Source: Myxococcaceae bacterium (GTDB lineage: Bacteria; Myxococcota; Myxococcia; Myxococcales; UBA5297). From it: a stretch of DNA of 64,000 bases. The translations under genes were made by a program, and so were the position numbers. The notes beneath the pieces are model-generated. The model saw only the letters and a program-made list of their open reading frames with translations, was not told the DNA's origin and did not search any database. Where the stretch lies: positions 5,420-69,419 of the forward strand of contig JAFVYB010000114.1 of assembly GCA_017500825.1 (NCBI GenBank). Reading direction: 5' to 3'. This document shows positions 1-64,000 of the stretch, piece by piece; positions within the stretch are counted from its first letter, which is position 1; the number at the start of each line of letters is the position of its first letter.

Positions 1-938
1 TCGCCGATCTCCTCGCGCAAAATGGCCTCGCTCTTCCCTCGCAGCGCCGTGGTCTCCGGATCGCTCACGTCGATTGGGTCCATGTGGATCACGAGCGAGA
101 TGTTCAGCTCCTCCAAAAAGTCGCGCTCGATGGTGTCCATCAGCTCGTGGCTGACGCTGAAGTCGGCGTCAGAGGCGATCTCGACGTGCAGCGTGGCGAA
201 GCAGGCGGCCGGGCCGTAGTTGTGGATGACGAGGTCGTGAATGCCGAGGACGCCTTCATAGGAGAGGACCTTGGCGGCGACGCGCTCGACGAGCGAGGCG
301 TCCGGGACCGTGCCGAGCAAAGGATCGACAGTCTCTTTGATGAGCCTGACGCTGGAGACGACGATGAAGGCCGAGACGCCCAGGCCCATGAAGCCGTCGA
401 TGGCAATCCCAGGCCAAATCGCGGCGGCGGCGACCGAGAGGAGGACGGCGGTGGTGGCGACGACATCGTTCAGACTGTCCTGGGCCGCGGCCTTGAGCGC
501 CGAGGAGTCAATGTCGCGTCCGAAGTCGACATAGAGCCCGGCCTGCCAGAGCTTGACCGCGATGGAGAGCGCGAGCGCGGCAAAGACCCAGACAGAGGTC
601 TCGATGGGCTCGGGCGCGAGGATCTTCTCGAAGGAGGAACGGGCCAGCTCCGCGCCGATGAGGAGGACGATGAAGGCGACCACAAACCCCGTGATGTATT
701 CGTAACGGGCGTGGCCAAAGGGGTGCTCGGCGTCGGCGGGGCGGCTGGAAAGCTTGAAGCCGAAGACGGTGACGATCGACGAGCCCGCGTCAGAGAGGTT
801 GTTGATGGCGTCGGCGACGATCGAGACGCTGCCGCTCATGAGACCCACCGCCATCTTGAGCGCGAAGAGCGCGAGGTTGGAGGCAATGCCCAGCGCGCCG
901 GCGACAAGGCCGTAGCGACAGCGCTTCTCGGGAGACAT
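1..938 (-). CDS. Cation diffusion facilitator (CDF) family metal efflux transporter; C-terminus runs off the window start
   Basis: Absent from the supplied ORF track because there is no stop inside the window. My reverse-strand translation from the ATG (complement of 936-938) stays open to position 1, about 312 codons: MSPEKRCRYGLVAGALGIASNLALFALKMAVGLMSGSVSIVADAINNLSDAGSS...HPFGHARYEYI...AAAQDSLNDVV...GIHDLVIHNYGPAACFATLHVEI...SHELMDTIERDF...VIHMDP. The TM2 ADAxxxLxD and TM5 DSLND metal-site motifs plus the C-terminal cytoplasmic domain are typical of CDF proteins. Confidence 0.8.
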   Translation of the reverse strand, partial: MSPEKRCRYGLVAGALGIASNLALFALKMAVGLMSGSVSIVADAINNLSDAGSSIVTVFGFKLSSRPADAEHPFGHARYEYITGFVVAFIVLLIGAELARSSFEKILAPEPIETSVWVFAALALSIAVKLWQAGLYVDFGRDIDSSALKAAAQDSLNDVVATTAVLLSVAAAAIWPGIAIDGFMGLGVSAFIVVSSVRLIKETVDPLLGTVPDASLVERVAAKVLSYEGVLGIHDLVIHNYGPAACFATLHVEIASDADFSVSHELMDTIERDFLEELNISLVIHMDPIDVSDPETTALRGKSEAILREEIG

Positions 939-1070
939 CCCGTCGGTGGCGCGCGCGCCCTGGGATCCTCCCTCGCCATGCCCGTCAACGAGCCAACGCT
1001 TGATCAGGCGATACACGCCCGCCTCCTCCCGGTTCCGGCGCCCGGCAAAAATTCACACGCGCCCCTCGCC

Positions 1071-3770
1071 TCAGTGCGCCTCTGCCCAGTTCGCCGCCAC
1101 GCCGACGCCAACGACGAGCGGCACCGCGAGCGAGGCCGCCCCCTCCATGGCGCGAACGACGATCGAGCGCACCTCGTCGAGCTCCTCGTCAGGCACTTCG
1201 AGCAACAGTTCGTCGTGGACCTGGAGAATGAGCCGCGACTTGAGACGGGCCGAGGCCAAACCGCGCGCGACATCGATCATGGCCCGCTTCATCAGATCTG
1301 CCGCTGTTCCCTGGATGGGCGTGTTGACGGCCACGCGCTCCGCCGCCTGCCGCGCGATGCGGTTGTTGCTGTTGATCTCGGACACGGGCCTCACCCGCCC
1401 CCACAGCGTGCGCACCACGCCATGCTGTCGCGCCTCCTCGATCGTCCGCTCAATCCAGGCGCGGACGCCGCTGTAGCGCTCGAAGTAACGGTCGATCATG
1501 GCCTGCGTCTCGGCCACGGGCAGATCGAGGCGCTGCGAAAGGCCGTAAGCCGACTGTCCATAGGCGATGCCGAAATTGATGGCCTTGGCCGCGCGGCGCA
1601 TCTCGTCACTCACCAGATCGGGCGCCACGCCAAAGATCTCGCTGGCCGTGCGGCGGTGGATGTCTTCCTCACGCGCGAAGGCGTCGAGCAAAGACGCGTC
1701 CTCACTGAAGTGGGCGAGCACGCGCAGCTCGATCTGACTGTAGTCGGCGGAAAACAGGCGCATCGGCGGCTCGGCGACGAACGCGGCGCGCACCTGGCGT
1801 CCAAGGTCTGTGCGCACCGGGATGTTCTGCAGGTTCGGATCGGACGAGGACAGGCGCCCGGTCGCCGTCACTGTCTGGTGAAACGTGGTGTGGATGCGGC
1901 CATCGCGCTCGATCAGCGCGGGCAAAGCGTCGAGGTAGGTGCTCTTGAGCTTGCTCTGGCTGCGGTATTCGAGAACGAGCGCGGGCAATGGGTGCGACGG
2001 CGCCAGCTTTTCGAGGACTTCCTGATCGACCGAGGGCCCACGGCGGCCGCGGCGCTGCACGGGAAGCCCCAGCTTGTCGAAGAGAATGTGCGCCAGCTGC
2101 TGACTCGAATTGAGGTTGAACTGCTCGCCGGCGAGCGACACGGCACGGCGCTCCAACGCGTCGAGCGAGGCGGTGAGCGAGGCGCTCAGATGGCCCAGTG
2201 CCGCAGGTTCCAGCCTGACCCCGACGCGCTCCATGTCCGCGAGCACCTCGGCCAGCGGCAGCTCCAGGTCGCGGTAGAGCCCGCCCAGCCCCTCGGCTTC
2301 GAGCCTCGGCAGCATTTGGTCGAGCAGAGTCGAGATGGCGCTCAGCCAGGCGCCCGTCCACTCGGCAGCTTCAGCGATGGTCCTGGGCGAGTCCGCGTTC
2401 TTACGAAAGGTGGTCGCGTGGCGGACATCCGGCGGCAGGACGCGTTCCAGCCAGATCCGCGCCAACGTCTCGACTGAGCGATCCCGCCGCTCGATCTCCA
2501 ACAGGTAGGCGCACAGTTCGAGGTCGTGCAGCGGCCCCTTCAGCGTCAGCCCCAGGCGCTTGAGCGCGAGATGGGCGTGCTTCAGCTGGAAGAGCCGCTT
2601 CTGAAGCGCCTCGTTCTCGAACAGCGCGCGCACCGCCTCGACGACCACTTTCTGCGCGAGCTGCCGCGGCGCCCCCAGGTAGCGATGTCCAACGGGCACA
2701 TACCAGCGCCGACCATCCTCGCCGCCAAAGGCAAAGCCGAGCAGGTCGTCGCGCCTCGTGTCATGGCCGCTGAAGAGAACCTGAAAGCTCATCGATCCGC
2801 CCGCTGTCAGCGCGCGCACCATCTCGTCGAGCTGTGTCGCGTTGAGGACCACCTGAGGCAGCGCCTCTGCCTGTGGCGACTCCGGCGGCGGTTCCAGCGA
2901 CAAGTCGGCGATGAGCTTCGTGAACTCCAGCGACTGAAACAGCGCCCGGACGCGATCGCGATCGAGCGGCAGACGGGCAAAGGCCGACTCGTCGAACTTG
3001 AGCGGCAAATCAGCCTGCAATTGAACGAGCCTGAGCGCGCGCCGCACCTGTTCCTGATGGAGGCGCAGCTGTTCAGCGATGCCTTTGGCGCCACGCAGCT
3101 TCAGCGCCGCGACCTCGTCGATGTGGTCGTAAATCTCCTCGACGCCGCCGAACGCTTGAATGATCTGCGCGGCCGACTTGGGCCCCACCTTGGGCACCCC
3201 CGGCACGTTGTCCGAGCTGTCGCCAATCAGCGCCAGATAGTCGGCGACGCGATGCGGGGGCACGCCAAACTTCTCCTCCACCTCGGCCACGCCAAAGCGC
3301 CGCTCCTTCATGGGATCGAAGAGGTCAACGCCCTTGCCGACCAGCTGCATCAGGTCCTTGTCGCCAGAGACGACGGTCACCTGAAACCCATCGGCCACGG
3401 CCTGGCGCGTGAGCGTCGCGATCACGTCATCCGCCTCGTAACCCGCATGGTCGACGACGGGCACGTTCAGCGCCTGGAGGATCTGGCAGACGACGGGGAA
3501 TTGCGCCTTCAAATCATCGGGCGCGGGCGCGCGGTTGGCTTTGTAATTGGGATCAATTGATTGGCGAAACGCGCGCGAATCCCTGTCCATGGCCACGACA
3601 AAAAGGCTCTCGGGATTTTCGCGCATCACCTTGAGCATCATCAGGGTGAAACCATAGGCGGCGTTGACCGGCAGGCCGCCGCGCGTCGTCAGGCGCGGAA
3701 TGGCGTAATAGGCGCGAAAGACATAGGCGCTGCCATCGATCAGCAATAAGCTCGGTTTAATTTTATTCAT
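1071..3770 (-). CDS. polA: DNA polymerase I
   Basis: ORF 1071..3797. 5'-nuclease N-terminus (LLLIDGSAYVFRAYYA), 3'-5' exonuclease region, and polymerase motifs (RRAAKAINFGIAYG, LQVHDELLLEV). I placed the start at the second Met (MNKIKPSLLLIDG), which fits the usual PolA N-terminus. Confidence 0.95.
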   Translation of the reverse strand: MNKIKPSLLLIDGSAYVFRAYYAIPRLTTRGGLPVNAAYGFTLMMLKVMRENPESLFVVAMDRDSRAFRQSIDPNYKANRAPAPDDLKAQFPVVCQILQALNVPVVDHAGYEADDVIATLTRQAVADGFQVTVVSGDKDLMQLVGKGVDLFDPMKERRFGVAEVEEKFGVPPHRVADYLALIGDSSDNVPGVPKVGPKSAAQIIQAFGGVEEIYDHIDEVAALKLRGAKGIAEQLRLHQEQVRRALRLVQLQADLPLKFDESAFARLPLDRDRVRALFQSLEFTKLIADLSLEPPPESPQAEALPQVVLNATQLDEMVRALTAGGSMSFQVLFSGHDTRRDDLLGFAFGGEDGRRWYVPVGHRYLGAPRQLAQKVVVEAVRALFENEALQKRLFQLKHAHLALKRLGLTLKGPLHDLELCAYLLEIERRDRSVETLARIWLERVLPPDVRHATTFRKNADSPRTIAEAAEWTGAWLSAISTLLDQMLPRLEAEGLGGLYRDLELPLAEVLADMERVGVRLEPAALGHLSASLTASLDALERRAVSLAGEQFNLNSSQQLAHILFDKLGLPVQRRGRRGPSVDQEVLEKLAPSHPLPALVLEYRSQSKLKSTYLDALPALIERDGRIHTTFHQTVTATGRLSSSDPNLQNIPVRTDLGRQVRAAFVAEPPMRLFSADYSQIELRVLAHFSEDASLLDAFAREEDIHRRTASEIFGVAPDLVSDEMRRAAKAINFGIAYGQSAYGLSQRLDLPVAETQAMIDRYFERYSGVRAWIERTIEEARQHGVVRTLWGRVRPVSEINSNNRIARQAAERVAVNTPIQGTAADLMKRAMIDVARGLASARLKSRLILQVHDELLLEVPDEELDEVRSIVVRAMEGAASLAVPLVVGVGVAANWAEAH

Positions 3771-3831
3771 TCCATAAAAGAAAGGCCCACCAGGCAAAAT
3801 GCCCGTGGGCCCCTCCCTCCTTCAAAAAAGA

Positions 3832-5949
3832 TTACAGACAATTGTAATCGAGAAGCATTTCCTGCGCGCGCTTGTTCACGCCGCTCTTGGGAATCGTGAT
3901 GTCAGCCGCGAGCTGCGCGCTTTCGCATCCCGGATCATTGCGCAGGAATTTAGAAGCCATTTGCTCCAGCCAGGCGACGCGTTCCAGGAGGTTTCTATTC
4001 TTGGAATCCAGCTGGTAGCCCTTGTAATAAACCTTGAAGGCGTCCGCGTAATGCTCCTTCTTCATCAGCTCCTCACCCTGGGTGTAATAGAGTTTGGCGA
4101 GCTGGGCCTTCATGTCGCGAACAAGAGCGCTTTCAATATCCTTGGGCATAAACGACTTCTCCGCCTCAAAGGCGTCCTTCCAATACTCTTCGGCGCGGGC
4201 CGGATCCGATCGCAAAATACCTTCCTGACCGCTGGTATACCGGCCATCAATGACTTCCAGCTTCAAAATCAAATCGTCGACATCCGAACTGAAATTCTTG
4301 GGATTCTTGGCCTTGGCGCGCTTGAGATCGTCGGCGATCTTTTTGGGGCGACCCGTGTTGTAATACTCAATCATCGCCTTGGCGACAGTGGCGTTGGAGA
4401 ATTGACGCTGAATGACGCGCTCAATGTTCGAATCGTCAAAGACAACGCGTGATCCAAAGACGCGATAGGACTCGGGACAAACAAAATTATCGCTCGTCTT
4501 GAGGCGCTTGGCCGACGCCTTGAAATTCTTCACAACCGTCTTGTTTTCTTCTTCGACGTTGCAGGTCAATTCCATATGGCGCTTACACGCCTCATAGGCC
4601 TGTTTGTAATAGCCGGATTTGAATTCCGTCAGGCATTGCGTGCGCAACCGACCGGCATAGCGTTCCGTAGTTTCGCGGAAGACCTGTCGCGCCTGAGAGA
4701 ATGCCATCGAATCAGGCTCAATCTGCAACAAAAGCTCAATGGCAGCGTCGTCCTGTGACGTCGAGGACTTGAGCTTGGCCTCTTCCAAAACTTCGGCGAA
4801 TTTGATCTCGCGCTTGGCCAGGCGCTCCAGAGCACGCGCCTCCGTGAGCGTTGGGTCGAGCTCAAGCACCTTGGCGCACACCTGCGCGGCCTCTTTGAAA
4901 TTCAGCTGCTCACCCTCTACATCCGCGAGCGCTTTGCAGCGACCAAGCAGGCGCATGGGATCGACGTTTTCATCCTCGCGATGGGCACCGGCCATGGGTT
5001 TGGCCGCTGGCGCCGTCTCGACATATTCGTCCTCCTCCTCAGCAAAGAGCGCGAGTCCCAGCATGCCAAAGACGACAATCGCGCCCAGGGCGAGCAAGAC
5101 AAACTTGGCCTTGCTCTTGCCACCACCACCTGCATTGAGATCGCCAGGTCCCGTATAGAGAAAAACGTAATCACCGATGACAATCTCGTCGCCCGGACAA
5201 AGCTGCTGCTCAGTCACCGGCGAACCATTCACCTGCGTGCCACCGGCGCTGCCGAGATCATAGATATTAAAAAAGGATCCAACTTTATAAATTTCGGCGT
5301 GTTTACGCGCCACGGATTTGTCAGAAAGAATAATATCGGCAGGCGAGGAACGGCCAACAATCAAACGCGGTTTTACATTCAGATCAAATGTTTCGCCCTC
5401 GGCAGGACCAGAAATACATTTGAGTTTACCACGGGAGGTCGGCTTCATGGCCTTGGCGCGGACATTCTGCAGGCTCTGCGAACGCTCCCGCTGCGAAGAT
5501 GCGCCTCTCCTCGACATCGCGCCGCCGCGCGAGGGAGCCTCCTCTCTTTCCTGAGAATCACGCCGTCGCAGTGCGCGACGATTTGAATCGCCACCCACCG
5601 GCGCTTCACGACGCGCGAGCGCTGCACTGCTGTTCCGGCGCACAGGACGACTGCGCTCAGGAGCAACTACCTGAACATTCGTCTTGCCGACCGTAATCCG
5701 GCTGGACGCGCTCACCGCCGTGGGCTGGGCAATATTGACGCCATCGACCTGCACGCCATTGGCGCTTCCGAGATCCTCGACAAACACCTGCCCGTCATCG
5801 CCGACAAAAAAGCGGCAATGTTTCCGCGAGACGCCCTGGTCGTTCAGAATGACGTCGTTGAGGTTCGTCCGCCCGACAGAGAGCTCGCTGCTCAATTCGA
5901 CGGTCTGCTGCTCACCTTGTTCACTCGTAAAGGTCAGGGAATACGCCAT
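3832..5949 (-). CDS. Double-FHA-domain, single-pass membrane protein with a helical/TPR-like C-terminal region
   Basis: ORF 3832..6045. Two FHA-like segments (LSVGRTNLNDVILNDQGVSRKHCRFF...VFVEDLGSANGVQVDG and LIVGRSSPADIILSDKSVARKHAEIY...IYDLGSAGGTQVNG), an R/S-rich linker, a TM helix (FVLLALGAIVVFGMLGLALFA), then about 400 aa of helical repeats. The start is uncertain (Met at 6045, 5991 or 5949); I chose MAYSLTF. Confidence 0.8.
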   Translation of the reverse strand: MAYSLTFTSEQGEQQTVELSSELSVGRTNLNDVILNDQGVSRKHCRFFVGDDGQVFVEDLGSANGVQVDGVNIAQPTAVSASSRITVGKTNVQVVAPERSRPVRRNSSAALARREAPVGGDSNRRALRRRDSQEREEAPSRGGAMSRRGASSQRERSQSLQNVRAKAMKPTSRGKLKCISGPAEGETFDLNVKPRLIVGRSSPADIILSDKSVARKHAEIYKVGSFFNIYDLGSAGGTQVNGSPVTEQQLCPGDEIVIGDYVFLYTGPGDLNAGGGGKSKAKFVLLALGAIVVFGMLGLALFAEEEDEYVETAPAAKPMAGAHREDENVDPMRLLGRCKALADVEGEQLNFKEAAQVCAKVLELDPTLTEARALERLAKREIKFAEVLEEAKLKSSTSQDDAAIELLLQIEPDSMAFSQARQVFRETTERYAGRLRTQCLTEFKSGYYKQAYEACKRHMELTCNVEEENKTVVKNFKASAKRLKTSDNFVCPESYRVFGSRVVFDDSNIERVIQRQFSNATVAKAMIEYYNTGRPKKIADDLKRAKAKNPKNFSSDVDDLILKLEVIDGRYTSGQEGILRSDPARAEEYWKDAFEAEKSFMPKDIESALVRDMKAQLAKLYYTQGEELMKKEHYADAFKVYYKGYQLDSKNRNLLERVAWLEQMASKFLRNDPGCESAQLAADITIPKSGVNKRAQEMLLDYNCL

Positions 5950-6143
5950 CTCTTTTTCCACACTCGCTTTCGAAAAGGTGTTGCTCGGCATTGCCGCATT
6001 GTTGCTGGTTCGACGCGCAGGCGCTGCTGACTCAAAACAGCTCAATCGTCACAAAACGCCTCAACCAATCGCCGTCATTGACCTTCCACATATGGCCAAG
6101 CGCGCCACATAGGGAGCGAAGGGGCGCCGCGTCACAGAGTCAC

Positions 6144-7979
6144 TCATTCCTCGCGGAAAATACTCATGTTTACAGGAACGCCGCGCCGCTGGAGCTCGTC
6201 GTAGAACTTGGGCACGAAACCAGTCGCCACAAAACGACCGCGCACCTTATTGTTCTCGTCAAAGCCCTCCTGCTTGAACATAAAAATCTCCTGCATCGTG
6301 ACGACGTCGACTTCCATGCCTGTCAATTCAGAAATGTAGGTCAATCGGCGGCTGCCATCGCCAAAACGCGTTTGCTGGAACATCATATGAACGGCTGAAG
6401 CAATCTGCTCGCGAATAGCCTTCAGTGGCAAATCCATGCCCGCCATCATGACCATGGTCTCCATACGGGCCACCGCGTCGCGCGGCGTATTGGCATGCAG
6501 CGTTGTTAGCGAACCGTCGTGCCCTGTGTTCATCGCCTGGAGCATGTCGAGCGTTTCTCCCGAGCGGCATTCACCGACGACAATGCGGTCAGGGCGCATA
6601 CGCAGGCAGTTTTTCACCAAATCACGAATGGTAATTTGTCCCTTGCCTTCGAGGTTTGGCGGACGCGATTCAAGCTGGACCCAGTGATCCTGCGCCAGTT
6701 GCAGCTCGGCGGCGTCCTCCACCGTCACAATGCGCTCATCCTCAGGGATGAAGTTGGAGACGATATTCAGCGTTGTCGTCTTTCCCGAGCCAGTGCCACC
6801 GGCAATGATGATATTGCGCCGCGAAAGGACGCACATCTCCATGAATTCAGCCATCTGCGGCGTCACGGTCTTAAATTTGATCAAATCCTGAATCTTCAAC
6901 TTTTCTTTTTTGAATTTACGAATCGTAATGCTTGGCCCTTTGAGCGCCAACGGCGGAATAATTGCATTCACGCGGCTGCCGTCCTTGAGACGAGCGTCGA
7001 CGAGCGGTGAAGATTCATCAATTCTGCGTCCAATAGGCGCCACAATGCGTTCGATAACGCCCAAAACGGCCTGATTAGACGAAAATGTTTTGGGCGAGAG
7101 GGACAGCTTGCCCTTCTTTTCCACATAAATCTGGGTGGCGTGGTTCACCATGATTTCGGAAATATCGTCGTCGGCCAAAAACGCCTCCAACGGCCCCAGG
7201 CCAAGCGCCTCATTGAGGACATCGGTGACCAGCTGATCGCGATCGACATCGTCCTCAATCTCTCCATCGACCTCCATCTGATCAATAATGTCGCAAATGG
7301 CCTTTTCCGTTTTGTCCCAAAGCTCCTCGTCGCCCAGCTTGTCGATATCGAGACGCCGTAAATCGAGGTAATCGATCAGGCGATCATGAATGTCTTTTTG
7401 GAGCTTATTGTATTTGACGAGAGCTGGATCGACCTTTTTACCCGAATCACGCGCCTGCATAATCTGGCGCTTGGGTTTACCGGCATCTCCGCCTTTGCCC
7501 CCGCGCATATCCCGAGACGCCTCCGGGCGATTGGCTAAGGGTGCCCGACGGGGCGAACGCTCAACCTCTTCCTCGGGCTCGTCGTCGTATTCCTCGTCAT
7601 CATATTCTTCGTCATCATATTCTTCGTCGTCGTATTCCTCGTCATCATATTCTTCGTCATATACCTCTTCATCATCCAGGTCCTCATCCTCAATAATCGA
7701 GGCACTCAGGACATAATCTCCAATCATTATTTTGTCATTTGGCCGAAGAACCTGTGGCGCCGAAATGCGCTGTCCATTGACAAAAGTGCCGTTCGTCGAA
7801 CGCATATCGACGACAACCAGCTTACCGCCTTTGTTGATAATCCGGCTATGATTCTTGCTGACATTTCCTTTTGCCAAAACAATATCGTTCCCCTGCACGC
7901 GACCGATATTGATCTCATCCCCGTCAAAATCTTCGGTATGGGCCGGACCGCCCTTTTCGGAAATGACAACAGAAATCAT
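6144..7979 (-). CDS. cpaF: Tad/Flp-type secretion ATPase (CpaF/TadA family) with an N-terminal FHA domain and an acidic repeat linker
   Basis: ORF 6144..8015. N-terminal FHA-like segment (INIGRVQGNDIVLAKGNVSKNHSRII...VVDMRSTNGTFVNG), a (DEEYD)n linker, then a VirB11/CpaF core with Walker A (GGTGSGKTTTLN) and ...VTVEDAAEL...RMRPDRIVVGECRSGE...GHDGSLTTLHAN. Start set at MISVVISEKGG, with a GGAAAGG Shine-Dalgarno-like sequence about 9 nt upstream on the coding strand. Confidence 0.9.
   Translation of the reverse strand: MISVVISEKGGPAHTEDFDGDEINIGRVQGNDIVLAKGNVSKNHSRIINKGGKLVVVDMRSTNGTFVNGQRISAPQVLRPNDKIMIGDYVLSASIIEDEDLDDEEVYDEEYDDEEYDDEEYDDEEYDDEEYDDEPEEEVERSPRRAPLANRPEASRDMRGGKGGDAGKPKRQIMQARDSGKKVDPALVKYNKLQKDIHDRLIDYLDLRRLDIDKLGDEELWDKTEKAICDIIDQMEVDGEIEDDVDRDQLVTDVLNEALGLGPLEAFLADDDISEIMVNHATQIYVEKKGKLSLSPKTFSSNQAVLGVIERIVAPIGRRIDESSPLVDARLKDGSRVNAIIPPLALKGPSITIRKFKKEKLKIQDLIKFKTVTPQMAEFMEMCVLSRRNIIIAGGTGSGKTTTLNIVSNFIPEDERIVTVEDAAELQLAQDHWVQLESRPPNLEGKGQITIRDLVKNCLRMRPDRIVVGECRSGETLDMLQAMNTGHDGSLTTLHANTPRDAVARMETMVMMAGMDLPLKAIREQIASAVHMMFQQTRFGDGSRRLTYISELTGMEVDVVTMQEIFMFKQEGFDENNKVRGRFVATGFVPKFYDELQRRGVPVNMSIFREE
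7581..7670 (-). repeat. In-frame tandem repeat, six copies of a 15-nt unit, encoding the (DEEYD)n acidic linker of the FHA-CpaF protein
   Basis: Plus-strand units: gtcgtcgtattcctc (7581-7595), gtcatcatattcttc (7596-7610 and 7611-7625), gtcgtcgtattcctc (7626-7640), gtcatcatattcttc (7641-7655), and a degenerate gtcatatacctcttc (7656-7670). Confidence 0.9.
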
Positions 7980-8096
7980 TTTGATGACCTTTCCAGAAGA
8001 AAACTGAACAAACAAAGAAGGAGCCCAGACCGCTTACGCCTTCCACGCAAGCCTGTCTGGACTCCACTCTCATCCATGTTTTGTCGCTCTCGGCGA

Positions 8097-9533
8097 TCAG
8101 TCGAAGATGCTGTAGGCAACCTCGTCGCGCGCCTGCTTGTAACGCTGCTTCATGTCATCCAACAGGCGACGAATCCTCTCCGTGTCCGGATTGACGATGC
8201 GCGGCGTGACGAAGATCAAGAGCTCCTTCTTTGTCCCCTCGCTCGAACGGTTTTTGAAGAGCTCGCCCAAGATGGGGATATGGCCGAGCAACGGCGTCTT
8301 AGTGACACCCTTCTGCTCGTTGTGATGGAAGATGCCGCCCAGGACGATCGTCTCGCCATGGCGCACGGTGACAGTCGTGGAGACCTTGCGATTGATGGTG
8401 CCGGGCATGCCGTCCACGCTGACCGACATATCCATCTCGGAAGCTTCGGCCTTGATCTCCGTGCGGATATTGCCGTGACGATCGGCGGTCGGCGTCACTT
8501 CGAGGCTAATGCCATAGGGCTTGAACTCGACGGTGGCGGCATTAGCGGAAACGATCTGAACAGGGAATTCACCGCCCGAATTGAAGGTCGCCGTCTTACC
8601 GGAAGCGCAGACGAGCTTGGGCTGGGCCAGCATACGGCCATAGCCGTCGCTGAACTGGAACTGGAAGGCAAAGCCCGTCTCTGCGTCCCCAGAGAAGGAG
8701 ACATTGCCGTCCGCCGGATAGGAGCCAGGCAGGAACTGCTTGGAAATGGAGAGTGATCCGCTGAGCGAGCCGGTGATGTCGAGCGGCCAATTGATGCCAA
8801 TGACATCCGAATTGCTGCGACGGATTTCCACGAACTGGACTTCCGTGAGAATCATGCGCGCGATGCCGACGACCACGAGGTTTTCAACCTCTGACTCGCC
8901 GATGGCCTTGGTGATCTTCAGCGCCTTCTCCACATCCTCTTCGGATTCAGCCGAGCCTTCGAGGAAAATCTGAGTGCCGACGACTGTGGCCTGAACATTC
9001 TTGAGGCCTGCCCGCTGCAGCGCAGCATTCAGGTTGTTGGCGACAAGCTTTTTGGCGTTCGGAGCGTATTTCACGAAGCTCTGCACATTACCTGAATAAA
9101 TTTTGCAGATTTCATCCACGCGCTCGTAGTCGTCGGTCGTGTAGGCATAACCATCCAAATAGATGCGATCGCCAACCATGCGCACGGTAATGCCTTCGCG
9201 ATCGCCGAGGAGCCGTTTAATCTCCTCAATCAACTCATTGGGGTCTTTCTTGCGCACATTGACCATGAAGTTCAGGCGCGAACCATTCGACTTCCAAAGG
9301 AGCAGGGTCGTCCGGCCCTCGGTCTTGCCGACGATGAGGACCTGACTCGTTCCCAACACCTTGACGTCCGCGATCCCGGAATCACCGATGGCGATTCGGG
9401 CAATCCCCGGAACGTTGATAACCTTCTGCGTTCCCACACCAATCGCAACGGATTGCTCTTCCTGTGCGTAGGCTGTCCCTAACAACACAAAAACAAACGC
9501 AAAAATCATTGCGAAACGTATTTTGTTTGCCAT
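8097..9533 (-). CDS. cpaC: Tad-type outer-membrane secretin (CpaC/RcpA family)
   Basis: Signal peptide (MANKIRFAMIFAFVFVLLGTAYAQ). N-terminal pilus-formation domain (QKVINVPGIARIAIGDSGIADVKVLGTSQVLIVGKTEGRTTLLLW). C-terminal secretin signature (TPLLGHIPILGELFKNRSSEGTKKELLIFVTPRIV). Confidence 0.85.
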   Translation of the reverse strand: MANKIRFAMIFAFVFVLLGTAYAQEEQSVAIGVGTQKVINVPGIARIAIGDSGIADVKVLGTSQVLIVGKTEGRTTLLLWKSNGSRLNFMVNVRKKDPNELIEEIKRLLGDREGITVRMVGDRIYLDGYAYTTDDYERVDEICKIYSGNVQSFVKYAPNAKKLVANNLNAALQRAGLKNVQATVVGTQIFLEGSAESEEDVEKALKITKAIGESEVENLVVVGIARMILTEVQFVEIRRSNSDVIGINWPLDITGSLSGSLSISKQFLPGSYPADGNVSFSGDAETGFAFQFQFSDGYGRMLAQPKLVCASGKTATFNSGGEFPVQIVSANAATVEFKPYGISLEVTPTADRHGNIRTEIKAEASEMDMSVSVDGMPGTINRKVSTTVTVRHGETIVLGGIFHHNEQKGVTKTPLLGHIPILGELFKNRSSEGTKKELLIFVTPRIVNPDTERIRRLLDDMKQRYKQARDEVAYSIFD

Positions 9534-9636
9534 CGACTTTTCCTCTTCTGCATTGGATTTATCGGGTGAAACAACTCAAACCTGCCAACAACTCGACTTC
9601 AGACTTCTCCGGACTTCAAAAACATCGCCTGTGGCT

Positions 9637-10203
9637 TTAGAGCATCGACGCTGCGGCTGCCTGTTGATGCATCTGCCACCAAATCCCCCAGACGCTGCCC
9701 AACGCGATGGCAAAACCATAGGGAATTTTGGGAGTGCGATAGGTAATCTCCCGCGATGCCACGGGACGCATCTTCTGGACGGCTTTTTGTCCCATGCATT
9801 TAAAGGCATAAAAAAACTCACCACGCCAAAGAAGAACAACAATAGCGTGAACACCGCCGACAATCCCCGTCCCCACAAAACAAAAAATAATGGAGGGCAA
9901 ACCAACACCCGCGCCGACAGCGGCCATCAATTTGACATCGCCATCACCCATACCGCCCTTGCAGGCCATAAACCAAAAGACGAGGGCACCCACCACCATC
10001 CCCAAAAGACCGCTGAACAGCCCTACGTCGGAGAATGCCGTGCCCCAGCCGCCAAATATCAGACGAAGTAACAGACTAATGGCTATCGTCGGAAAGGTGA
10101 CGATATTTTTGATTTTTCTCGAATGAAAGTCCGTCACCACTGAAATAATCAGGGCGAGCGCCACAATTGAATACAAGATATTGATCAACTGTTGGGCGTT
10201 CAT
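9637..10203 (-). CDS. cpaA: Prepilin peptidase, A24 family (CpaA/TadV-like)
   Basis: ORF 9637..10266. Polytopic membrane protein carrying the two aspartate motifs (VVTDFHSRKIKN and GGMGDGDVKLMAAVG). Start placed at MNAQQLINILY (ATG complement at 10201-10203). The longer ORF would read through the C13 tract. Confidence 0.8.
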   Translation of the reverse strand: MNAQQLINILYSIVALALIISVVTDFHSRKIKNIVTFPTIAISLLLRLIFGGWGTAFSDVGLFSGLLGMVVGALVFWFMACKGGMGDGDVKLMAAVGAGVGLPSIIFCFVGTGIVGGVHAIVVLLWRGEFFYAFKCMGQKAVQKMRPVASREITYRTPKIPYGFAIALGSVWGIWWQMHQQAAAASML

Positions 10204-10230
10204 CTGTCGAGACTCTCGTTGGAAAAGGGA

Positions 10231-10243
10231 GGGGGGGGGGGGG
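10231..10243. repeat. G13 (C13 on the coding strand) homopolymer, 27 nt upstream of the likely cpaA start
   Basis: Read directly: ...ggaaaaggga GGGGGGGGGGGGG cagaggg... It lies in the 155-nt gap between the AMIN gene stop (10359) and the cpaA start (10203). Confidence 0.9.
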
Positions 10244-10358
10244 CAGAGGGCGGCGCTACAGAGCAAACTACAGAAGCTCTGTCAATATCGACTTACGCCT
10301 CTGCCAGAGCGTGTTTTTGAGAGGGAAAATCGCCCGGTAATGGCGAAAGGCACGCTTC

Positions 10359-11294
10359 TCAGCGTTCCACGTCGATCTGAAGTTCACGCGCGCGCTGTCT
10401 CACCTGGTAGCCGGCGGCTCTGTCGAGGTGCAGCTCCAACCGAACGTCGCCGTCGCGCTCGCCTGGCACCACCCGCTGGAGCGCTGTCCCAAAATAGCTC
10501 GTCTCCAGAGGATGACGGTTGTTGGCGCTGCCAAGCCGCGTCTTGTGGAGGGTGATGGTCACGACGCCAGGCGAGGTCTCACCCGCCGTATAGATGGCCT
10601 CCTGGGTGAGTCGGACAGTGACGCGGGCTGCCTCGGGCAAAAGCTTGAAACCGATGCGCTCGACAGTGGCGCGGGTGGGCGTCGGGTCTGATGGTGGCGC
10701 ATCGAGCGAACGCGGGCGCGCGGTTGTCGATGGAACACGCCGGGCCAGGCCTGTCTCGCCGCGAACAGAGGTCGCCTCTATCCTGTTCGGCATCCCCTCC
10801 CCTGCCCCCTCTCCTGCTGTCGCGGTCTTCGCCGCACGTTGCCGCGCCAGAGGATCGACCGACAACAAAGCGCCGCGCGATGACGGCCGGATGGCGATGT
10901 CCGCTCCCCTCACCTCCAGATCGACCTCGTGCTCAGCTTCGAACGAGATGGAGGCACGGACGATGGAGGTCTTTCCCGCTCCATGCGCCGTCAGCGTCAC
11001 CTGGCGCACCGGTCCTCTCTCAAAGCGCGTCTGGCGTTCCGCTGCCCCGATGACCGCGCCTTCGAAGTCCAGCAAGAGCCGCGGCGGGTTTTGCAACTCA
11101 ATGGTCGAGAAGTTGGGCGGCGCGCTCCCCTGGATGGTGATCGCGAAGCGTTGCGGCGACTCCTGAACGACCTCGACGCGCTCGATGTGGTTGAGGCGTG
11201 GCGCGCTCCAGGCTGTGGCGGCGAAAAAGGCCCAGATGGCGAGCGACAGACGCCAAATCGCGAACAGATGGCCGCGCCTCCCCTTTGTCCTCAC
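10359..11294 (-). CDS. Secreted protein with two AMIN-like domains
   Basis: Signal-like N-terminus (LFAIWRLSLAIWAFFAATAWSA). Two segments match the AMIN pattern: IERVEVVQESPQRFAITIQGSAPPNFSTIELQNPPRLLLDFEGA and VERIGFKLLPEAARVTVRLTQEAIYTAGETSPGVVTITLHKTRLG. High GC3. Confidence 0.65.
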   Translation of the reverse strand: MRTKGRRGHLFAIWRLSLAIWAFFAATAWSAPRLNHIERVEVVQESPQRFAITIQGSAPPNFSTIELQNPPRLLLDFEGAVIGAAERQTRFERGPVRQVTLTAHGAGKTSIVRASISFEAEHEVDLEVRGADIAIRPSSRGALLSVDPLARQRAAKTATAGEGAGEGMPNRIEATSVRGETGLARRVPSTTARPRSLDAPPSDPTPTRATVERIGFKLLPEAARVTVRLTQEAIYTAGETSPGVVTITLHKTRLGSANNRHPLETSYFGTALQRVVPGERDGDVRLELHLDRAAGYQVRQRARELQIDVER

Positions 11295-11478
11295 CGCTGA
11301 CTCCTCACCACGCGACAGCGCGCATCGCTGTCCTGATCCTTAAAAAATAAAATTCGGCGCAGGCGATTCACATCCCGGCACAGCCGCGCGCCACCAACTC
11401 GCCCCACAAAGCGATCCGAAACTGTTCGGGCCCTGCCCCGTGAGCGCGGGCGCCTCTTGCCCAGTGACGGCGCGACTT

Positions 11479-12885
11479 TCAAGCCATCCCACGCGGCCCA
11501 TGGCTCTCAAGCACAGCGCCGACGAGATAGAGCGAACCGGCGGCGAGCGCCCAGCCATCCGGCCCATCGAAAAGCGCCTCCCGCCTTGCCGCTTCGAGGG
11601 CCGCGCCGACCGTCTCATGACAGGTGAAGTCGACGCCCAGCTGGCGCGCGAGAGCAGCCAAATCACCGAGGCGCATGGCACGCGGGTTGTCGAGCGCCAC
11701 GAGGTGAACCGACGCGGCCTCGGCCAGGATCACCCGCGCCACAGACGCGACATCCTTGTCGGCCAGCGCGCTGAAGACGATCCGCGGCCTTGGTCCACGC
11801 GCTCGCGCCCGGCACATCGCGGCCAGGACACGCGCGCCATCCGGGTTGTGCGCGCCATCGACAATCGTCAGTGGACGCCTGTCGACGATCTGAAAGCGCC
11901 CGGGCCACTTCACCCGCTCAAGCCCATCCGCCACATGCCGCGCCTCGATCCTGGAGGAGAGTGAGAGGGCGGCGGCGATCGCCACTTCGGCGTTGTCCAG
12001 CTGGTGTTCGCCCGCGAGCGCGAGCTTGAGCGGTCCAATGCGCGGCGGCGCGGTCCGAGGCCCCTCAGAGCGCTGATTTTCGTCGCGCCCCGCCAGAATG
12101 CGCTGCTCAAAAAAGACCGGCGTCTCCCCATCCGACGCCCGCGCCCCGCCCACATCGCCGCGCGGCAAATTTTCCACCTGTCCAGGCGCCGTCTCAAGGA
12201 GCCCCCCCCCCTCCGGCGCCAACGCGAAGTCGCGGCCGGCAAAACTGCACGCGCACCTCTGTTCAGACGCTGTCCGCGCGATGACCTCAAGCGCCTCGGG
12301 CATCTGCCGCGCGATAAAGGCCCGCGTTCCCGGTCGCAGGATGGCCGCCTTCTCCGCCGCGATGGCCGCCAGCGTCGGCCCCAGTGTCGCCGTGTGATCG
12401 AGTCCGACGCGCGTGATGATCGCGACTTCCGGAACGACCGCGCTCGTCGCGTCGAGCCGCCCGCCAAGTCCGACCTCCAGCACGGCGATCTCCACCCCCC
12501 CGCGCGCGAAATGATCGATGGCCAGCGCTGTCAGCGCCTCGAAATATGTCGGCGTCTCACCGCTCTTCCGCATGGCCTCGCCAAGACGCGCCACGCCCGC
12601 GCTCAGTCCCGCCCGATCGATGTCAGCCCCGTCGACACGGATGCGCTCGCAAAGGTGGACGAGATGGGGCGAGGTGTAGAGGCCGACCCGGTGCCCGGCC
12701 GCCGAGAGAATCGCCGCCGCCGTGGCCGCCGCCGACCCCTTGCCGTTGGTGCCCGCGACCTGAAGCACGCGCAGCGCCGAGTGCGGATTGTCCAGCGCGC
12801 GCAACAGATGCCGCATCCGCGTCAGGCCCAGCGCCATCCCAAAAGGGTTGAGCGATTCGAAAAACGTTTCCGGCGAATTGTGCAT
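11479..12885 (-). CDS. folC: Bifunctional folylpolyglutamate synthase / dihydrofolate synthase
   Basis: Mur-ligase P-loop (VAGTNGKGS), then ...YTSPHLVHLCERIRVDG... and GLDHTATLG. Length of 468 aa fits. Confidence 0.9.
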   Translation of the reverse strand: MHNSPETFFESLNPFGMALGLTRMRHLLRALDNPHSALRVLQVAGTNGKGSAAATAAAILSAAGHRVGLYTSPHLVHLCERIRVDGADIDRAGLSAGVARLGEAMRKSGETPTYFEALTALAIDHFARGGVEIAVLEVGLGGRLDATSAVVPEVAIITRVGLDHTATLGPTLAAIAAEKAAILRPGTRAFIARQMPEALEVIARTASEQRCACSFAGRDFALAPEGGGLLETAPGQVENLPRGDVGGARASDGETPVFFEQRILAGRDENQRSEGPRTAPPRIGPLKLALAGEHQLDNAEVAIAAALSLSSRIEARHVADGLERVKWPGRFQIVDRRPLTIVDGAHNPDGARVLAAMCRARARGPRPRIVFSALADKDVASVARVILAEAASVHLVALDNPRAMRLGDLAALARQLGVDFTCHETVGAALEAARREALFDGPDGWALAAGSLYLVGAVLESHGPRGMA

Positions 12886-13175
12886 GGAACTCTCTCGCGC
12901 TGTTCACCCATATCCGACGCTCAAGACGCGCCTCGGGCCGACGGCGAACGGCGCGGCGCTCTAGCAAAAGCCCAGCCCACGGGAACGAGCCAAAACGCCG
13001 TTTTTTCGTCCTCATTATTAAGGATGGACGCGCGGCCAACGCCCTCCAGACCCCGAGCGCGCCGCAGGCGATCTCCGCCCCCTGGCCGGGTGTTGCGCCT
13101 CAAGAGGCATTGTTGCTAGGGAGGCCGCCCTTTTGCGCCGCCCAAGGCGCCGAGCCACCTTTCAAGGAACGCGAC

Positions 13176-13922
13176 ATGGTCCAAAAAACCCTCTTTTGCC
13201 CCAGCTGTTCGGAAATCCTCGATCCAAATAAAAACGAATGCCCGCGCTGCGGTGAATTTATTCAATTCGATCCCGATGAAATCATGATGCAGCTGGCGCT
13301 CAAGGCGCGGAAGAAATCCCTCATTCCCTGGGGGCTTATCTTCTTTTTCGCGATTTATTTCGCCAGCGCGTATTGCTTCGTCAAATACTATTATCGAACA
13401 ACCCCCGAATACAAAGCGGCCGTTCATTATTACAAAGGCGACATGATTCTCGGCGAAGACGATGGTAAATCGATCGACACCCCCATGCTTTTCGCCGCCA
13501 TGGAGGAATTTGTCCGCGGATCGCAGGAAACGCCCCTGGAGGATTACGGCTATCTGCGCATCGAGACGATTCAACGCCGCCTCAACGAGCGCAAAATCAA
13601 ACTCACGAGCGAGCAGCAGCGCGAAATCGACCATCTGGCGAGAATGCGGGCCGTGGCCAGAGAGAAGCGCAAGCCCGTGCTCCTCGTCGGCATTCGCGAC
13701 ACCTGGGACATCGACGCGCTGGAGGCCATGCCGCGCAAAATTTTTAATTACAGCGTCTTTATCGCCATGGGCCTGATGGCGGTTTGGATATTCCGCTCGT
13801 GGCGCATGCGGCGGCATTACGATCAAATGGCCACGCGCATGATTGAAGAGCGCCGCGTCGAGGCCATGGACGACGTGGAATACGCCAAATACAAAAAAGA
13901 GCAGCGGCGCAAACGGCGCTGA
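13176..13922 (+). CDS. Hypothetical zinc-ribbon membrane protein
   Basis: ORF 13110..13922. Start set at ATG 13176, preceded by AAGGAAC. CPSC...CPRC zinc ribbon at the N-terminus, two hydrophobic helices, basic C-terminus. Noticeably lower GC than its neighbours. Confidence 0.6.
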   Translation: MVQKTLFCPSCSEILDPNKNECPRCGEFIQFDPDEIMMQLALKARKKSLIPWGLIFFFAIYFASAYCFVKYYYRTTPEYKAAVHYYKGDMILGEDDGKSIDTPMLFAAMEEFVRGSQETPLEDYGYLRIETIQRRLNERKIKLTSEQQREIDHLARMRAVAREKRKPVLLVGIRDTWDIDALEAMPRKIFNYSVFIAMGLMAVWIFRSWRMRRHYDQMATRMIEERRVEAMDDVEYAKYKKEQRRKRR

Positions 13923-14062
13923 GTTCAAAGGCGACAAGCCAACAGAAAAATCGCCTCATCAAACACGCGCCAAACAAAATAATTTAAAATTTAAATCGGC
14001 GGGTAAAGCGTCCAATCGATAACTTTAAGAAGTTCAATCATTTCAACCGGCAAAATCCATGG

Positions 14063-14098
14063 GAGCGCGACATCCTTTGAAGATGCGCGCTCTTTTTT
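14063..14098 (+). terminator. Rho-independent terminator-like hairpin
   Basis: gagcgcgacat / atgcgcgctc stem (14063-14092) followed by T6 (14093-14098). It lies about 140 nt after the 13922 stop, in a convergent gap. Confidence 0.5.
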
Positions 14099-14115
14099 GA
14101 TCGTGAACGCGCGTT

Positions 14116-14364
14116 TCACAGGGCGCCGCGCGCGAAAAACGCGACCAGAGACAGGGCGATAAGTGCGATGATCGCGATGCCGACAACGCCGAGGCCCCGC
14201 TTGCCCGCGCCCTTCGAGGGCCTGGTGCCGGCGAGATCCTGAAAGCCGCCGCGCAGCGACGAGATCAGGCCCACCGAGTCGCCCGCCGACAGGTCGTCGC
14301 CCGAGGCTGACTGAAAGCGCTGTTCCGGGCGCTGTTTTTTGACGCGTTTTTTGGACTTGGGCAT
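14116..14364 (-). CDS. Small basic tail-anchored membrane protein (82 aa), hypothetical
   Basis: MPKSKKRVKKQRPEQ...GLGVVGIAIIALIALSLVAFFARGAL. A strong GAGGAG Shine-Dalgarno sits 6-7 nt upstream of the ATG (complement 14362-14364). The gene lies directly downstream of rarA. Confidence 0.5.
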   Translation of the reverse strand: MPKSKKRVKKQRPEQRFQSASGDDLSAGDSVGLISSLRGGFQDLAGTRPSKGAGKRGLGVVGIAIIALIALSLVAFFARGAL

Positions 14365-14465
14365 GTCGATTCTCCTCAATGGGCGGGAAATTCTTTTTGG
14401 GGCGAAATTTCCCGGATGAATAAAAAACAACGTCAACCAAAGCCGCGCGATGAATTGATTGGGCG

Positions 14466-15866
<1,401 letters not shown>

Positions 15867-15920
15867 GGCTCGCTCGTGGATGCGCGTCTTTCGCGGGGCG
15901 AACGACGGCGGACAAAGGTG

Positions 15921-16772
15921 TCAGCGCGTCTGGGAGGTCTCCGTCTGCAGGTAGACGTGCGCGCTCTCGTCGGCGGTCGGCAACAGGCCCATGCCGAGAT
16001 AGGTGAAGAGGATGAGCAAAAGACCTGTCGGCGGAAAGAAGGCGGCGGCGCGCGAATGGCGCCAGGCGGCGCGGCGCGAGAGACAGAGGTAGGCCGCGTA
16101 GAAGAGCCAGGTGGCCAGCGCCCAGTTTTCCTTGGGATCCCAGGTCCAGTAGTCGCCCCAGGCGCTCTTGGCCCACACCGAGCCGATGACGAGGGCGAAG
16201 CTCATCAGGACAAAGCCGAGGCGCAGTGTCTGGTCGGCCAGTGTCCAGAGGTCGCGCGAGGAGGGCGGCGGTCGGTGGCCAGCGCGCGTGCGCCACAGGT
16301 GGAGGATGGCGATGAGCGCGCTCAGGGCGAGGAAGGCGTAGCCAAAGAAGTAGAGGACGACGTGGGGGATGAACCAGACGCTGCGCAGCGCGGGCGGCAG
16401 GAGCGAAGGCGTCGCGTCAAATCGGGTCAGGGCGAAGGCGAGCGCGCTCAGGGCGGCGGCAGACATGCCCGTCGTCAGCGCCCGTGAGCGATAGAGGGCG
16501 GCGAAGGCGATCCCGAGCAGGCCCAGGCAGGCGCCGAGGAGGGTCATCGACTCGAAGAGCGAGCGGAAGGGCGGCTGGCCAAAGGCGATCCAGCGCTGGC
16601 CGATGGCGCCGAGGTTGACGAGGACAGCGGCGGCGAAGGTGGCGAACGATGCGCGGTCGAGGGCGCGGCGGCCGGTGACGAACGCGAGGCCAGAGGCGAC
16701 GAGCGACGCGAGATAGAGCAGGGCGCCGATGCCAAAGGGCGTCTGAAAGAGGTGGTGGACAAAGGAGGGCAT
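15921..16772 (-). CDS. Cytochrome c assembly protein (CcsA/CcmC-type haem-handling membrane protein)
   Basis: Polytopic protein with the tryptophan-rich motif (WAKSAWGDYWTWDPKENWALATW). Start set at MPSFVHH (ATG complement at 16770-16772). The longer ORF reads through a C9 tract. Confidence 0.75.
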   Translation of the reverse strand: MPSFVHHLFQTPFGIGALLYLASLVASGLAFVTGRRALDRASFATFAAAVLVNLGAIGQRWIAFGQPPFRSLFESMTLLGACLGLLGIAFAALYRSRALTTGMSAAALSALAFALTRFDATPSLLPPALRSVWFIPHVVLYFFGYAFLALSALIAILHLWRTRAGHRPPPSSRDLWTLADQTLRLGFVLMSFALVIGSVWAKSAWGDYWTWDPKENWALATWLFYAAYLCLSRRAAWRHSRAAAFFPPTGLLLILFTYLGMGLLPTADESAHVYLQTETSQTR

Positions 16773-17100
16773 GGCGATTGCTGCGCGCGACGCGGCAAGG
16801 GGCGCCGTCGGGGGGGGGCCGTCAAAGGGGCGCGCCTTCAATGCGATTTCACCGCGAGCGTCAACCGCGCCACCGGGGCGTCAGGGGTGGGTTCGGAGCT
16901 GGTCTGTCCGACACGCGTTCACAGGCGCTCCTGGCGCTCGCCGGGCGATGGAGCCGCGCCACCGGACAAGGCCACGCCGGGCGTTGTGGGCTGCCTTGAC
17001 CGCCCTTGGCCCACGGTGTAGCGGCCCGCCCCCCTTTTGTTCAGGCCCCGGCCTCTCCAAGGAGCACGCCACGCACCCGCACTCGATCTCACGCTCGCGA

Positions 17101-18285
17101 ATGGCCTTTTCCCCGGGCAACCGCTTCAGCCGCCCGACCATGGCCCAGATCGACCTGGCCGCCCTGCGACACAACCTGGCCCGCTGCCAGTCGCTGGCCA
17201 ACGGCAACCGCCTGCTGGCCGTGGTCAAGGCCAACGCCTACGGACACGGCGCCGTTCCCATCGCCCAACAGCTCGCCCAATGCGGCGTGGATTTCTTCGG
17301 CGTCTCGCTCGTCGAGGAGGGCGTGGAGCTCAGGCAGGCCGGCATCACCTCGGACATCCTCGTGCTCGGCGGCGCCTGGTCGGATGACGACGAAATCGTG
17401 GCGAACGATCTCGTGCCGCTCGTCTTTTCCGCAGAGCAGCTCAGGCGCCTCGACGAAGCGGCCCGGCGCGTCGGCGGCATGGCGCGGGCCCACATCAAGC
17501 TCGACACGGGCATGGGGCGCATCGGCGTCACGCCAGGCGAACTCGACGATTTTGTGCGCTCTCTCGCCTTGACGAGACACGTGCGCATCGAGGGGCTGGC
17601 ATCGCACCTGGCCAACGCCGAGCGGCTCGATCACCCGCAAAACGCGGCCCAGATCCGCCACTTCCAGCGCGCGAGAGAGCGTCTCAGGGCGGCCGGCCAC
17701 GATCCAAAATGGCGCCACATCGCCAACAGCGGCGCCCTCCTCCTGAACGACGCGGCCAAAGATGGCAGCGACTTCAACCTCGTCCGCCCCGGCATCCTGC
17801 TCTACGGCGAGGCGCCCGATCCGGCGCTGAACGAGCGCGCCCGCCTCAAGCCCGTCCTCTCGTGGCGCACGTCGATCACCCACCTGAAGGAAGTCGGCGA
17901 GGGCCAGCCGGTCAGCTACGGCGGCAGATGGACCGCGCCCCGCCCCTCACGCATCGCCACCATCCCTGTCGGCTACGCGGACGGCTACAACCGCCGATTG
18001 GGCAACACCGCCGAAGTCCTGATCCGCGGCCAGCGCGCGCGCGTCGTGGGAACGGTCTGCATGGACATGTGCATGGTGGACGTGACGCACATCGATGGCG
18101 TGTGCCTGCGCGACGAGGTGGTGCTGATCGGCAGTCAGGCCGGCGAGCGCATCGACGCCCGCGAGCTCGCCGAACGCGTCGGCACCATCCCCTACGAGAT
18201 CCTCACCTCAGTCGGCGCGCGCGTGCCCCGCGTGGTCGTCGACTCGGAGGAGTCTCAAACGCCCCACATCGCCAGCGCGACCTGA
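17101..18285 (+). CDS. alr: Alanine racemase
   Basis: SRPTMAQIDLAALRHNL...AVVKANAYGHG (PLP lysine motif), and ...PVSYGGRW...ATIPVGYADGY. Start at ATG 17101, chosen because the conserved RPT precedes the inner Met. Confidence 0.9.
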   Translation: MAFSPGNRFSRPTMAQIDLAALRHNLARCQSLANGNRLLAVVKANAYGHGAVPIAQQLAQCGVDFFGVSLVEEGVELRQAGITSDILVLGGAWSDDDEIVANDLVPLVFSAEQLRRLDEAARRVGGMARAHIKLDTGMGRIGVTPGELDDFVRSLALTRHVRIEGLASHLANAERLDHPQNAAQIRHFQRARERLRAAGHDPKWRHIANSGALLLNDAAKDGSDFNLVRPGILLYGEAPDPALNERARLKPVLSWRTSITHLKEVGEGQPVSYGGRWTAPRPSRIATIPVGYADGYNRRLGNTAEVLIRGQRARVVGTVCMDMCMVDVTHIDGVCLRDEVVLIGSQAGERIDARELAERVGTIPYEILTSVGARVPRVVVDSEESQTPHIASAT

Positions 18286-18319
18286 CAAACCCAGGCGGCG
18301 TGGCGAACGAGAGCGACGC

Positions 18320-19189
18320 ATGGCCACGACACCTTCGCCAGAGAGCGACACGTCCAAGAGCGACACGAACGGAGCGGCCAGCCCCAGGCGGAAGGCATCT
18401 CCCGCCGCCGTCGCGCGCAGGCCCATCGAGGCCATCGGAAGCGCCGTCATCGGACTCGTCTGCGACCTGGGCGGGATGACCCTCATGCTGGGGCAGGTCC
18501 TCGCCGGGCTCTTCCGTCGACCGTGGCGCGTTGGCCTCATCCTCCAGCAGATGGACTTCATCGGCGTGGGCTCGGCCTTCCTCGTGATGCTGACCGGATT
18601 TTTCACCGGCATGGTCTTCGCGCAGCAGGTGGGGTCGGCCTTCGCCATGTTCAGCGCCGAAAGCCTCGTCGGCCCGACGGTGGTCATCGCCCTGACGCGC
18701 GAGCTGGCGCCCGTGTTCACCGCGCTGATGGTGACGATGCGCGCCGGTTCGGCCATCTCGACCGAGCTGGGCACGATGCGCGTCACCGAGCAAATCGACG
18801 CGCTCACAACGCTGGCCGTCGACCCGATCAAATACCTGGTCTTTCCGCGCGTGATCGCCGGCGTCCTCATGGCGCCCGCGCTGTGCATGCTCTTCAACGC
18901 CGCCGGCATCCTCGGCACCTACGTCGTCTCCGTGCTGATGCAGGGCATCTCCGAGGGCACGCTGCTGGCCAAGACGACCTACTACGTGACGATCGACGAC
19001 GCCGCGCAGGGGCTGATCAAGAGCGCCGTCTTCGGCCTGCTGATCTCGCTGATCGCCTGCTTCAAGGGCTTCAACGCCGACGGCGGCGCGCGCGGGGTGG
19101 GCCAGGCGACGACCGCGGCCATGGTCATGACAGCCGTGCTCATCTTCCTCTCCGACTACCTGATGGGACTCGTCCTGATCCCGACCTGA
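18320..19189 (+). CDS. mlaE: MlaE-family ABC transporter permease (lipid asymmetry / Mce-type)
   Basis: LVGPTVVIALTRELAPVFTALMVTMRAGSAISTELGTMRVTEQIDAL is the characteristic MlaE/YrbE core. No mlaF or mlaD gene is adjacent. Confidence 0.85.
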   Translation: MATTPSPESDTSKSDTNGAASPRRKASPAAVARRPIEAIGSAVIGLVCDLGGMTLMLGQVLAGLFRRPWRVGLILQQMDFIGVGSAFLVMLTGFFTGMVFAQQVGSAFAMFSAESLVGPTVVIALTRELAPVFTALMVTMRAGSAISTELGTMRVTEQIDALTTLAVDPIKYLVFPRVIAGVLMAPALCMLFNAAGILGTYVVSVLMQGISEGTLLAKTTYYVTIDDAAQGLIKSAVFGLLISLIACFKGFNADGGARGVGQATTAAMVMTAVLIFLSDYLMGLVLIPT

Positions 19190-19283
19190 ACGCCCAACGC
19201 GACCTGGACGCGCCAACACGCGACGCCTTCGCCCCACTGCCGCGCCCCCGCTTTCCCCTCCCCCCTTTTTCCCCTCGCGACCG

Positions 19284-22200
19284 ATGACAAGACGCCACGC
19301 CGCCTCCCTTCTGCCGACGCTCTGCGCTCTTCTGTTTTTCGCCTGTGAACCCGCGAACGCGCCCCTGCCGCCAGATTCGATCGCGGCGACCGCCAATAGC
19401 GCCGACGCCGCGGCGACGATCCCCGCGCCCGACTGGGACGAGGACATCGCCAGGTCGCCACTGTCGGGTTCGGCCTGGCGCGAGATCGACGCGCTGCAGA
19501 AGAAAAAAAATTTCGGCGAGGCGCTCAAACGCACCCTGGCGCTGCGCGAACCGGCCAAACAGGCGGGCAATCAGCGCGAGTGGACGCTCACACTCATGCG
19601 CGAGGCGCGGCTGCGCGAGGCGATCGACGGTGTCGAGGCGGCGCTCGATCATCTGACGCGGGCACAATGGCCGTCCGATCCGATCTTTCAGTGCGCGCTC
19701 CACCTGACAAAGGCGCGGGCGCTCACGACGCTGGCCCGTTCGACGAGTGCCGATGGCTGGCCCAAGGTGCCGCCCGGTTCCCTGCGAAGCGACATCGACG
19801 CCGCCTTTGCCGCCGCCTGGGCGCATCGCGACGGTCTGGCCACGCTCTCCTTCCGGCACCTGGCGGAGGTGCTCGATCGCAACAGCTTCCCCAAAGGCGT
19901 CCGGCCGACGCCCAGCGACGCGCTCGCCTACCTGTGGAGCGAACTCCTCGCCGATCGCGCGCACTGGACGCCGGAAGAGCGCGAACGCGCGGACAGAATC
20001 GCGCCCGCCGAACTTTTGACGCCTGACGCGGCGATCTCCCTGACAGACCCAGGCGTCCATCCCCTGATCAAGCTCTCCGCCATCCTCGCCGAGCTGGAGC
20101 GCTGGCACCTCTTGCGCGACGAACGGCCCGCGGCGCTGGAGGCGACACGCGTTCGGTTTCTCTCTCTCGATCGCGCGCTTGCTTCTCCGAGATTGCGCGC
20201 CGCCCTTCGCGCCCACTTCGAAAAGAAATTTGGCGAGTCGCGCGATCTGAGCGGGTTTGCCGTGGCCATGCACGCGCTGGCGACATCGGCCCTCGACGAC
20301 AGTTCCCCGGCGGAGGCGCGGCGGCTGGCGCAGGCAGGATGGGACGCCTTCCCCGGCAAGCTGGGCGGCAAGATGTGCGACGCGCTCGTCGACGAAATCG
20401 AGCGGCCGCGCGTGTCGATCGAAGCGCTGGAAACAGCAGCGCCAGAAATGCCCTCGATCCGCGTGACGCACGCCGCCACCGCCCGCCTCTTCTTTCGCGC
20501 CTACGCCTTTGACGCCCGCGCCCGCTTCCTCGCCGCGCAAGGCCAGCCGAACGCCTTTTCCACGCAACAGATCGCCGACATCGTCGCGAAAGAGACCCCC
20601 GCCGCCAGCTGGCAGGTCGATCTCGGCAGCCAGAGCGACTTCCGCGAAAAGACGCGCCTCGTCATCCCGCCCATCGAACGCGCGGGCGCCTACCTCGTGC
20701 TGGCCGCGCTCGACGAGTCGTTCGACGCCGCGCAAGGACCTCTCTGGGCCGCGAACCTCACCGTCTCGACGCTGCTCACCGCTGTCCGCCAGACAGGGCG
20801 CGACCTCTCGGTCCTGATCCTCGACGCGCGCGATGGCGGTCCTGTCTCCGGCGCCAGGGTCGAACTCTTCGCCGCCGCCACCCAAAGCGCCGACGCCAAA
20901 ACCAGCGCCGCCCAGGCCCAAAGCGATGGCGACAGCGCCCAGAAACCCGTCGCGGAGGCGACGAGCGACGCGAACGGCGAGGCGCGGATCCGCCTGCCCC
21001 AGAATCGGCAGCCCCTCGGCGCCATCGTCCACCACGGCGAGGAGATCATCCCCATCGGCGGCCTGTCCGCCGCGCTCGGAGCGAATCACGACGACAAGGG
21101 CAGCGACATGGGCGCGCACCTGCTCCTTGAACGCGACAGCGCCGTCGTCGGCGAGCGGCTGGGGTGGAAGGCGTTCGCGTTCACGCGCCATGCCGGGAAC
21201 GCGGCCAAACCGTTCAAGGCGGGCACGAAGATCAGCCTCGAATTGCTGGACGCGCGCGGTGAACGCCTCGCGCAGTCCCAGGCCAGGCTGAACGCCATGG
21301 GAACAGCGCACGGCCAGATCGAGCTGCCCATCGGCGCGCCCTCAGGCGAATGGACCGCCCGGCTCGTGGTCCATCCCGGCGCGCGCCCCCTGGCGAGCAT
21401 GGCGTTGAACGTCATTCCCGCGCCCACAGCTGGCGAACCCACGATCGCGCTGCGCTCGCGCGATGGCTTTCAACGCGTCGGACGCGCGGCCAACTTCGAC
21501 ATTGAAGCGCTCACGGCAGAGGGGCAACCGCTCGCCCAGGGCAGAGGACGCTGGCGACTCTTTCGCGAGGCGGCGTGCGGCGACAAAGGCGCTCTTTGTC
21601 CCGAAAGCGCGGCCCAGATCGTCGACGCGGGCGAGGGCGTTCTGGACGACACGGGACACCTCGCGTTCAGCGCGACCCCCACGGCAGAGGGCGAATCGCC
21701 ACAGGACTGCCAGCACTACCGGCTGGAGGTCGAGGTCAGCGGCCACGACGGCTCAGGCGCGAGCCTGGTTCAGCGCGCCACACTCGCCCGACCGGACATC
21801 GCCCTCAGCCTCGACACGCCGCCCGGCTTTCTCATCGAGGGACAGGCCGCCGAGCTCACACTCAGGCGCCAGCGCAGGCGCGCAGAGCCCAGCGCGGGGG
21901 AGAGCCGCTTCTCGCTCGCCAAACTTTCCATGCCCTCTCAGCGCGCGTCGTTCGCCTCGACGACGACCAACGCGACCACCCCCGCGGCCTCGACGGTGGA
22001 CCACTTCGCCCAGGGCGACCTCGACGCGACGCGGGACTTGCTCGCGAACGCGCTCGAAGGTGAGCGAATCGCCTCGGGGACGCTGACCCACGACGCGCGC
22101 GGTCTGGCCACCATCGCCCTGCCCGCCCTGCAGGCTGGCGCCTATCGACTGCGCTGCGAGACGCGGGACGCCTTTGGCGAACGCCTGGAGATGAGCGCGA

Positions 22201-23060
22201 TCGTCCTCGTCGCCTCCCCTGCCCCAGATCTGCCACTCAAAGCCGTGTTCCTCGCCGAGCAAAACCGCCTGCGTGTCGGCGATCGCCTGCGCCTCCTCGC
22301 CCACTCGGAACGCGCGCAGCAAAAGATGTTTCTGGAGCTCTTCCGCCAGGGGCGCCGCATTCACCAGCGCTGGCTGACCGCCAAAGACTCGCCGGCCATC
22401 GTCGAGCGGCTCATGCGCCCTTCAGATCGCGGCACGATCAGCGCGCGCCTGACACTGGCCATCGACGGGCGGCTGCACGTCCTCGAACAAAGCGTCGAAG
22501 TGCTGGGCAAGTCGCAGGGAATCGCCATCGAGGTGACGCCACAGGAAGCGCCGGACGCGAAGAACACGCTCAAACTCGCGTTCAAGCGGGGGGATGGCCG
22601 TCCGGTGAACCCGCGCCAGCTCGATATCTCCCTCGCCATCGCCGTTGAGCCCCCCGCCTCCGTCGGCGACATGCCGACAGCCGACAGGCGTCAAAACAGC
22701 GCGAGAGCGGATCAGCAGCGCTCGTTCCCCTTTGAAGCGATCCTGGCGGCGACGCCCGGCGAACAGCGCTCCGCGCGACTCGACTTTGACGAAGATCGAT
22801 TCCAGCGGCCGATCGCCCCGACTCAGGCGATGAGCCCCACGCGTTCTGTCCCCCGACCGCGACTCGATCGTCCCCGACTCTGGCAACCCGACCCACGCCT
22901 CGCGCGCGACGGCACAACCACCATCGAGCTGCCGTCCTCGACCGCGGGCGACGAACGACTCTGGATTCAGGCCGTCGGACGCGATCTCGACGTCACCGTC
23001 CTCGACCTCCCCCTCACGGCCCTGCGCGGGACAGCGACGACAGCTCCAGCGGACAGGTGA
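19284..23060 (+). CDS. Large secreted, possibly lipidated, protein with alpha-2-macroglobulin-like MG (beta-sandwich) repeats
   Basis: Signal peptide ending LLFFAC (weak lipobox). Repeated segments resemble bacterial A2M MG domains (LSVLILDARDGGPVSGARVELFAA..., GTAHGQIELPIGAPSGEWTARLVV, GAYRLRCETRDAFGERL). No CxEQ thioester motif is visible. Confidence 0.55.
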   Translation: MTRRHAASLLPTLCALLFFACEPANAPLPPDSIAATANSADAAATIPAPDWDEDIARSPLSGSAWREIDALQKKKNFGEALKRTLALREPAKQAGNQREWTLTLMREARLREAIDGVEAALDHLTRAQWPSDPIFQCALHLTKARALTTLARSTSADGWPKVPPGSLRSDIDAAFAAAWAHRDGLATLSFRHLAEVLDRNSFPKGVRPTPSDALAYLWSELLADRAHWTPEERERADRIAPAELLTPDAAISLTDPGVHPLIKLSAILAELERWHLLRDERPAALEATRVRFLSLDRALASPRLRAALRAHFEKKFGESRDLSGFAVAMHALATSALDDSSPAEARRLAQAGWDAFPGKLGGKMCDALVDEIERPRVSIEALETAAPEMPSIRVTHAATARLFFRAYAFDARARFLAAQGQPNAFSTQQIADIVAKETPAASWQVDLGSQSDFREKTRLVIPPIERAGAYLVLAALDESFDAAQGPLWAANLTVSTLLTAVRQTGRDLSVLILDARDGGPVSGARVELFAAATQSADAKTSAAQAQSDGDSAQKPVAEATSDANGEARIRLPQNRQPLGAIVHHGEEIIPIGGLSAALGANHDDKGSDMGAHLLLERDSAVVGERLGWKAFAFTRHAGNAAKPFKAGTKISLELLDARGERLAQSQARLNAMGTAHGQIELPIGAPSGEWTARLVVHPGARPLASMALNVIPAPTAGEPTIALRSRDGFQRVGRAANFDIEALTAEGQPLAQGRGRWRLFREAACGDKGALCPESAAQIVDAGEGVLDDTGHLAFSATPTAEGESPQDCQHYRLEVEVSGHDGSGASLVQRATLARPDIALSLDTPPGFLIEGQAAELTLRRQRRRAEPSAGESRFSLAKLSMPSQRASFASTTTNATTPAASTVDHFAQGDLDATRDLLANALEGERIASGTLTHDARGLATIALPALQAGAYRLRCETRDAFGERLEMSAIVLVASPAPDLPLKAVFLAEQNRLRVGDRLRLLAHSERAQQKMFLELFRQGRRIHQRWLTAKDSPAIVERLMRPSDRGTISARLTLAIDGRLHVLEQSVEVLGKSQGIAIEVTPQEAPDAKNTLKLAFKRGDGRPVNPRQLDISLAIAVEPPASVGDMPTADRRQNSARADQQRSFPFEAILAATPGEQRSARLDFDEDRFQRPIAPTQAMSPTRSVPRPRLDRPRLWQPDPRLARDGTTTIELPSSTAGDERLWIQAVGRDLDVTVLDLPLTALRGTATTAPADR

Positions 23061-23174
23061 TTGCCGCCTCGCCCTGGTTCGCGACGAGCGCGCGTTCCCA
23101 GAGCGCGCCCACAAAAAACCCCGCGTCCCTGAGACTGGGCAGCGGGGTTCTCGATGGCTCTCTGGCGGCGAGGT

Positions 23175-26045
<2,871 letters not shown>

Positions 26046-26213
26046 TCAGCAAATTCCTCACATCACAAACATGAAAGGCGATGAAAAATCGGCCGCTCTT
26101 GGCTCATTCGATTTTTACGTCACCCGTTTTGATTGCCCCGAACGCTGAAAAATCAATCCAACAAAGCGACTCGGGCGTCGTCCCGGAATCAACTCAGATT
26201 CAATTCAATGCTC

Positions 26214-26246
26214 AAAGCGCCCGATTTTCCGGAAATCAGGCGCTTT
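26214..26246 (-). promoter_or_regulatory. Stem-loop with a 14-bp stem in the nusA-infB spacer
   Basis: aaagcgcccgattt (26214-26227) pairs with aaatcaggcgcttt (26233-26246) with one mismatch. No U-run follows on the transcribed (minus) strand, so it is not a classical terminator. Confidence 0.3.
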
Positions 26247-26262
26247 GTTTCAAAGGTGCGCG

Positions 26263-27954
26263 TCATTCATCCGCAGAAATTTCATCTGCGGCGTCCTCCA
26301 TGGCCTTGGCCGCGTTCCGCTCTGCGTTCAGCGCCTCGCGCAGCTTGCCCTCCTCGACGAGGTAGGTCTCCGCGGCGGTCTTAAGCTGGCGGACCTTCTT
26401 GATTCCCAGCCCTGAACGCTCGGCCAGCTTCATCAGATCGCGCTCGGCAATCAGCTCCTCGACGGTCTGACAGCCACCCTGCGAGAGTTGCTCGACGATC
26501 TTTTCGCCCACGCCACGCACGCGCATGAGTCGCTCGACCTGCGAGAGCTCATCCGGATGACGGCGCGCCTCGGCCAGACGTGCGGCCTCGCGATCTTCCT
26601 CCATCTTGCGCAGCGTCTCAGCGTCCTTGGCCATCTGAACGCGGGCGGCGGCCTGAATCTCCGAAATCCAGCCAGCCTCCATGCCGGGAATCTGGACGAG
26701 CAAGTCCGCGGGGGCATCGGCGATCTCTCGCGCCTGGCGCAGGCCATGGGCGTAGAGCGTCTCGATCAAAAGTTCGCTCATGTGCGGCAGCGCGCCCAAC
26801 GAGACGGCCGCGAATTCGCGCAACGCCTTGACCCTGCTCTCGGAGTTGATGTCGAGCTTCCAGCCCGTCAGCTGCGCGGCCAGGCGGACGTTCTGCCCAC
26901 GGCGACCGATCGCCAGTGAGAGCTGATCGTCGGGCACAATGATTTCCATCGCGTGGTTGGCCTCGTCGATGAGGACGCGGCTGACCTCAGCCGGAGCGAG
27001 CGCGGCGCAGACAAAACGCGCGGGGTCTTCGTCCCAGGGAACGATGTCGATCTTCTCGCCGCGCAATTCCTGCACCACCGCCTGCACGCGGCTGCCCTTC
27101 ATGCCCACGCAGGCGCCAACAGGATCGACGTCCGGATCGTGCGTGCTGACAGCGATCTTGGCCCGTCCTCCTGGCTCGCGCGCCGCAGCCTCGATAACAA
27201 CCACACCTTCGGCGATCTCAGGCACCTCGCGCTCAAAGAGCTTGGTCAACAGATGCGCCGAAGTCCTGGAGAGGATGATCTGCGGTCCTTTCGACTCGCG
27301 CAGCACGTCGATCACATAGGCCTCGACGCGATCGCCCGCCCGATAACTCTCGCGCTGCACCTGCTCGCGCACTGGCAGCACCGCCTCCGCTCGCCCGAGG
27401 TCGACGATGATATTGCCGTGCTCGAATCGCCTCGCGGCCCCAGTCACCAACTCGCCTTTGCGATCGAAATACTCGTTGTAGACGATCTCGCGCTCCGCAT
27501 CGCGCGTGCGCTGAATGATGACCTGCTTAACCGTCTGCGCGGCGATACGCCCGAAGAGCTGGCGCGCCGTCTTCAGGCGCAGGATGTCGCCATATTGATC
27601 GTCCTGTGCCTTGGCCGCCTTGGCGTCCGCGTCCAGGTAAAAAATCTGAAAGACGAGCTCATCGCCCGGCTCCACATCGAGCCCCTTCTCGCGCGCCTCA
27701 TCGATCGGCAGCTCGTTCACTTCCTGCAACGGGTCGCTGATCTCCTCGACGATGGCGATGGCCTGGAAGAGCTCGACCACGCCCTTCTGCTCGTCATAGC
27801 GCGACTCAAGGTTCCGCTCCTGGCCAAAGCTCTTCTTGGCTGCCTGTAGAATCGCCTGCTCCAGCGTCTCAATGAGCACGGACCTCTCAAGGCCTTTGTC
27901 CTTAGCGACCTGATCGATGATGAGGTTCAAGTTGATGCTCTGCGGCTGTGGCAT
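26263..27954 (-). CDS. nusA: Transcription termination/antitermination factor NusA
   Basis: ORF 26263..28398. The real start is at [35 protein letters not shown] (ATG complement at 27952-27954). S1 and KH domains ([48 protein letters not shown]) and C-terminal HhH repeats. Confidence 0.95.
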
Positions 27955-28171
27955 GGACCGGCTCCTTCCTCTCTTGGCTGCGACCCTGTGACGGCGCGTC
28001 CCGGCGTCTCTTCCGCCAGGCTGTCTGAAGACCGTTTCGGGTTTTGTTTGTCGGCGGGTCATCCTGCGATTGCCCGCGGCGTTTAGGCGGCGACCGGAGT
28101 GGCGCGAACGCCGGACGCCTTCTTTCAAAATGTCGAGCACCAGCCGTCGAAAACGACCGCACGGGCCCGTT

Positions 28172-28657
28172 TCAATCCCATTCGGGCTGCAGGTTGGCCT
28201 TGGCGATGTCCTTTCTCTCGATGACGAAGCGGCCGGCACCCTCGACCTCCACCTCAACGCACTCGTTCTCAAAAGCGACGAGCACACCGGTGAGAGATTT
28301 GCGCGGTGGCGTGAAGAGCGGGCGGAAGAGGCGGACGCGAACGCGCTGACCAATCGCGCGCTGAAAATGCGCTGGCCTCGTGAGCGGGCGCTCGACACCG
28401 GGGCTGGAGACCTCCAGCACGTATTCGTGGGAGATCAGCTCTGCGACCTCAATGGCCGAATCGACGGCGTTGCTGGCGCGCTCGCAGTCGTCAATACCGA
28501 CGCCGTTGCCCGGCGAGCTGCCGCCCAGCTTATCGATGAAGAGCCTGAGCACGTGGCGCCCGCCCTCGCGCACAAACTCCACGTCGATGAGCTCGTAACC
28601 CTCGTTTTCAAGGATGGGGGCGACCAGCGCCCAAGTCTGTTCGGCGATCGTCTTCAA
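28172..28657 (-). CDS. rimP: Ribosome maturation factor RimP
   Basis: LKTIAEQTWALVAPILENEGYELIDVEFVREGGRHVLRLFIDK... matches the RimP N-terminus. The probable start is a TTG (complement at 28655-28657), giving 161 aa. The alternative is the ATG at 28717. Classical rimP-nusA-infB order. Confidence 0.8.
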   Translation of the reverse strand: MKTIAEQTWALVAPILENEGYELIDVEFVREGGRHVLRLFIDKLGGSSPGNGVGIDDCERASNAVDSAIEVAELISHEYVLEVSSPGVERPLTRPAHFQRAIGQRVRVRLFRPLFTPPRKSLTGVLVAFENECVEVEVEGAGRFVIERKDIAKANLQPEWD

Positions 28658-28826
28658 GGGGGGGCTTCCAAAAAAAGAAAAGCGGGCTGAACAACGCCCA
28701 CTTTTCGGGAGAGTCATCTCGATTTCGCGAAAAATGCGGCGGCGCCCTAGCACAAGGCCGTCCGCTTTACAAGCTGGCGAAAACGCTTCTCTGCACTCAT
28801 GGGGAATGGCGCGGTTTTCACCGGCG

Positions 28827-28874
28827 TTGACACCCTCAAATCAATTGACACCGCGAGAGAACCGCCCGTAGCTT
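28827..28874 (+). promoter_or_regulatory. Candidate sigma70-type promoter for pspA
   Basis: Two TTGACAcc boxes (28827-28832 and 28845-28850). The second is followed after 18 nt by TAGCTT (28869-28874). Assigned by pattern only. Confidence 0.25.
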
Positions 28875-28891
28875 CCGCGCGCTTTTGGAGG

Positions 28892-28920
28892 GCCCCGGGG
28901 CAACTCGCTCCGGGGCTTTT
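28892..28920 (+). promoter_or_regulatory. Terminator-like hairpin in the pspA 5' leader (possible attenuator)
   Basis: GCCCCGG (28892-28898) pairs with CCGGGGC (28910-28916), followed by TTTT (28917-28920). It lies 85 nt upstream of the pspA ATG. Confidence 0.3.
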
Positions 28921-29004
28921 CATTCGCCCTCCCTCCAAACGAATTCTCCCTGAATTCCGACGGGCACCCCCCAACAATCATTATCCAGTCGAAGGAGTTG
29001 GACC

Positions 29005-29781
29005 ATGTGGGAACGATTCAAGCGCGCCATGCGCTCATTCGCCGGATTTTTCGTCTCATCGATCGAAAACCCTGAGCTGATTCTCGAGCAGAACATCCGG
29101 GACCTGAACGACCAGGTTCCCAAGATGAACGAGAACATCGCCATGGTCCGCGCGAACGTCACGCTGCTCGAAAAGGAGAACGCCAAATACAAGGCCGAGA
29201 TCGCGCAGCTGACGAACAAGGTGAAGGCCGCCATCCAGTCGGGACGCGACGATGTCGCCGCCCAATACGCCACCAAGCTCCAGTCGGAGAAAGAAGCGCT
29301 CGTCCGCAATGAGGGTCAGCTGACCACAGCACGCGCCGCCTACGAGAAGGCCCTCGCCGTGAAAAAGGCCTTCATGAAGGAGAAGGAAAAGAAGACGCAG
29401 CAGGCGCAGCAGGCGCTCCAGGACGCGCAGCGCGCCAAATGGCAGGCCAAGGTCGCCGACTCGCTCGAATCCTTCCAGGTCGCCGGCGTGGACGCGACGC
29501 ACGACGAGATGTTGCGCAAGGTGGAGGAGCAGTCGGCCGTGAACCAGGCGCGGCTTGAGATGGCGCTCGACTCGGTCGACACCGTCGGCATGCAGATCGA
29601 GGAGGACGCCCAGAGCATCCAGGCCAATGAGCTGGTCAAGCAGATGAAACTGGAGATGGGGCTGATCGCGCCCGAGCCCGTCGCGCCCATCGCTGCCGAT
29701 CCGATCGCCAGCCCGGTGGCAGATCCCATGGCGGAGAGCGCCAAGACGATCGGCAAGAAGGTCGGCGAATTCGATGTCTGA
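29005..29781 (+). CDS. pspA: PspA/IM30 (phage shock protein A / Vipp1) family protein
   Basis: MWERFKRAMRSFAGFFVSSIENPELILEQNIRDLNDQVPKMNENIAMVRAN is the typical PspA/IM30 N-terminus. The rest is long coiled coil. GGAG Shine-Dalgarno upstream. Confidence 0.9.
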   Translation: MWERFKRAMRSFAGFFVSSIENPELILEQNIRDLNDQVPKMNENIAMVRANVTLLEKENAKYKAEIAQLTNKVKAAIQSGRDDVAAQYATKLQSEKEALVRNEGQLTTARAAYEKALAVKKAFMKEKEKKTQQAQQALQDAQRAKWQAKVADSLESFQVAGVDATHDEMLRKVEEQSAVNQARLEMALDSVDTVGMQIEEDAQSIQANELVKQMKLEMGLIAPEPVAPIAADPIASPVADPMAESAKTIGKKVGEFDV

Positions 29782-29895
29782 GGCCTGAGCGCCTTCCCTT
29801 AACGGCGAAGCGCGCTGCTCATGCGTTGACATCGGCGTTCCATTCCACACGCGATTGGGACGCCGACGCCGAAACATTCCCAAGGCCTTCGCCCC

Positions 29896-31590
29896 ATGCC
29901 CAAGCTCACCTTCGGCGCCAGATCCTTCGCTCTCACCGCGACGGGTCTGGCGCTTTTTGCGTTGTTTGCCCTTCACGAGGCCTGCCCTGGCCACCTCAGG
30001 CGCGATCGCCTCGGAACCCCCGTCTCGACCGCGACGGAACAGGATCGCGCGGAAAAGCGCTCCCCAACAACCGCGGCCAAGCCACGCGGCGCTCCCTCTT
30101 TGCTCGACTTTCCTGCAGGCGCGGAGGCACCGGCTGGCCCCCACGCGACGCGGCCGCGACGACCTGTCCGACTGGCGACGCGCGTGCGCGCTTCAATCGC
30201 AACCCTGCTGCAGGCAACGGGAGGCGTGGGGTTTCATCCGGAATCGGCGGCCAACAGAGGGCACGGGGTGCGGCTGCAGCTGACCATCGCGCAGAGTGAG
30301 GAAGAGCTCATCTCCCTCTTTTTGCGCGGCGGCGACGATGGCGGCGCTGACTTGGTCGCGATGAGTCTGGAGCGCTTCGTGGCTCTCCTGCCCAGACTCC
30401 AGCCTGCCAGGCCCAAAATTTTCCTCCTCCTGGCCAATTCGCGCGGCGCCGACAGCCTGCTGACGACCGCTCGCGTGGCCTCGATCGGCGAACTGCGCGG
30501 ACGGCGCATCGCCTACGATCAGACAGACGCCGGGCTCTATTTTTTGACATGGCGGATGCTCAAGGAGGGGCTCACGCTCGACGCCGTCACGCTGAAAGCG
30601 GCCACCTCCCCCGCCGAGGCACTGCGCTGGCTGCGCGAAGGGCAGGTGGACGCCGCCTTAGTCCACGACCTCGAACTGGCGCGCGGCATCGGCATCCCGG
30701 TCGAGCCTCAGGACGATCACCTGCATGAAGCCGAACCTCTGGACGCGCCGATGACAGAGGAAGCGCTGGCGGTCGAAGGCGCCGAGGAAGGCGTTGGCGA
30801 CATGGAAGCGCCGCTGGAGGACGACGGCTTGAATGGCGACGAGGCAGACGAGGATGCGCCCAGCCATCTGCACCGGCTGGCCTCCACCGCCGACGCGCCG
30901 CGTCTCGTGCCCCAGGTCCTGATCGGCCGGGGTGAGTTTTTGGCCCGCTACCCGGATGTCGCCCGCAGGACCGCGCGCGCCCTGCTCGCCGAGGCGCTGA
31001 ACACCGACGACGATCCCCTGCCAGCGGCGCGGCGACTCCTGGAGCAGGTGCCGACCTTGAGAGATCCGCGCGACGCCATCCGCCGCGAGCCGCCCGCTTC
31101 CTTCGCCGAAAACAAGGCCTTTTTCAGGCTCGACGGCCAGAGCGCGCCCGTCGCCTACGCGGATCTCTTCGCGAGCATCCGGCGCGTTCTCGACAAGCTG
31201 CAGAGCGAACCGACGATTGGCGAAGCGGACGACTTTTTTTGGGAAGCGCCCCTGCGGAGGCTCTCGGCCAAGTCGATCGCCTCTGGTCGCATGATCGCCA
31301 GGCGCGCCGCCCAGGCACGCGCGACACCGACCAACGCCGAGCCAGACAGAAACGACTCCGAGACGGCGACGCCTCCGCCTGAACGAGCGCCACAGGACAC
31401 ATCCGCGGAGACAGCCCAGCCCGTCGCGTCCATGCAGGAAGAGCCCGCCGACCGCGCGCAGGGGACGCCCGGCGAGAGCGATTCAATCGATTCGCCAGCG
31501 CACATCGCCGCCCCGGAAGCGACGGCCGCCGACATAGCGCCAGGCGAACCGGACGTGGCCGAGGCCAGCGCCGCGAACGACGATCCTTAA
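29896..31590 (+). CDS. Secreted protein with an NMT1/SsuA-like periplasmic substrate-binding fold, an acidic insertion and an acidic tail; hypothetical
   Basis: Signal-like N-terminus (FALTATGLALFALFAL). Segments such as ...KIFLLLANSRGADSLLT...GELRGRRIAYDQTDAGLYFL...LREGQVDAALV...LIGRGEFLARYPDVARRTARALLAE resemble ABC-type sulfonate/nitrate binding proteins. Assignment rests on pattern recognition only. Confidence 0.4.
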   Translation: MPKLTFGARSFALTATGLALFALFALHEACPGHLRRDRLGTPVSTATEQDRAEKRSPTTAAKPRGAPSLLDFPAGAEAPAGPHATRPRRPVRLATRVRASIATLLQATGGVGFHPESAANRGHGVRLQLTIAQSEEELISLFLRGGDDGGADLVAMSLERFVALLPRLQPARPKIFLLLANSRGADSLLTTARVASIGELRGRRIAYDQTDAGLYFLTWRMLKEGLTLDAVTLKAATSPAEALRWLREGQVDAALVHDLELARGIGIPVEPQDDHLHEAEPLDAPMTEEALAVEGAEEGVGDMEAPLEDDGLNGDEADEDAPSHLHRLASTADAPRLVPQVLIGRGEFLARYPDVARRTARALLAEALNTDDDPLPAARRLLEQVPTLRDPRDAIRREPPASFAENKAFFRLDGQSAPVAYADLFASIRRVLDKLQSEPTIGEADDFFWEAPLRRLSAKSIASGRMIARRAAQARATPTNAEPDRNDSETATPPPERAPQDTSAETAQPVASMQEEPADRAQGTPGESDSIDSPAHIAAPEATAADIAPGEPDVAEASAANDDP

Positions 31591-31804
31591 GCCAGATCGC
31601 ACGAGCTCAAGACGGCGCTTCCTGTCTCGCAGTTTCACGCCCCCGCGCCGCCGACCGACCGCAATCGCCCCTCCCCCAAACGCGAATGCGCGACGGCAGC
31701 AGGACGTTTCAAGGCGTGCCGAGCGGTTGCGTCCTGTCCTGGCCACGCACAGATCCGCCCGCCTGCCACTCGCCCCAGTCCAAGCCCACACGAGGTCCCG
31801 CGCC

Positions 31805-32665
31805 ATGCCTCCTCCCGCTCCCAGCTTCCTCAAAGCGGCCTTCAAGCTGCCCTTCAACGTCGGCGTGCTCGGCGCCTCGACAATCGGCTGCGCCCTGGCC
31901 GCCGCCTCGTCGGGCGAACCGATGTTCATCGCCCTCGTCCCGGCCATCGAAGGCCTCTTCCTCGGCGTCACCGCCAGCCTGCCGGGCTTTCGCCGCCAAG
32001 TCCGCGCGCGACACGAGGCAGACGTGCGGGCGTTCGAACGAACCGAGCGCCAGCAAAAGCTCGAACGCGACGTGGCCGCCCTCTCCGCCAGCCAGCGCGC
32101 CTGCTTCCTCGAACTCAAGGCGCTGACCGACAAGACGCTCGCCTGCTACGCCCGCCTGCCCTCCGGCGGCATGCTCGTCGCCTCCTCCGAGGTCCAGCTG
32201 CAGAGCCTGCTCGACATGTTCGTCAAGCTTCTCGGCGCGCTCAATGGCTACCGGCGCTACCTCGACAACACGAGCCGCCAGCAAATCGAAAAGGAACTGG
32301 CCACGTTGCGCGTCGAGCTCGCCTCGCCTCCCGAAAACAGCGCCCACGCCTCGGTGCAAAAGCTCAAGGAGCGCCGCGTCGGCCTTTTGGAGGAACGCAT
32401 CGCGCGCTTTGACAGGGCGATCACCGGTCGCGAGCTCATCAGCCATCAGCTGGCGGGCATCGAGGACTGCATTCGCCTGCTTCACGACCAGGCGCTGACC
32501 CTGCGCGACCCAGAGTTGGCCACGCTTCAGCTCGACGACCTCGCCCATCAGCTGGCGATGACCGACGAGACCATGCGCGAGATGGAAAGCTTCAGCGCCG
32601 TCACCGAGGAGTTCGCCCAGCTCGAACCGCTGACCTCGCTGCCCGACCTGCAACCCGTGCGCTGA
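31805..32665 (+). CDS. Hypothetical membrane plus coiled-coil protein (paralog A)
   Basis: Starts MPPPAPSFLKAAFKLPF, has two hydrophobic helices, then about 200 aa helical. Homologous to the next gene (for example ERIARFDRAITGRELISHQLAGIEDCIRLL versus SKLERFAQVKDQREAAIVQLEIIEGVLDDL). Confidence 0.6.
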   Translation: MPPPAPSFLKAAFKLPFNVGVLGASTIGCALAAASSGEPMFIALVPAIEGLFLGVTASLPGFRRQVRARHEADVRAFERTERQQKLERDVAALSASQRACFLELKALTDKTLACYARLPSGGMLVASSEVQLQSLLDMFVKLLGALNGYRRYLDNTSRQQIEKELATLRVELASPPENSAHASVQKLKERRVGLLEERIARFDRAITGRELISHQLAGIEDCIRLLHDQALTLRDPELATLQLDDLAHQLAMTDETMREMESFSAVTEEFAQLEPLTSLPDLQPVR

Positions 32666-32699
32666 CTTTTCGGCGCCGCCACTTTGACTGGAACCCGCC

Positions 32700-33512
32700 A
32701 TGCCCCCGCCGACCCAAAGGCCCAGCTACCTCAAGGCCGCCATCGACCACCCCATGCACAGGACCGCGCTCGGCGTCCTCGTCATCCTCTTCGCCCTCTG
32801 CCTCTGGCGCCGGCTGTGGTCGATCGCGCTCCTCCTCATCGCCGCCGAGGCGCTCTACCTCTTCCTCGCGCCGCGCCTGAGCCCGTTCCAAAAGGCCTGC
32901 GACGACAAAAACGCGCGCCTCGAAGCCCAAAAGCGCGCGGCCACGCTCGAACAAATCGCCTCACGCCTGTCGACCAACGCCAAAGCCCGTTACGACGGCG
33001 TGCAGCGCGTCTGCGGCAAGTTCCTCGACACCCTGCGCGCCCAGCCCAGCCCGGAGGCACTCGAAGCGCTCTGGGCGCCGCGCCTCAAGACGCTCAGCGA
33101 ATGGGCCCTGCGCCTGCTCGTCTCGATCGACGCCACGCGCGCCGACAGCCGCGATCTGCGGGCGCTGCAGAACGAGATCGAATCGCTCGAACGCGAAATC
33201 GCCGCTCTCGCCGAGGGCAGCGCCACCCTGGCGGCCAAACAGCAGAAGCTCGCCCTGACGCGTTCCAAGCTGGAGCGCTTCGCCCAGGTCAAAGACCAGC
33301 GCGAGGCGGCCATCGTGCAGCTGGAGATCATCGAGGGCGTGCTCGACGACCTGTTGGCCAAGGGACTCTCCGGACACGACGAGGCGGCCTTTGGCGCGCA
33401 GCTCGCCCTTCTCTCCGGCCAGGTCGACGCGCTCGGCGACAGCCTCGGCGGCATGGCGCGGCAACAGAGCGACGCCTACGCCCTCGACTCGCTCAAGGCG
33501 CTCAACAGCTGA
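32700..33512 (+). CDS. Hypothetical membrane plus coiled-coil protein (paralog B)
   Basis: Starts MPPPTQRPSYLKAAIDHPM, has two hydrophobic helices (ALGVLVILFALCLW, WSIALLLIAAEALYLFLA), then a helical region colinear with paralog A. Confidence 0.6.
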   Translation: MPPPTQRPSYLKAAIDHPMHRTALGVLVILFALCLWRRLWSIALLLIAAEALYLFLAPRLSPFQKACDDKNARLEAQKRAATLEQIASRLSTNAKARYDGVQRVCGKFLDTLRAQPSPEALEALWAPRLKTLSEWALRLLVSIDATRADSRDLRALQNEIESLEREIAALAEGSATLAAKQQKLALTRSKLERFAQVKDQREAAIVQLEIIEGVLDDLLAKGLSGHDEAAFGAQLALLSGQVDALGDSLGGMARQQSDAYALDSLKALNS

Positions 33513-33589
33513 TCGAAAAAGCGCTAACCATTTGATTTTATTGATCTTTTGACCCGACTCCCCCCTCAGACGCCTCCCCGCTCTCAAAA

Positions 33590-35365
33590 ATGAATGCGAG
33601 GTTGAACGCCATGAAGAGATCGTCCCCCCTGCCCCTTGTCGTCGCCGTCCTCGCCCTTGGTGGCGCGGTCGCGTTCTTCCTTTTGCGCGAAGGCGAAACC
33701 TCCCCCCTCGAACGCATCGCGAAGACGAGCGCCCAAGTCGCCGTCATCCCGAGCGCCGATCAAATCGCCCGCGATCTGGATCGGCTGGCGAACCACGAAC
33801 TGACGGCCAAGGTGCTCGACCTCTTCGGACAGTCCGACCCCGACAAAATGTTCGCCCATGTGGCCCAAATCGTCGGCGCCGACATCCGCGACCCCAAGGC
33901 GCTGGCCGCCATCGGAATCGCCTCGGACAAACCGATCTTCGCCTTTGGCCCCAAACTCGGCGAGGCGCCGGCCTTGGCCCTGCCCGTCGCCGACAGGGAC
34001 GCCATCGAGTCATGGATCGACCGCGTGGCGCTCGCCCGCCTCGGCGCCAAACCTGCGCGCGAAGAAGATCTGAACGGCCACAGCGCCCGCGTCCACGCCA
34101 CAAAGCCCGAGGGCGCACCGGCACTCGCCAGCGTTCAGAGCGGCGGCTACCTCTATGTGGGCAACGGCCCGGGCGGACTCGACATCCTCAAAGCCGCCTT
34201 CGCCATCGAGCACGGGGACAGCCTGGCCAGCGACGCGTCCTTCGCCGCCTTTGGGCAATCGCTGGATCGGCCCTCGATTTATGGCCGCGGCCTGCTCTCG
34301 GACATGGGCTGGGCCATTGGCGCCGCTGTCACACTCGACCCGGATCGGCTCGCCCTGCGCCTCAGCCTGCCCAACGCGCCGCGACCGCCATCCGCGACCG
34401 CAAAGAGCGATCGCGCCAGCCTCAATCTGCCGCTCACCGGACGCGCCGCGCCGCGCGATCAAATCGCCCGCCTCAACCCCTCGGCGCACTTCTTCGCCCA
34501 GACTGGCATCGACCCGACCGCGCTCGTGGCCCTGCGCCCGCAAAACTCGCTCCTCACCCGCTTCGCCGAGCAAATCCTGCGCCTCCTCAACCTCGACCTC
34601 GACACCCTCGCCGCCGAGCTCGAACCTGGCGTGGCCCTCTCGGTCCGTCTGGCGCCCGAGGCCAACCTGATGGCCATCACCCGCGGTCTGGGCGGCATGC
34701 GCGGCGTCAACCCCTTCGACATCGCGCACGTCGAACTCGTGGCCCAGGTCAAAAGCGCGGAAAGGGCCCGCGCGATCCTCGATCGCGTCGCCTCGCTCGC
34801 CCCGGTCATCGGCGCCTCGGCGCAGCGCTTCACGCGCGAGGGCGAGCCTATCGACGACGGTCAAATCGCCACCGGCGCGCCCACGGCGTTCTCCGCCATT
34901 CAGGCACTGGCCTCCGCCGCGGGCCTCTCGCTCAAGGCCGGCACGCCCAACCCGGCACAAATCGCCCACCGCTGGACCTACCGCTACCGCCTCGGCGAGG
35001 GCCTAACCTTTGAGCTCGACGACAGGCGCCTCTTCGTCTCGGGCGGACGCGATGTGGCCGAAGCGCTCGCCACGCGTTCACCGGCCCAGGAGGCACCCCT
35101 TCGCCTCGACGCCTCGGATCTCGTGCTTCACACCGACCTTGGCGCGCTCATCGCCAGCCTGCGCGCGCTTCCCGAGAGCTCGTTCGGCATCGGCGGATTC
35201 GCCATCAAGTCCTCGCTCGACCGCTGGCTCGGCGCCTTTGACGCGCTCGACGCGCTGCGCCTGACCGTGAGGCAGGAGGGCGAAAAGCTCCACCTCGACG
35301 CGAGCCTCTCCTTCCAAAAACGCCCGAAACAGTCGCTCGACGCGGGCGAAACGGTGTCGCCGTGA
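33590..35365 (+). CDS. Large single-pass (N-terminal anchor or signal) protein, hypothetical
   Basis: MKRSSPLPLVVAVLALGGAVAFFLL followed by about 560 aa with no motif I can name. High GC3. Its stop overlaps the next start (ATGA at 35362-35365). Confidence 0.6.
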   Translation: MNARLNAMKRSSPLPLVVAVLALGGAVAFFLLREGETSPLERIAKTSAQVAVIPSADQIARDLDRLANHELTAKVLDLFGQSDPDKMFAHVAQIVGADIRDPKALAAIGIASDKPIFAFGPKLGEAPALALPVADRDAIESWIDRVALARLGAKPAREEDLNGHSARVHATKPEGAPALASVQSGGYLYVGNGPGGLDILKAAFAIEHGDSLASDASFAAFGQSLDRPSIYGRGLLSDMGWAIGAAVTLDPDRLALRLSLPNAPRPPSATAKSDRASLNLPLTGRAAPRDQIARLNPSAHFFAQTGIDPTALVALRPQNSLLTRFAEQILRLLNLDLDTLAAELEPGVALSVRLAPEANLMAITRGLGGMRGVNPFDIAHVELVAQVKSAERARAILDRVASLAPVIGASAQRFTREGEPIDDGQIATGAPTAFSAIQALASAAGLSLKAGTPNPAQIAHRWTYRYRLGEGLTFELDDRRLFVSGGRDVAEALATRSPAQEAPLRLDASDLVLHTDLGALIASLRALPESSFGIGGFAIKSSLDRWLGAFDALDALRLTVRQEGEKLHLDASLSFQKRPKQSLDAGETVSP

Positions 35366-36069
35366 TCGAGCTCGTCAACGTCTCCAAAAGTCATCGAACC
35401 CCCGAGGGCGAGGCCGTCCCCATCCTCTCGGAGGTCTCTCTGCGCGTCGACGCGGGCGAGTTTGTGGCCATCACCGGCCCCTCGGGCTGCGGCAAGACGA
35501 CGCTGCTCAACCTCATCGGCGCGCTCGATCGCGACTTCACGGGCGACATCCGCATCGCCGGGCAGGACATCCGGCGCCTGAGCGACCGCCAGCTGTCGGC
35601 CTTCCGCAACAAGACCGTCGGCTTCGTCTTTCAGCAGTTCAATCTGCTCGCGCCCTTGAGCGCGCTCGAAAACGTGCTCCTGCCGAGTCACTTCGACCCC
35701 TCGGGCGAGCCGCGAACGGCGCTCAGGGAGAGGGCCCAGAAGGCGCTCGAACGCGTCGGCCTCGGCGAAAAACTTTCGCGGCGCCCGGCTCAGCTGTCGG
35801 GAGGGGAACGCCAGCGCGTGGCCATCGCGCGCGCCCTGTTCGCGCGGCCGCGACTCGTCCTCTGCGACGAACCCACCGGCAACCTCGACGCCAGGACCGG
35901 TCAGGCCATCATCGACCTCTTCCGCGAGCTTGTTGCCGAACAGGCCATGACGATCGTCGTGGTCACACACGAGACGCGCCTCAGTCAGGCGGCCGGACGC
36001 GTGGTCACTCTCAGCGATCACAGGCTGCGCCCCGTCGACACAGCGGCAGCGCCACGCCAGGCGACCTGA
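35362..36069 (+). CDS. ABC transporter ATP-binding protein (MacB/LolD/FtsE-like subfamily)
   Basis: Walker A ([12 protein letters not shown]), Q-loop, signature ([15 protein letters not shown]), Walker B ([12 protein letters not shown]) and H-loop (VVVTHE). Confidence 0.9.
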
Positions 36070-36171
36070 GGCCCAGGGATCGCATCGCGAAAACGCCGGC
36101 CAACTCGTCCGAAGCGCCCTCCGCCACAGACCTCGCGCCACTCGCCGCCCCAACTGCCTGCCGCCTCGCCC

Positions 36172-36846
36172 TCAGAAGAGGCGGTAGCCCAGCCCGACGA
36201 TCACCTCGTAGGCGAACTTGAAGCTGCTGTGGCCGCCGCGCTGGTGCCAGAGCATGGGACCGACCGCCGCGCCGAGCGAGGCGAAGAAGTCGCGCGTCAG
36301 CGACAGTTCGATGCCGGCGCCGACGAGCAGACCAAAGCGCAAAAGCCCCGTGGAACTCAGGGGCAGGTCGAGGGGAATTTTGGCGCTCGCGTTGAAGAGG
36401 ATTGGCAGGTCGAAACGCCGCGCGTAGCCGCCGCCGAACTGCAGGCGCAGGCCCTGTCCCGGGCGGTTGCGCTCCTCGATGTAGCGCTCGCCAAACGATC
36501 CAAAGACGCCGAGCTGCCCCTCGACAAAGAGGCTGTCGCGCACGGTTTCGCGCAGGGGAAGTCGCCCGGTGGCGGCGAACCAGAGGCTGGTCAGCGCGTA
36601 GTCAAAGCCGATTTCGCCGCCGATCTCGTAGCCGTGCATGCCCTCGCGAAAACCGCTGCGCAGCTCGGGGTAGCCAAACGTCGAGTAGTAGGCCAGGCCG
36701 CCGCGCTCGATGGGCGCCACGACCGCGCCCTTGGGCGATTCACCGTTCGCGCCAGATGCCCATCCGCCTGCCGAAGCGCCTGTCTGGGCGCCGACCGAGG
36801 CGAAGAGCGCGCCGCTCAGGATCAGGATCGCTGCTGTCGTGGACAT
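36172..36846 (-). CDS. Outer-membrane beta-barrel protein (porin/OmpW-like size), hypothetical
   Basis: Signal peptide (MSTTAAILILSGALFASVGAQ), alternating hydrophobic beta-strand pattern, C-terminal ...GLGYRLF with a terminal Phe. AAGGAGG Shine-Dalgarno 8 nt upstream of the ATG (complement at 36844-36846). Confidence 0.6.
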   Translation of the reverse strand: MSTTAAILILSGALFASVGAQTGASAGGWASGANGESPKGAVVAPIERGGLAYYSTFGYPELRSGFREGMHGYEIGGEIGFDYALTSLWFAATGRLPLRETVRDSLFVEGQLGVFGSFGERYIEERNRPGQGLRLQFGGGYARRFDLPILFNASAKIPLDLPLSSTGLLRFGLLVGAGIELSLTRDFFASLGAAVGPMLWHQRGGHSSFKFAYEVIVGLGYRLF

Positions 36847-37031
36847 CCGGGTGCCTCCTTCGCGCCAGGCTGGGCGCGCGGCCGCGCAAGGTAGGGACTC
36901 GGACAGAGGGCGCAATTTTTCGGCTACGGCCTGCTACAGGTGTGTTTTGAGTCGAAAAACATCAATAAATTCAAATAGTTAGACAACTTCGACAGCGCTT
37001 TGAAGCGCCCGGACGACAGGGACGCGCCCCG

Positions 37032-38339
37032 CTAAAAAAGAGCCCGTTCGACCTTGGACGCGCCGACGAGGACGAGCGCCAGGTCGGTGAGGTTGGTGCC
37101 GCTCAGAAAGCGATCGAGCCCCAGGCGCAGCGCGCGGACCGCGGTCGAGCTGTCAAAGCCGTCGAGGTGACGCGCGAGATCGACGCCGCGCGACAGGGCC
37201 CGTTGGGCGGTCTGCCCGTCGACAATCGCTCCGGCGAAATCGGTGTCGCCATCCCGGCCATCGCTGCCAGCGCACAGTGCGCAAAAGTCGTGTCCGGCGA
37301 GCGACTGGGCGAGCGACAGCGCGAGGTGCTGCATCCGGCCGCCACTGCCACGTGCGGACGGCACGCAAAGGCGGGGCTCACCCGAGGCCACGAGCAGGAA
37401 CGGGGGACTTTGGGGCGACGACATCTCGGCGTGCGACTCGCGGACAAGGAGATCGGCGAGCGACTCCAAATCGCCATCAAAGGAAGCGGTCACGGCGCGC
37501 GCAAAGACGCCCTGGGCCGACATCAACTGGCAGGCCTTGTCAGCGAGCGAAGATGGCGAGGCGAGCAGGCGATGGCGCAGACGGAAGAGTCGGGCGTCCC
37601 CGGGCTTTGGAGTCTCTTCCATCAAGCCGTCGCGACCGCGGGCGAGGCAGTCGAGGACAGAACGCGGCACCTGGGCGCCATGGCGTTCGATGATGTCGAG
37701 CGCGTCGGCAAAGGTCGAAGGGTCGGGCAACGTCGGCCCCGAGGCGAGCGCGCCAATGTCTCCAGAGGCGATGTCGCTGAGCATCAACACGAGCCCACCG
37801 CGCGCGCGGCACTGCGAGGCGAGCCTCCCACCGCCAAGCCGCGTCAGGTGTTTGCGCACCTGATTGATGGCGTCGATCGGCGCGCCGCTCCGCAACAGGG
37901 CGTCTGTGGTGGCGGCCAACTCTTCGATCGAGAGAGGCGCCACGGGCAGCGCGGCAATCGCCGAGGCCCCACCGCTGATGAGAAAAATCGCGAATTCCTC
38001 AGGCCGCGTGGCCTCGACCGCGTCCCAAAGCGCCTGTCCCGTCTGAACGCTCGCCCGCGTCGGGATCGGGTGGCCGCCGAGATGAAGCGACAGCTGGCGC
38101 GGATGGGGTGAACGCTCGTGGGCCGCGACGACGCCGGAAAACTCGACGCGCAGCGACTCCGACGCCCCGAACGCCATGGCGCAGGCCGCCTTTCCCAGGG
38201 CGAACAGGCGAACGCGGAGCGCCGGGATGGGCGTTGTCGACAGCGCCGCGCGGACCAGAGCACGCCCCCCCAGGGACTGAAGCGATTCTCGATAGACGCG
38301 CGTCAGCAGGCGGGCGGCGGGCGAATGAACCTCGGACAT
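37032..38339 (-). CDS. Glycerate 2-kinase / hydroxypyruvate reductase-like protein (DUF4147 + MOFRL domains)
   Basis: LFALGKAACAMA, FLISGGASA, LVASGEPRLCVP..GSGGRMQHLALSLA, GSDGRDGDTDFAGAIVD and LSGTNLTDL are typical of MOFRL-family glycerate kinases. The start is ambiguous (38393, 38372 or 38339). Confidence 0.8.
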   Translation of the reverse strand: MSEVHSPAARLLTRVYRESLQSLGGRALVRAALSTTPIPALRVRLFALGKAACAMAFGASESLRVEFSGVVAAHERSPHPRQLSLHLGGHPIPTRASVQTGQALWDAVEATRPEEFAIFLISGGASAIAALPVAPLSIEELAATTDALLRSGAPIDAINQVRKHLTRLGGGRLASQCRARGGLVLMLSDIASGDIGALASGPTLPDPSTFADALDIIERHGAQVPRSVLDCLARGRDGLMEETPKPGDARLFRLRHRLLASPSSLADKACQLMSAQGVFARAVTASFDGDLESLADLLVRESHAEMSSPQSPPFLLVASGEPRLCVPSARGSGGRMQHLALSLAQSLAGHDFCALCAGSDGRDGDTDFAGAIVDGQTAQRALSRGVDLARHLDGFDSSTAVRALRLGLDRFLSGTNLTDLALVLVGASKVERALF

Positions 38340-38450
38340 GGGCGACCTCTTCAGGCGCCGCCAGGACGCCATCGCGGCACAGGCGGGCGACACGTCATCG
38401 TCAGGACGCGCAGGCCGTCACCAGACGCAAAGCCCCGCCGCGCCCACCAT

Positions 38451-39227
38451 TCAGATGCCCTCGGCGATGAGCACCGTCTCCGCCTCTTCACGGCGCAACG
38501 CCAGCTGCGCGCCCAGGCACTTGATCCACACGCTCTCGCCCCCGGGTCCGAAGCGCTCCAGCTCGATCAGCGCGTTGGGCAAAAGCCCCATGTCGAGCAT
38601 GCGTTGGCGGATGGCGCCATGCGAGACGATGTTGGCGACGCGCGCCCTTTCGCCGGGTCTGAGATCGACGAGCGACCGCGCGGGTCTGGGCGGCTTTTGA
38701 GGATGGCACAGCGCGCAGTGGTCGATCTCTGCCGCGCCGGTCGCGTCCTCGATGGCGGGCGCCTCGCCGTGTCGCCTCGGGCAGGCGTGAAAGCGCGCGA
38801 TGACGCCGTCGACGTCCGGACAGGTGTCGAGAAACTCGAAAAAGCGCACGAGCTGATTCATGCCGCTGTCGGTCAGACCGTGTTCCATGGCGCAGGACTG
38901 AGCCTCCGCCTCGTCGGGCGGCAGCTGCAGCACCTCGGCAAAGAAGCGGCAAAGCAGCTTGTGGCGGGCCAGGATCTTGCGCCCCATGCTGAGTCCCGCC
39001 TCGGTCAGGGCAATCGCGCCACGCCGCTCGTAGCCGACAAACCCCAGCTCTTCGAGCTTGCGCAGGGCCATCGACACCGAGGCCGCTTTGACCGCGCGGG
39101 CACGGGCGATGTCCTTGACGCGGACGCCGCCCTTCTTCTGGGCCAGCTCGTAGATCGTCTCCAAATAGTCTTCGAGCGAGGACGACAGACCCGGCTCGGC
39201 CGCGGGATGCGAGGGCGTTTCGTTCAT
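38451..39227 (-). CDS. DtxR/MntR-family metal-dependent transcriptional regulator with a C-terminal FeoA-like domain
   Basis: LEDYLETIYELAQKKGGVRVKDIARARAVKAASVSMALRKLEELGFV (wHTH), RHKLLCRFFAEVL (dimerisation/metal helix), and C-terminal LVDLRPGERARVANIV...LLPNALIELE (FeoA/SH3-like). A Cys/His-rich insert lies between them. Confidence 0.85.
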   Translation of the reverse strand: MNETPSHPAAEPGLSSSLEDYLETIYELAQKKGGVRVKDIARARAVKAASVSMALRKLEELGFVGYERRGAIALTEAGLSMGRKILARHKLLCRFFAEVLQLPPDEAEAQSCAMEHGLTDSGMNQLVRFFEFLDTCPDVDGVIARFHACPRRHGEAPAIEDATGAAEIDHCALCHPQKPPRPARSLVDLRPGERARVANIVSHGAIRQRMLDMGLLPNALIELERFGPGGESVWIKCLGAQLALRREEAETVLIAEGI

Positions 39228-39552
39228 GGGCGCGCCCGTCTAGTGAGGCCCAAGGAGCGCTTCAAGGGATTTCTCGCCCGTTCCAGCGCCGTCGCGTTCC
39301 GAAGCTGAGCGCCTGGCGCCATCGAGCGCGAACTGGCCCGCGCCATCAAAATGTCGAGGTTTTGTATCGCCAATTTAACCTCTCAAAATTCGCTTGCGGA
39401 CACCCGGCAGTTTTGCTTTCTGCGCCGCCGCGTTTGAGAGGCCTTTGGATGGCCAGGGCGTCCGCTCGCCCTACCTCGACGCGCTCATCTTCCGCGCGTT
39501 TTCGGCCCTTTGTCGCCCTTCGCGCACCTTACCCTACAGAGAAGGATGTCCC

Positions 39553-39981
39553 ATGTCCCGAACCCTCAAGCTCCTCTCCAGCCTCGCCCTCTCACTCTGC
39601 CTCGCCTTTGGCGCCCTCGGTTGCGACGGCGAGGAAGACCCTGAAGGCGATCTGACGCTCAGCTTCACCTGCTGGGATGGCTACAGCGCTACCTCCGATT
39701 ACTGCCACCTCTACGACCAGAACAGCGACTCAATCACCGTTCGCATCTTCGATGCCTATGGCAATCAAGTCGCCGAAGAAGTCCTCTGGTGGACTGATGG
39801 CAGCACCATTACCTTCCTGGATTTGCCCGCCAGCGACTACGGCTATGACGCCTATGTCTATTCGGCCGACGGCATTCTTCTCTATGCAAACGATGGCACG
39901 GACGGATATGGCAATCCTTACGCCCTCACCGTCCTTGAGGGACGCAATAATACATACGAAATCGCTTTAGTCCGTCCATAA
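39553..39981 (+). CDS. Small secreted, probable lipoprotein, hypothetical (142 aa)
   Basis: MSRTLKLLSSLALSLCLAFGALGC (lipobox-like ALGC), Asp/Tyr/Gly-rich mature part, GAAGGA Shine-Dalgarno. GC is lower than the core genes. Confidence 0.6.
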   Translation: MSRTLKLLSSLALSLCLAFGALGCDGEEDPEGDLTLSFTCWDGYSATSDYCHLYDQNSDSITVRIFDAYGNQVAEEVLWWTDGSTITFLDLPASDYGYDAYVYSADGILLYANDGTDGYGNPYALTVLEGRNNTYEIALVRP

Positions 39982-40014
39982 CTTAAACCTGTCGACGAAT
40001 TATTCTCGACGCCC

Positions 40015-40045
40015 AAACCCGACCAATTTATTGGCCGGGTTTTTT
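40015..40045 (+). terminator. Rho-independent terminator
   Basis: cccgaccaa (40018-40026) pairs with ttggccggg (40031-40039) with one mismatch, 4-nt loop, then T6 (40040-45). It lies 34 nt after the lipoprotein stop. Confidence 0.6.
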
Positions 40046-40292
40046 AATGCACAACAATCATCTAAACAAAACAAAAACAAGGCACTGCCGAATTTAGCTC
40101 GATTTAATTAATTTAATTATTTTATTAAATTTAAACACAACAACACCATTCAACCTTGGATTAAAAATTAAATCGGGCAAATACCCAAAGCCTCCTCAGG
40201 TGAAGCGGCATTTTTTCCTTTGACTGCGCCCTCTTTTGCCCGAAAGAGCGCCCTCCCTTTTCGCGGCCTCCCCTCCTCCCCCCTCTCACGCC

Positions 40293-42452
40293 ATGTCCAA
40301 CGAGTCCCTGTTCGACCATCAAGCGCAACCTTTCTGGGACGAGGCGGGGACCTATTTCCCGCCCGGTTTTGATCCGCAGACGGGTCAGTGGATCGACCCG
40401 GCCTATGAGGAGGCCTATGCCCAGGGCTTTGTCTGGGACGCGGCGTTGCAGGACTGGGCGCCGCTCGATTTGGCCAGCGTCGAGGCGCGCCAGGACAGCG
40501 CCGATGGCGAGCCTGTGGAAATCGCCGAGGCAGAGGAAGTCGAAATCGATGAAGTCGACGAGGTTGAGGAAATCGACGACATCGAGGTCGAGGAGGCAGA
40601 GGAGGCCGAAACGCTCGATCAGGGCGATGTGGGCGCGCGGGCACAGGCGGCGGAGAACCCCGAGGGAGAGCGGGCAATTGGCGCGGCTGTTTTTCAACTG
40701 CTCGCCAGGCGCGCGGCCGGACAGAGCGATTCAGAGGCGGGGGTTCAGCAACGGGAGGCGCTGGCGCTGGAGACGGCGGCGGTGGCCAGGTGTTTGCTCG
40801 ACGCCATCGCGCGCGACGCCGATGAGACGACTGCCATCGACAGTGAAGGCGATCGCGAGGCGCTGGAACTCGTCTTCGCCATCCTGCGTCAGATCGCCCC
40901 CAGGGAAGAGGACGAGAGCGTCGAGTTGCGACCGGAGAGCCAGCCCACGCAGGTGCCGCTGATCGGGAGCGCCGATATCGCCGCCGCGCCGCGCTTCTCT
41001 GTCCTGCCCAACGAGATCGAACGCGGAACGAGGCCGCTCGCCAACGACGTGTGGGAGCTCGTCGAGGCCCGCGACTTCTCGCGCCAGGGAACGGACGAGG
41101 TGCGGCTCGCCACGCTGATCGAGCTGCCGCCCCTGCCCTTTGACGATGTCCAGAGCGAACAGACGGACGTGCCGCTCCTCCTCAAAAACGGACTGCCGCT
41201 GCCGCTCGGCTTTGACGCCGAGATCGATCCTGCGCCCCATCCCGTGGCCGGTCCTAATCCGCCGCCAGCGCCCACCCCAGCCCAGCGAAGTGACCTCATC
41301 CGCCTGATCGACCGCGCGCTCGACCTTTTGGAAAGCGCCGCGCCGGCCCAGCTGGAGCAGTCGATTTGCGTGCCGCTTGAAACAGCGCGCGACGAGGCGA
41401 ATGCCCAGGATCTGGCGCTCGACACCTCCTCCCTCTGGCTCAGCGCCGCGCAGCTGGCGGTGGACTTTGCCCCGGGGAGCGCCTCCTCGACTCAGGATCC
41501 GCCACCGGCTGGCGCCATCGCCCACGCCCTCTCTGCCTTGACCGACGGTGGCGGGCGACCTCCCGCAGCGCGCGCGAACCTCTCTTCGCGAGTCGACACG
41601 CTTGAGATGCCCATGGTGCGGCTGAGGCGCCCCGATCGCCTGCCGACCGCCGACGCGCCCGAACTGTCAACGCCAAGCGCCGGTGGGGAACGCGCCAGCC
41701 TCAACCTGAACGCCCTGACCATCCGCATGAGGCGCCCCTCGGAAGCGGACAACGGGCGCATCGAAGTCGACAGCGGTGACGATTTGCCCTCCGACGACAT
41801 CGAACTGGCGCTCACGGCTCTGGCCTCGTTCATCCAGCGCCAGAACACGGCGAGCAGCGGTCGGCCCGCGACGCCACTTCCGCCATCAGCGCCTCCGGTC
41901 GCCTCCGCGCGCAAAGCTGTGCCGCCGCCTTTGCCCGCCAGACCCGCCATTCCCGGAAAAAAGCCGCCGCCGCCCCTGCCCCGCGCGCCGCTCTCGCAGC
42001 AGATCACGCCGCTTTTGGGCGTCGCCCCGCAGCCAGCCGAGCCCAAGCCGCAGCCGCCGGCCAACGTCCCCGTGGCCATCGCCCTCAACGGCACCTTTCG
42101 CGTGGTCTGCCGGACGCTCGACGGCGCCGTCTACCGGGGCATCCTGCAGCACCCCAACCTCACCGCGCCGACGCTCACCCTCGCGCTCCAGCCCGGTCCC
42201 TCCATCCTGACGCTGGAAACGCGCTCGCTGCAGGCCATCTTCTTTTTGCGGCGCTCAGGACAGGGCGAGATCGTTCCCGAGGGTCGCAAGGCGCGTCTGC
42301 TGTTCAAGAGCGGTCGCCAGCGCAGTGGACTCATCCCCGCCTTTGATCCGCACGGCTCAGGGTTCTTTTTCTACCCGAGCCAGACGCAGGGCTCCCCCAC
42401 CGAGTTCTGGTTCGTCTACGGCGCCAGCCTCGCCGCGATCGATTTCGAGTGA
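40293..42452 (+). CDS. Proline-rich/acidic low-complexity protein with a structured C-terminal beta-rich domain, hypothetical
   Basis: ORF 40236..42452. N-terminal W/Y-rich segment (FDPQTGQWIDPAYEEAYAQGFVWDAALQDWAPLD), an acidic run (EEVEIDEVDEVEEIDDIEVEEAEEAE), long P/A-rich regions, and a C-terminal roughly 120 aa (FRVVCRTLDGAVYRGIL...LQAIFFLRR...FWFVYGASLAAIDFE). Confidence 0.6.
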   Translation: MSNESLFDHQAQPFWDEAGTYFPPGFDPQTGQWIDPAYEEAYAQGFVWDAALQDWAPLDLASVEARQDSADGEPVEIAEAEEVEIDEVDEVEEIDDIEVEEAEEAETLDQGDVGARAQAAENPEGERAIGAAVFQLLARRAAGQSDSEAGVQQREALALETAAVARCLLDAIARDADETTAIDSEGDREALELVFAILRQIAPREEDESVELRPESQPTQVPLIGSADIAAAPRFSVLPNEIERGTRPLANDVWELVEARDFSRQGTDEVRLATLIELPPLPFDDVQSEQTDVPLLLKNGLPLPLGFDAEIDPAPHPVAGPNPPPAPTPAQRSDLIRLIDRALDLLESAAPAQLEQSICVPLETARDEANAQDLALDTSSLWLSAAQLAVDFAPGSASSTQDPPPAGAIAHALSALTDGGGRPPAARANLSSRVDTLEMPMVRLRRPDRLPTADAPELSTPSAGGERASLNLNALTIRMRRPSEADNGRIEVDSGDDLPSDDIELALTALASFIQRQNTASSGRPATPLPPSAPPVASARKAVPPPLPARPAIPGKKPPPPLPRAPLSQQITPLLGVAPQPAEPKPQPPANVPVAIALNGTFRVVCRTLDGAVYRGILQHPNLTAPTLTLALQPGPSILTLETRSLQAIFFLRRSGQGEIVPEGRKARLLFKSGRQRSGLIPAFDPHGSGFFFYPSQTQGSPTEFWFVYGASLAAIDFE

Positions 42453-42542
42453 GTTTGCGCCCGAGCGCTGCCGCGAACGCGCGCGACGGGGACAGCCCGA
42501 AGCCATCCCCACCGCGACTTTTGGCGCTTGGCGCGCCCGCCG

Positions 42543-42695
42543 TCAGATCATCCGGCTGAGGAAGATCGCGCCGACGATGACGATCAGCGCGACGACCCCG
42601 AAGAGGACGAGCCGTCCCGCGTGAAACTGATCTTCGTCGCGCGACGCCTCTGCCGCGTTCTGTGGCGCGGCCTGCTTCCTGTCCTGTTCAGACAT
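42543..42695 (-). CDS. Small tail-anchored membrane protein (50 aa), hypothetical; below the ORF-track length cutoff
   Basis: My translation: MSEQDRKQAAPQNAAEASRDEDQFHAGRLVLFGVVALIVIVGAIFLSRMI*. High GC3, and an AAGGGA Shine-Dalgarno-like sequence about 10 nt upstream. Confidence 0.45.
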   Translation of the reverse strand: MSEQDRKQAAPQNAAEASRDEDQFHAGRLVLFGVVALIVIVGAIFLSRMI

Positions 42696-42821
42696 GGTCG
42701 TTCATCCCTTCTGACGGACGCGACGCAGTCCCCGGGAGACAGGCCTGTCCGTCCGAAAATCCGTCATGGGCTCCCAGCGCTGTCGGTGTCGCCAGACAGC
42801 CGCGTGGCAGTGGCGAGGACC

Positions 42822-43223
42822 TCAGAAAGCCCGCGTCCATGGCGGCGCGCGCGGGGGATGCGCCAAGAGGCTCTGCTCCGCGTCGGCGATGGCGATTCTC
42901 TGACGCGGCGCGAACGCCTCGGACAGGCAGCGCGGACAGGTCAGCGACGCCGGCAGGTTGGCCAGCGACAGGGCGATTTCGCGCGGGCCGATCTTTTGCA
43001 GCCAGGCGCCCAAACGCAGGCGCTCCTCAAAGCGCGTCGGCTCTCGCGGCAGTCCCTGCGCCACCATGAGCGCGCCAGAGTCCCTGTCGACAGTGTCCCC
43101 AAGCTCCCTCAGCCGATCGCCATCCGCGCGCGCGACAACAGCCGCGGCTTCGACACAGAAGAGCGCGAGCAGGGCCAACAGGGCGAACGCGAAAGGCGCG
43201 ACGGGCGGGAGGGAACGACGCAT
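42822..43223 (-). CDS. Small secreted protein, hypothetical (133 aa)
   Basis: Inner start of ORF 42822..43478: MRRSLPPVAPFAFALLALLALFCVEAAAVVARA (signal peptide). GC3 is strongly biased. Contains a CPRC motif. Confidence 0.5.
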   Translation of the reverse strand: MRRSLPPVAPFAFALLALLALFCVEAAAVVARADGDRLRELGDTVDRDSGALMVAQGLPREPTRFEERLRLGAWLQKIGPREIALSLANLPASLTCPRCLSEAFAPRQRIAIADAEQSLLAHPPRAPPWTRAF

Positions 43224-43597
43224 GGGGCGGCGCCTTTTGGGCGAGCGCGGCGCGTTTGAGAAGTCTTTGGACGCGCGCCAGGACAACCCGGCACAGCCTT
43301 CCGCGCGCCATCGAGGCAGCTCTCTGACGAGAGGACTGGCCGCCCGCAAAGCCGACGCGCGCTCGTGCCGCGAACCCCGCCGGACCGAGAGGCAATCGAG
43401 ACAGCAGCGGACCACAGGCGCGCCAACGACTGGGGGAACGGCCTGGGCGCCCCACGTCAGGGACGCTTGCCCGTGCATGGGGAATGCGCTTTGGGCCGCC
43501 GCCTCTTTCTCTGGCCACCACCGCCGACGCGCCTTTCAGGCCTGTTCACCGACCCGCCGCGGCGAAAGCGCGCATGGCCCCAAGACGAGGCGAGTTC

Positions 43598-44371
43598 ATG
43601 GAACCGCGACGCATGACGTTCGACACAGGCAACATCTTCCGCAGGCCGCCGCCCGGCACACTCGGAATCATGCTGGCCACCGCCACCCTCAGCGCCGTCG
43701 CCCTGGCCTCGGCCGGCCGCTTTGGCTCGCAGTCGCTGGCGCTCGCGCTCCTCTTCTCGCCGAGCGCCGTGCTCGACGCCCACCGCCTCTGGACGCCGCT
43801 GACAAGCCTCTTCGTCTCGCTGCAGCCCCTCCAGCTCGTCTTCTACGTCTTCTTCGGCCTGTGGATGTTTGGCGCGCAGCTGGAGCGGCAGTGGGGCACG
43901 CGGCGATTTCTCTATTTTTTCTTTGTGACCGGCGTCTCGGCAGGCGTGCTGACAGCGCTCCTTGGCACCTTCTCTTCCTCGCTGCGCGGCGCGCCACCGA
44001 CGCTCTTCGACGGCACCTACGCCGCGTTCGAAACCATCGTGCTCGGCTGGGTGCTGATGAACTGGCAGGCAAGCGTGCTCTTCTTCTTCGTGCCGCTGCG
44101 CGCGCCCTTCCTGCTCCTCTTCGCCCTCCTCTTCCCGCTGCTCGGCATCCTCCAGGGCAACTGGGAGCCGTTCGTGCCGGTGCTGGCGTCGATGGCCATC
44201 GGCTACCTGATGCTGGCGCGACGAAATCCCCTGAAGACGCTCTGGCTCCGCCTCAAACTCGCCTGGACAAGGGCCGAGCTGAAGCGCGCGCGGCGACACC
44301 TGCGCGTGGTTCCCGACGACAGCGAACACGCGGACAAACCCAACGACGGGCCGCCCACCTGGCTCAACTGA
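43598..44371 (+). CDS. Rhomboid-fold membrane protein apparently lacking the catalytic residues
   Basis: HRLWTPLTSLFVS...LVFYVFFGLWMFGAQLERQWGTRRFLYFFFVTGVSAGVL follows the rhomboid TM2-TM3 pattern (WRxxT...G..lE...G..rFl). The HxxxN, GxSG and TM6 His positions read Q..Y, GTYAA and SMAIG. Basic C-terminal tail. Confidence 0.6.
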   Translation: MEPRRMTFDTGNIFRRPPPGTLGIMLATATLSAVALASAGRFGSQSLALALLFSPSAVLDAHRLWTPLTSLFVSLQPLQLVFYVFFGLWMFGAQLERQWGTRRFLYFFFVTGVSAGVLTALLGTFSSSLRGAPPTLFDGTYAAFETIVLGWVLMNWQASVLFFFVPLRAPFLLLFALLFPLLGILQGNWEPFVPVLASMAIGYLMLARRNPLKTLWLRLKLAWTRAELKRARRHLRVVPDDSEHADKPNDGPPTWLN

Positions 44372-44464
44372 TCGGCGCGTGGTCCGCGCGAGTGGAATGG
44401 GCGGCGACCTGCGCCACAGGAAGGGCGCGCCTTGGACAGGCCCATTCGATTGCCGCCGCACGCC

Positions 44465-45340
44465 TCAAACGCGCGACGCCTCGCTCACTTCAGGCACGCT
44501 CGTGAGCAGTCGAATCGCCACGCTGGCCACAGCCATGCCCATCGCCGCCGTGACAAAGACAGCGCTCGCCTGACAGCGCGGCCCGCGAATGCCAGGCACG
44601 TCGCTTGGCACCTCGGGGATGCCCGCGCGCTGATCAGCGTCGAAGCTGAGCGCCTTGCGGCCCGGTTCTCGCGACCAGACAGCGTGGATGCCGGTGGGGC
44701 GCTTGCAGTCGATGCCGTGGCGGCGGCGCAAAAACTTCCGCACGTCGCGGGCGAAGTGGTCCTGTCGCGTCTCACACAAATCGCCGCACATGATCTGCGT
44801 CGGATCGAGCCGTCCGCCCGCGCCCATCGAGGAGACGATCGGGATGTAGGCGGCATGGCAGCGCGCGATGAGGTGCAGTTTGGCCGTCACGCTGTCGATG
44901 GCGTCGATCACGAGGTCGACGCCGCCGTCTGTCGGCACGAGGCGTTCAGCCGTCTCTTCGCTGTAACGATCGCAGATCGCCGTGACATCGAGCGCGGGAT
45001 CGAGCGCGAGGAGGCGCGAACGCATGGCCTCGACCTTGGGAATCCCCAGCGTTGTCGTCAGCGCGTGCAGCTGGCGGTTGAGGTTGGTCCGCGAGACGCG
45101 CTCGCCGTCGATGAGCACGAAGTGGCCGACACCTGAACGCGCCAACGCCTCGACCGCGAAGGAGCCGACTCCGCCCACGCCCACGGCGATCACGCGCGAT
45201 TGCCACAGGCGCGCCACTGCCCCTGGACCGACGAGCCGCGCGAACCTGTCCAGACGCAATTCACGCGGCGTTTGACCCGCCTCCAACCCTTCATGGCCCC
45301 GATCTTCAGCGCCGCAGGCGCCGTTGTTGTGCTCGCTCAT
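44465..45340 (-). CDS. tcdA: tRNA threonylcarbamoyladenosine dehydratase (ThiF/MoeB-like E1 fold)
   Basis: VIAVGVGGVGSFAVEALARSGVGHFVLIDGERVSRTNLNRQLHAL; length and C-terminal region fit TcdA/CsdL. Confidence 0.8.
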   Translation of the reverse strand: MSEHNNGACGAEDRGHEGLEAGQTPRELRLDRFARLVGPGAVARLWQSRVIAVGVGGVGSFAVEALARSGVGHFVLIDGERVSRTNLNRQLHALTTTLGIPKVEAMRSRLLALDPALDVTAICDRYSEETAERLVPTDGGVDLVIDAIDSVTAKLHLIARCHAAYIPIVSSMGAGGRLDPTQIMCGDLCETRQDHFARDVRKFLRRRHGIDCKRPTGIHAVWSREPGRKALSFDADQRAGIPEVPSDVPGIRGPRCQASAVFVTAAMGMAVASVAIRLLTSVPEVSEASRV

Positions 45341-45534
45341 GGCGCGCGCCTTTCGAAAATCAGCTCCGCGATGTCCAGCGACAAAGCGCTTGGGGCGGCG
45401 GCGTGAAAATCACTGTCTGAGAGGGCGACAACCATCGGCGGCGGGCAGCCCGCGATCGCCAAACGCGCCAAGCGCCACCTCGAACAGCGTCCCTCGCGAA
45501 AAGCGCCCCAGACGATGGGCAGTCGTCTGGCCCC

Positions 45535-47256
45535 TCAGCGCCTGCTCTCCGGCATCGATCGCCCGCGTCCCAAACGGCGCTTCAGCGCGGCAATGAGTGG
45601 TCGCAAGGTCTCCGCGCGCAGGGCAAGGCTCATCAGGCCATAGACGGCAACGCCCACGCCCACACCGCCCACAGCCAGGACGAGTCGGGCCCAAAAGCCG
45701 CTGTCGTCGATCGCGGCGCGCGTGAACGCGACAAAGCCCAGGCGCAAAAAACCGAGGACACAGGCGCCCATCAGCGCGGCGGCCAGGGCTGCCTTGAAGA
45801 GCTCTCTGGCAACGCCTGGGGTCCCGGGCAGACCGCGCGTCTTCCGCGCGAAGGCGATGGACAGGGTGGCGAAGTTGACCCAGGCGCCGAGCGAGGTGCC
45901 GACGGCCAGCCCCAGATAGCCGAGGCGATCGAAAAAAATGAGGTTGAAGCAGAGGTTGACCGCCACCGCCGACAGCGACCCGAAGAGCGGCAGGCGCGGC
46001 AGGCCCAGCGCGTAGAAGGCAGGCGCCGTCACCTTGACGCCCGAGTAGGCAAAGAGCCCCAGCGCATAGCCGCACAGGGCGAGAGCGGTGTGGCGCGCGT
46101 CGTCCGAGGTAAAGCGGCCGTATTCGTAGATGAGGCGGATGAGCGGTTCGGACATGACCGCGAGGCCCACCATCGACGGCAGCGCGAGAAATCCGATGAG
46201 CTGGATAGCCTGCGACAGGCTCGACTTCATCCCGGCCAGATCGCGTTCAGCGGCGCGGCGGGCAAGCAAGCTCGTCGTCACCGTGGCCACGGCCACGCCA
46301 AAGACGCCTATCGGCAGATACATGATGCGGAAGGCGTAATTGAGCCAGGCGTTGGCCCCCGGCTGCTCGCTGGCGAACTGGGTGTTGATGAAGATGTTGG
46401 CCTCGGTCGCCGCCAGGCCAATTGTCGCCGGCGCCATCAACAGCGCGATGTGTCTGAGGTCCGCGTCTCGCCAGAGCGCGCCGAACGCCGGACGGAAGCG
46501 GTAGCCGAATCGCCGCAGGGCCGGCAGCTGAACGGCAAACTGGGCAAAGCCGCCGAGCAGGGTGCCGATCGACCAGCCGATGACCGCTGTCCTGTCGCCC
46601 GCGCCCGCGATCTTCAGGCCAAGGCCAATCGCGATTGCCGTCAGATTGAACAGGGTCGGCGCCAGTGCCGGCGTGCCAAAGGCGCCCCGGGCGTTGAGCA
46701 TCCCCATCATCACCGCGGCCAGGCTGAGCGCGAGGAGGAAGGGCATCATGACGCGCGCGAGGAGCGCGGTCAGTTCGGCCTTGCCCGGCACGTCAAAAAA
46801 GCCGGAGGCCAAAAGGAAGACGATCTCTTCGGCAAACGTGGCGGCGAGGATCGTGATGGCGCCGACGACGATGCAGAGGGCGCCGACGAGCTTGTTGGCC
46901 AGCTCATGCGCCGCTTCCGGGCCGCGTTCCTTTTCAACGCGGGTGAAGGTGGGGACAAACGCCGCGCTGAGCGCTCCCTCCGCGAAGAGATCGCGCAGGA
47001 GGTTGGGGATGCGAAAGGCCACGACAAAGGCGTCGGCCCACATGCCTGCCCCGAGCAGCGCCGCGAACAGCTGCTCGCGCAAAAGCCCGAGAAAGCGGGA
47101 GGCGGTCACAGCCGCGCTCACCAGTGCCGTCGATCGGATGAGGCCGCCCCGGGGTTCGCCAGAGGCAGAGGCGCCTGGACCATCGCCGCGTTGGGCGCTG
47201 CCGCTGGCCTCAGAGGGCACGCTCGAAGCAGGGCTGCTGGAGGTTGGAGTCGTCAT
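45535..47256 (-). CDS. murJ: Lipid II flippase MurJ
   Basis: ORF 45535..47352. SRFLGLLREQLFAALLGAGMWADAFVVAFRIPNLLRDLFAEGALSAAFVP is the MurJ/MviN signature N-terminus, followed by 14 predicted TM helices. Start set at MTTPTSS (47256) to avoid a 47-nt overlap with the kinase gene. Confidence 0.9.
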   Translation of the reverse strand: MTTPTSSSPASSVPSEASGSAQRGDGPGASASGEPRGGLIRSTALVSAAVTASRFLGLLREQLFAALLGAGMWADAFVVAFRIPNLLRDLFAEGALSAAFVPTFTRVEKERGPEAAHELANKLVGALCIVVGAITILAATFAEEIVFLLASGFFDVPGKAELTALLARVMMPFLLALSLAAVMMGMLNARGAFGTPALAPTLFNLTAIAIGLGLKIAGAGDRTAVIGWSIGTLLGGFAQFAVQLPALRRFGYRFRPAFGALWRDADLRHIALLMAPATIGLAATEANIFINTQFASEQPGANAWLNYAFRIMYLPIGVFGVAVATVTTSLLARRAAERDLAGMKSSLSQAIQLIGFLALPSMVGLAVMSEPLIRLIYEYGRFTSDDARHTALALCGYALGLFAYSGVKVTAPAFYALGLPRLPLFGSLSAVAVNLCFNLIFFDRLGYLGLAVGTSLGAWVNFATLSIAFARKTRGLPGTPGVARELFKAALAAALMGACVLGFLRLGFVAFTRAAIDDSGFWARLVLAVGGVGVGVAVYGLMSLALRAETLRPLIAALKRRLGRGRSMPESRR

Positions 47257-47305
47257 GGCCGGCTGGCGCGTCGACTTCGGGCGCGCGTTTTTCGGTGTTC
47301 GCGCC

Positions 47306-49804
47306 TCAGTGGCCACCCTCGGCCCGCTGCAGGTTGACCAGCTGGGATCCAACCATCACCAGGGTGCGCTGGATGCAGGCGCCATTCTGCGGCCGCATGT
47401 CCGGCGATTTCTCAAGGCAGCTGAGCACGAGCGCCGCCAGTTCGTCTGGCAGGTCGGGCCGATAGAGGCGCGGGTCGGGCGCGGGCGTGTTCGTGTGATG
47501 GAACATCGCCGTCTCCGGCTCAAAGGGTAGCCGTCCGCAGAAGCACTCAAAGAGCACGACGCCGAGCGCGTAGATGTCGGTCCTGCCGTCGATGGGATCG
47601 CCCTTGATCTGCTCCGGCGCCATGTAGACCGGCGTGCCAACCACCGTGTTCTTGCGCTTCGAGCCGTCGTCGCCGGAACGCATCACGTAGGCGATGCCGA
47701 AGTCGGTCAGCTTGGCCGTGCCGTCGTTGGCCACCATGATGTTTTCCGGCTTGAGGTCGCGGTGGACGATGCCGCGGGCGTGGGCGCAGTCGAGCGCCGA
47801 GGCGACCTGCGAACCGATGCGGATCGACTGCATCAAGGTCGGCGCCGCCTTGCCGAATCGCGTGCGCAAGTCATCGCCCTCCACCAGCTCCATCACCAGC
47901 CAGGGGGCGCTCTCCTGCAGTCCGGCGTCGTAGACGGTGACGATGTTGGGGTGGTTGAGCTGGGCGACCGAACGCGCCTCCCGCAGGAAGTATTCGCGGA
48001 TGCGGGCATTGTTGCCGGCATTGGGCTCAAGCAGCTTGATGGCCACCGGGCGTGAGAGCTGCTCGTCGACAGCGCGGTAGACGACGCCCATGGCGCCGCG
48101 GGCGATCTCGTGGACGATTCGGTAGCGAGACGGCAGCCCGCTCGATGACTCTCCAGCGCGCTCGGACACATCCAAAGGCTTGGGCGGCGGCGTGCTGACA
48201 GCGAGGGCAAAGGGCTGCGGCGTGAAGCGACCCTGCACAAGGCGCAGGCGCAAAGCCGCGTCGCGGTGCTTGGGGTCAAAGGAGAGCAGCTCTTGAAGCG
48301 CGGCCGACGCCTCGAAGAATTTCCCGGCTGCCTCGTAGGCTCGAGAAAGGCCGTAGAGGACCTCGCCGCGATCGAAGTCGCTGGCGCCCGATTCGAGGAG
48401 CGCCGAATACTGACCGATCGCCACCTCCGCCTCCTCCGCCTGCAGCGCGAGTTTGGCGAGCAGCAGCCGGCCCGAAGTCTTCAGTCCGGTGGCGCCCTTC
48501 AGAGCGGCAAAGGCCTCCTCGCTCCTGCCAAGCTCGATCAGGACGTTGGCGGCTTCTTCGTGTTGGCCGCGGCTCAAGAGCAATTTGGCCTTCTCCGCGC
48601 GATCGCCGCGCTGCGCCAAAAGCTCGCTGGCCCAGTCACTCTGGCCGTTGGCCTTGAGCAGATCCGCCGCCTCGCGCACCAGATTGCGCCGCACGAGGAG
48701 CTGCGCCGCGCGTTTGAGCTGTCCCGAAGCGACGAGCAAATCGGCGGCCTTGCCCAGATCCCTGTCGTCAAGCCGGGCAAAAACCTGCAGCGCGCCCTCG
48801 ATATCGCCGCCCCTGAGCAGCGCCCGCCCGGCCGCCAGAAACTCGCGCACTTCGACAAGACAACGGGCCGCTTCGGCGTGATGCCCGGCCGATTCCAGAA
48901 GCTGTGCCGCCTTGTGCAGCTGCCCGCCCTTGCGACAGGCGCGCGCCGCACTCACCGCGTCTTTTAGCTTCTCGTAGAGGCCAGCCGCGCGAAGCCACTG
49001 CCCGTCGCGTTCCAACAACTGCGCCGCCTTGGCCACCTGACCGCTCTTGAGCAACAGCGCCACCGCCTCGTCCTGCGCGCCGGCGACGAGAAGCGCCTCG
49101 ACAGCCCGCTCCGCCTTGCCCTGCGCCTCAAACGACTCCGCCGCCAGCTTGGCCAGCGCCCGCCGCACCCGCTCGTCCTTGGTCTTGCGCGCCGCCTCGA
49201 CGCGCACCTCTGCCGCGCGCAGCTGTTCACCCAGCTTGTCGTAAATTTTGGCCGCGTCGATCAGGCGCCCACTGGCGACGAAGTGCCTGGCCGCCTGGTT
49301 TCGCGTGGCGCGCACCTCATCCTGATCGCCGAGCTGCTCGTAAAAGCGGCTGGCCATCTCATAGGCCCCGGCGCGCTGGGCGATCTGCGCCAGGTCGCGG
49401 CGCGTCTTGGGATCGTCGAGCAATTTGCGCCCGGCAAAACTCTTCTCCGCCTGCTCCACCTGGGGCGCGCTGGCCTCCGCCAATGCTTTGAGCGCGTCGG
49501 CTGGCCTGCGGTGTTTCAAATAGAGCTCGACCGACTGGGCCTCCTGACCGGCCTTGATCAACAGCCGCGCCGCCTCCTGCCACCTGCCCGCGTCCAGAAG
49601 ATCTTTGGCCGCGCCGGCGTAATCGCCCCACCCCTCCAGCACTCTGGCGTGAGCCATGAGCGACTTGCGATGGCGCACAAAGCGCACCGCGACGCCCACC
49701 ACGGCGGCGAGCAGGATGAGCGCGAGGCAAAGGATGATGCCGACGACCAAGGGCATGAGGACACAAGCGGTCAGGCAGTGAATCCGGGTGGAGACCTCAA
49801 GCAC
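47306..49804 (-). CDS. Hanks-type Ser/Thr protein kinase with an N-terminal membrane anchor, TPR-like repeats and a C-terminal kinase domain
   Basis: C-terminal kinase motifs: GAMGVVYRAVD...VAIKLL, HRDLKPENIMV, DFGIA and GTPVYMAPEQ. N-terminal TM (MPLVVGIILCLALILLAAVVGVAV), then about 450 aa of Ala/Leu-rich TPR-like repeats. Confidence 0.9.
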   Translation of the reverse strand: MLEVSTRIHCLTACVLMPLVVGIILCLALILLAAVVGVAVRFVRHRKSLMAHARVLEGWGDYAGAAKDLLDAGRWQEAARLLIKAGQEAQSVELYLKHRRPADALKALAEASAPQVEQAEKSFAGRKLLDDPKTRRDLAQIAQRAGAYEMASRFYEQLGDQDEVRATRNQAARHFVASGRLIDAAKIYDKLGEQLRAAEVRVEAARKTKDERVRRALAKLAAESFEAQGKAERAVEALLVAGAQDEAVALLLKSGQVAKAAQLLERDGQWLRAAGLYEKLKDAVSAARACRKGGQLHKAAQLLESAGHHAEAARCLVEVREFLAAGRALLRGGDIEGALQVFARLDDRDLGKAADLLVASGQLKRAAQLLVRRNLVREAADLLKANGQSDWASELLAQRGDRAEKAKLLLSRGQHEEAANVLIELGRSEEAFAALKGATGLKTSGRLLLAKLALQAEEAEVAIGQYSALLESGASDFDRGEVLYGLSRAYEAAGKFFEASAALQELLSFDPKHRDAALRLRLVQGRFTPQPFALAVSTPPPKPLDVSERAGESSSGLPSRYRIVHEIARGAMGVVYRAVDEQLSRPVAIKLLEPNAGNNARIREYFLREARSVAQLNHPNIVTVYDAGLQESAPWLVMELVEGDDLRTRFGKAAPTLMQSIRIGSQVASALDCAHARGIVHRDLKPENIMVANDGTAKLTDFGIAYVMRSGDDGSKRKNTVVGTPVYMAPEQIKGDPIDGRTDIYALGVVLFECFCGRLPFEPETAMFHHTNTPAPDPRLYRPDLPDELAALVLSCLEKSPDMRPQNGACIQRTLVMVGSQLVNLQRAEGGH

Positions 49805-49886
49805 TGCCTTTCGGCCTTCGCGAATTCGCCTTCGAGAGAGGACACTTGAAAGAGACGGGGGGCGTTCGAAGGCCGCGCGTCAAAAA

Positions 49887-50573
49887 CTATTTCCTCTTTG
49901 GCTTCAAGCCTTGAGCGGGACTTTTCACGCCCCTCTGCGCGCGCTTGCCGCCCACCTTGGCCGCGCCCTTTTCCCCGCGCGTAGCGCCGCTCGACTTGCC
50001 GACCTTTTTGTCGCCAGCCGCGCGCTTTGCCGTCGTCTTCCTGACGGTCGCCTTCTTTGACGGGGTCGCGTCTGTCGCCGTCTTTTTGGCTGTCGCCTTC
50101 CTGACCGCTGACTTGCGCGCGGGCGACGTGGCCTCCGCTCCTGTTCCCGCCACCTTGGACGATGTCCGCTTCACCGTCCGCCGCGCGCCCATGGCTTCCG
50201 CCGACACCTCGCCCTCGCTCTTGCGCGCCCGCTTGGACGCCACCACGCGCTCCGCGACCTGGCTCCCCTCCTGAACCGGACTCGATTCCACGCGCTTCAC
50301 CGCGACATCGCCCGTCGCAGGCTCGGCCTTCTCCTGCGTCGCGACCGCCTTTGTCTGCCCGGCGAACTCGACGCGACCGCCCGTGACAAAGCGCCCGCGC
50401 GGGGCATGGCGAACGCGTCCGGCGAGAACCTCCACCGGCACGACCGCGCGCTCAGGCTTCACCGGCGCCTCTTCCGTTGTCCTGGGGCGTCGCTCGGCCG
50501 CGCGAATGATGCGGACCAGCGCCTTGGAGGTCAGCGGAGACGACGTGCTTCTGGGCTTCTTCGAATCGGCCAC
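49887..50573 (-). CDS. Lys/Ala-rich histone H1-like / AlgP-like basic protein
   Basis: The C-terminal half has KKxA-type repeats (AVRKATAKKTATDATPSKKATVRKTTAKRAAGDKKVGKSSG...KRAQRGVKSPAQGLKPKRK). No enzymatic motif. Confidence 0.55.
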   Translation of the reverse strand: MADSKKPRSTSSPLTSKALVRIIRAAERRPRTTEEAPVKPERAVVPVEVLAGRVRHAPRGRFVTGGRVEFAGQTKAVATQEKAEPATGDVAVKRVESSPVQEGSQVAERVVASKRARKSEGEVSAEAMGARRTVKRTSSKVAGTGAEATSPARKSAVRKATAKKTATDATPSKKATVRKTTAKRAAGDKKVGKSSGATRGEKGAAKVGGKRAQRGVKSPAQGLKPKRK

Positions 50574-50726
50574 GGCAAAAATTCCTCAGGCTGGCGGCCG
50601 CCAATCGTCGGACACCATCGTCCCGTGACAGCTCGACCGGCCGCGAGGGCGCGCGCCTTTAGGAGAGTTAATCCGCGAAAGTCAACGCGATTTGCCGCCG
50701 CCTTTTTCCGAATGAAAAAGGCCTTT

Positions 50727-52061
50727 TCAGCCCCTGTTTTCGACCGCCGCGGACAGGCCATCGCCGAGCGCCTGAGGCGCCTCATCAAAATCAGTCGCCG
50801 CCGCGTAGTCGTCGTAGAGGCGGACCTCGGCAGGCCCTGTGATGACGCCACTCTCTCGGGCCAGCGCGCGTTTGAGCGCCACCAGGGCGACCTCGATCTG
50901 ATCGATCGACGGCTCGCGCGTGGTGATGCGCTGGATCCACAGTCCGGGCCGCACGAGCCAGAGGATGACTCGGGGACAACTCGACCTGGCCGACAGGCGC
51001 TGCAGCTCATAGGCGATGCCCGCCACTGGAAACATCAGCGGCAGCTTGATGGCGATCAGGCACAGCTGGTTGACGATCCCCCGCTCGGAAAACGTCGGCA
51101 GGAAGGGAAAGACCGCCGCGAACAGGACGATGCTCACCGCCAGCACGAGAATGATGAACGAAGTCCCGCAGCGCGGATGCAGGCGCGTGTGGCGAGCGGC
51201 GCTCTCAGGCGTCAACGGCTCGCCCGACTCGTAGGCCCAGATCGACTTGTGCTCGGCGCCGTGGAACTCGAAGACGCGCCGGATGTCGGGCATCAGCGAG
51301 ATGGCGGCCAGGTAGGCGACGAAGATGAGCGCCTTGAAGACGCCATCGATGAGGTGAAAGGCCACGCCGTTCGTCGGCAGATTGAGCCCGGTTCCCTCGC
51401 CCAAAAGCCAGGTGAGCAAGTGCGGCAGGCCGACAAAGAGCCCAAGGCCCAGCGCGATCGAGACGATCATGGTCAGGCCCATCATCCAGCGCTCCTGCGC
51501 GGTGGCCTGGCGGGGCGCGGCGCCGTCTTTAGTGGCGCGTTCAGTCGCAACGCGCGCCTCGGCCGCGGCTTTGCCCGTCCCCTCCCCTCCTGAGTCCGCG
51601 TCTTGGGCCGCGTCTGTCGTGTTCGCCGCTTCGCCCGCGCCCTCATTGGACTCAGCCCTGGCCGACTCGCCCTCTTCCTCGGGCATCGCCTGCTCGGCCG
51701 AGAAATTGAGCGCCGACATGCCGTTCCACAGGCTCTCGATGAGCACGATGCCGCCGCGCAAAAAGGGCCAGCGCAACGGCCTGACGCGGCCAAAGAGCGT
51801 CTCCCACGGCTGCTCGCGGACGACGATCCGACTGTCAGAACGGCGCACCGCGACCACGAAGCTTTTGGGCGAACGCATCATCACGCCTTCGATGACAGCC
51901 TGTCCGCCAACAGCGCAGCGCGCGCCCGTCTGGACCATGGCGCCCAGCCGCCTCACCCATCCCAGCCTGTCGTCAGTCATCGTCTCTCTCCTCGCCATGG
52001 CGCTCCCGCGCCAGCCGCTCTCAAACGCGGCGTTCAGCCACAAAAAAAGGCGCGCCCACAT
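50727..52061 (-). CDS. DUF1385-family membrane protein
   Basis: VGGQAVIEGVMMRSPKSF...RWPFLRGGIVLIESLWNGMSALNFSAEQA and FHGAEHKSIWAYESGEPLT...HPRCGTSFIILV are the DUF1385 hallmarks. An acidic insertion of about 70 aa follows the first block. The classical position next to rpmE is conserved. The start is uncertain. Confidence 0.85.
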   Translation of the reverse strand: MWARLFLWLNAAFESGWRGSAMARRETMTDDRLGWVRRLGAMVQTGARCAVGGQAVIEGVMMRSPKSFVVAVRRSDSRIVVREQPWETLFGRVRPLRWPFLRGGIVLIESLWNGMSALNFSAEQAMPEEEGESARAESNEGAGEAANTTDAAQDADSGGEGTGKAAAEARVATERATKDGAAPRQATAQERWMMGLTMIVSIALGLGLFVGLPHLLTWLLGEGTGLNLPTNGVAFHLIDGVFKALIFVAYLAAISLMPDIRRVFEFHGAEHKSIWAYESGEPLTPESAARHTRLHPRCGTSFIILVLAVSIVLFAAVFPFLPTFSERGIVNQLCLIAIKLPLMFPVAGIAYELQRLSARSSCPRVILWLVRPGLWIQRITTREPSIDQIEVALVALKRALARESGVITGPAEVRLYDDYAAATDFDEAPQALGDGLSAAVENRG

Positions 52062-52100
52062 CGAGCGCGCCCTGAATGTTTGACACTTCCGCGCGGAAGC

Positions 52101-52319
52101 TCACTTGGCCTTCGCGGCGAGCTGCTTCGCGTATTTCTTGCGGAACTTGTCGATGCGACCGGCGGTGTCCATCAGCTTCTGCTTGCCCGTGTAGAAGGGG
52201 TGGCAGGCCGAACAGACTTCGACCGTGAAGCTGCCCCGCGTCGAGCGGTTCTCGATGATGTTGCCGCAGCTGCACTCGATGGTGGCGGGACGGTAATTCG
52301 GGTGGATGTTGTTCTTCAT
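52101..52319 (-). CDS. rpmE: 50S ribosomal protein L31
   Basis: [63 protein letters not shown] (CxC...CxxC zinc type). Inner start of ORF 52101..52451. Confidence 0.95.
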
Positions 52320-52422
52320 TTGTATTGCCTCGCTTGCCTTACTCCCGGCGCCCCAGGCGCTCGGAAGGACCGGCCAAAAAGGGGCGCGCCCTATAGAGAT
52401 CGGCCTGACCGCTGTCAAGTAA

Positions 52423-55636
<3,214 letters not shown>

Positions 55637-55646
55637 AATCAATTCT

Positions 55647-55945
55647 CCAGGCGACGCCCAAACTATTCATTCAACAATTAAACTCGTCTTTATATTAAAT
55701 ACTCGACCTCAACGCCGCGATTTCCTATGCAAAACATTCAACCCCGCCCCAAATCCCCAGAATGTCATTTTAATTTTATTTCTATAATCCTTCACCACCA
55801 TTCCTCATATCAAATCCTTCTTAAAACAAACGCGCGGCATTCACCTGGATATCCTCTCCATTCAATCATCCGATCCGCTCGCCATTCACCGCGCCCGCCC
55901 CACGCGCCTTTGCCCGCCCCCAGGCGACGCCCAAAAACTCTTTCC
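55647..55945. repeat. Exact 16-nt direct repeat (ccaggcgacgcccaaa) bracketing an AT-rich non-coding segment of 267 bp
   Basis: Copy 1 at 55647-55662 (11 nt after the ttcA stop) and copy 2 at 55930-55945. The intervening sequence is far more AT-rich than the flanks and carries five same-strand CATTCA[AC][CT] motifs. Confidence 0.75.
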
Positions 55946-56216
55946 CCTTTTGGGAGCCGTTTCGGCTAAGAGGCCGCGCCGCTCGGCGCCCCCCTGTCCA
56001 TCATCGAGGCGCCCTGGGCACGCCGCCCTCCTGTCAGGGCACGCGCCACAGCGCGCTCGACGCTTTGGGCGCGCGGGATGAGCACTTCGGGCCTGTTCGC
56101 GCGGGGGAATTCCTGCCGCCGCTTTTGTCCATGCCTGGCGCCCTTCCCTCCCCTTGTCAGTCTTTCCCTGGGGTCGGCCTTCGGGCCCGCCCACCTCTGC
56201 AGAAACGAGTCCCTCC

Positions 56217-59153
56217 ATGGCCGATACCGAGATGCCGCCTCCTTCCGACGACGCCGCCTCCGACGCGAAGCGCGCCGACGGTGCCCCTGCCACTGGCCTG
56301 CCAGTCAACGACACGCCCGATGGTCCTGGCGCCCCACCGCCCAGCGCCGGCTCTGACGCGCCGCCGCCGCGATCCATCATCCCGATCGCCATCGAAGACG
56401 AGATGCGGCGCTCCTACCTCGACTACTCGATGAGCGTGATCGTCGGCCGCGCCCTGCCCGACGTGCGCGATGGCCTCAAGCCGGTCCACAGGCGCGTCCT
56501 CTTCACGATGGACGAGCTGGGCAACCACTACAACAAGCCCTTCAAGAAGTCGGCGCGCACCGTCGGCGATGTCATGGGCAAGTATCACCCGCACGGCGAC
56601 CAGGCCATCTACGACACCCTGGTGCGCATGGCTCAGGACTTCTCGCTGCGCTACCTGCTCATCGATGGCCAGGGCAACTTCGGCTCGGTCGACGGCGATC
56701 CCCCGGCGGCGATGCGTTACACCGAGGCGCGCCTGACCCGCCTGTCCGAAGAGCTCCTCGCAGACCTCGACAAGGACACCGTCGATCTCGGGCCCAACTA
56801 CGACGAGTCGCTGACCGAGCCGATGGTCCTGCCGGCGCGCTTTCCCAACCTGCTCGTCAACGGCTCCGAGGGCATCGCCGTCGGCATGGCCACCAAAATC
56901 CCGCCGCACAACCTGGGCGAGGCCATCGACGCCACGATCCACCTCGTCGATCACCCGGAGGCCACGGTCGCCGACCTGATGCAGTTCATCCCCGGCCCCG
57001 ACTTCCCCACGGCGGGCTTCATCCACGGGCGGCGCGGCATCTACGACGCCTACACCACCGGTCGCGGCCACCTGAAAGTCCGCGCGCGCGTCGACATCGA
57101 GGTCGATCCCAAGACCGATCGCGAGACCATCGTTGTCACCGAGCTGCCCTATCAGGTGAACAAGGCGCGCCTCATCGAGAGCATCGCCCAGTTGCACAAG
57201 GACAAGGTCGTCGAGGGCATCACCGGACTGCGCGACGAATCCGACCGCCGCGGCATGCGCATCGCCATCGAGGTCTCGCGCAACGCCATGGCCCAGGTGG
57301 TGCTCAACAACCTCTTCGCCCACACCGACCTGCAGACGACCTACGGCGTGATCATGCTGGCGATCGACAACGGCCAGCCGCGCGTCCTCAACCTCAAGGA
57401 ACTGCTCGCGCGCTTCATCAGCCACCGCCGCGACGTGGTCACGCGCCGCACCCGCTTCGAGCTGAGAAAAGCCGAGGCCAGGCGCCACATCGTCGAGGGC
57501 CTGCTCGTCGCCCAGGACTTCATCGATCACGTCATCTCGCTCATCCGCGCCTCCAAAGATCCGGAAGAGGCCAGCTGGGGGCTGACGCGCATCTTCACCG
57601 ACGAGATCTACGAGCGCGATTCCTTCAAACACCTGCCGCGCGTCTCCCTCGACATGGCGCGCGAACGCATGGCCGCCCTCACCGCACGGCTCAACAGCGA
57701 CGAGCCCAAATGCGGCGCCCTCACCCACGCCTACAGCGACCGCGGCTTCTCCCCGGAACAGGCCAAAGCCATCCTTGAGATGCGCCTGCAGCGCCTGACC
57801 GGGCTGGAGCGCGAGGCCCTCATCGGCGAGCTCGTCGACCTCGTGCGCGCCATCGCCTGGTATCGCGAGATTCTCGACAACGAGAAGACGCTGCTCGGCG
57901 TGATCAAGGACGAACTGAGCGAAATCCGCGAAAAATACGCCGACGAGCGCCGCACCCAGATCGTCGACGAGGCGGGCGATCTCTCCATCGAGGACCTCAT
58001 CGCCGAAGAGGACATGGTCGTGACGCTCTCGCACGACGGCTACGTCAAGCGGAACCCGGTCAGCGACTACCGGGCGCAGCGCCGTGGCGGACGCGGCAAG
58101 ACAGGCGCCTCCACCAAGGAAGACGATTTCGTCGAGCAGGTCTTCGTCGCCTCGACCCACGCGCACCTGCTCATCTTCTCCACCAAGGGCCGCCTCTACT
58201 GGCTCAAAGTCCACGAAATCCCGGCCGCCGGTCGCACCTCGCGCGGCAAGGCCATCGTCAACATGGTGAAGTTCGACGAGGACGAAAAACTGGCCGCCGT
58301 CCTGCCCGTCAGCGCCTTCGAAGCCGATCGCTGCGTGGCCTTTGTGACCAAAAACGGCGTGGTCAAGCGCACCGCCCTCTCCCAGTTCTCGCGTCCCCGC
58401 GCCTCCGGCATCAACGCGCTCGGCATCGAGGACGGCGACGCGCTCAAGGCCGCCCTGCTCACCGACGGCACCAAAGATCCGTTGCTCTCGACGCGAACGG
58501 GCATGGCCATCCGCTTCCAGGAGACGGACGTGCGCGTCATGGGCCGCCAGGCCTTTGGCGTCAAAGGCATCGAGCTCGAAGCGGGCGACGCGGTCGTCGG
58601 CGCCGAGGTGGTCGAAGTCGGCCAGACCATCCTCACCATCACCGAGCGCGGCTTTGGCAAGCGCACCGACGAAGGGCTCTACCGGGCGCAGCACCGCGGC
58701 GGCAAAGGCCTCATCGACATCAAGACGACCGAGCGCAACGGCCAGGTCGCCGGCGTGCTCCAGGTCAAAGACACCGACGAGATCGTCATCATCACCAACC
58801 GCGGCATGCTCATCCGCACCCGCGTCAACGAGATCTCGACCATTGGCCGCAACACCCAGGGCGTCCGCCTGATCTCGCTGGGCGAGGGCGAAAAGGTCTC
58901 AGGCGTCGCCAAGCTGCCCGAGGATCAAACCGAAACCGACACGCCAACGCCCCTGGAGGCGACCAGCGCGGATGCATCCAGTGGTAATGCGAATGAATCA
59001 AGCGGCAATGCGCATGCATCCAGCGCCGACGCGGCCGAAACAAATTCAGACGCCAATGAAACAAATGCCGACGCAATCGAAACAGACGCCATGGCGAATG
59101 AAACCGCCACTGACGACGCCACCCCACCCCCCGACAATGAATCAACAGACTGA
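56217..59153 (+). CDS. gyrA: DNA gyrase subunit A
   Basis: [38 protein letters not shown], the active-site region ([10 protein letters not shown]), and C-terminal beta-pinwheel repeats. Start at ATG 56217 (MADTEM). Pro/Ala-rich N-terminal extension of about 60 aa and an acidic tail of about 75 aa. Confidence 0.95.
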
Positions 59154-59209
59154 GCAAGGAACGTTGGGAAATCAGACGGCATTCAACAATTTAAAGAAGG
59201 ACAATAAAA

Positions 59210-59936
59210 ATGTTCTACGAAAATATTTTAAACAAAAAACGAGGGGGGGGGTATCCTCAAGGTTATTCACGGCTATCCCCCAGAATATAACGCGGGTTCG
59301 GAAAATTATTCCAAAACGGTTTGCGACGAATTATCCAAGACAAACCGCGTCTCGGTCTTTACTCGCGAAGAAAATTTCTACGCCCCTGATTTTTCAATTC
59401 GGATTCGTCAGGACAATCCAAATCTGACGATTTATTATATCAATCATCCGCAGGGCAAGGACGGTTACCGCCACGCGCGGTTGGACGCGGTTTTTGCCGG
59501 GCTCGTGGATGAAATTCGCCCCGATGTCGCCTACATCGGGCACCTGAACCACCTCTCCACTGGCATTGTCGATGTATTGAGCGACAGAAAAATTCCCATT
59601 GTCTTTATGCTTCACGACTATTGGCTCATGTGTCCCCGGGGGCAATTCCTCATGCGGAGCATTGGGCGTGGGAATAATTTCATGCTCTGCCCGGGACAGA
59701 GTGATGAAAAATGCGCCCGTGACTGCTACGAGGTTTATTTTTCTGGCCGCGAAGACACAAGAACAGCGGATATGGCCACTTGGACGAATTGGATTCATCG
59801 CCGCATGGAGGAAACGCGAACAATGATTCAGAAGGTCAATCTGTTTATCGCTCCGTCCAATTATCTCCGGAAACGCTTTGTTCTGGATTTCAGGCGTTTT
59901 CCCGGGATAACGTCGAGTGATATATTGAACAAGTAA
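59210..59936 (+). pseudogene. Decayed GT4-family glycosyltransferase: N-terminal (GT4 N-domain) half only, frameshifted at a G9 tract
   Basis: ATG 59210 gives MFYENILNKKRGGG, then runs out of frame. The +1 frame from 59253 reads ILKVIHGYPPEYNAGSENYSKTVCDELSKTNRVSVFTREE...DVAYIGHLNHLS...IPIVFMLHDYWLMCPRGQF...LFIAPSNYLRKRF, which is typical of the N-terminal half of GT4 enzymes. It stops at 59934-59936 before any C-terminal Glycos_transf_1 domain. Confidence 0.7.
59243..59251 (+). repeat. G9 homopolymer at the frameshift point of the GT4 remnant
   Basis: ...aaaaaacga GGGGGGGGG tatcctcaagg... With G8 the ATG at 59210 would be in frame with the conserved ILKVIHGYPP block. Confidence 0.9.
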
Positions 59937-60008
59937 ACAATACAAAGCGCTACTCGCGGCTTACAAAGACGCGCGAGATCTGCAGTGCAGCAAAATGAGG
60001 AGTTGTGA

Positions 60009-62525
60009 ATGGATAAAAAACAAAAAATAGGCGTCATCATTGCGACGTCGATGGCAAGAAATGAAAGCCTTTTTTCATTATCATTAAATTCCGTTTTGAA
60101 CCAAACTGTAATGCCGGATTGCATCGTTATAGTTGACGACAACAATAATAGATCTACATCCGCAGAAATTGAAACCAGGATTAAACAAAATAATTTTAAA
60201 ATTTTACACTACACAAGAAACAAAAACACTAAGAATATGTCTGGAACCGGGGCATGGAATACAGGTATTGAATTTCTAAAGGATAAAATTGGCGAGGACG
60301 GTTATGCCGCATTTTTAGACGATGATGACAGTTGGGACCTGAATTACATTGAAAGCATTCGTCAACAAATACATGAAAATCCAAACACGGAAGCAGTATT
60401 TGCATTTTTGAAACGCTCAGATTGTCAGAATGTTTCAGAATTCAAGCTAACCGATCTGACGATTGAAAATTTTTTGATTGGAAATCCGGGCATTCAAGGC
60501 AGCAATATGTGTTTTAAGATTGGAAATCTGTTGAAAATAAATGGATTTGACGAACATCTCTCCAGCTGTTCCGACAGAGACTTAATGATAAGATTTTTAG
60601 AGGCTTTCGGAAATAAGGGCATCTTCATCATAGAAAAAAAATGTGTAAATCATTTTACGGGAAACGGAACAGTGACGTCTAATTTTGAAAAGAAGAAAAA
60701 TGGATTGGACTATTTTTTCAAAAAACACATCAAATCGTTTAATCTTCAAACACTTCAAAAATCACTGAGCCGCGCAAAAAAACTTTTCAACTATCCTCAT
60801 GATAAAAAGATTAACTCTCTCTTCAGAAAACAAACAACAGTTTTAATTACCGGCGTCTGCGGCTTTGTCGGTTCGCATGTCGCACGGGAGTTATCTAAAT
60901 GCGGATATTTTGTAATCGGAATTGACAATTTAGCGACGGGCTCCTTGGTGAATATTGAGGATTTTTCTCAAAACGATAATTTTCAATTTATCAATTTATC
61001 TATAAACAACGAGGGCGAGTTGAGAAGATTGTTCGAAGTCCATCCCATTGATTACGTGTTTCATCTTGCAGCCCTGCCTAGAATAAAATACTCTTTTGAT
61101 TATCCGAATGAATCTTACAATGCAAACGTTATTGGAACTAAAATCGTCGGAAAGATTGCCGCAGACTCTAATGTGAAATTATTTGTTTTTGCTTCATCTT
61201 CATCGGTTTACGGCGAGTGTGAAAATGTTAAAATGAGAGAAAGTGACGTTCTCCATCCGATGTCGCCATACGCAGAACAAAAGGCGAAAGCTGAAGAACT
61301 TCTGCAGGAAATTTTTAAGGCGTCCAACAGCTGTCTATTAATCCTTAGATTTTTTAATGTTTATGGGTTTTCATTTCAGCCGGTCGACCAATACTCGACA
61401 CTGATCGGAAAATGGGTTTCAGATATTAAAAATGGAAATTTAATAACGATCAATGGAACAGGAAATCAGTCGAGGGACTTCACATATATCGATGACGTCG
61501 TGACCGCCGCGCTCAATTGCCTAGAGGTTTATGATGCAAAAAAACAAATCAATATTATAAACATTGGAACAGGGATATCAACCAGAATAAATACAGTGGC
61601 TTCTTTTTTTGAGCAGATATTTGAGCAGAAAATTAAAAAGATAATTAAATCTCTGAATTATCAGGAGCCGCTATTTACCTGCGCCGACAATTCAAAGGCG
61701 AAGGAGCTTTTGAATTGGGCGCCTCAAGTGCCGTTAGAGGCTGGTTTAAGACTATATGTAAAAACTATAATCACTAAAGAACAACCCATTGCAATCGGCG
61801 TGGCGATGCACAACAACAGAAAAACAATTCGCAGATGTCTTGATTCTATCTTGCGCCAAAAAAAAGTAAACCGCCGTCTTAAAATCATTCTTGGAAACGA
61901 CAATTCATCTGATGACTGGCAAAAAGAAATCTCCGACTTCTTGTCAGACAAAAGGATCGATATTTTACCATTAAATAATAACAATATAGTTCAAACACGA
62001 AATGCGATAAATGAATTTATCGCACAAAAATATCCAGGTGCCGCTCTGATTGGACGTCTGGATGCTGATGATGAATATGCCGATGATTATGTATTGTCGA
62101 AAATTGAAGAGATCTTGGAATTACACGATCCAGACGTGATATTGGCAGGAAATTATTTGCGTCAGGACGGGGCGTTGCTTGAACGGAAAAATTTGGCATA
62201 TAAGCAATTTTCTGATCAAAATTATATTTTATTTCGATTGAAGCAGATGGCCAACAGTATTCCTGAAGGAGAGCTGCCGTCATGCAATTTGTTTGTGAAA
62301 CCCAATGTACTTCGACCCTATCCGGATGTAAAAAGCGGAGAAGATCATGAACTGGTGGCACATTATCTTATGAATCAGAGGAAATATCATATTTTTTTCG
62401 CGGAAGATATTTTGCTGACGATTTATGAGTTGGGAGGAAGCGTTACAGCTAAAAATAAACAGTCGGAGAATTACATCAGCTGCCGAAGAGAATTATATCA
62501 AAAAGCCTTGGAGGATTTGCTATGA
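60009..62525 (+). CDS. Tri-domain fusion: GT2 glycosyltransferase, NAD-dependent sugar epimerase/dehydratase (extended SDR), second GT2 glycosyltransferase
   Basis: 838 aa. The first GT2 spans aa 6-225 (IGVIIATSMARNESLFSLSLNSVLNQT, IVIVDDNNN, FLDDDDSWD). The SDR spans aa 277-587 (VLITGVCGFVGSHVA Rossmann GxxGxxG, ASSSSVYG, SPYAEQK YxxxK). The second GT2 spans aa 592-810 (IAIGVAMHNNRKTIRRCLDSILRQ, ILGNDNSSDD, RLDADDEY). GAGGAG Shine-Dalgarno 8 nt upstream. About 33% GC. Confidence 0.85.
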   Translation: MDKKQKIGVIIATSMARNESLFSLSLNSVLNQTVMPDCIVIVDDNNNRSTSAEIETRIKQNNFKILHYTRNKNTKNMSGTGAWNTGIEFLKDKIGEDGYAAFLDDDDSWDLNYIESIRQQIHENPNTEAVFAFLKRSDCQNVSEFKLTDLTIENFLIGNPGIQGSNMCFKIGNLLKINGFDEHLSSCSDRDLMIRFLEAFGNKGIFIIEKKCVNHFTGNGTVTSNFEKKKNGLDYFFKKHIKSFNLQTLQKSLSRAKKLFNYPHDKKINSLFRKQTTVLITGVCGFVGSHVARELSKCGYFVIGIDNLATGSLVNIEDFSQNDNFQFINLSINNEGELRRLFEVHPIDYVFHLAALPRIKYSFDYPNESYNANVIGTKIVGKIAADSNVKLFVFASSSSVYGECENVKMRESDVLHPMSPYAEQKAKAEELLQEIFKASNSCLLILRFFNVYGFSFQPVDQYSTLIGKWVSDIKNGNLITINGTGNQSRDFTYIDDVVTAALNCLEVYDAKKQINIINIGTGISTRINTVASFFEQIFEQKIKKIIKSLNYQEPLFTCADNSKAKELLNWAPQVPLEAGLRLYVKTIITKEQPIAIGVAMHNNRKTIRRCLDSILRQKKVNRRLKIILGNDNSSDDWQKEISDFLSDKRIDILPLNNNNIVQTRNAINEFIAQKYPGAALIGRLDADDEYADDYVLSKIEEILELHDPDVILAGNYLRQDGALLERKNLAYKQFSDQNYILFRLKQMANSIPEGELPSCNLFVKPNVLRPYPDVKSGEDHELVAHYLMNQRKYHIFFAEDILLTIYELGGSVTAKNKQSENYISCRRELYQKALEDLL

Positions 62526-64000
62526 ACAACGATGAAAGAAAGCAAAAGGCATTGGAAATCCTTACCGATATGGGATTAAAAAATCTAGAGTACTTGGGAC
62601 AGGGATGTGAAGGCATCGTTTTTCACGATGGTGTCTCTGTTTACAAAGTGCTCGTTCCATTTTATTTTGGGAAAAACAAAAACGAAACATTGCGACGTTT
62701 GTCCTACTTTCGAAATATTTCAGAGTGTCAAAACATATACAGACTTGAAGAAATTTGTGAACACAGCGGATTCATCATTGAAAAATATCCCTATGAACGA
62801 TCAATCCCCTGCGAAAGTATTACTGAGAGTGAAGCGATAGAATTTCTCACTGCGTGCTGGCAGGAAAAATTGATCGTTAAAGATTGTAAATTAAAGAACT
62901 TTGTTCGTGTAAACGGAAAGGTGAAGCTCGTAGATCTGGATGCCTGTGGATACAATGATAATTTGTTTCTTAATATGTGCATAAGATCGTTTTTGTATTC
63001 TATTTTTTATAATAAAATTAATTTCGAAGCATTTCAAAAACTTCAACGGAGCGCGATAAATAATTTCGATTTACCGGAACTCGAGGGAGCACGCGAATTT
63101 GTGAATAAAGTTTTTGCAAATATAATTTTTGAAGAATCAAAATCTGTTATACAAGGGTTTAAAATCCGCGAAGATGTCTATGACAACAACATATACCTTG
63201 CCGGAAATCTGCCGAATTTTGAAAATATTTTTTATGCTGGGATTAAGGAAAATAAATTTTTGAAAGATATAAAAATTTCAGATGTAATTATCAACGAGAA
63301 CTTATATTTTGAGCCACAAAAAGTCGTCGTTCACTTTGATGAATTAAAGCCGCTTAAAGAGAAAGTAACGCTTTTAATAAAAACATGTGCACAGGACGAA
63401 TTTACTGTTGAAGCCAATGTCAAACACATCGTCAGACAATTGTCTTCGCCCAATCCATTTTCTGAAATAGTGGTTTTAATTGATTCGAAAAAAAGTGACT
63501 TTCTCAGAGAATTTAATTCTCGCGGAACTTTGAATGGTATTATCGAACGAGTTCAGAAGCTTCAAGAAGCGGGGATCATTGATCGATTTGTTGTTTATGA
63601 TGATTCAAAGACAGAGGAAATAAATTTACGCTGGTTTAATTTGCCGTCGAAGTATGCGCACACGACCAAAAACATTCCTGTAAGTTCTCAGCTGTATGCA
63701 TTTGAGCAATGTTCTGGCGACTACATTTTACAAGCTGATTGCGATGTTCTGATTGGAAGAAAGGATTATAACCATTCTTTTTTAACGGATATGATTGCAC
63801 AGCTGAAACAGAATGAACGAGTTATATCAGTCGGGTTCAATATTTATAACAGGGAGTCAAAAGAATATTTCGGTTTTGACAATGGAAGTTTTGTCCCTGA
63901 AGTACGTCTAGGTTTATTTGACAAAAAACGCTTTTTCTCCTTGAAGCCCTTTCCAAACGAACTTGATTCAGACGGTAAATTAAAACTATCCTGGTACCGT
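62522..64000 (+). CDS. Fusion of a minimal protein-kinase-like (PKL) domain and a GT-A-type glycosyltransferase-like domain; 3' end runs off the window
   Basis: Not in the ORF track (no stop in the window). My translation of 493 codons contains no stop: MNNDERKQKALEILTDMGLKNLEYLGQGCEGIVFHDGVSVYKV...LIVKDCKLKNFVRVNGKVKLVDLDACG... (GxGxxG loop, VYK lysine, DxKxxN catalytic loop, DLD), then ...VTLLIKTCAQDEF...VVLIDSKKS...GDYILQADCDVLIG (GT-A DxD-like). Its start overlaps the upstream stop (ATGA at 62522-62525). Confidence 0.75.
   Translation, partial: MNNDERKQKALEILTDMGLKNLEYLGQGCEGIVFHDGVSVYKVLVPFYFGKNKNETLRRLSYFRNISECQNIYRLEEICEHSGFIIEKYPYERSIPCESITESEAIEFLTACWQEKLIVKDCKLKNFVRVNGKVKLVDLDACGYNDNLFLNMCIRSFLYSIFYNKINFEAFQKLQRSAINNFDLPELEGAREFVNKVFANIIFEESKSVIQGFKIREDVYDNNIYLAGNLPNFENIFYAGIKENKFLKDIKISDVIINENLYFEPQKVVVHFDELKPLKEKVTLLIKTCAQDEFTVEANVKHIVRQLSSPNPFSEIVVLIDSKKSDFLREFNSRGTLNGIIERVQKLQEAGIIDRFVVYDDSKTEEINLRWFNLPSKYAHTTKNIPVSSQLYAFEQCSGDYILQADCDVLIGRKDYNHSFLTDMIAQLKQNERVISVGFNIYNRESKEYFGFDNGSFVPEVRLGLFDKKRFFSLKPFPNELDSDGKLKLSWYR

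What the first reader, a model, noticed from the sequence alone, without database searches (positions are those of the whole stretch)
59154..64000. Abrupt compositional island (about 33% G+C against about 68%) starting right after gyrA and encoding only glycan-assembly fusion enzymes
**Composition.** My line counts give 68% at 58561 (gyrA). They give 35% at 59161, 32% at 60061, 32% at 61981 and 35% at 63301.

**Content.** The island holds a broken GT4 gene (about 47% GC), an 838-aa GT2-SDR-GT2 fusion and a PKL-kinase/GT-A fusion coupled by an ATGA overlap. It continues beyond the window. No integrase, tRNA, transposase or flanking repeat is visible at the left edge.

**Interpretation.** A halving of GC within about 100 bp is extreme. 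The most likely reading is a recent horizontal acquisition of a compact, unconventional surface-glycan (capsule, O-antigen or teichoic-like) pathway from a low-GC donor.

**Alternative to exclude.** This could be a chimeric assembly join. The junction zone contains a G9 tract, and poly-G is a known artefact of two-colour sequencing chemistry.
Basis: partly seen in the sequence, partly recalled or inferred. Interest (0 to 1): 0.75.

Follow-up and report, generated by a model that had tools for sequence, protein, structure and literature searches.

The report
Foreign two-gene sugar-enzyme cassette beside gyrA
A soil-type (Myxococcota) bacterium has recently taken up about 6.4 kb of low-GC foreign DNA next to gyrA; it carries two giant multi-domain sugar-handling enzymes that always travel together across many phyla, and in other genomes they sit beside 7-deazaguanine (queuosine-precursor) genes and restriction systems, not polysaccharide exporters, so their product is probably not an ordinary surface sugar coat.

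Summary
The GC drop is real. Host genes have 65-69% GC (GC3 0.85-0.90); 59154-59891 has 48%; 59892-64000 has 36.7% (GC3 about 0.36).

It is not a misassembly. Four independent assemblies carry the same gyrA-island junction.

The low-GC insert is about 6.4 kb. Its true left edge is window 59892, inside an older foreign GT4 gene; a sister-strain contig still has that gene intact. The right edge lies about 2.3 kb beyond the window.

The cargo is two genes:
- **A**: 838 aa, GT2-SDR-GT2.
- **B**: 1066 aa, protein-kinase-like domain, two GT-A domains and a twitch radical-SAM domain.

A and B are adjacent in the 54 full-length-B loci of 56 inspected across many phyla, and fused in about 15. Both lack membrane segments and are under purifying selection.

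Recurrent operon partners elsewhere are a sugar-nucleotide SDR, QueC and the preQ0/preQ1 transporter YhhQ (14 of 38 loci). Several copies sit inside type I R-M or GmrSD islands. Only one relative has an exporter gene.

Verdict: recent horizontal acquisition is supported and the surface-glycan reading is not. The best reading is a cytoplasmic glycoconjugate assembly line, probably linked to 7-deazaguanine. Its chemistry is unknown.

The parts
56154..59153 (+). gyrA, the host anchor gene (65.8% GC, GC3 0.87). Its C-terminal acidic low-complexity tail at about 58500-59150 is hypervariable between strains.
   Evidence: Pfam DNA_topoisoIV 2e-160 and DNA_gyraseA_C. It is 76% identical to GyrA of uncultured Myxococcales MAGs. 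Divergence profile.
59154..59891 (+). Older foreign segment (47.7% GC): an intergenic stretch plus the 5' part of a GT4 glycosyltransferase gene (ATG at 59210). A sister strain has this segment with the intact gene.
   Evidence: L145 is 99.6% identical to L001 up to L001 9883 (= window 59891). It then continues into the Glycos_transf_1 half of the GT4 gene and a different radical-SAM gene. GC3 is 0.38.
59241..59251 (+). Homopolymeric G tract (G-A-G9 here) at about codon 11 of the GT4 ORF. In this window its length puts the ATG at 59210 out of frame with the GT4 body.
   Evidence: Tract lengths are G13 (L001, L002, L004; in frame), GA+G5 (L003; in frame), and GA+G9 (window) and G11 (L145), both -2. 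Translation.
59210..59936 (+). Truncated GT4 ORF (242 aa when in frame). It has only the Glyco_transf_4 N-domain. The last 15 codons (59892-59936) are read from the inserted DNA.
   Evidence: Pfam PF13439 only. Full-length homologues are 415-424 aa with PF00534. Breakpoint from the L145 comparison.
59892..64000 (+). The low-GC insert (36.7% GC) as far as the window goes. Its total length is about 6.4 kb in sibling contigs (L001 9884 to about 16264).
   Evidence: Composition. L001 and L002 are co-linear to L001 16264, then differ.
60009..62525 (+). Gene A, 838 aa: GT2 (aa 1-265, DDDD motif), extended SDR epimerase/dehydratase (aa 277-591, GxxGxxG and YxxxK) and GT2 (aa 592-838, DADD motif). A Shine-Dalgarno AGGAG lies 7 nt upstream.
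   Evidence: Pfam Epimerase 1e-53 and Glycos_transf_2 6e-28 in 2 stretches. NCBIfam GalE-like 1e-50, below the cut-off. The protein is identical in 5 contigs, with 5 synonymous and 0 non-synonymous differences between haplotypes. No TM segment.
62522..64000 (+). Gene B, first 493 of 1066 codons, starting in an ATGA overlap with A. The window holds the protein-kinase-like domain (aa 1-215), a beta-rich linker (aa 223-280) and the start of GT-A domain 1 (aa 282 onward). Beyond the window lie the rest of GT-A 1, GT-A 2 (aa 568-800) and a twitch radical-SAM domain (aa 820-1066; CNLKCFGC plus 5 conserved C-terminal Cys).
   Evidence: Translation. Pfam. Alignments A2 and A3. AlphaFold model with pLDDT 82.6. 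Foldseek.

Best explanation
**What it is.** About 6.4 kb of low-GC DNA (window 59892 to about 2.3 kb past the window end) was recently acquired by an uncultured Myxococcota lineage. It replaced the 3' half of an older foreign GT4 gene just downstream of gyrA, and whatever followed that gene.

**Cargo.** The insert carries one conserved, self-contained two-gene cassette:
- Gene A: GT2-SDR-GT2.
- Gene B: PK-like kinase, GT-A, GT-A and a twitch radical-SAM domain.

The two are translationally coupled here, adjacent in every full-length homologous locus found, and fused into one polypeptide in many.

**How it most likely works (inferred).** A and B form a soluble, cytoplasmic, seven-domain assembly line.
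1. The SDR epimerises or dehydrates a UDP-sugar.
2. The four DxD GT-A domains, two tandem pairs folded like bifunctional glycosaminoglycan polymerases, add sugars.
3. The kinase domain phosphorylates a sugar hydroxyl.
4. The BtrN/SpeY-like radical-SAM domain oxidises, or otherwise radical-modifies, a sugar carbon.

**Likely substrate (inferred).** The only recurrent operon partners in other genomes are an SDR, QueC and the preQ0/preQ1 importer YhhQ. The acceptor or a building block is therefore most likely a 7-deazaguanine (CDG or preQ0-derived) moiety, not a lipid-linked surface polysaccharide.

**Shown versus inferred.**
- Shown: the composition, the boundaries, that the junction is genuine, the domain content, the conservation and fusion of the pair, purifying selection, and the neighbour statistics.
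- Inferred: the order of reactions, the 7-deazaguanine link for this particular copy (no queC or yhhQ lies in this island), and the product.
For: **Composition and boundaries.** Searches give the GC figures and the right edge. (L145) give the left breakpoint.

**Independent assemblies.** The junction is present in several samples.

**Absence from relatives.**

**Domains.**
- Pfam and NCBIfam.
- B model: pLDDT 82.6, pTM 0.79.
- Foldseek PDB top hits: K4CP chondroitin polymerase 1e-16, COLGALT1, PmHS2 and LARGE1. The kinase lobe matches Aurora-A and CaMKII at 2e-6.
- The rSAM domain matches BtrN 4m7t at 5e-5 and SpeY 7wzv/7x0b at 1-3e-4, then BlsE and viperin.
- Invariant K42, N126 and D138 in the kinase; DxD in all GT-A domains; CX3CX2C plus C973, C979, C991, C1026 and C1029.

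**Conservation of the pair.**
- A lies directly upstream of B in the 54 full-length-B loci of the 56 inspected, from Opitutales, Bacteroidales, Campylobacter, Treponema, Fibrobacter, Flavobacteriia, Chitinophagales, Gammaproteobacteria, Myxococcota and Thermoplasmata.
- The two are in a single open frame in about 15 loci, and 1540-1804-aa fusion proteins exist.

**Selection.** A shows 5 synonymous and 0 non-synonymous differences. B shows 37 and 24.

**Solubility.** No TM segment in A or B.

**Operon partners.** Among same-strand ORFs within 150 nt: SDR 9, Vut_1/YhhQ 7, QueC 7. All tested QueC and YhhQ neighbours pass the NCBIfam equivalog cut-offs.

**No exporter.** The neighbour census found no exporter or priming transferase among recurrent families.
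Against: - This island itself carries no queC or yhhQ, so the 7-deazaguanine link is by homology of context only.
- 24 of the 38 dereplicated loci also lack these genes next to the cassette.
- No TGT/DpdA, QueD, QueE or FolE appears among the recurrent Pfam families in either neighbour census.
- No preQ1 riboswitch was found.
- The closest B relative (73% identity) has an ABC-2 membrane permease directly downstream.
- Two loci have MBOAT and two have UDP-glucose dehydrogenase neighbours. The best fold matches are capsule polymerases. All of this fits an exported glycan.
- The fold similarity of the rSAM domain is modest (TM 0.46-0.49, model pLDDT 72).
- The catalytic-loop Asp of the kinase is Asn in a subset of homologues.
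- No donor with more than 73% identity is known.
Confidence: 0.55

Rival explanations
1. The cassette is a polymerase and tailoring module for an exported surface polysaccharide (capsule, EPS or teichoic-like). It would use exporters and lipid primers encoded elsewhere in the host genome.
For: - Four GT-A domains and an SDR are present.
- The best fold matches are the bifunctional capsule and GAG polymerases K4CP and PmHS2.
- An ABC-2 permease lies 16 nt after B in the closest relative, L150.
- MBOAT and UDP-glucose dehydrogenase occur in 2 loci each.
- The insert landed in a locus that already held a GT4 gene with a phase-variation-like poly-G tract.
Against: - No Wzx, Wzy, Wza, KpsMT, priming transferase or ABC ATPase is among the recurrent neighbours in 38 loci.
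- This reading does not explain QueC or YhhQ abutting or overlapping the cassette in 14 of 38 loci.
- It does not explain insertion between hsdM and hsdS.
- A and B have no membrane anchor.
Confidence: 0.28
2. The cassette is a nucleic-acid hypermodification or defence module. It would glycosylate and phosphorylate a 7-deazaguanine base in DNA or tRNA, or make a 7-deazaguanine sugar nucleoside analogue. It would serve as the self-marking or effector arm of restriction-like systems.
For: - In Phnomibacter sp. MR the order is hsdM - [A-B] - hsdS - GmrSD - GmrSD - hsdR. In L122 it is hsdM - A-B - QueC - hsdS.
- GmrSD overlaps the start of A in L129. A DEAD/ResIII protein follows QueC in L131. SbcD/SbcC follows B in L117. 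Fic and resolvase are neighbours in other loci.
- GmrSD_N is the commonest family in neighbour ranks 3-5.
- QueC and YhhQ are operon partners.
- The distribution is patchy and HGT-prone.
Against: - No TGT/DpdA-type base-exchange enzyme is among the recurrent Pfam families in either neighbour census, which between them cover the five nearest ORFs on each side.
- PADLOC has no model hit beyond generic rSAM similarity to pVip.
- Four GT domains seem excessive for a base modification.
- The copy in this window stands alone, with no restriction partner.
- Defence-island location can simply reflect an integration hotspot.
Confidence: 0.25
3. The GC step is a chimeric assembly join, possibly seeded by a poly-G sequencing artefact.
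For: A homopolymer G tract lies near the junction. One Logan contig (L004) starts exactly at the tract.
Against: - The same gyrA -> GT4 -> A -> B order is present in L001 (27.5 kb), L002 (27.7 kb), L003 and the window. These come from different samples and assemblers, at 98-99.9% identity.
- L001 shows high-GC host DNA on both sides of the island.
- L145 independently confirms gyrA joined to the GT4 gene.
Confidence: 0.02
4. The cassette is inert passenger DNA, recently acquired, unexpressed and on its way to decay in this high-GC host.
For: - Codon usage is extremely foreign: GC3 0.36 against 0.87.
- No convincing sigma-70-like promoter lies upstream of A.
- The adjacent GT4 gene is truncated, and frameshifted in this window.
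Against: - Both long ORFs (838 and 1066 codons) are intact in all five contigs and both haplotypes.
- Substitutions are biased to synonymous sites: A 5:0, B 37:24, roughly dN/dS 0.2.
- There is a good Shine-Dalgarno before A and translational coupling of A and B.
Confidence: 0.1

Closest known systems
Bifunctional tandem GT-A glycan polymerases (E. coli K4 chondroitin polymerase K4CP/KfoC, Pasteurella heparosan synthase PmHS2, human LARGE1, COLGALT1)
   Same: B has two consecutive GT-A domains with DxD motifs in one soluble polypeptide. These are the best Foldseek matches to the B model: 2z86 at 1e-16, 9evj at 3e-10, 8vh8 at 2e-8 and 7ui6 at 2e-6.
   Different: - Sequence identity is only 10-14%, and TM scores are low because only part of the protein aligns.
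- B adds an N-terminal kinase-like domain and a C-terminal radical-SAM domain.
- No kps or ABC export genes accompany it.
- It is always paired or fused with a second GT2-(SDR)-GT2 protein.
Twitch radical-SAM carbohydrate dehydrogenases BtrN (butirosin) and SpeY (spectinomycin); BlsE decarboxylase (blasticidin S)
   Same: The domain has a CX3CX2C cluster plus a short C-terminal Cys-rich auxiliary-cluster region. These enzymes are the best fold matches to the rSAM-only model: 4m7t at 5e-5, 7wzv/7x0b at 1-3e-4 and 7vob at 7e-3. 7wzv is also a sequence-profile hit at 9e-5.
   Different: The known enzymes are stand-alone proteins of actinobacterial or Bacillus antibiotic pathways. Here the domain is fused to glycosyltransferases. 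The TM score is only 0.46-0.49, and the activity is untested.
Protein-kinase-fold glycan kinases (bacterial WaaP; animal POMK and FAM20B). This comparison comes from general knowledge and was not tested here.
   Same: A PK-like domain works alongside glycosyltransferases. B conserves the ATP-binding Lys (K42), the metal-binding Asn (N126) and the DFG-type Asp (D138). Its fold and profile matches are to eukaryotic-type kinases.
   Different: There is no detectable sequence relationship to those families. The catalytic-loop Asp is Asn in some homologues. The substrate is unknown.
7-Deazapurine glycoside biosynthetic clusters (huimycin, dapiramicin) of Actinomycetota
   Same: They combine preQ0 supply with glycosyltransferases and sugar-tailoring SDRs (PMC7439116; bioRxiv 10.64898/2026.04.15.718813). 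Relatives of this cassette have QueC or YhhQ and an SDR as operon partners.
   Different: - Those clusters carry the full FolE/QueD/QueE/QueC set.
- They use a GT4-type (PF13439) transferase and methyltransferases.
- They have no kinase or rSAM-GT fusion.
- They occur in Actinomycetota.
Dpd 7-deazaguanine DNA-modification/restriction islands and the QueC-family defence systems (QatABCD, type IV CBASS Cap9/Cap10)
   Same: QueC or YhhQ genes sit next to non-tRNA enzymes in defence-island contexts. Here those contexts are type I R-M and GmrSD/DUF262 proteins. Background is in PMC13082051 and PMC13279940.
   Different: No DpdA or TGT-like transglycosylase appears among the recurrent neighbour families, and no QatA, QatB, QatD or CD-NTase was seen. 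The QueC neighbours score as canonical QueC. The core enzymes are glycosyltransferases.
Low-GC glycan islands next to housekeeping genes (O-antigen, capsule or LOS loci with poly-G contingency genes, as in Campylobacter, Neisseria and Haemophilus). This comparison comes from general knowledge.
   Same: Both show an abrupt low-GC segment full of glycosyltransferases beside a conserved gene, strain-to-strain replacement of content, and a poly-G tract in the 5' coding region of a GT gene whose length differs between samples.
   Different: This island has only three genes and no wzx, wzy, wzm or wzt. The host is a 65-68% GC Myxococcota. The cassette is shared with archaea and many phyla as a fixed pair.

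Membership tests
Horizontally acquired genomic island | Composition and codon usage deviate sharply from the host | tested here: met
   GC is 0.367 against 0.649. GC3 is 0.34-0.37 against 0.85-0.90.
Horizontally acquired genomic island | Absent from related genomes at the same position, or polymorphic between strains | tested here: met
   All 14 related Myxococcota loci lack a comparable low-GC island after gyrA. Sister contig L145 has an intact GT4 gene and a different gene at the site.
Horizontally acquired genomic island | Mobility signatures: integrase or transposase, tRNA target, flanking direct repeats | tested here: not met
   There is no tRNA. No mobility gene is called in the island on L001-L005. 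No repeat is shared by the two edges. The insertion looks like replacement by recombination.
Surface polysaccharide gene cluster (Wzx/Wzy-, ABC- or synthase-dependent) | Glycosyltransferases and NDP-sugar-modifying enzymes | tested here: met
   Four GT2-type GT-A domains (two in A, two in B), a truncated GT4 and one SDR.
Surface polysaccharide gene cluster (Wzx/Wzy-, ABC- or synthase-dependent) | Initiating (priming) transferase and an export or polymerisation apparatus in the locus | tested here: not met
   There is none in the island. None is among the recurrent neighbours of 38 homologous loci. Only L150 has an ABC2_membrane gene. A and B have no TM segment.
Bifunctional GT-A capsule/GAG polymerases (K4CP, PmHS2) | Two GT-A domains in tandem with DxD motifs | tested here: met
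   The Foldseek top hits are 2z86 and 8vh8. D406/D408 are invariant; the D662 motif is invariant in A2 and nearly invariant in A3.
Bifunctional GT-A capsule/GAG polymerases (K4CP, PmHS2) | Sequence-family membership and a kps-type genomic context | tested here: not met
   Identity is 12-14%. The PDB profile search finds only SpsA and GalT1-level GT2 similarity. There are no kps genes.
Twitch radical-SAM dehydrogenases (BtrN/SpeY) | CX3CX2C motif plus a C-terminal auxiliary-cluster Cys set | tested here: met
   C835, C839 and C842 are invariant, as are C973, C979, C991, C1026 and C1029.
Twitch radical-SAM dehydrogenases (BtrN/SpeY) | Overall fold match and carbohydrate alcohol oxidation activity | tested here: inconclusive
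   The best folds are BtrN and SpeY, but with TM 0.41-0.49 and a model pLDDT of 72. The activity cannot be tested here.
Eukaryotic-type protein-kinase-like fold | Gly-rich loop, ATP-binding Lys, D-x-K-x-x-N catalytic loop and DFG-type Asp | tested here: inconclusive
   GxGxEG, K42, N126 and D138 are invariant. D121 is replaced by Asn in 5 of the 21 homologues aligned. Profile matches to kinases are weak (E 0.07-0.9). Fold matches reach 2e-6.
7-Deazaguanine DNA-modification system (Dpd) | DpdA (TGT-family) DNA transglycosylase together with preQ0 synthesis genes | tested here: not met
   No TGT family is among the 25 commonest Pfam families of either neighbour census (125 ORFs in ranks 1-2, 138 in ranks 3-5). 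QueC is present in 7 and YhhQ in 7 of 38 loci, but neither is in this island.
Known anti-phage defence systems (PADLOC models) | A match of the core proteins to a defence-system model | tested here: not met
   A and the GT4 fragment have no hits. B has only generic rSAM similarity to pVip, at 4e-10 over 120 residues.
Phase-variable contingency gene (homopolymer slippage) | A homopolymer in the 5' coding region whose length differs between populations and switches the frame | tested here: met
   G13, G11, GA+G9 and GA+G5 occur in different assemblies. Lengths 13 and 7 are in frame and 11 is out of frame. Homopolymer assembly error is not excluded.

The most novel reading that the evidence does not exclude
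The A-B pair (GT2-[SDR]-GT2 plus kinase-GT-A-GT-A-twitch rSAM) may be a previously undescribed system that builds a phosphorylated, radical-modified glycan on a 7-deazaguanine base. The base could be in DNA, in tRNA (a bacterial and archaeal counterpart of glycosylated queuosine), or part of a free nucleoside analogue. The system would act in self/non-self marking or anti-phage conflict. That would explain its QueC and YhhQ operon partners, its insertion inside type I R-M operons, its GmrSD neighbours and its promiscuous horizontal spread, including into this Myxococcota genome.
Probability: 0.25. Interest if true: 0.85.

Novelty: new variant of a known kind. Interest (0 to 1): 0.6.

Why it matters
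Locally, this is a clean, recent inter-phylum gene transfer into a high-GC genome. Both boundaries are defined, and a sister strain preserves the pre-insertion state.

More broadly, the cargo belongs to a rare family. Only 352 representatives match among 1.84 billion clusters. The family is phylogenetically scattered, and no description of it turned up in the six literature searches run here.

The architecture is a seven-domain enzyme pair, often one polypeptide of 1,500-1,900 aa. It combines two tandem glycosyltransferase pairs, a sugar-nucleotide SDR, a kinase-like domain and a sugar-type radical-SAM domain.

Its genomic company is QueC, the preQ0/preQ1 transporter, type I R-M, GmrSD and other nuclease or helicase genes. 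This points away from ordinary cell-surface polysaccharides. It points towards 7-deazaguanine chemistry, a field where new DNA, RNA and protein modifications are still being found.

Cultured carriers exist: Phnomibacter sp. MR, Lutibacter citreus 1KV19 and Porphyromonadaceae COT-184. The question is therefore directly testable.

Tried and rejected
- **Misassembly.** Rejected, because the junction recurs in independent assemblies.
- **Search of species-representative genomes with A alone.** The patterns matched nothing related. The search succeeded only with an alignment of B.
- **PADLOC and NCBIfam on A, B and GT4.** No specific family was found, only generic GalE-like SDR and generic rSAM similarity (MoaA, twitch, viperin).
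- **QueE-like identity of the rSAM domain.** No QueE model appears among the NCBIfam hits. The fold is closest to BtrN and SpeY.
- **preQ1 or other riboswitch upstream of cassette operons.** None was found at gathering thresholds in 13 loci or at E<=1 in 4 loci.
- **Extending the L145-type allele (intact GT4 plus a different rSAM gene).** A 35-mer scan of JGI metagenomes found no match.
- **Phage origin.** Only four weak relatives (24-36% identity) exist in IMG/VR. The best of them lacks the kinase and rSAM architecture. BFVD fold hits are generic multi-GT proteins of giant viruses and phages.
- **Flanking repeats or target duplication.** None is shared between the left and right edges.
- **Promoter and terminator scans.** These were uninformative, apart from a strong terminator belonging to the convergent host gene at the right edge.
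- **Literature.** Searches for QueC, YhhQ, glycosyltransferase and radical SAM combinations found no description of this cassette.

Full report
**1.

- In 300-nt windows GC is 0.62-0.71 through ligA, tilS and gyrA. It falls to 0.45-0.52 between about 59050 and 59950, then stays at 0.30-0.42 to the window end.
- Over the whole window only a few stretches fall to 0.50-0.58, and none approaches 0.37.
- By segment: 1-59153 = 0.649; 59154-59891 = 0.477; 59892-64000 = 0.367.
- Third-position GC is 0.85-0.90 in host genes. It is 0.37 in A, 0.34-0.36 in B and 0.38 in the GT4 fragment.
- Pfam confirms the gene content: GyrA; a Glyco_transf_4 N-domain only; an 838-aa GT2 / Epimerase-SDR / GT2 protein (60009-62525); and an ORF starting at 62522 in an ATGA overlap.
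- There is no tRNA in the window.

**2. It is not an assembly artefact, and it is short**

- The exact 838-aa protein is encoded on five contigs from five samples.
- L001 (27.5 kb), L002 (27.7 kb) and L003 all run gyrA -> GT4 -> A -> B. They are 98.4-99.9% identical to the window.
- L001 has high-GC host genes on both sides. The low-GC tract ends about 550-730 nt after the stop of B, at L001 16264-16440.
- The window therefore misses only the last 1.7 kb of B and a short AT-rich tail.

**3. The true left edge, and the earlier state of the locus**

- Full-length homologues of the 242-aa GT4 ORF are 415-424 aa and carry a Glycos_transf_1 domain.
- One hit, P0271, lies on contig L145 from a sister sample of L001's study.
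- L145 is 99.6% identical to L001 from the gyrA tail up to L001 9883 (= window 59891).
- It then continues into the missing C-terminal half of the GT4 gene and the start of a different radical-SAM gene. All of this is about 50% GC.
- So the 37% GC DNA was inserted at 59892. It replaced the 3' half of an older, already foreign GT4 gene and whatever followed it.
- The insert is about 6.4 kb (L001 9884-16264, GC 0.376).
- No integrase, transposase, tRNA or edge repeat is present. The event looks like replacement by recombination at a variable locus.

**4. Host, and absence of the island from relatives**

- GyrA is 76% identical to uncultured Myxococcales and 'delta proteobacterium' MAGs, and 64-70% identical to Archangium and Vitiosangium.
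- All 14 related loci lack a comparable low-GC island after gyrA. Only UBA1203 (L018), whose locus averages just 0.61 GC and dips to 0.48 right after gyrA, shares the ligA-tilS-gyrA order.
- Two island haplotypes exist: H1 = L001, L002 and L004; H2 = window, L003 and L005.
- Host flanks differ by about 1% between haplotypes. The island differs by 0.2-0.4%.
- The exception is a 500-nt patch in the rSAM region of B with 62 mismatches, which looks like a recombination patch.
- Substitutions are biased to synonymous sites: A has 5 synonymous and 0 non-synonymous differences, B has 37 and 24.
- Both long ORFs are intact in every copy. The genes are therefore maintained by selection.

**5. What the cargo is**

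- **A** is GT2 (DDDD motif), an extended SDR (GxxGxxG and YxxxK; GalE/TviC-like but below the NCBIfam cut-offs) and GT2 (DADD motif).
- **B**, full length from L001, holds an N-terminal protein-kinase-like domain, two GT-A domains and a radical-SAM domain.
  - The rSAM domain has CNLKCFGC and five further conserved Cys.
  - In the kinase domain, GxGxEG, K42, N126 and D138 are invariant.
  - The catalytic-loop Asp121 is Asn in some homologues.
- An AlphaFold model of B is good (pLDDT 82.6, pTM 0.79).
- Its best PDB matches are bifunctional tandem GT-A polymerases: K4CP at 1e-16, COLGALT1, PmHS2 and LARGE1. The N-lobe matches Aurora-A and CaMKII at about 2e-6.
- A separate model of the rSAM domain (pLDDT 72) matches the twitch carbohydrate dehydrogenases BtrN (5e-5) and SpeY best, then BlsE and viperin. 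A sequence profile also hits SpeY (7wzv) at 9e-5.
- Neither A nor B has a membrane segment.

**6. The cassette elsewhere**

- B has several hundred homologues.
- A search of 1.84 billion cluster representatives with the kinase plus first GT-A part finds only 352 hits. About 15 of them cover both domains.
- In species-representative genomes the family is scattered. It occurs in Opitutales (68% identity), Bacteroidales, uncultured Campylobacter, Treponema, Fibrobacter, Lutibacter, Chitinophagales, Parabeggiatoa, high-GC Myxococcota and 'Deltaproteobacteria' (34-37%, with native GC), and Thermoplasmata archaea.
- In each of the 54 full-length-B loci of the 56 inspected, a GT2-(SDR)-GT2 homologue of A lies directly upstream of B.
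- In about 15 loci A and B are in one open frame, and 1540-1804-aa fusion proteins are on record.
- Where A lacks the SDR, a separate SDR gene usually abuts the pair.
- In most low-GC hosts the cassette is still several GC points below its flanks, which fits frequent transfer.

**7. Neighbours**

- I dereplicated the loci to 38 and scanned the two nearest ORFs on each side (125 ORFs) against Pfam. Counts were:
  - SDR families 13
  - QueC 7
  - Vut_1 (YhhQ) 7
  - HsdM 3
  - HsdS 3
  - Metallophos/SbcD 3
  - GmrSD 2
  - UDP-glucose dehydrogenase 2
  - MBOAT 2
- No Wzx, Wzy, Wza, ABC exporter or priming transferase appears among the listed families.
- Restricting to same-strand ORFs within 150 nt leaves three recurrent partners:
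  - SDR, 9 loci, downstream.
  - YhhQ, 7 loci, always upstream and usually overlapping A.
  - QueC, 7 loci.
- The QueC neighbours pass the TIGR00364 equivalog cut-off. The YhhQ neighbours pass TIGR00697, 'queuosine precursor transporter'.
- In Phnomibacter sp. MR the order is hsdM - [A-B] - hsdS - GmrSD - GmrSD - hsdR. In L122 it is hsdM - A-B - QueC - hsdS.
- Other abutting genes are GmrSD (L129), Fic (L093), SbcD/SbcC (L117), a resolvase (L121) and a 1731-aa DEAD/ResIII protein after QueC (L131).
- In neighbour ranks 3-5 the commonest family is again GmrSD_N. TGT, QueD, QueE and FolE are not among the families listed.
- The one exporter seen is an ABC-2 permease after B in the closest relative, L150.
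- No preQ1 riboswitch was detected.

**8. Interpretation**

- Firmly shown: a recent horizontal acquisition of a conserved, selected, two-gene and seven-domain cytoplasmic glyco-enzyme cassette, at a strain-variable site beside gyrA.
- The domains imply UDP-sugar tailoring, up to four glycosyl transfers, a phosphorylation and a radical oxidation or rearrangement of a sugar-like carbon.
- The surface-polysaccharide reading fits the folds, the single ABC-2 neighbour and the MBOAT and UDP-glucose dehydrogenase neighbours. It does not explain the QueC and YhhQ operon partners (14 of 38 loci) or the R-M and GmrSD embedding.
- I therefore favour a product that contains or is built on a 7-deazaguanine moiety.
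- Precedents for glycosylating preQ0-type bases exist in the huimycin and dapiramicin clusters of Actinomycetota, which use unrelated enzymes (PMC7439116; bioRxiv 10.64898/2026.04.15.718813).
- QueC-family enzymes are also known to be recruited to defence systems.
- Whether the target is a free base or nucleoside, tRNA or DNA cannot be decided here.
- The lack of a TGT-type enzyme argues against a Dpd-like mechanism.
- This island itself has no queC or yhhQ. In this host the link rests on homology of the cassette alone.

**9. Novelty**

- The island as such is an ordinary kind of thing: a low-GC glycosyltransferase island beside a housekeeping gene.
- The cassette is an undescribed variant. 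No PADLOC or NCBIfam family covers it, and six literature searches and two papers read found no description.
- Its architecture and genomic associations are unusual.

Noticed in passing
window 59241-59251 (and L001 9231-9243, L003 about 395-401, L145 278-288): The poly-G tract at about codon 11 of the GT4 ORF differs in length between assemblies. It is G13 in L001, L002 and L004 (in frame), GA+G5 in L003 (in frame), and GA+G9 in the window and G11 in L145 (both -2). This looks like slipped-strand phase variation of a glycosyltransferase, which is unusual for Myxococcota. Homopolymer assembly error is not excluded.
   Followed up: partly
L001 15000-15500 (B residues about 829-995; outside the window): 62 mismatches between the two island haplotypes are packed into 500 nt of the radical-SAM core, while the rest of the island differs by 0-4 mismatches per 500 nt. 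This looks like a gene-conversion or recombination patch from a diverged allele.
   Followed up: partly
L001 16133-16480 versus L002 7654-7860 (right edge of the island, outside the window): Two contigs with the same island haplotype continue into different host genes: T2SSE/CAP against thioredoxin/DUF4175/Peptidase_MA_2. They share two hairpin elements (38 and 44 nt) in swapped order. Three Logan contigs all end at L001 about 16133-16137. This is either a real rearrangement or assembly ambiguity at REP-like repeats.
   Followed up: partly
window 58500-59150: The C-terminal tail of GyrA is an acidic low-complexity repeat (N-E-T/S-x-A-D-like). It is by far the most divergent host stretch between strains, with 51 mismatches and 44 gap columns per kb against about 1% elsewhere.
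   Followed up: no
window 4000-10000, 13000-14000, 26000-30000 and 39000-41000: These are other stretches of reduced GC (0.50-0.62) in a 0.65-0.70 background. The first holds a T2SSE/PilB-like paralogue (6180-7229, minus strand) that is 45% identical to the T2SSE gene flanking the island in L001. They may be older acquisitions or pilus and secretion loci.
   Followed up: no
L145 1567-1794: In the sister strain the intact GT4 gene is followed, with overlapping stop and start, by a different radical-SAM gene (motif CNFHCIMC). The pre-insertion locus was therefore itself a GT plus rSAM module of about 50% GC.
   Followed up: no
L126 (Phnomibacter sp. MR, NZ_CP123968, locus 5900-21837): This is a complete type I R-M operon with the fused A-B gene (1645 codons) inserted between hsdM and hsdS. 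Two GmrSD-family genes lie between hsdS and hsdR. It is a cultured strain suited to testing the function.
   Followed up: partly
one search hit list (P0390-P0504): The first GT-A domain of B (motif HPQNYRK) also occurs at about residue 1200 of a separate set of proteins of about 1,700-1,960 aa that lack the kinase-domain match. This points to a wider family of giant multi-GT proteins.
   Followed up: no

Follow-up and report, generated by a model that had tools for sequence, protein, structure and literature searches.

The locus studied here raises the question of whether a sugar-nucleotide epimerase is genuinely embedded between two glycosyltransferase domains of a single polypeptide and, if so, whether that polypeptide makes its own donor and polymerizes it unaided. 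Within the window (i.e., the whole stretch of 64,000 nucleotides from a Myxococcaceae contig that was analyzed), the open reading frame (ORF) at positions 60009..62525 on the forward strand starts with ATG, encodes 838 amino acids (aa) without an internal stop codon, and is preceded by an AGGAG ribosome-binding site (Shine-Dalgarno sequence; 59998..60002, forward strand), 6 nucleotides 5' of the ATG at 60009. Since the surrounding region has a GC content of 36%, which makes stop codons frequent, an ORF of 838 codons is far beyond chance. Moreover, an identical protein was called on five independent metagenome assemblies, and its three-part layout was kept in at least 25 metagenomic clusters with 43 to 60% identity, by which hidden stop codons, and with them a set of three separate genes, were ruled out. 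Structure prediction (AlphaFold2), one of the checks put forward with the original prediction, was carried out and returned a single compact three-domain model (pLDDT, 94.5; pTM, 0.87). The gene is real: it places a complete sugar-nucleotide epimerase between two glycosyltransferase domains, as read from the ORF call, Pfam, and the AlphaFold2 model. The view that such a GT2-SDR-GT2 protein had no characterized example stood as well, since the source names of all relatives were generic and our literature search yielded no paper on this architecture or on the two-gene cassette described below; the architecture is not unique, however, given the recurrence of the layout in the clusters mentioned above and in Bacteroidales and Opitutales metagenome-assembled genomes (MAGs).

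The outer domains both belong to family GT2. The N-terminal GT2 (GT-A) domain, including a helical tail (aa 6 to 262; 60024..60794, forward strand), was delimited on the basis of Pfam, NCBIfam, alignment, and secondary structure, and the C-terminal GT2 (GT-A) domain (aa 594 to 838; 61788..62522, forward strand) on the basis of a PF00535 match at aa 596 to 737, invariant alignment columns, and profile matches. Over the whole protein, Glycos_transf_2 (PF00535) scored 98.3 bits (cutoff, 23.3; E = 6e-28) in two stretches; NCBIfam gave TuaG- and PglI-type matches on aa 3 to 133, and PRK10073 matched aa 592 to 690. In a 92-sequence alignment, DDDD (D104 to D107) and D189/R190/D191 were invariant in the N-terminal domain, as were DADD (D685, D687, and D688) and E778/D779/H780 in the C-terminal domain. 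Each half thus combines PF00535 with a DxD motif and a downstream acidic residue of the catalytic type, and the AlphaFold2 models (pLDDT, 94.5 and 91.7) adopt the GT-A fold; judged by alignment, the chain carries two tandem GT-A domains with conserved motifs, both of which keep the full set of putative catalytic motifs. In profile searches, the N-terminal domain matched the N-terminal half of PmHS2 (E = 5e-8) and the C-terminal domain matched 6p61 (8e-16), the A2 domain of K4CP (9e-11), and TarP (1e-10). Foldseek matches to the dual-GT2 body included K4CP (E = 2e-20, with both domains aligned), PmHS2 (2e-15), and LARGE1 (1e-12), as well as WrtF, 6p61, RmlT, TarS, and TarP. Orthology to the polymerases did not emerge, as their profile matches cover one domain each and are no better than those to 6p61 and TarP, and the identity to K4CP, PmHS2, and LARGE1 in the Foldseek alignments was 11 to 17%.

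Between these domains lies an extended SDR, a putative UDP-sugar 4-epimerase (aa 277 to 591; 60837..61781, forward strand), identified with PF01370, phmmer against the PDB, and Foldseek. Pfam placed Epimerase (PF01370) at aa 278 to 520 (E = 1e-53) and GDP_Man_Dehyd at aa 279 to 581. The GxxGxxG motif (G282/G285/G288), S396 to S399, Y421, and K425 were invariant in 25 sequences, so that, as had been predicted, the named catalytic residues are intact in all three domains; NAD-binding Asp306 is conserved too. The best phmmer match in the PDB was 4zrm (E = 3e-44), followed by WbgU and WbpP, and Foldseek returned TM-scores of 0.91 to 0.93 to the GalE proteins of T. maritima and M. tuberculosis, with WbpP, WbgU, MoeE5, and BcUGAepi next. 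All of the top 24 Foldseek matches were UDP-sugar-active SDRs and 23 had been deposited as 4-epimerases, the exception being Pal (6bwl) at rank 19; the first reductase appeared at rank 25 and the first dehydratase at rank 34. The active-site motif reads SSSSVYG, not TDEVYG or STSEVYG, and motifs of this type lack both the Asp-Glu pair of dehydratases and the Glu of decarboxylases after the catalytic Ser/Thr. As modeled, the domain is structurally a GalE-type UDP-hexose 4-epimerase. Because it scored below the NCBI GalE equivalog (TIGR01179; 172 bits, with a cutoff of 262), the name GalE is barred under the NCBI rule, and the score against the TviC equivalog (132 bits; cutoff, 760) was also too low. 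Glc-, GlcNAc-, and GlcA-epimerases matched with similar scores, and T557, located at the "gatekeeper" position and aligned with the small Ser of WbgU and TmGalE, suggests a substrate pocket that may be open.

The 838-aa protein does not stand by itself. Its stop codon overlaps (ATGA) the start, at position 62522, of a partner gene, of which the first 492 codons (62522..64000, forward strand) are in the window before the gene runs past its end; this arrangement indicates that the two genes are translationally coupled. The full-length partner comprises 1066 aa in the copy at locus L001 (loci are numbered with the prefix L throughout) and 1060 to 1090 aa across relatives. It contains a protein-kinase-like domain (about 62522-63166, forward strand), recognized by kinase-like motifs and PDB profile matches, two further GT2-like domains, and a C-terminal radical-SAM domain. 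The first of these GT2-like domains (the "mid" domain) starts within the window, from about 63353 on the forward strand (PF00535, 24.9 bits), and the second one and the radical-SAM domain are encoded past the window end. About one-third of the relatives have another residue in place of the catalytic Asp in the kinase-like domain. The radical-SAM domain did not match QueE models in HMM searches, whereas matches to MoaA and viperin models were weak (about 40 bits) and twitch/SPASM peptide maturases matched with 20 to 34 bits. Searches of the full partner against PDB sequences gave insignificant radical-SAM matches only (7wzv, E = 0.02; BlsE, E = 0.7), and using its first 492 aa as a homolog query mostly produced fragments with uninformative names.

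The partner turned out to be a constant companion: in a tblastn survey with seven domain pieces over 81 loci, it was found directly downstream of the dual-GT2 gene wherever the available DNA sufficed, in agreement with the Pfam-annotated contexts. This speaks against a self-sufficient enzyme, the 838-aa protein always being accompanied by a kinase-like/GT2/GT2/radical-SAM protein. We conclude that the 838-aa gene is the first gene of a strictly conserved, horizontally mobile two-gene cassette. Fusion and fission of the domains provide Rosetta-stone evidence for this cassette: all seven domains are united in one ORF in L009 and L010 (1879 and 1937 aa), GT2-GT2-partner fusions form ORFs of about 1580 to 1650 aa, and many loci encode each GT2 half in an ORF of its own. 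A collection of 1.8 billion proteins contained about 350 representative clusters of the family, with hosts in Bacteroidota, Campylobacterota, Spirochaetota, Verrucomicrobiota, Myxococcota, and archaea (including Thermoplasmata); in GTDB genomes, relatives were found by an alignment-based search, while a single-protein query gave zero matches. A viral origin was ruled out, as neither IMG/VR nor INPHARED contained any relative. A plasmid collection contributed two distant matches, the stronger of which, the sole one inspected, is a copy on a Salinivibrio chromid beside IS elements.

Within this cassette, the epimerase is an optional, modular accessory. It has been inserted cleanly into the linker of 5 to 8 residues between the GT2 domains, and the embedded SDRs of the cassettes form one clade, but L081, the closest relative (sister) of the window's cassette, has no SDR. 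Other relatives carry sugar-nucleotide enzymes as separate genes: in Campylobacter and Treponema, a UDP-glucuronate decarboxylase is encoded instead (E = 8e-112 to human UXS1), the Campylobacter SDR clearly being a UDP-xylose synthase (UXS), and a second SDR is present in L008 and L010, the latter also with a UDP-glucose 6-dehydrogenase. Thus, the epimerase that had been taken for an integral part of the enzyme is indeed present and intact but accessory. That the embedded SDR might be a relocated version of the downstream cassette SDR was ruled out, since the downstream one is a UDP-glucuronate decarboxylase with 27 to 32% identity, L008 and L010 have both kinds, and the embedded SDRs are a clade of their own.

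In the genome at hand, the cassette appears, from its composition, to be low-GC DNA that was imported recently; the host genome is Myxococcota-like, its LigA being nearest to those of Myxococcales MAGs (64 to 68%). The cassette belongs to an island of low GC content, about 7 kb long, that is inserted after gyrA and has a core of 36% GC in a host genome of 67% GC; the left part spans 59160..64000 of the window (no strand assigned) and the right edge lies beyond it, at about positions 16264 to 16400 of L001. Loci L001 and L002 have 7785 bp in common and then diverge. A chimeric assembly at the GC jump was ruled out by high-GC DNA on both sides in L001 and L002 and on the left side in L003, and neither a target-site duplication nor an integrase, tRNA, or Rfam element was found at the island edges. 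Upstream of the cassette, a GT4 gene of intermediate GC content (59210..59936, forward strand) is truncated to its N-terminal GT-B half (Pfam Glyco_transf_4 on the L001 copy) and is out of frame with its own ATG in the window; a poly-G tract at 59241-59251 in this gene measures 13, 11, or 7 nucleotides across assemblies.

The gene neighborhoods of relatives offer a hint at the acceptor. In 18 loci, a QueC gene (TIGR00364; 158 to 168 bits; cutoff, 150) lies right next to the cassette or overlaps with it, and a queuosine-precursor transporter (TIGR00697, 145 bits; Vut_1) is located directly upstream in eight loci, of which seven are distinct because L079 and L080 have the same sequence; these eight include the SDR-embedded cassettes L011 and L013. 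The relatives thus have QueC alone or the transporter rather than the preQ0 core of FolE, QueD, QueE, and QueC, and in the L001 context neither QueC nor the transporter adjoins the cassette or island of the window itself. Since the cassette-linked QueC scores just above its cutoff, it could also act on another carboxylate, e.g., a uronic acid. Restriction or defense genes (PADLOC) neighbor the cassette in L072, L073, L075, L039, L035, and L062 (observed occurrences), and the Campylobacter cassette is situated among housekeeping genes, not defense genes. The frequent location in defense islands may point to a function in conflicts with phages or competitors. A known antiphage system was ruled out, because the 838-aa protein had no match in PADLOC-DB 2.0 and the partner had a weak one to pVip (37.6 bits) that covered part of the radical-SAM core only.

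Taking the evidence as a whole, the explanation that we favor, with a probability of roughly 55%, is that of a mobile two-gene cassette with an embedded 4-epimerase that operates as a soluble cytoplasmic glycan assembly line; judging from sequence, cytoplasmic glycan assembly with its own donor supply is the most likely role. The two proteins would form the assembly line together, with up to four transferase domains adding sugars to a single acceptor and the kinase-like and radical-SAM domains tailoring either this acceptor or the product. The embedded epimerase would act at C4 of a plentiful UDP-sugar, namely, UDP-Glc, UDP-GlcNAc, or UDP-GlcA, and the resulting epimer would serve as the donor for a neighboring transferase domain. 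As the sugar-nucleotide enzyme carried differs among lineages, the composition of the glycan probably varies. Our guess by association is that the acceptor is a 7-deazaguanine compound (of the preQ0, preQ1, or queuine type) or a nucleic acid carrying one, because the gene neighborhoods of relatives point there most strongly. A fuller version, which we regard as speculative and rather unlikely, is that the cassette constitutes a self-contained pathway that assembles a variable oligosaccharide on a 7-deazaguanine base, with kinase-like and radical-SAM tailoring, as a mobile conflict or defense module. The base would then be free preQ0, preQ1, or queuine, or queuosine or 7-deazaguanine in tRNA or DNA; plug-in enzymes such as the embedded epimerase would furnish the donors, and the product could be, for example, an antiviral nucleoside analog or a nucleic acid shielded from nucleases.

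The original prediction had instead envisaged an enzyme that makes its donor and polymerizes it into an alternating glycan; spelled out, this would be a self-sufficient, glycosaminoglycan-like co-polymerase that epimerizes one UDP-sugar and builds a capsule or exopolysaccharide from alternating disaccharides. True polymerases (K4CP, PmHS2, and LARGE1) are indeed nearest to the dual-GT2 body in Foldseek, K4CP and PmHS2 also in profile matches; the 4-epimerase, UDP-Glc dehydrogenase, and UDP-xylose synthase of the relatives make donors typical of such polymers, and the KfoC/KfoA pairing of the K4 pathway sets a precedent. However, identity is low (13 to 17%), and K4CP, PmHS2, and LARGE1, being almost the sole PDB chains with two GT-A domains, were ranked partly by architecture. 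Genes for capsule synthesis, priming, or export (KpsMT, Wzm/Wzt, ABC, Wzx/Wzy, and phosphoglycosyl-transferase) were absent from all annotated contexts (L001, L002, L072 to L081, and L165). Furthermore, the cassette moves among very different envelopes, Thermoplasmata included, is constantly coupled to the kinase-like/radical-SAM partner, and has QueC and transporter neighbors that a co-polymerase leaves unexplained. We therefore consider this reading, and with it the proposed alternating polymer, unlikely. What holds up of "make the donor and polymerize it" is its first half: a donor supplied beside the transferase is reasonable because the domains are intact, the SDR is epimerase-like, and the dual-GT2 fold is polymerase-like.

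Glycosylation of a peptide or protein (maturation of the glycocin/RiPP type or modification of a cytoplasmic protein), with the radical-SAM domain acting on the peptide, would account for a weak profile match of the C-terminal GT2 domain to the S-glycosyltransferase SunS (E = 8e-5), for the twitch/SPASM matches mentioned above, and for the minimal relatives in methanogens, which adjoin a radical-SAM/SPASM gene and two small ORFs. Yet, a tblastx comparison of the 1.2-kb flanks of 27 cassettes revealed no precursor peptide or other conserved small ORF, no protease, and no exporter; the conserved flanks encode QueC, the Vut_1 transporter, and SDRs instead, and every radical-SAM match is weak, leaving this option improbable. 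Even more improbable is that the cassette is a mere passenger here, i.e., fresh foreign DNA that is poorly expressed or nonfunctional, with the fusion an accident of gene order. The steep GC contrast with the host, the truncated and frame-shifted GT4 gene, and the SDR-less closest relative would fit such a scenario, but both cassette ORFs are intact in five assemblies, the start is preceded by a good AGGAG site, and the SDR motifs are invariant throughout the embedded-SDR clade. In addition, the cassette is less diverged than its flanks (12 mismatches in 4 kb, compared with about 1.2% in the flanking host DNA), and its domain arrangement is confidently fixed, with a pTM of 0.87 against 0.56 in the AlphaFold model of the SDR-less relative.

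The latter difference predicts, at the level of models, that the insert locks the two transferase domains in a set orientation to each other. The 838-aa protein is a natural case of a nucleotide-sugar-modifying enzyme placed cleanly in the linker between two glycosyltransferase domains, which would make it a test case for how donors are supplied or channeled while a glycan is built and possibly a template for designs in glyco-engineering. The gene also marks a rare, widely transferred cassette family with four GT2 domains, a kinase-like domain, and a radical-SAM domain, repeatedly linked to QueC, queuosine-precursor transporters, and restriction or defense genes. Identifying its acceptor could uncover a hitherto unknown class of glycoconjugate or a new connection between 7-deazaguanine metabolism and glycosylation.

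Among known systems, the huimycin and dapiramicin clusters, actinomycete biosynthetic gene clusters with a full FolE/QueD/QueE/QueC core and a PF13439 (Glyco_transf_4) transferase, use glycosyltransferases to attach sugars to a preQ0-derived base (PMC7439116; bioRxiv 10.64898/2026.04.15.718813). The likeness lies in the cassette relatives with QueC or a queuosine-precursor transporter; in contrast, the cassette transferases are GT2, QueC or the transporter is found only in some lineages, and HMM searches do not identify the radical-SAM domain as QueE. Known UDP-hexose 4-epimerases, such as T. maritima GalE (4zrm), WbpP (1sb8), WbgU (3ru9), and the B. cereus UDP-GlcA 4-epimerase (6zl6), are 28 to 34% identical to the embedded SDR over their full length (TM, 0.85 to 0.93) and have the GxxGxxG motif, the Ser/Tyr/Lys triad, and the NAD-binding Asp in common with it. 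They are free-standing, dimeric enzymes, whereas the embedded SDR is spliced between two transferase domains.

Of the dual transferases, K4CP/KfoC of E. coli K4 (2z86/2z87) likewise unites two tandem GT-A/GT2 domains with DxD motifs in one soluble chain and was the best match in Foldseek. In K4 chondroitin synthesis, this polymerase works with KfoA, a GalE-type UDP-GlcNAc 4-epimerase encoded by a separate gene that supplies one donor, and the KfoC gene lies in a group-2 capsule locus that also contains export genes. The 838-aa protein differs in having the epimerase in the chain, no export genes nearby, and an obligatory radical-SAM/kinase-like partner, and its domains are oriented differently from those of K4CP (15 to 17% identity; rmsd, about 17 Å). 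P. multocida PmHS2 (8vh7) and human LARGE1 (7ui6), with 11 to 16% identity, are also bifunctional dual GT-A enzymes, but they are proven polymerases of known polymers without an embedded SDR or radical-SAM partner. Both use UDP-GlcA, and LARGE1 also uses UDP-Xyl; the enzymes that make these donors, UDP-Glc dehydrogenase and UDP-xylose synthase, are carried by cassette relatives. Finally, H. influenzae type b Bcs3, E. coli O9a WbdA/WbdD, and chlorovirus PBCV-1 A064R combine several transferase domains with tailoring domains (phosphatase, kinase, or methyltransferase) in one or two polypeptides and act on lipid-linked or protein acceptors in capsule, O-antigen, and viral capsid pathways; to our knowledge, none of them has an SDR epimerase or radical-SAM domain. 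On the basis of these general descriptions, the likeness is one of concept: in the cassette, too, transferase and tailoring domains are combined, and some partner relatives carry methyltransferase or histidine-phosphatase domains.

An uninterrupted open reading frame of 838 aa (60009..62525, + strand) begins with an ATG preceded by an AGGAG (59998-60002, +; read from the sequence), and, because of its length in surrounding DNA of 36% GC, it is not a chance product. Pfam placed Glycos_transf_2 in two stretches of the encoded protein and Epimerase (PF01370, residues 278-520; E value, 1e-53) and GDP_Man_Dehyd (residues 279-581) in its middle part, where NCBIfam returned GalE-, TviC-, and dehydratase-type matches; the ends matched TuaG- and PglI-type models. 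A search of 5.8 billion proteins yielded full-length relatives in approximately 25 clusters (43 to 60% identical), all with the same three-part layout. The identical protein was recovered from five independent metagenome contigs, which rules out a fusion created by sequencing errors hiding stop codons. The three-domain protein is real and was correctly delimited in the original prediction. Every motif listed there proved invariant in alignments of the relatives: D104-D107 in the first GT2 domain, G282/G285/G288, S396-S399, Y421, and K425 in the SDR, and D685/D687/D688 in the second GT2 domain, with further invariant acidic residues at D189/D191 (first GT2 domain) and E778/D779 (second). AlphaFold2, run on a 92-sequence alignment, gave a compact three-domain model (pLDDT, 94.5; pTM, 0.87).

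The stop codon of this gene overlaps the start codon of a second gene (ctATGAac at 62522), which extends past the window end and encodes a 1066-aa protein in L001, another assembly with the same island. In the first ~215 residues of this partner, a loop rich in Gly occurs together with the lysine of a VYKV sequence, an xxKxxN loop, and the motif (L/I)xD(L/Y/M). When a 31-sequence profile of this region was compared with the PDB, the only matches were marginal ones to protein kinases of the eukaryotic type (TTK; E value, 0.009), with those motifs lined up; the catalytic-loop Asp is replaced in about one-third of the sequences. Another GT2-like domain, which bears a DCD motif and scores 24.9 bits against PF00535 (cutoff, 23.3), occupies residues 278-560, and the L001 protein continues with a GT2 domain (570-724) and a radical-SAM core (~827-945) containing CNLKCFGC. 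A tblastn search with seven domain pieces covered 81 loci, drawn from metagenome contigs and from 66 species-representative genomes; wherever downstream DNA exists, the partner was found directly 3' of the dual-GT2 gene. The cassette occurs in Bacteroidales, Flavobacteriia, Chitinophagia, Campylobacter, Treponema, and Opitutales, as well as in Cystobacter and other Myxococcota, Parabeggiatoa, a Lachnospiraceae metagenome-assembled genome (MAG), and Thermoplasmata archaea.

Among these loci, the cassette domains are freely shuffled. The GT2 halves are separate ORFs in many loci, eight loci carry a GT2-GT2-partner fusion (about 1580 to 1650 aa), and two relatives' loci hold all domains in a single ORF (L009, 9989-15625, 1879 aa; L010, 237-6047, 1937 aa), with the content GT2, SDR, GT2, kinase-like, GT2-like, GT2, and radical-SAM. 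Domain fusion and fission of this kind count as classical evidence for the participation of all parts of the cassette in one process. The partner family is rare: a HMMER search of 1.84 billion representative proteins with its first 492 residues matched 352 proteins, 123 of them at E values of ≤1e-30. Among the 352 are proteins of 1700 to 1960 aa in which GT2 domains occur alongside SAM-methyltransferase domains, and a single protein that has a histidine phosphatase domain. The source databases gave the cassette proteins no name beyond generic ones.

Minimal loci of methanogen type (L162, 8001-13687; L164, 2158-7764) pair the GT2-like middle domain of the partner with a radical-SAM domain, encoded either by neighboring genes or by a fused one (563 aa). 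Beside these lie a weak GT2-like gene of 265 aa, a radical-SAM/SPASM gene, and a 525-aa fusion of UDP-sugar dehydrogenase and GT2, with two small ORFs of 48 to 59 aa directly upstream. A distant, rearranged version in Salinivibrio kushneri (L165; NZ_CP114591.1, 354091-359564) comprises GT genes of 273 and 1020 aa plus two oppositely oriented genes, one for a hypothetical protein of 256 aa and one for a separate radical-SAM protein; it adjoins IS110 and ISAs1 transposases on a mobilizable replicon of 607 kb.

The middle domain aligns end to end with UDP-hexose 4-epimerases. The phmmer matches were Thermotoga maritima GalE (3e-44), WbgU and WbpP (1e-38), and Bacillus cereus UDP-GlcA 4-epimerase (4e-38), and Foldseek gave TM scores of 0.85 to 0.93 to the same set. 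Its catalytic strand reads SSSSVYG; the Asp-Glu pair established for 4,6-dehydratases and the Glu established for UDP-xylose synthases are both absent. In the alignment, T557 stands opposite the small "gatekeeper" Ser of WbgU, which presumably indicates the pocket type that tolerates N-acetylated sugars; pocket studies of this position reportedly concern GalE Y299, human GALE C307, and WbpP S306. With 172 bits, the domain scores below the NCBI GalE equivalog cutoff of 262.

In relatives without an SDR, only 5 to 8 residues join the two GT2 halves, and the SDR is inserted at exactly this joint, with no extra linker. All embedded SDRs form one clade in a neighbor-joining tree, with the free-standing SDR of an archaeal cassette as its sister, yet L081, to which the window's cassette is most closely related (GT2 halves 62 to 63% identical, partner 69 to 76%), has no SDR, which suggests a single insertion followed by losses or recombination. 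Since the inter-domain geometry is predicted with confidence only when the SDR is present (pTM, 0.87, versus 0.56 for an SDR-less relative), the insert may, judging from these models, also serve as a scaffold. Other enzymes accompany the cassette elsewhere: a separate UDP-glucuronate decarboxylase gene follows the partner in Campylobacter and Treponema (E value to human UXS1, 8e-112), L008 and L010 carry a second, dehydratase-like SDR besides their embedded SDR, and in some relatives the dual-GT2 protein ends in a C-terminal methyltransferase. In L010, the 1937-aa ORF is followed by the second SDR, by a UDP-glucose 6-dehydrogenase as a further addition, and by a GT4 gene. The attached enzymes can be read most simply as suppliers or modifiers of donors, with the sugars used differing between cassettes.

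The window's copy of the cassette is a recent import. The GC content is ~67% up to gyrA (56154..59153) and 36% from ~60000 onward; the host DNA ligase is nearest to those of Myxococcales MAGs (64 to 68%), and relatives of the cassette are mostly from low-GC Bacteroidota. Between the window and L001, the cassette shows 12 mismatches in 4 kb, and the flanks differ by ~1.2%. No repeats, integrase, tRNA, or Rfam element was found at the island borders. The island spans ~9000-16400 in L001, followed by high-GC T2SSE and CAP-domain genes; another assembly, L002, shares 7785 bp with L001 at 99.9% identity and then continues with different high-GC genes (thioredoxin and DUF4175), the two sequences parting at 16264 in L001 and 7786 in L002. 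A rearrangement could explain this divergent continuation, as could a mis-join or the presence of the island at two genomic sites. Just upstream of the cassette, a G tract lies at the 5' end of a truncated GT4 gene (59241-59251 in the window, about 9231-9243 in L001, and about 400 in a third assembly, L003); it reads G13 in L001 and L002, GAG9 in the window, and GAG5 in L003, and in the window the GT4 domain is not in the reading frame of the ATG at 59210. The differences in tract length may stem from slipped-strand phase variation or from assembly noise. The window and L001 diverge most in the low-complexity tail at the C terminus of GyrA (58976-59121; repeats rich in Ala/Asp/Asn/Glu/Ser/Thr), which contains many indels, the rest of gyrA being ~99% identical. 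Additionally, positions 4001-10000 have a lowered GC content (52 to 56%, versus 62 to 70% in most of the remaining 2-kb windows as far as 58 kb) and may represent another acquired segment.

The original prediction was of a polymerase making an alternating glycan by substrate channeling, by analogy to dual-GT2 synthases. Modeled via the closest SDR-less relative (pLDDT, 91.7), the dual-GT2 body matched K4CP (E value, 2e-20), PmHS2 (2e-15), and LARGE1 (1e-12), two-GT-A polymerases with which it shares a likeness of fold; single-domain GT2s (WrtF, 6p61, RmlT, TarS, and TarP) came next, and profile-to-PDB sequence matches were generic GT2s. The analogy stands as the best structural one available, but at 11 to 17% identity the resemblance is one of architecture, not orthology. 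The genomic context, in turn, argues against an ordinary polysaccharide locus: none of the annotated neighborhoods has, next to the cassette, a priming transferase for a lipid carrier, a flippase, a polymerase, or an ABC exporter. The original prediction had missed this absence of export genes, the obligatory multi-domain partner, and the modular donor-supply enzymes, as well as the defense, QueC, and transporter neighbors.

In loci with annotated context, judged by Pfam and PADLOC scores, neighbors are often defense or mobile genes. L072 has a Fic/RhuM gene and two genes of the DUF262/GmrSD type; in L073 and L074, a transposase occurs along with a PDC-M26A-like AAA gene and its PDDEXK partner; and L075 has a type I restriction system. 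Single genes of this sort are one of Orf5/HEC-06 type in L039, one for an HNH endonuclease in L035 (308 bits), and an HsdS-like one in L062. The Campylobacter cassette lies between ilvD and housekeeping genes. Neither protein matched catalogued defense proteins, save for a weak pVip match to the partner's radical-SAM core, and no cassette relatives were found in viral collections.

A recurrent link to 7-deazaguanine metabolism emerged from 18 loci in which a 211-aa QueC gene abuts the cassette, 16 times directly after the partner and twice just upstream (two Lutibacter loci, L020 and L026). Its start overlaps the partner's stop in all three loci with coordinates checked (L035, 13787-14428; L039, 7033-7668; L062, 14859-15497; the gene occurs in 15 further loci). 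These cassettes belong to Flavobacteriia, Chitinophagia, and Bacteroidia, and none has any SDR. In eight other loci, seven of them distinct (L079 and L080 being the same sequence), a queuosine-precursor transporter gene of the Vut_1/YhhQ family (TIGR00697, 145 bits; cutoff, 51) lies directly upstream (L079, 9304-9957; L011, 9421-10005; also L013, L025, L027, L028, L030, and L080); among them are Treponema and, from Bacteroidales, two cassettes with an embedded SDR (L011 and L013). In Treponema pedis, a UDP-sugar dehydrogenase fragment precedes the transporter gene. Because two unrelated families of one pathway occur on different lineages of the same cassette, coincidence is unlikely. The 211-aa protein scores as QueC (TIGR00364, 158 to 168 bits; PADLOC QueC, 90 bits), but, since this barely exceeds the TIGR00364 cutoff (150.3), it might act on another carboxylate, uronic acids being evidently in play. 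The radical-SAM domain matched MoaA, twitch, and viperin models (about 30 to 42 bits) and none of the QueE models, and the window's own island contains neither a QueC nor a transporter gene.

In summary, the 838-aa protein joins known kinds of enzyme, GT2 transferases and a GalE-type epimerase, in one chain that belongs to an uncharacterized cassette. The most likely mechanism, to which we assign a confidence of roughly 0.55, would be a glycan assembly line in the cytoplasm with donor epimerization on board, for which a 7-deazaguanine compound is the leading but unproven candidate acceptor. Glycosylated preQ0 derivatives, namely, huimycin and dapiramicin, occur in actinomycetes (PMC7439116; bioRxiv 10.64898/2026.04.15.718813). 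The present cassette is not described in the latter survey; the huimycin and dapiramicin clusters differ from it in combining a full preQ0 core with a PF13439 (Glyco_transf_4) transferase.

Follow-up and report, generated by a model that had tools for sequence, protein, structure and literature searches.

The window, by which we mean the whole 64,000-nucleotide stretch of Myxococcaceae DNA that was analysed, ends inside a low-GC island that carries a partner gene and, cut off by the window end, the gene under study. The features at this scale are the following.

59160..64000, no strand: low-GC island with the two-gene cassette, from the GC profile; it extends beyond the window end by about 2.3 kb
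60009..62525, plus strand: partner gene of 838 aa, with the order GT2, UDP-sugar 4-epimerase-like SDR, GT2 (Pfam, NCBIfam)
62510..62515, plus strand: Shine-Dalgarno sequence GGAGGA, six bases 5' of the ATG, read from the sequence
62522..64000, plus strand: cut-off gene, codons 1-493 of 1066, encoding kinase-like, GT-A, GT2 and radical-SAM modules

Translation of 62522-64000 yielded 493 codons with no stops and a frame that is still open at the window end, as an earlier note on this DNA had observed. That note had allowed for an interruption just beyond the window, and hence a pseudogene; on five near-identical but independent metagenome contigs (L001-L005) the gene is uninterrupted and encodes 1066 aa. 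A comparison of two alleles gave a dN/dS of 0.145, indicating purifying selection. The start codon (62522-62524) shares bases with the TGA of the upstream ORF (62523-62525) in an ATGA overlap. The coupling to an upstream triple-fusion enzyme that had been claimed is visible here as overlap, and elsewhere as true gene fusion: at loci L011 and L006, from Opitutales and Bacteroidales, one ORF aligns colinearly across the partner and the kinase-GT gene. We found no transmembrane segment in any family member, and the 1066-residue product is predicted to be a soluble, cytoplasmic enzyme. Its four modules appear in the order atypical protein-kinase-like (PKL) domain, divergent GT-A domain, GT2 domain and radical-SAM domain, the last ending in a Cys-rich tail of SPASM/twitch-like type. 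Neither a paper nor a family model was found for this four-module architecture.

The N-terminal region contains a kinase-like domain and a smaller element that joins it to the next module.

62522..63166, plus strand: atypical minimal PKL domain, aa 1-215 (PDB profile, AF2, Foldseek)
62594..62614, plus strand: Gly-rich loop LGQGCEG, aa 25-31; G26 and G28 present in 82/82 sequences covering them
62645..62647, plus strand: Lys42, the VAIK-type nucleotide-binding lysine; K in 137/137 representatives
62882..62899, plus strand: catalytic loop DCKLKN (D121, K123, N126); position 126 is N in 136/137
62933..62935, plus strand: Asp138, which occupies the DFG position and binds metal; D in 137/137 representatives
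63179..63352, plus strand: small alpha/beta subdomain, aa 220-277, joining the PKL to the GT-A domain (AF2 secondary structure)

A profile built from 23 N-terminal sequences and searched against PDB sequences returned 488 matches at E<=10, the best 60 of which were all protein kinases, with TTK, S6K, CDK2 and Aurora among the top matches and a best E of 2.3e-5. The alignment to kinases such as TTK was in register from the Gly loop through DFG. Consistent with this, an AF2 model of aa 1-277 (pLDDT 91.2, pTM 0.86) had 992 Foldseek matches in the PDB at E<=1e-3; the best 50 were all protein kinases, and TM scores ranged from 0.37 to 0.50 among the kinase matches listed. Both searches therefore bear out the PKL fold that the earlier note had proposed, and aa 1-215 are predicted to form a real, bilobal protein-kinase-like domain. 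The domain is longer, at about 215 aa, than the roughly 165 aa first assigned to it. What had been described as a plain linker is instead modelled as a 55-aa beta subdomain, with strands at 222-226, 245-253 and 267-274 and a helix at 233-242.

Assignment to a known kinase family was less straightforward. No Pfam kinase family reached its cutoff for the window protein, and Pkinase (PF00069, 31.7 bits) gave no match. The suggested likeness to Kdo/WaaP-type kinases was not upheld: that family likewise consists of compact bacterial domains of kinase-like type with sugar substrates, but PF06293 had no match in the 23 members tested, nor did APH or RIO, at E<=1. With eukaryotic-type kinases (PF00069; nearest CaMKII, Aurora A and TTK) the domain shares the fold, Gly loop, VAIK Lys, DxKxxN and DFG-Asp, whereas it differs in its size of about 215 aa and in having no H-R before the Asp, no alpha-C Glu, no activation loop and no APE. 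These likenesses could suggest a Hanks-type Ser/Thr kinase with a regulatory role, phosphorylating this enzyme or other proteins, since the best matches in sequence and structure are eukaryotic-type protein kinases and Pkinase matches, all far below cutoff (best E 6.6e-4), occur in 9 of the 23 members. However, the AF2 model places only a few residues between the DFG-position strand and the next helix, which leaves no room for an activation loop or APE, and the peptide-binding elements of the C-lobe are also absent from it. The PKL is, moreover, always found within, or encoded beside, glycosyltransferase modules. A Hanks-type role is accordingly very improbable. The lack of an activation loop and APE is expected of a small-molecule or glycan kinase, and the model argues that the PKL is not a protein kinase.

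All the kinase motifs previously quoted are present (LGQGCEG at aa 25-31, VYK at aa 40-42, DCKLKN at aa 121-126 and VDLD at aa 137-140), and the window protein itself bears the full K / DxKxxN / D set. Across the family this set is only partly conserved, and the condition under which the earlier note would have been refuted, loss of the Lys/Asp positions in homologues, applies by half. Lys42, Asn126 and Asp138 are effectively invariant and G28 is kept in 135/137 representatives, whereas position 121 is Asn in 97, Asp in 29 and Ser in 6 of the 137 (Asn 71%, Asp 21%), position 123 is Lys in 63 and His in 51, and no conserved acidic residue lies at aa 50-63, where an alpha-C Glu would be sought. 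In the DLD that was placed at the DFG position, the first Asp, D138, is conserved but D140 is not. One explanation for this pattern is that the PKL is a pseudokinase, binding nucleotide and metal without phosphate transfer and acting as an allosteric or scaffolding element for the GT and radical-SAM domains. The family consensus without the catalytic Asp, the frequent His at position 123 and the unconserved alpha-C Glu favour such a role, as does the invariance of the binding residues K42, N126 and D138 together with the Gly loop. Against it, both metal ligands are invariant, which is more than simple scaffolding needs, and the clade of the window protein has a fully canonical D-x-K-x-x-N that is kept across many genera. 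Nearly all fused bacterial relatives carry an Asp-bearing loop (xDCKxxN or xD(I/V/L)KxxN), which argues that the Asp is selected in this clade. We regard the pseudokinase as unlikely on balance, while taking it seriously.

SelO-like enzymes have an invariant Lys, Asn and DFG-Asp together with a variable catalytic Asp. The same pattern here raises the idea of a non-canonical transfer, either of nucleotide monophosphate, as in SelO, or of phosphate to an acidic acceptor (carboxylate or phosphate) that would not require a general base. The cassette partners, a UDP-hexuronate-type 4-epimerase or a UGDH-like protein, point to uronic acids and would fit such an acceptor. Yet we found no tie to SelO in sequence or fold, the nearest listed structures being ordinary protein kinases, and the canonical Asp is present in the window protein, making this chemistry a rather improbable option.

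The middle domain was assigned to the GT-A fold.

63353..64000, plus strand: divergent GT-A domain, first 216 of about 283 residues, aa 278-493+ (AF2, Foldseek, Pfam)
63737..63745, plus strand: DxD motif D406-C407-D408; QxDxDVxIGR invariant in 20 diverse homologues

The motifs on which a GT-A-like domain had been claimed (LLIKTCAQDE at aa 284-293, VVLIDSKKS at aa 317-325 and QADCDVL at aa 404-410) were all found, and the claim is confirmed by structure prediction and by the invariant DxD. When a homologue with 67% identity was used to model the middle domain with AF2 (pLDDT 91.6), Foldseek returned 164 matches at E<=1e-3; the best 50 were all GT-A glycosyltransferases, and the matches included SpsA, BcsA, K4CP and GalNAc-T2. 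At the sequence level the domain is divergent: the window fragment scored exactly 23.3 bits with Pfam GT2 (PF00535), which equals the cutoff, stand-alone homologues such as P0040 gave no match to that model, and a profile of the domain had no significant match among PDB sequences. Methanogens also have the domain by itself, in a stand-alone protein about 294 aa long. It superposes on K4CP, SpsA and BcsA and keeps their DxD, but differs from them in many additional invariant His, Arg, Trp and Tyr residues and in its lack of a PDB sequence match. Like the bifunctional GT-A polymerases, such as the chondroitin polymerase K4CP, the cassette strings several GT-A domains together in one polypeptide.

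Past the window end, the full protein contains a GT2 domain (aa 565-810; Pfam, 51 bits) and a radical-SAM domain (aa 827-1063; PF04055, 40.8 bits against a cutoff of 29.5), which change the picture of the enzyme compared with the first reading. The radical-SAM domain has a CX3CX2C motif with invariant cysteines (C15, C19 and C22 in the alignment of the domain), the SAM motif GGEP and a stretch rich in Cys at its C-terminus. These are features of the SPASM/twitch enzymes BtrN, MoaA, CteB and GDGT-MAS, although only the N-terminal half can be aligned with them and the domain is here fused to glycosyltransferases. All scores with NCBIfam radical-SAM models were far below cutoff, and there was no likeness to QueE. 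A search with the PADLOC defence models returned only a generic, partial pVip match to the radical-SAM half (37.6 bits, 106/257 positions) and no match to the remaining modules.

In addition, we examined the composition and distribution of the cassette. The genome is that of a gut bacterium with 66% GC, in which the cassette stands out as an island of 36%; within the window, the island has 47-49% GC over its first ~800 nt and 32-40% across the two genes, versus 62-67% in the rest of the window, and its right border is the point where the flanks of L001 and L002 diverge. All four modules were found together in the genomes of 60 species, representing more than 10 phyla, at nearly all loci outside a methyltransferase branch described below, either fused, split into adjacent genes, or fused further to the GT2-epimerase-GT2 enzyme. 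The SDR of the partner is closest in the PDB to UDP-hexose, HexNAc and hexuronate 4-epimerases. Co-occurrence with a complete GT2-SDR-GT2 enzyme, a check that the earlier note had suggested, holds for close relatives (L007-L010, L012 and L015) but not for most other loci, where a GT2-containing gene lies directly upstream and the SDR is separate or replaced. No exporter or flippase is conserved near the cassette loci, and the 25 Pfam families most frequent in 139 flanking ORFs included no Wzm/Wzt-type genes. Given this, and the absence of transmembrane segments, a surface polysaccharide is at most a candidate product.

The chain terminator WbdD of the polymannose O antigen in E. coli O9a (PDB 4AZS, 4AZW, 4UW0), a kinase plus methyltransferase, is one of the closest known systems, as it also has a soluble protein-kinase-like domain working beside cytoplasmic multi-domain glycosyltransferases. 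In a sister branch of the family, a class I SAM methyltransferase directly follows the PKL and the radical-SAM domain is absent; among 145 representatives, 47 have a methyltransferase, 21 a radical-SAM domain and none both. The analogy with WbdD gains indirectly from this branch, which likewise couples a PKL to a class I SAM methyltransferase. WbdD nonetheless shows the opposite order, its methyltransferase lying ahead of the kinase, and contains neither a GT nor a radical-SAM domain; most members of the present family lack the catalytic Asp, and no ABC transporter is linked to them. The family profile reaches WbdD solely through its methyltransferase domain (E 5e-6), a domain absent from the 1066-aa window protein.

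Queuosine-precursor genes were found in-operon in 13 of 60 loci and point to a possibly different substrate class. A Vut_1 transporter (PF02592; TIGR00697, 145-157 bits, cutoff 51) lies in or heads the operon at 8 loci in 3 phyla, with pairwise identities that roughly follow those of the core enzyme, and at 5 Bacteroidota loci QueC (TIGR00364, 161-170 bits, cutoff 150) lies next to the core gene. The transporter and QueC both supply preQ0. For the transporter family, import of Q precursors is the one function that has been characterised (PMC11130926). The product might therefore be a glycosylated, preQ0- or queuine-derived 7-deazaguanine metabolite, or a modified 7-deazaguanine nucleic acid, instead of a polysaccharide, with the GTs, SDR and SAM enzyme (radical SAM or methyltransferase) tailoring a deazapurine. 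There is precedent in the actinomycete compounds huimycin and dapiramicin, which combine preQ0, a methyltransferase, a glycosyltransferase and sugar SDRs (bioRxiv 10.64898/2026.04.15.718813); the likeness is one of enzyme type, and in these pathways the glycosyltransferase is a GT4 enzyme, while kinase-like and radical-SAM domains are absent. The cytoplasmic nature of all cassette proteins and the lack of a linked exporter would also fit. However, the link is confined to those 13 loci, and the window's cassette has neither transporter nor QueC. The identities among QueC proteins do not follow those of the core enzyme, and QueC may therefore simply be a housekeeping gene in the neighbourhood. 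The queuosine-linked loci contained no preQ1 riboswitch, TGT, QueD, QueE and QueF are not among the commonest flank families, and four to five GT domains seem a large number for making a nucleoside glycoside. We judge a deazaguanine product unlikely.

Taken together, these results establish the folds, motifs, domain order, conservation, co-inheritance, gene fusion and horizontal transfer. The earlier note had interpreted the gene as a module that phosphorylates and glycosylates a polymer made by the upstream enzyme, with a putative role in chain termination, priming or phosphodiester linkage: its kinase-like and GT-A observation was correct overall, and of the interpretation the folds, motif set and upstream coupling stand, but the Kdo/WaaP link and a family-wide catalytic Asp do not. 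For catalytic activities, acceptors and step order, all of which we infer, our tentative preference, held somewhat short of confidence, is a self-contained, mobile cassette in which the PKL, GT-A, GT2, radical-SAM enzyme and its partner assemble and tailor a glycan or glycoconjugate. The folds, co-inheritance, the clade's Asp, the WbdD-like branch, purifying selection and the intact gene speak for this proposal; the mostly Asn position 121, the missing alpha-C Glu, the lack of a curated kinase family and of a conserved exporter nearby, the queuosine-precursor genes at 13 loci, and a WbdD match limited to the methyltransferase domain with the order reversed speak against it. The upstream enzyme would epimerise a UDP-sugar and add sugars at its two GT-A sites, and the downstream enzyme would add further sugars at its own two DxD-type GT-A sites. 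In the window's clade, the PKL would phosphorylate a sugar hydroxyl of the product with ATP-Mg, K42, N126 and D138 serving in binding and D121 and K123 in transfer, while the radical-SAM domain would carry out radical tailoring of the product. This two-gene sugar-building cassette is undescribed, and it has reached many phyla of bacteria and archaea by horizontal transfer.

Translation of frame 1 from position 62522 gave 493 codons without a stop up to the window end, and all of the motifs quoted in the earlier note, which had described a fusion of a kinase-like with a glycosyltransferase (GT)-A-like domain, were found in it (aa 25-31, 40-42, 121-126, 137-140, 284-293, 317-325 and 404-410). 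The ATG of this core gene overlaps with the stop codon (TGA, 62523-62525) of the 838-aa ORF before it (60009-62525), and GGAGGA lies six bases 5' of the ATG. The start is well placed, since homologues share the N-terminal beginning of the window protein (MQDEIRKQKA, MKNNERKEKA). The earlier note had raised the possibility of a pseudogene interrupted just beyond the window. Five near-identical metagenome contigs encode an identical upstream protein and, uninterrupted past the window end, a core gene product of 1066 aa; within the common 493 aa the window copy has three different residues. In the full protein, Pfam detected GT2 (51 bits, aa 570-724) and radical-SAM (40.8 bits, aa 831-939) domains. 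The fusion is real and larger than described, being a four-module soluble enzyme rather than two domains.

Modules of the 1066-aa core protein, with borders set by BLAST against 47 homologues
aa 1-277: kinase-like domain plus subdomain
aa 278-560: middle (GT-A) domain
aa 565-810: GT2
aa 827-1063: radical SAM

The core gene is intact and evolving under purifying selection, with a dN/dS of 0.145 for a pair of its 1066-aa alleles. Nearly all differences between the two alleles, carried by metagenome contigs L001 and L003, fall in the part for the radical-SAM domain (L001 14974-15711), past the window end, where dS is 0.32 versus about 0.01 elsewhere, suggesting a recombination mosaic.

Searched as a single sequence against Pfam, NCBIfam and the PDB, the 493-aa fragment returned no kinase family, only a borderline GT2 match and noise. 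A 23-sequence profile of the protein-kinase-like (PKL) domain matched 488 PDB sequences at E<=10, of which the best 60 were all protein kinases (best E 2.3e-5), and it aligned with TTK in register from the Gly loop onward (DiKpeNfiRv...lklID matched to DLKPANFLIV...LKLIDFG). Consistent with this, an AlphaFold2 (AF2) model of the domain (pLDDT 91.2, pTM 0.86) gave 992 Foldseek matches in the PDB at E<=1e-3, the 50 listed all being protein kinases, such as CaMKII and Aurora A, at TM 0.37-0.50. Because only a few residues separate the DFG-position strand from the next helix in this model, the domain lacks an activation loop and APE; a 55-residue alpha/beta subdomain follows the minimal PKL domain. 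Sub-threshold Pkinase matches occurred in 9 of the 23 family members. The Kdo/WaaP, APH and RIO families were rejected, matching none of the 23, and the likeness to Kdo/WaaP drawn earlier was not borne out. The kinase-like family comprises ~457 representative clusters (E<=1e-3, among 1.84 billion proteins), and no dedicated Pfam or NCBIfam model was found for it.

We counted residue conservation in 87 sequences and in a set of 137 representatives obtained by clustering at 50% identity. G26, G28, K42, N126 and D138 were essentially invariant in both sets, and no alpha-C Glu was conserved in the family. The conserved Lys and Asp positions on which the earlier note made its kinase reading depend thus hold at K42 and D138 and fail at D121 in the catalytic loop, which is Asn in 97 of the 137 representatives (Asp in 29, Ser in 6); K123 is Lys in 63 and His in 51. 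The canonical xDCKxxN loop is kept in the window's clade, which consists of fused forms from Bacteroidales, Campylobacter, Treponema, Fibrobacter and Opitutales. Residues that bind nucleotide and metal thus characterise the whole family, and the general base is confined to one clade. Given this family-wide loss of the catalytic Asp, the domain may be a pseudokinase or a non-canonical transferase. For the window's clade, with its canonical loop, we tentatively favour ATP-dependent phosphorylation of the sugar product as the likeliest role that the PKL domain could have.

According to the residue at the catalytic position, Asp or Asn, the family falls into two branches, a division that correlates with architecture. 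A methyltransferase is present in 47 of 145 kinase-like family representatives and a radical-SAM domain in 21, with none having both. Latescibacterota-type relatives show the order GT2...PKL-class I SAM methyltransferase-GT-A-GT2, with no radical-SAM gene within 20 kb, and the catalytic loop of the methyltransferase branch reads N-I-H-P-x-N. This sister architecture was seen at four loci (L046, L049, L056 and L062). Its kinase-like domain adjoins a methyltransferase as in WbdD, to which the earlier note had likened the kinase-like part of the window protein, but the domain order in WbdD is reversed relative to the sister branch, and the profile match ran only through the WbdD methyltransferase domain.

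The middle domain stands alone in Methanomicrobiales (~294 aa) and in others is fused straight to the radical-SAM domain. Since its profile matched no PDB sequence, we took its fold from AF2 and Foldseek. A model of a 67%-identical homologue (pLDDT 91.6, pTM 0.91) gave 164 Foldseek matches at E<=1e-3 and superposed on the GT-A glycosyltransferases BcsA, SpsA, K4CP, GalNAc-T2 and GpgS, in agreement with the GT-A assignment first made from sequence. The motif QxDxDVxIGR is invariant, as are many His, Arg, Trp and Tyr residues, and no dedicated Pfam or NCBIfam model was found for this domain either. Assignment of the radical-SAM domain as QueE, MoaA, viperin or BtrN was rejected, as these gave only generic matches to the N-terminal half, far under their cutoffs.

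The core gene and its upstream partner together form a cassette of about 6 kb. One scan of species-representative genomes revealed 60 loci, in Bacteroidota, Campylobacterota, Spirochaetota, Fibrobacterota, Verrucomicrobiota, Planctomycetota, Latescibacterota, Gemmatimonadota, Myxococcota and Gammaproteobacteria as well as in several archaeal lineages. All four modules are present in nearly all loci outside the methyltransferase branch.

Arrangements of the modules
Fused core: about 1065-1100 aa
Core fused further to the upstream enzyme: 1550-1940 aa
Split: PKL-GT-A-GT2 plus a separate radical-SAM gene
Methanogens: GT-A-radical SAM, a GT2, a UGDH-like-GT2 fusion and a separate kinase-like gene

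At two loci (L011 and L006) a single ORF aligns colinearly with the upstream 838 aa plus the core ORF; such a naturally occurring fusion confirms that the two are functionally coupled, as the ATGA overlap had suggested. None of the members has a transmembrane segment. The flanks of the loci are otherwise unrelated, and the most frequent families in 139 flanking ORFs include no exporter or other conserved function. A search of the defence catalogue led us to reject a known defence system; a phage family was rejected as well. At one locus a tRNA gene lies directly 3' of the fused core gene (L032, 10554-10638, minus strand), a position frequent at island integration sites.

In the present genome, that of a gut-metagenome bacterium, the two cassette genes have 32-40% GC and their flanks 62-70%, forming a compositional island with sharp edges (window 59160-64000; L001 9150-16264). 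L001 and a second metagenome contig, L002, have the cassette and its left, gyrA-side flank in common and diverge about 550 nt past the stop codon. No convincing flanking repeat pair, tRNA or integrase was found at the island borders. At 90% identity, the LigA of this host clusters with a protein from an NCBI MAG that carries the label Myxococcaceae. At 59210-59936 lies a gene of 47-49% GC (242 aa on L001) that encodes just the N-terminal half (Glyco_transf_4) of a GT-B enzyme; it may be a remnant truncated on arrival of the low-GC cassette. A homopolymeric G tract (59241-59253), 30 nt into this gene (ATG at 59210), varies among the near-identical contigs (GAG9 in the window, G13 in L001 and L002, GAG5 in L003), reflecting either phase-variation-like slippage or homopolymer assembly error; the window copy has a -2 shift and is split into two ORFs. 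In addition, the high-GC host part contains, between ligA and gyrA, a 278-aa PP-loop ATPase (54800-55636; PF01171, TilS/TtcA-like) of the superfamily to which QueC belongs.

The SDR domain of the upstream enzyme is closest to 4-epimerases of UDP-hexose, UDP-HexNAc and UDP-hexuronate (4zrm, WbpP, WbgU, 6zl6), and split systems have a UGDH-like protein in its place; these partners hint at uronic-acid chemistry. In eight loci from three phyla (L012, L015, L022, L035, L023, L030, L032 and L033), the queuosine-precursor transporter Vut_1 (PF02592, TIGR00697) stands at the head of or inside the operon, and across phyla its pairwise identities roughly follow the values for the core enzyme. QueC adjoins the core gene in five Bacteroidota loci (L014, L016, L025, L039 and L042). 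Both score above their NCBIfam equivalog cutoffs, and both supply preQ0. The window's own cassette has neither; the Vut_1 and QueC loci contain no preQ1 or other riboswitch, and no other queuosine genes appear among the commonest flank families of the 139 flanking ORFs. In actinomycetes, glycosylated preQ0 metabolites are known whose synthesis combines methyltransferase, glycosyltransferase and sugar SDR enzymes (bioRxiv 10.64898/2026.04.15.718813). We regard the queuosine-precursor link as a lead, not a conclusion. It is improbable, on our estimate, that the cassette is an undescribed cytoplasmic pathway common to Bacteria and Archaea in which the PKL domain (usually without its catalytic Asp), the new GT-A family and the SAM enzyme (radical SAM or methyltransferase) would act on a preQ0- or queuine-derived 7-deazaguanine, yielding a glycosylated deazapurine metabolite or a queuosine-type nucleic-acid modification. 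If true, the latter would be a glycosylated modification of a kind unknown so far in prokaryotes. The recurring queuosine-precursor genes beside the cassette offer a concrete substrate hypothesis.

The core gene product is a four-module soluble enzyme of an undescribed, horizontally mobile glycan or glycoconjugate cassette. We found no description of the four-module chain (kinase-like, GT-A, GT2, and radical-SAM or methyltransferase) in the literature searched, nor an entry for it among NCBIfam family models or defence models; it brings together two domain families without a curated model in a new domain combination. The Asp/Asn split provides a natural experiment in kinase evolution, allowing a direct test of evolution from kinase to pseudokinase or to a neofunctionalised enzyme. 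Its small size could make the cassette a short route to its product via heterologous expression. Passing as a compact unit among gut and rumen Bacteroidales, Campylobacter, Treponema, Fibrobacter, marine Gammaproteobacteria and methanogens, it probably makes a so far unseen product of ecological value.
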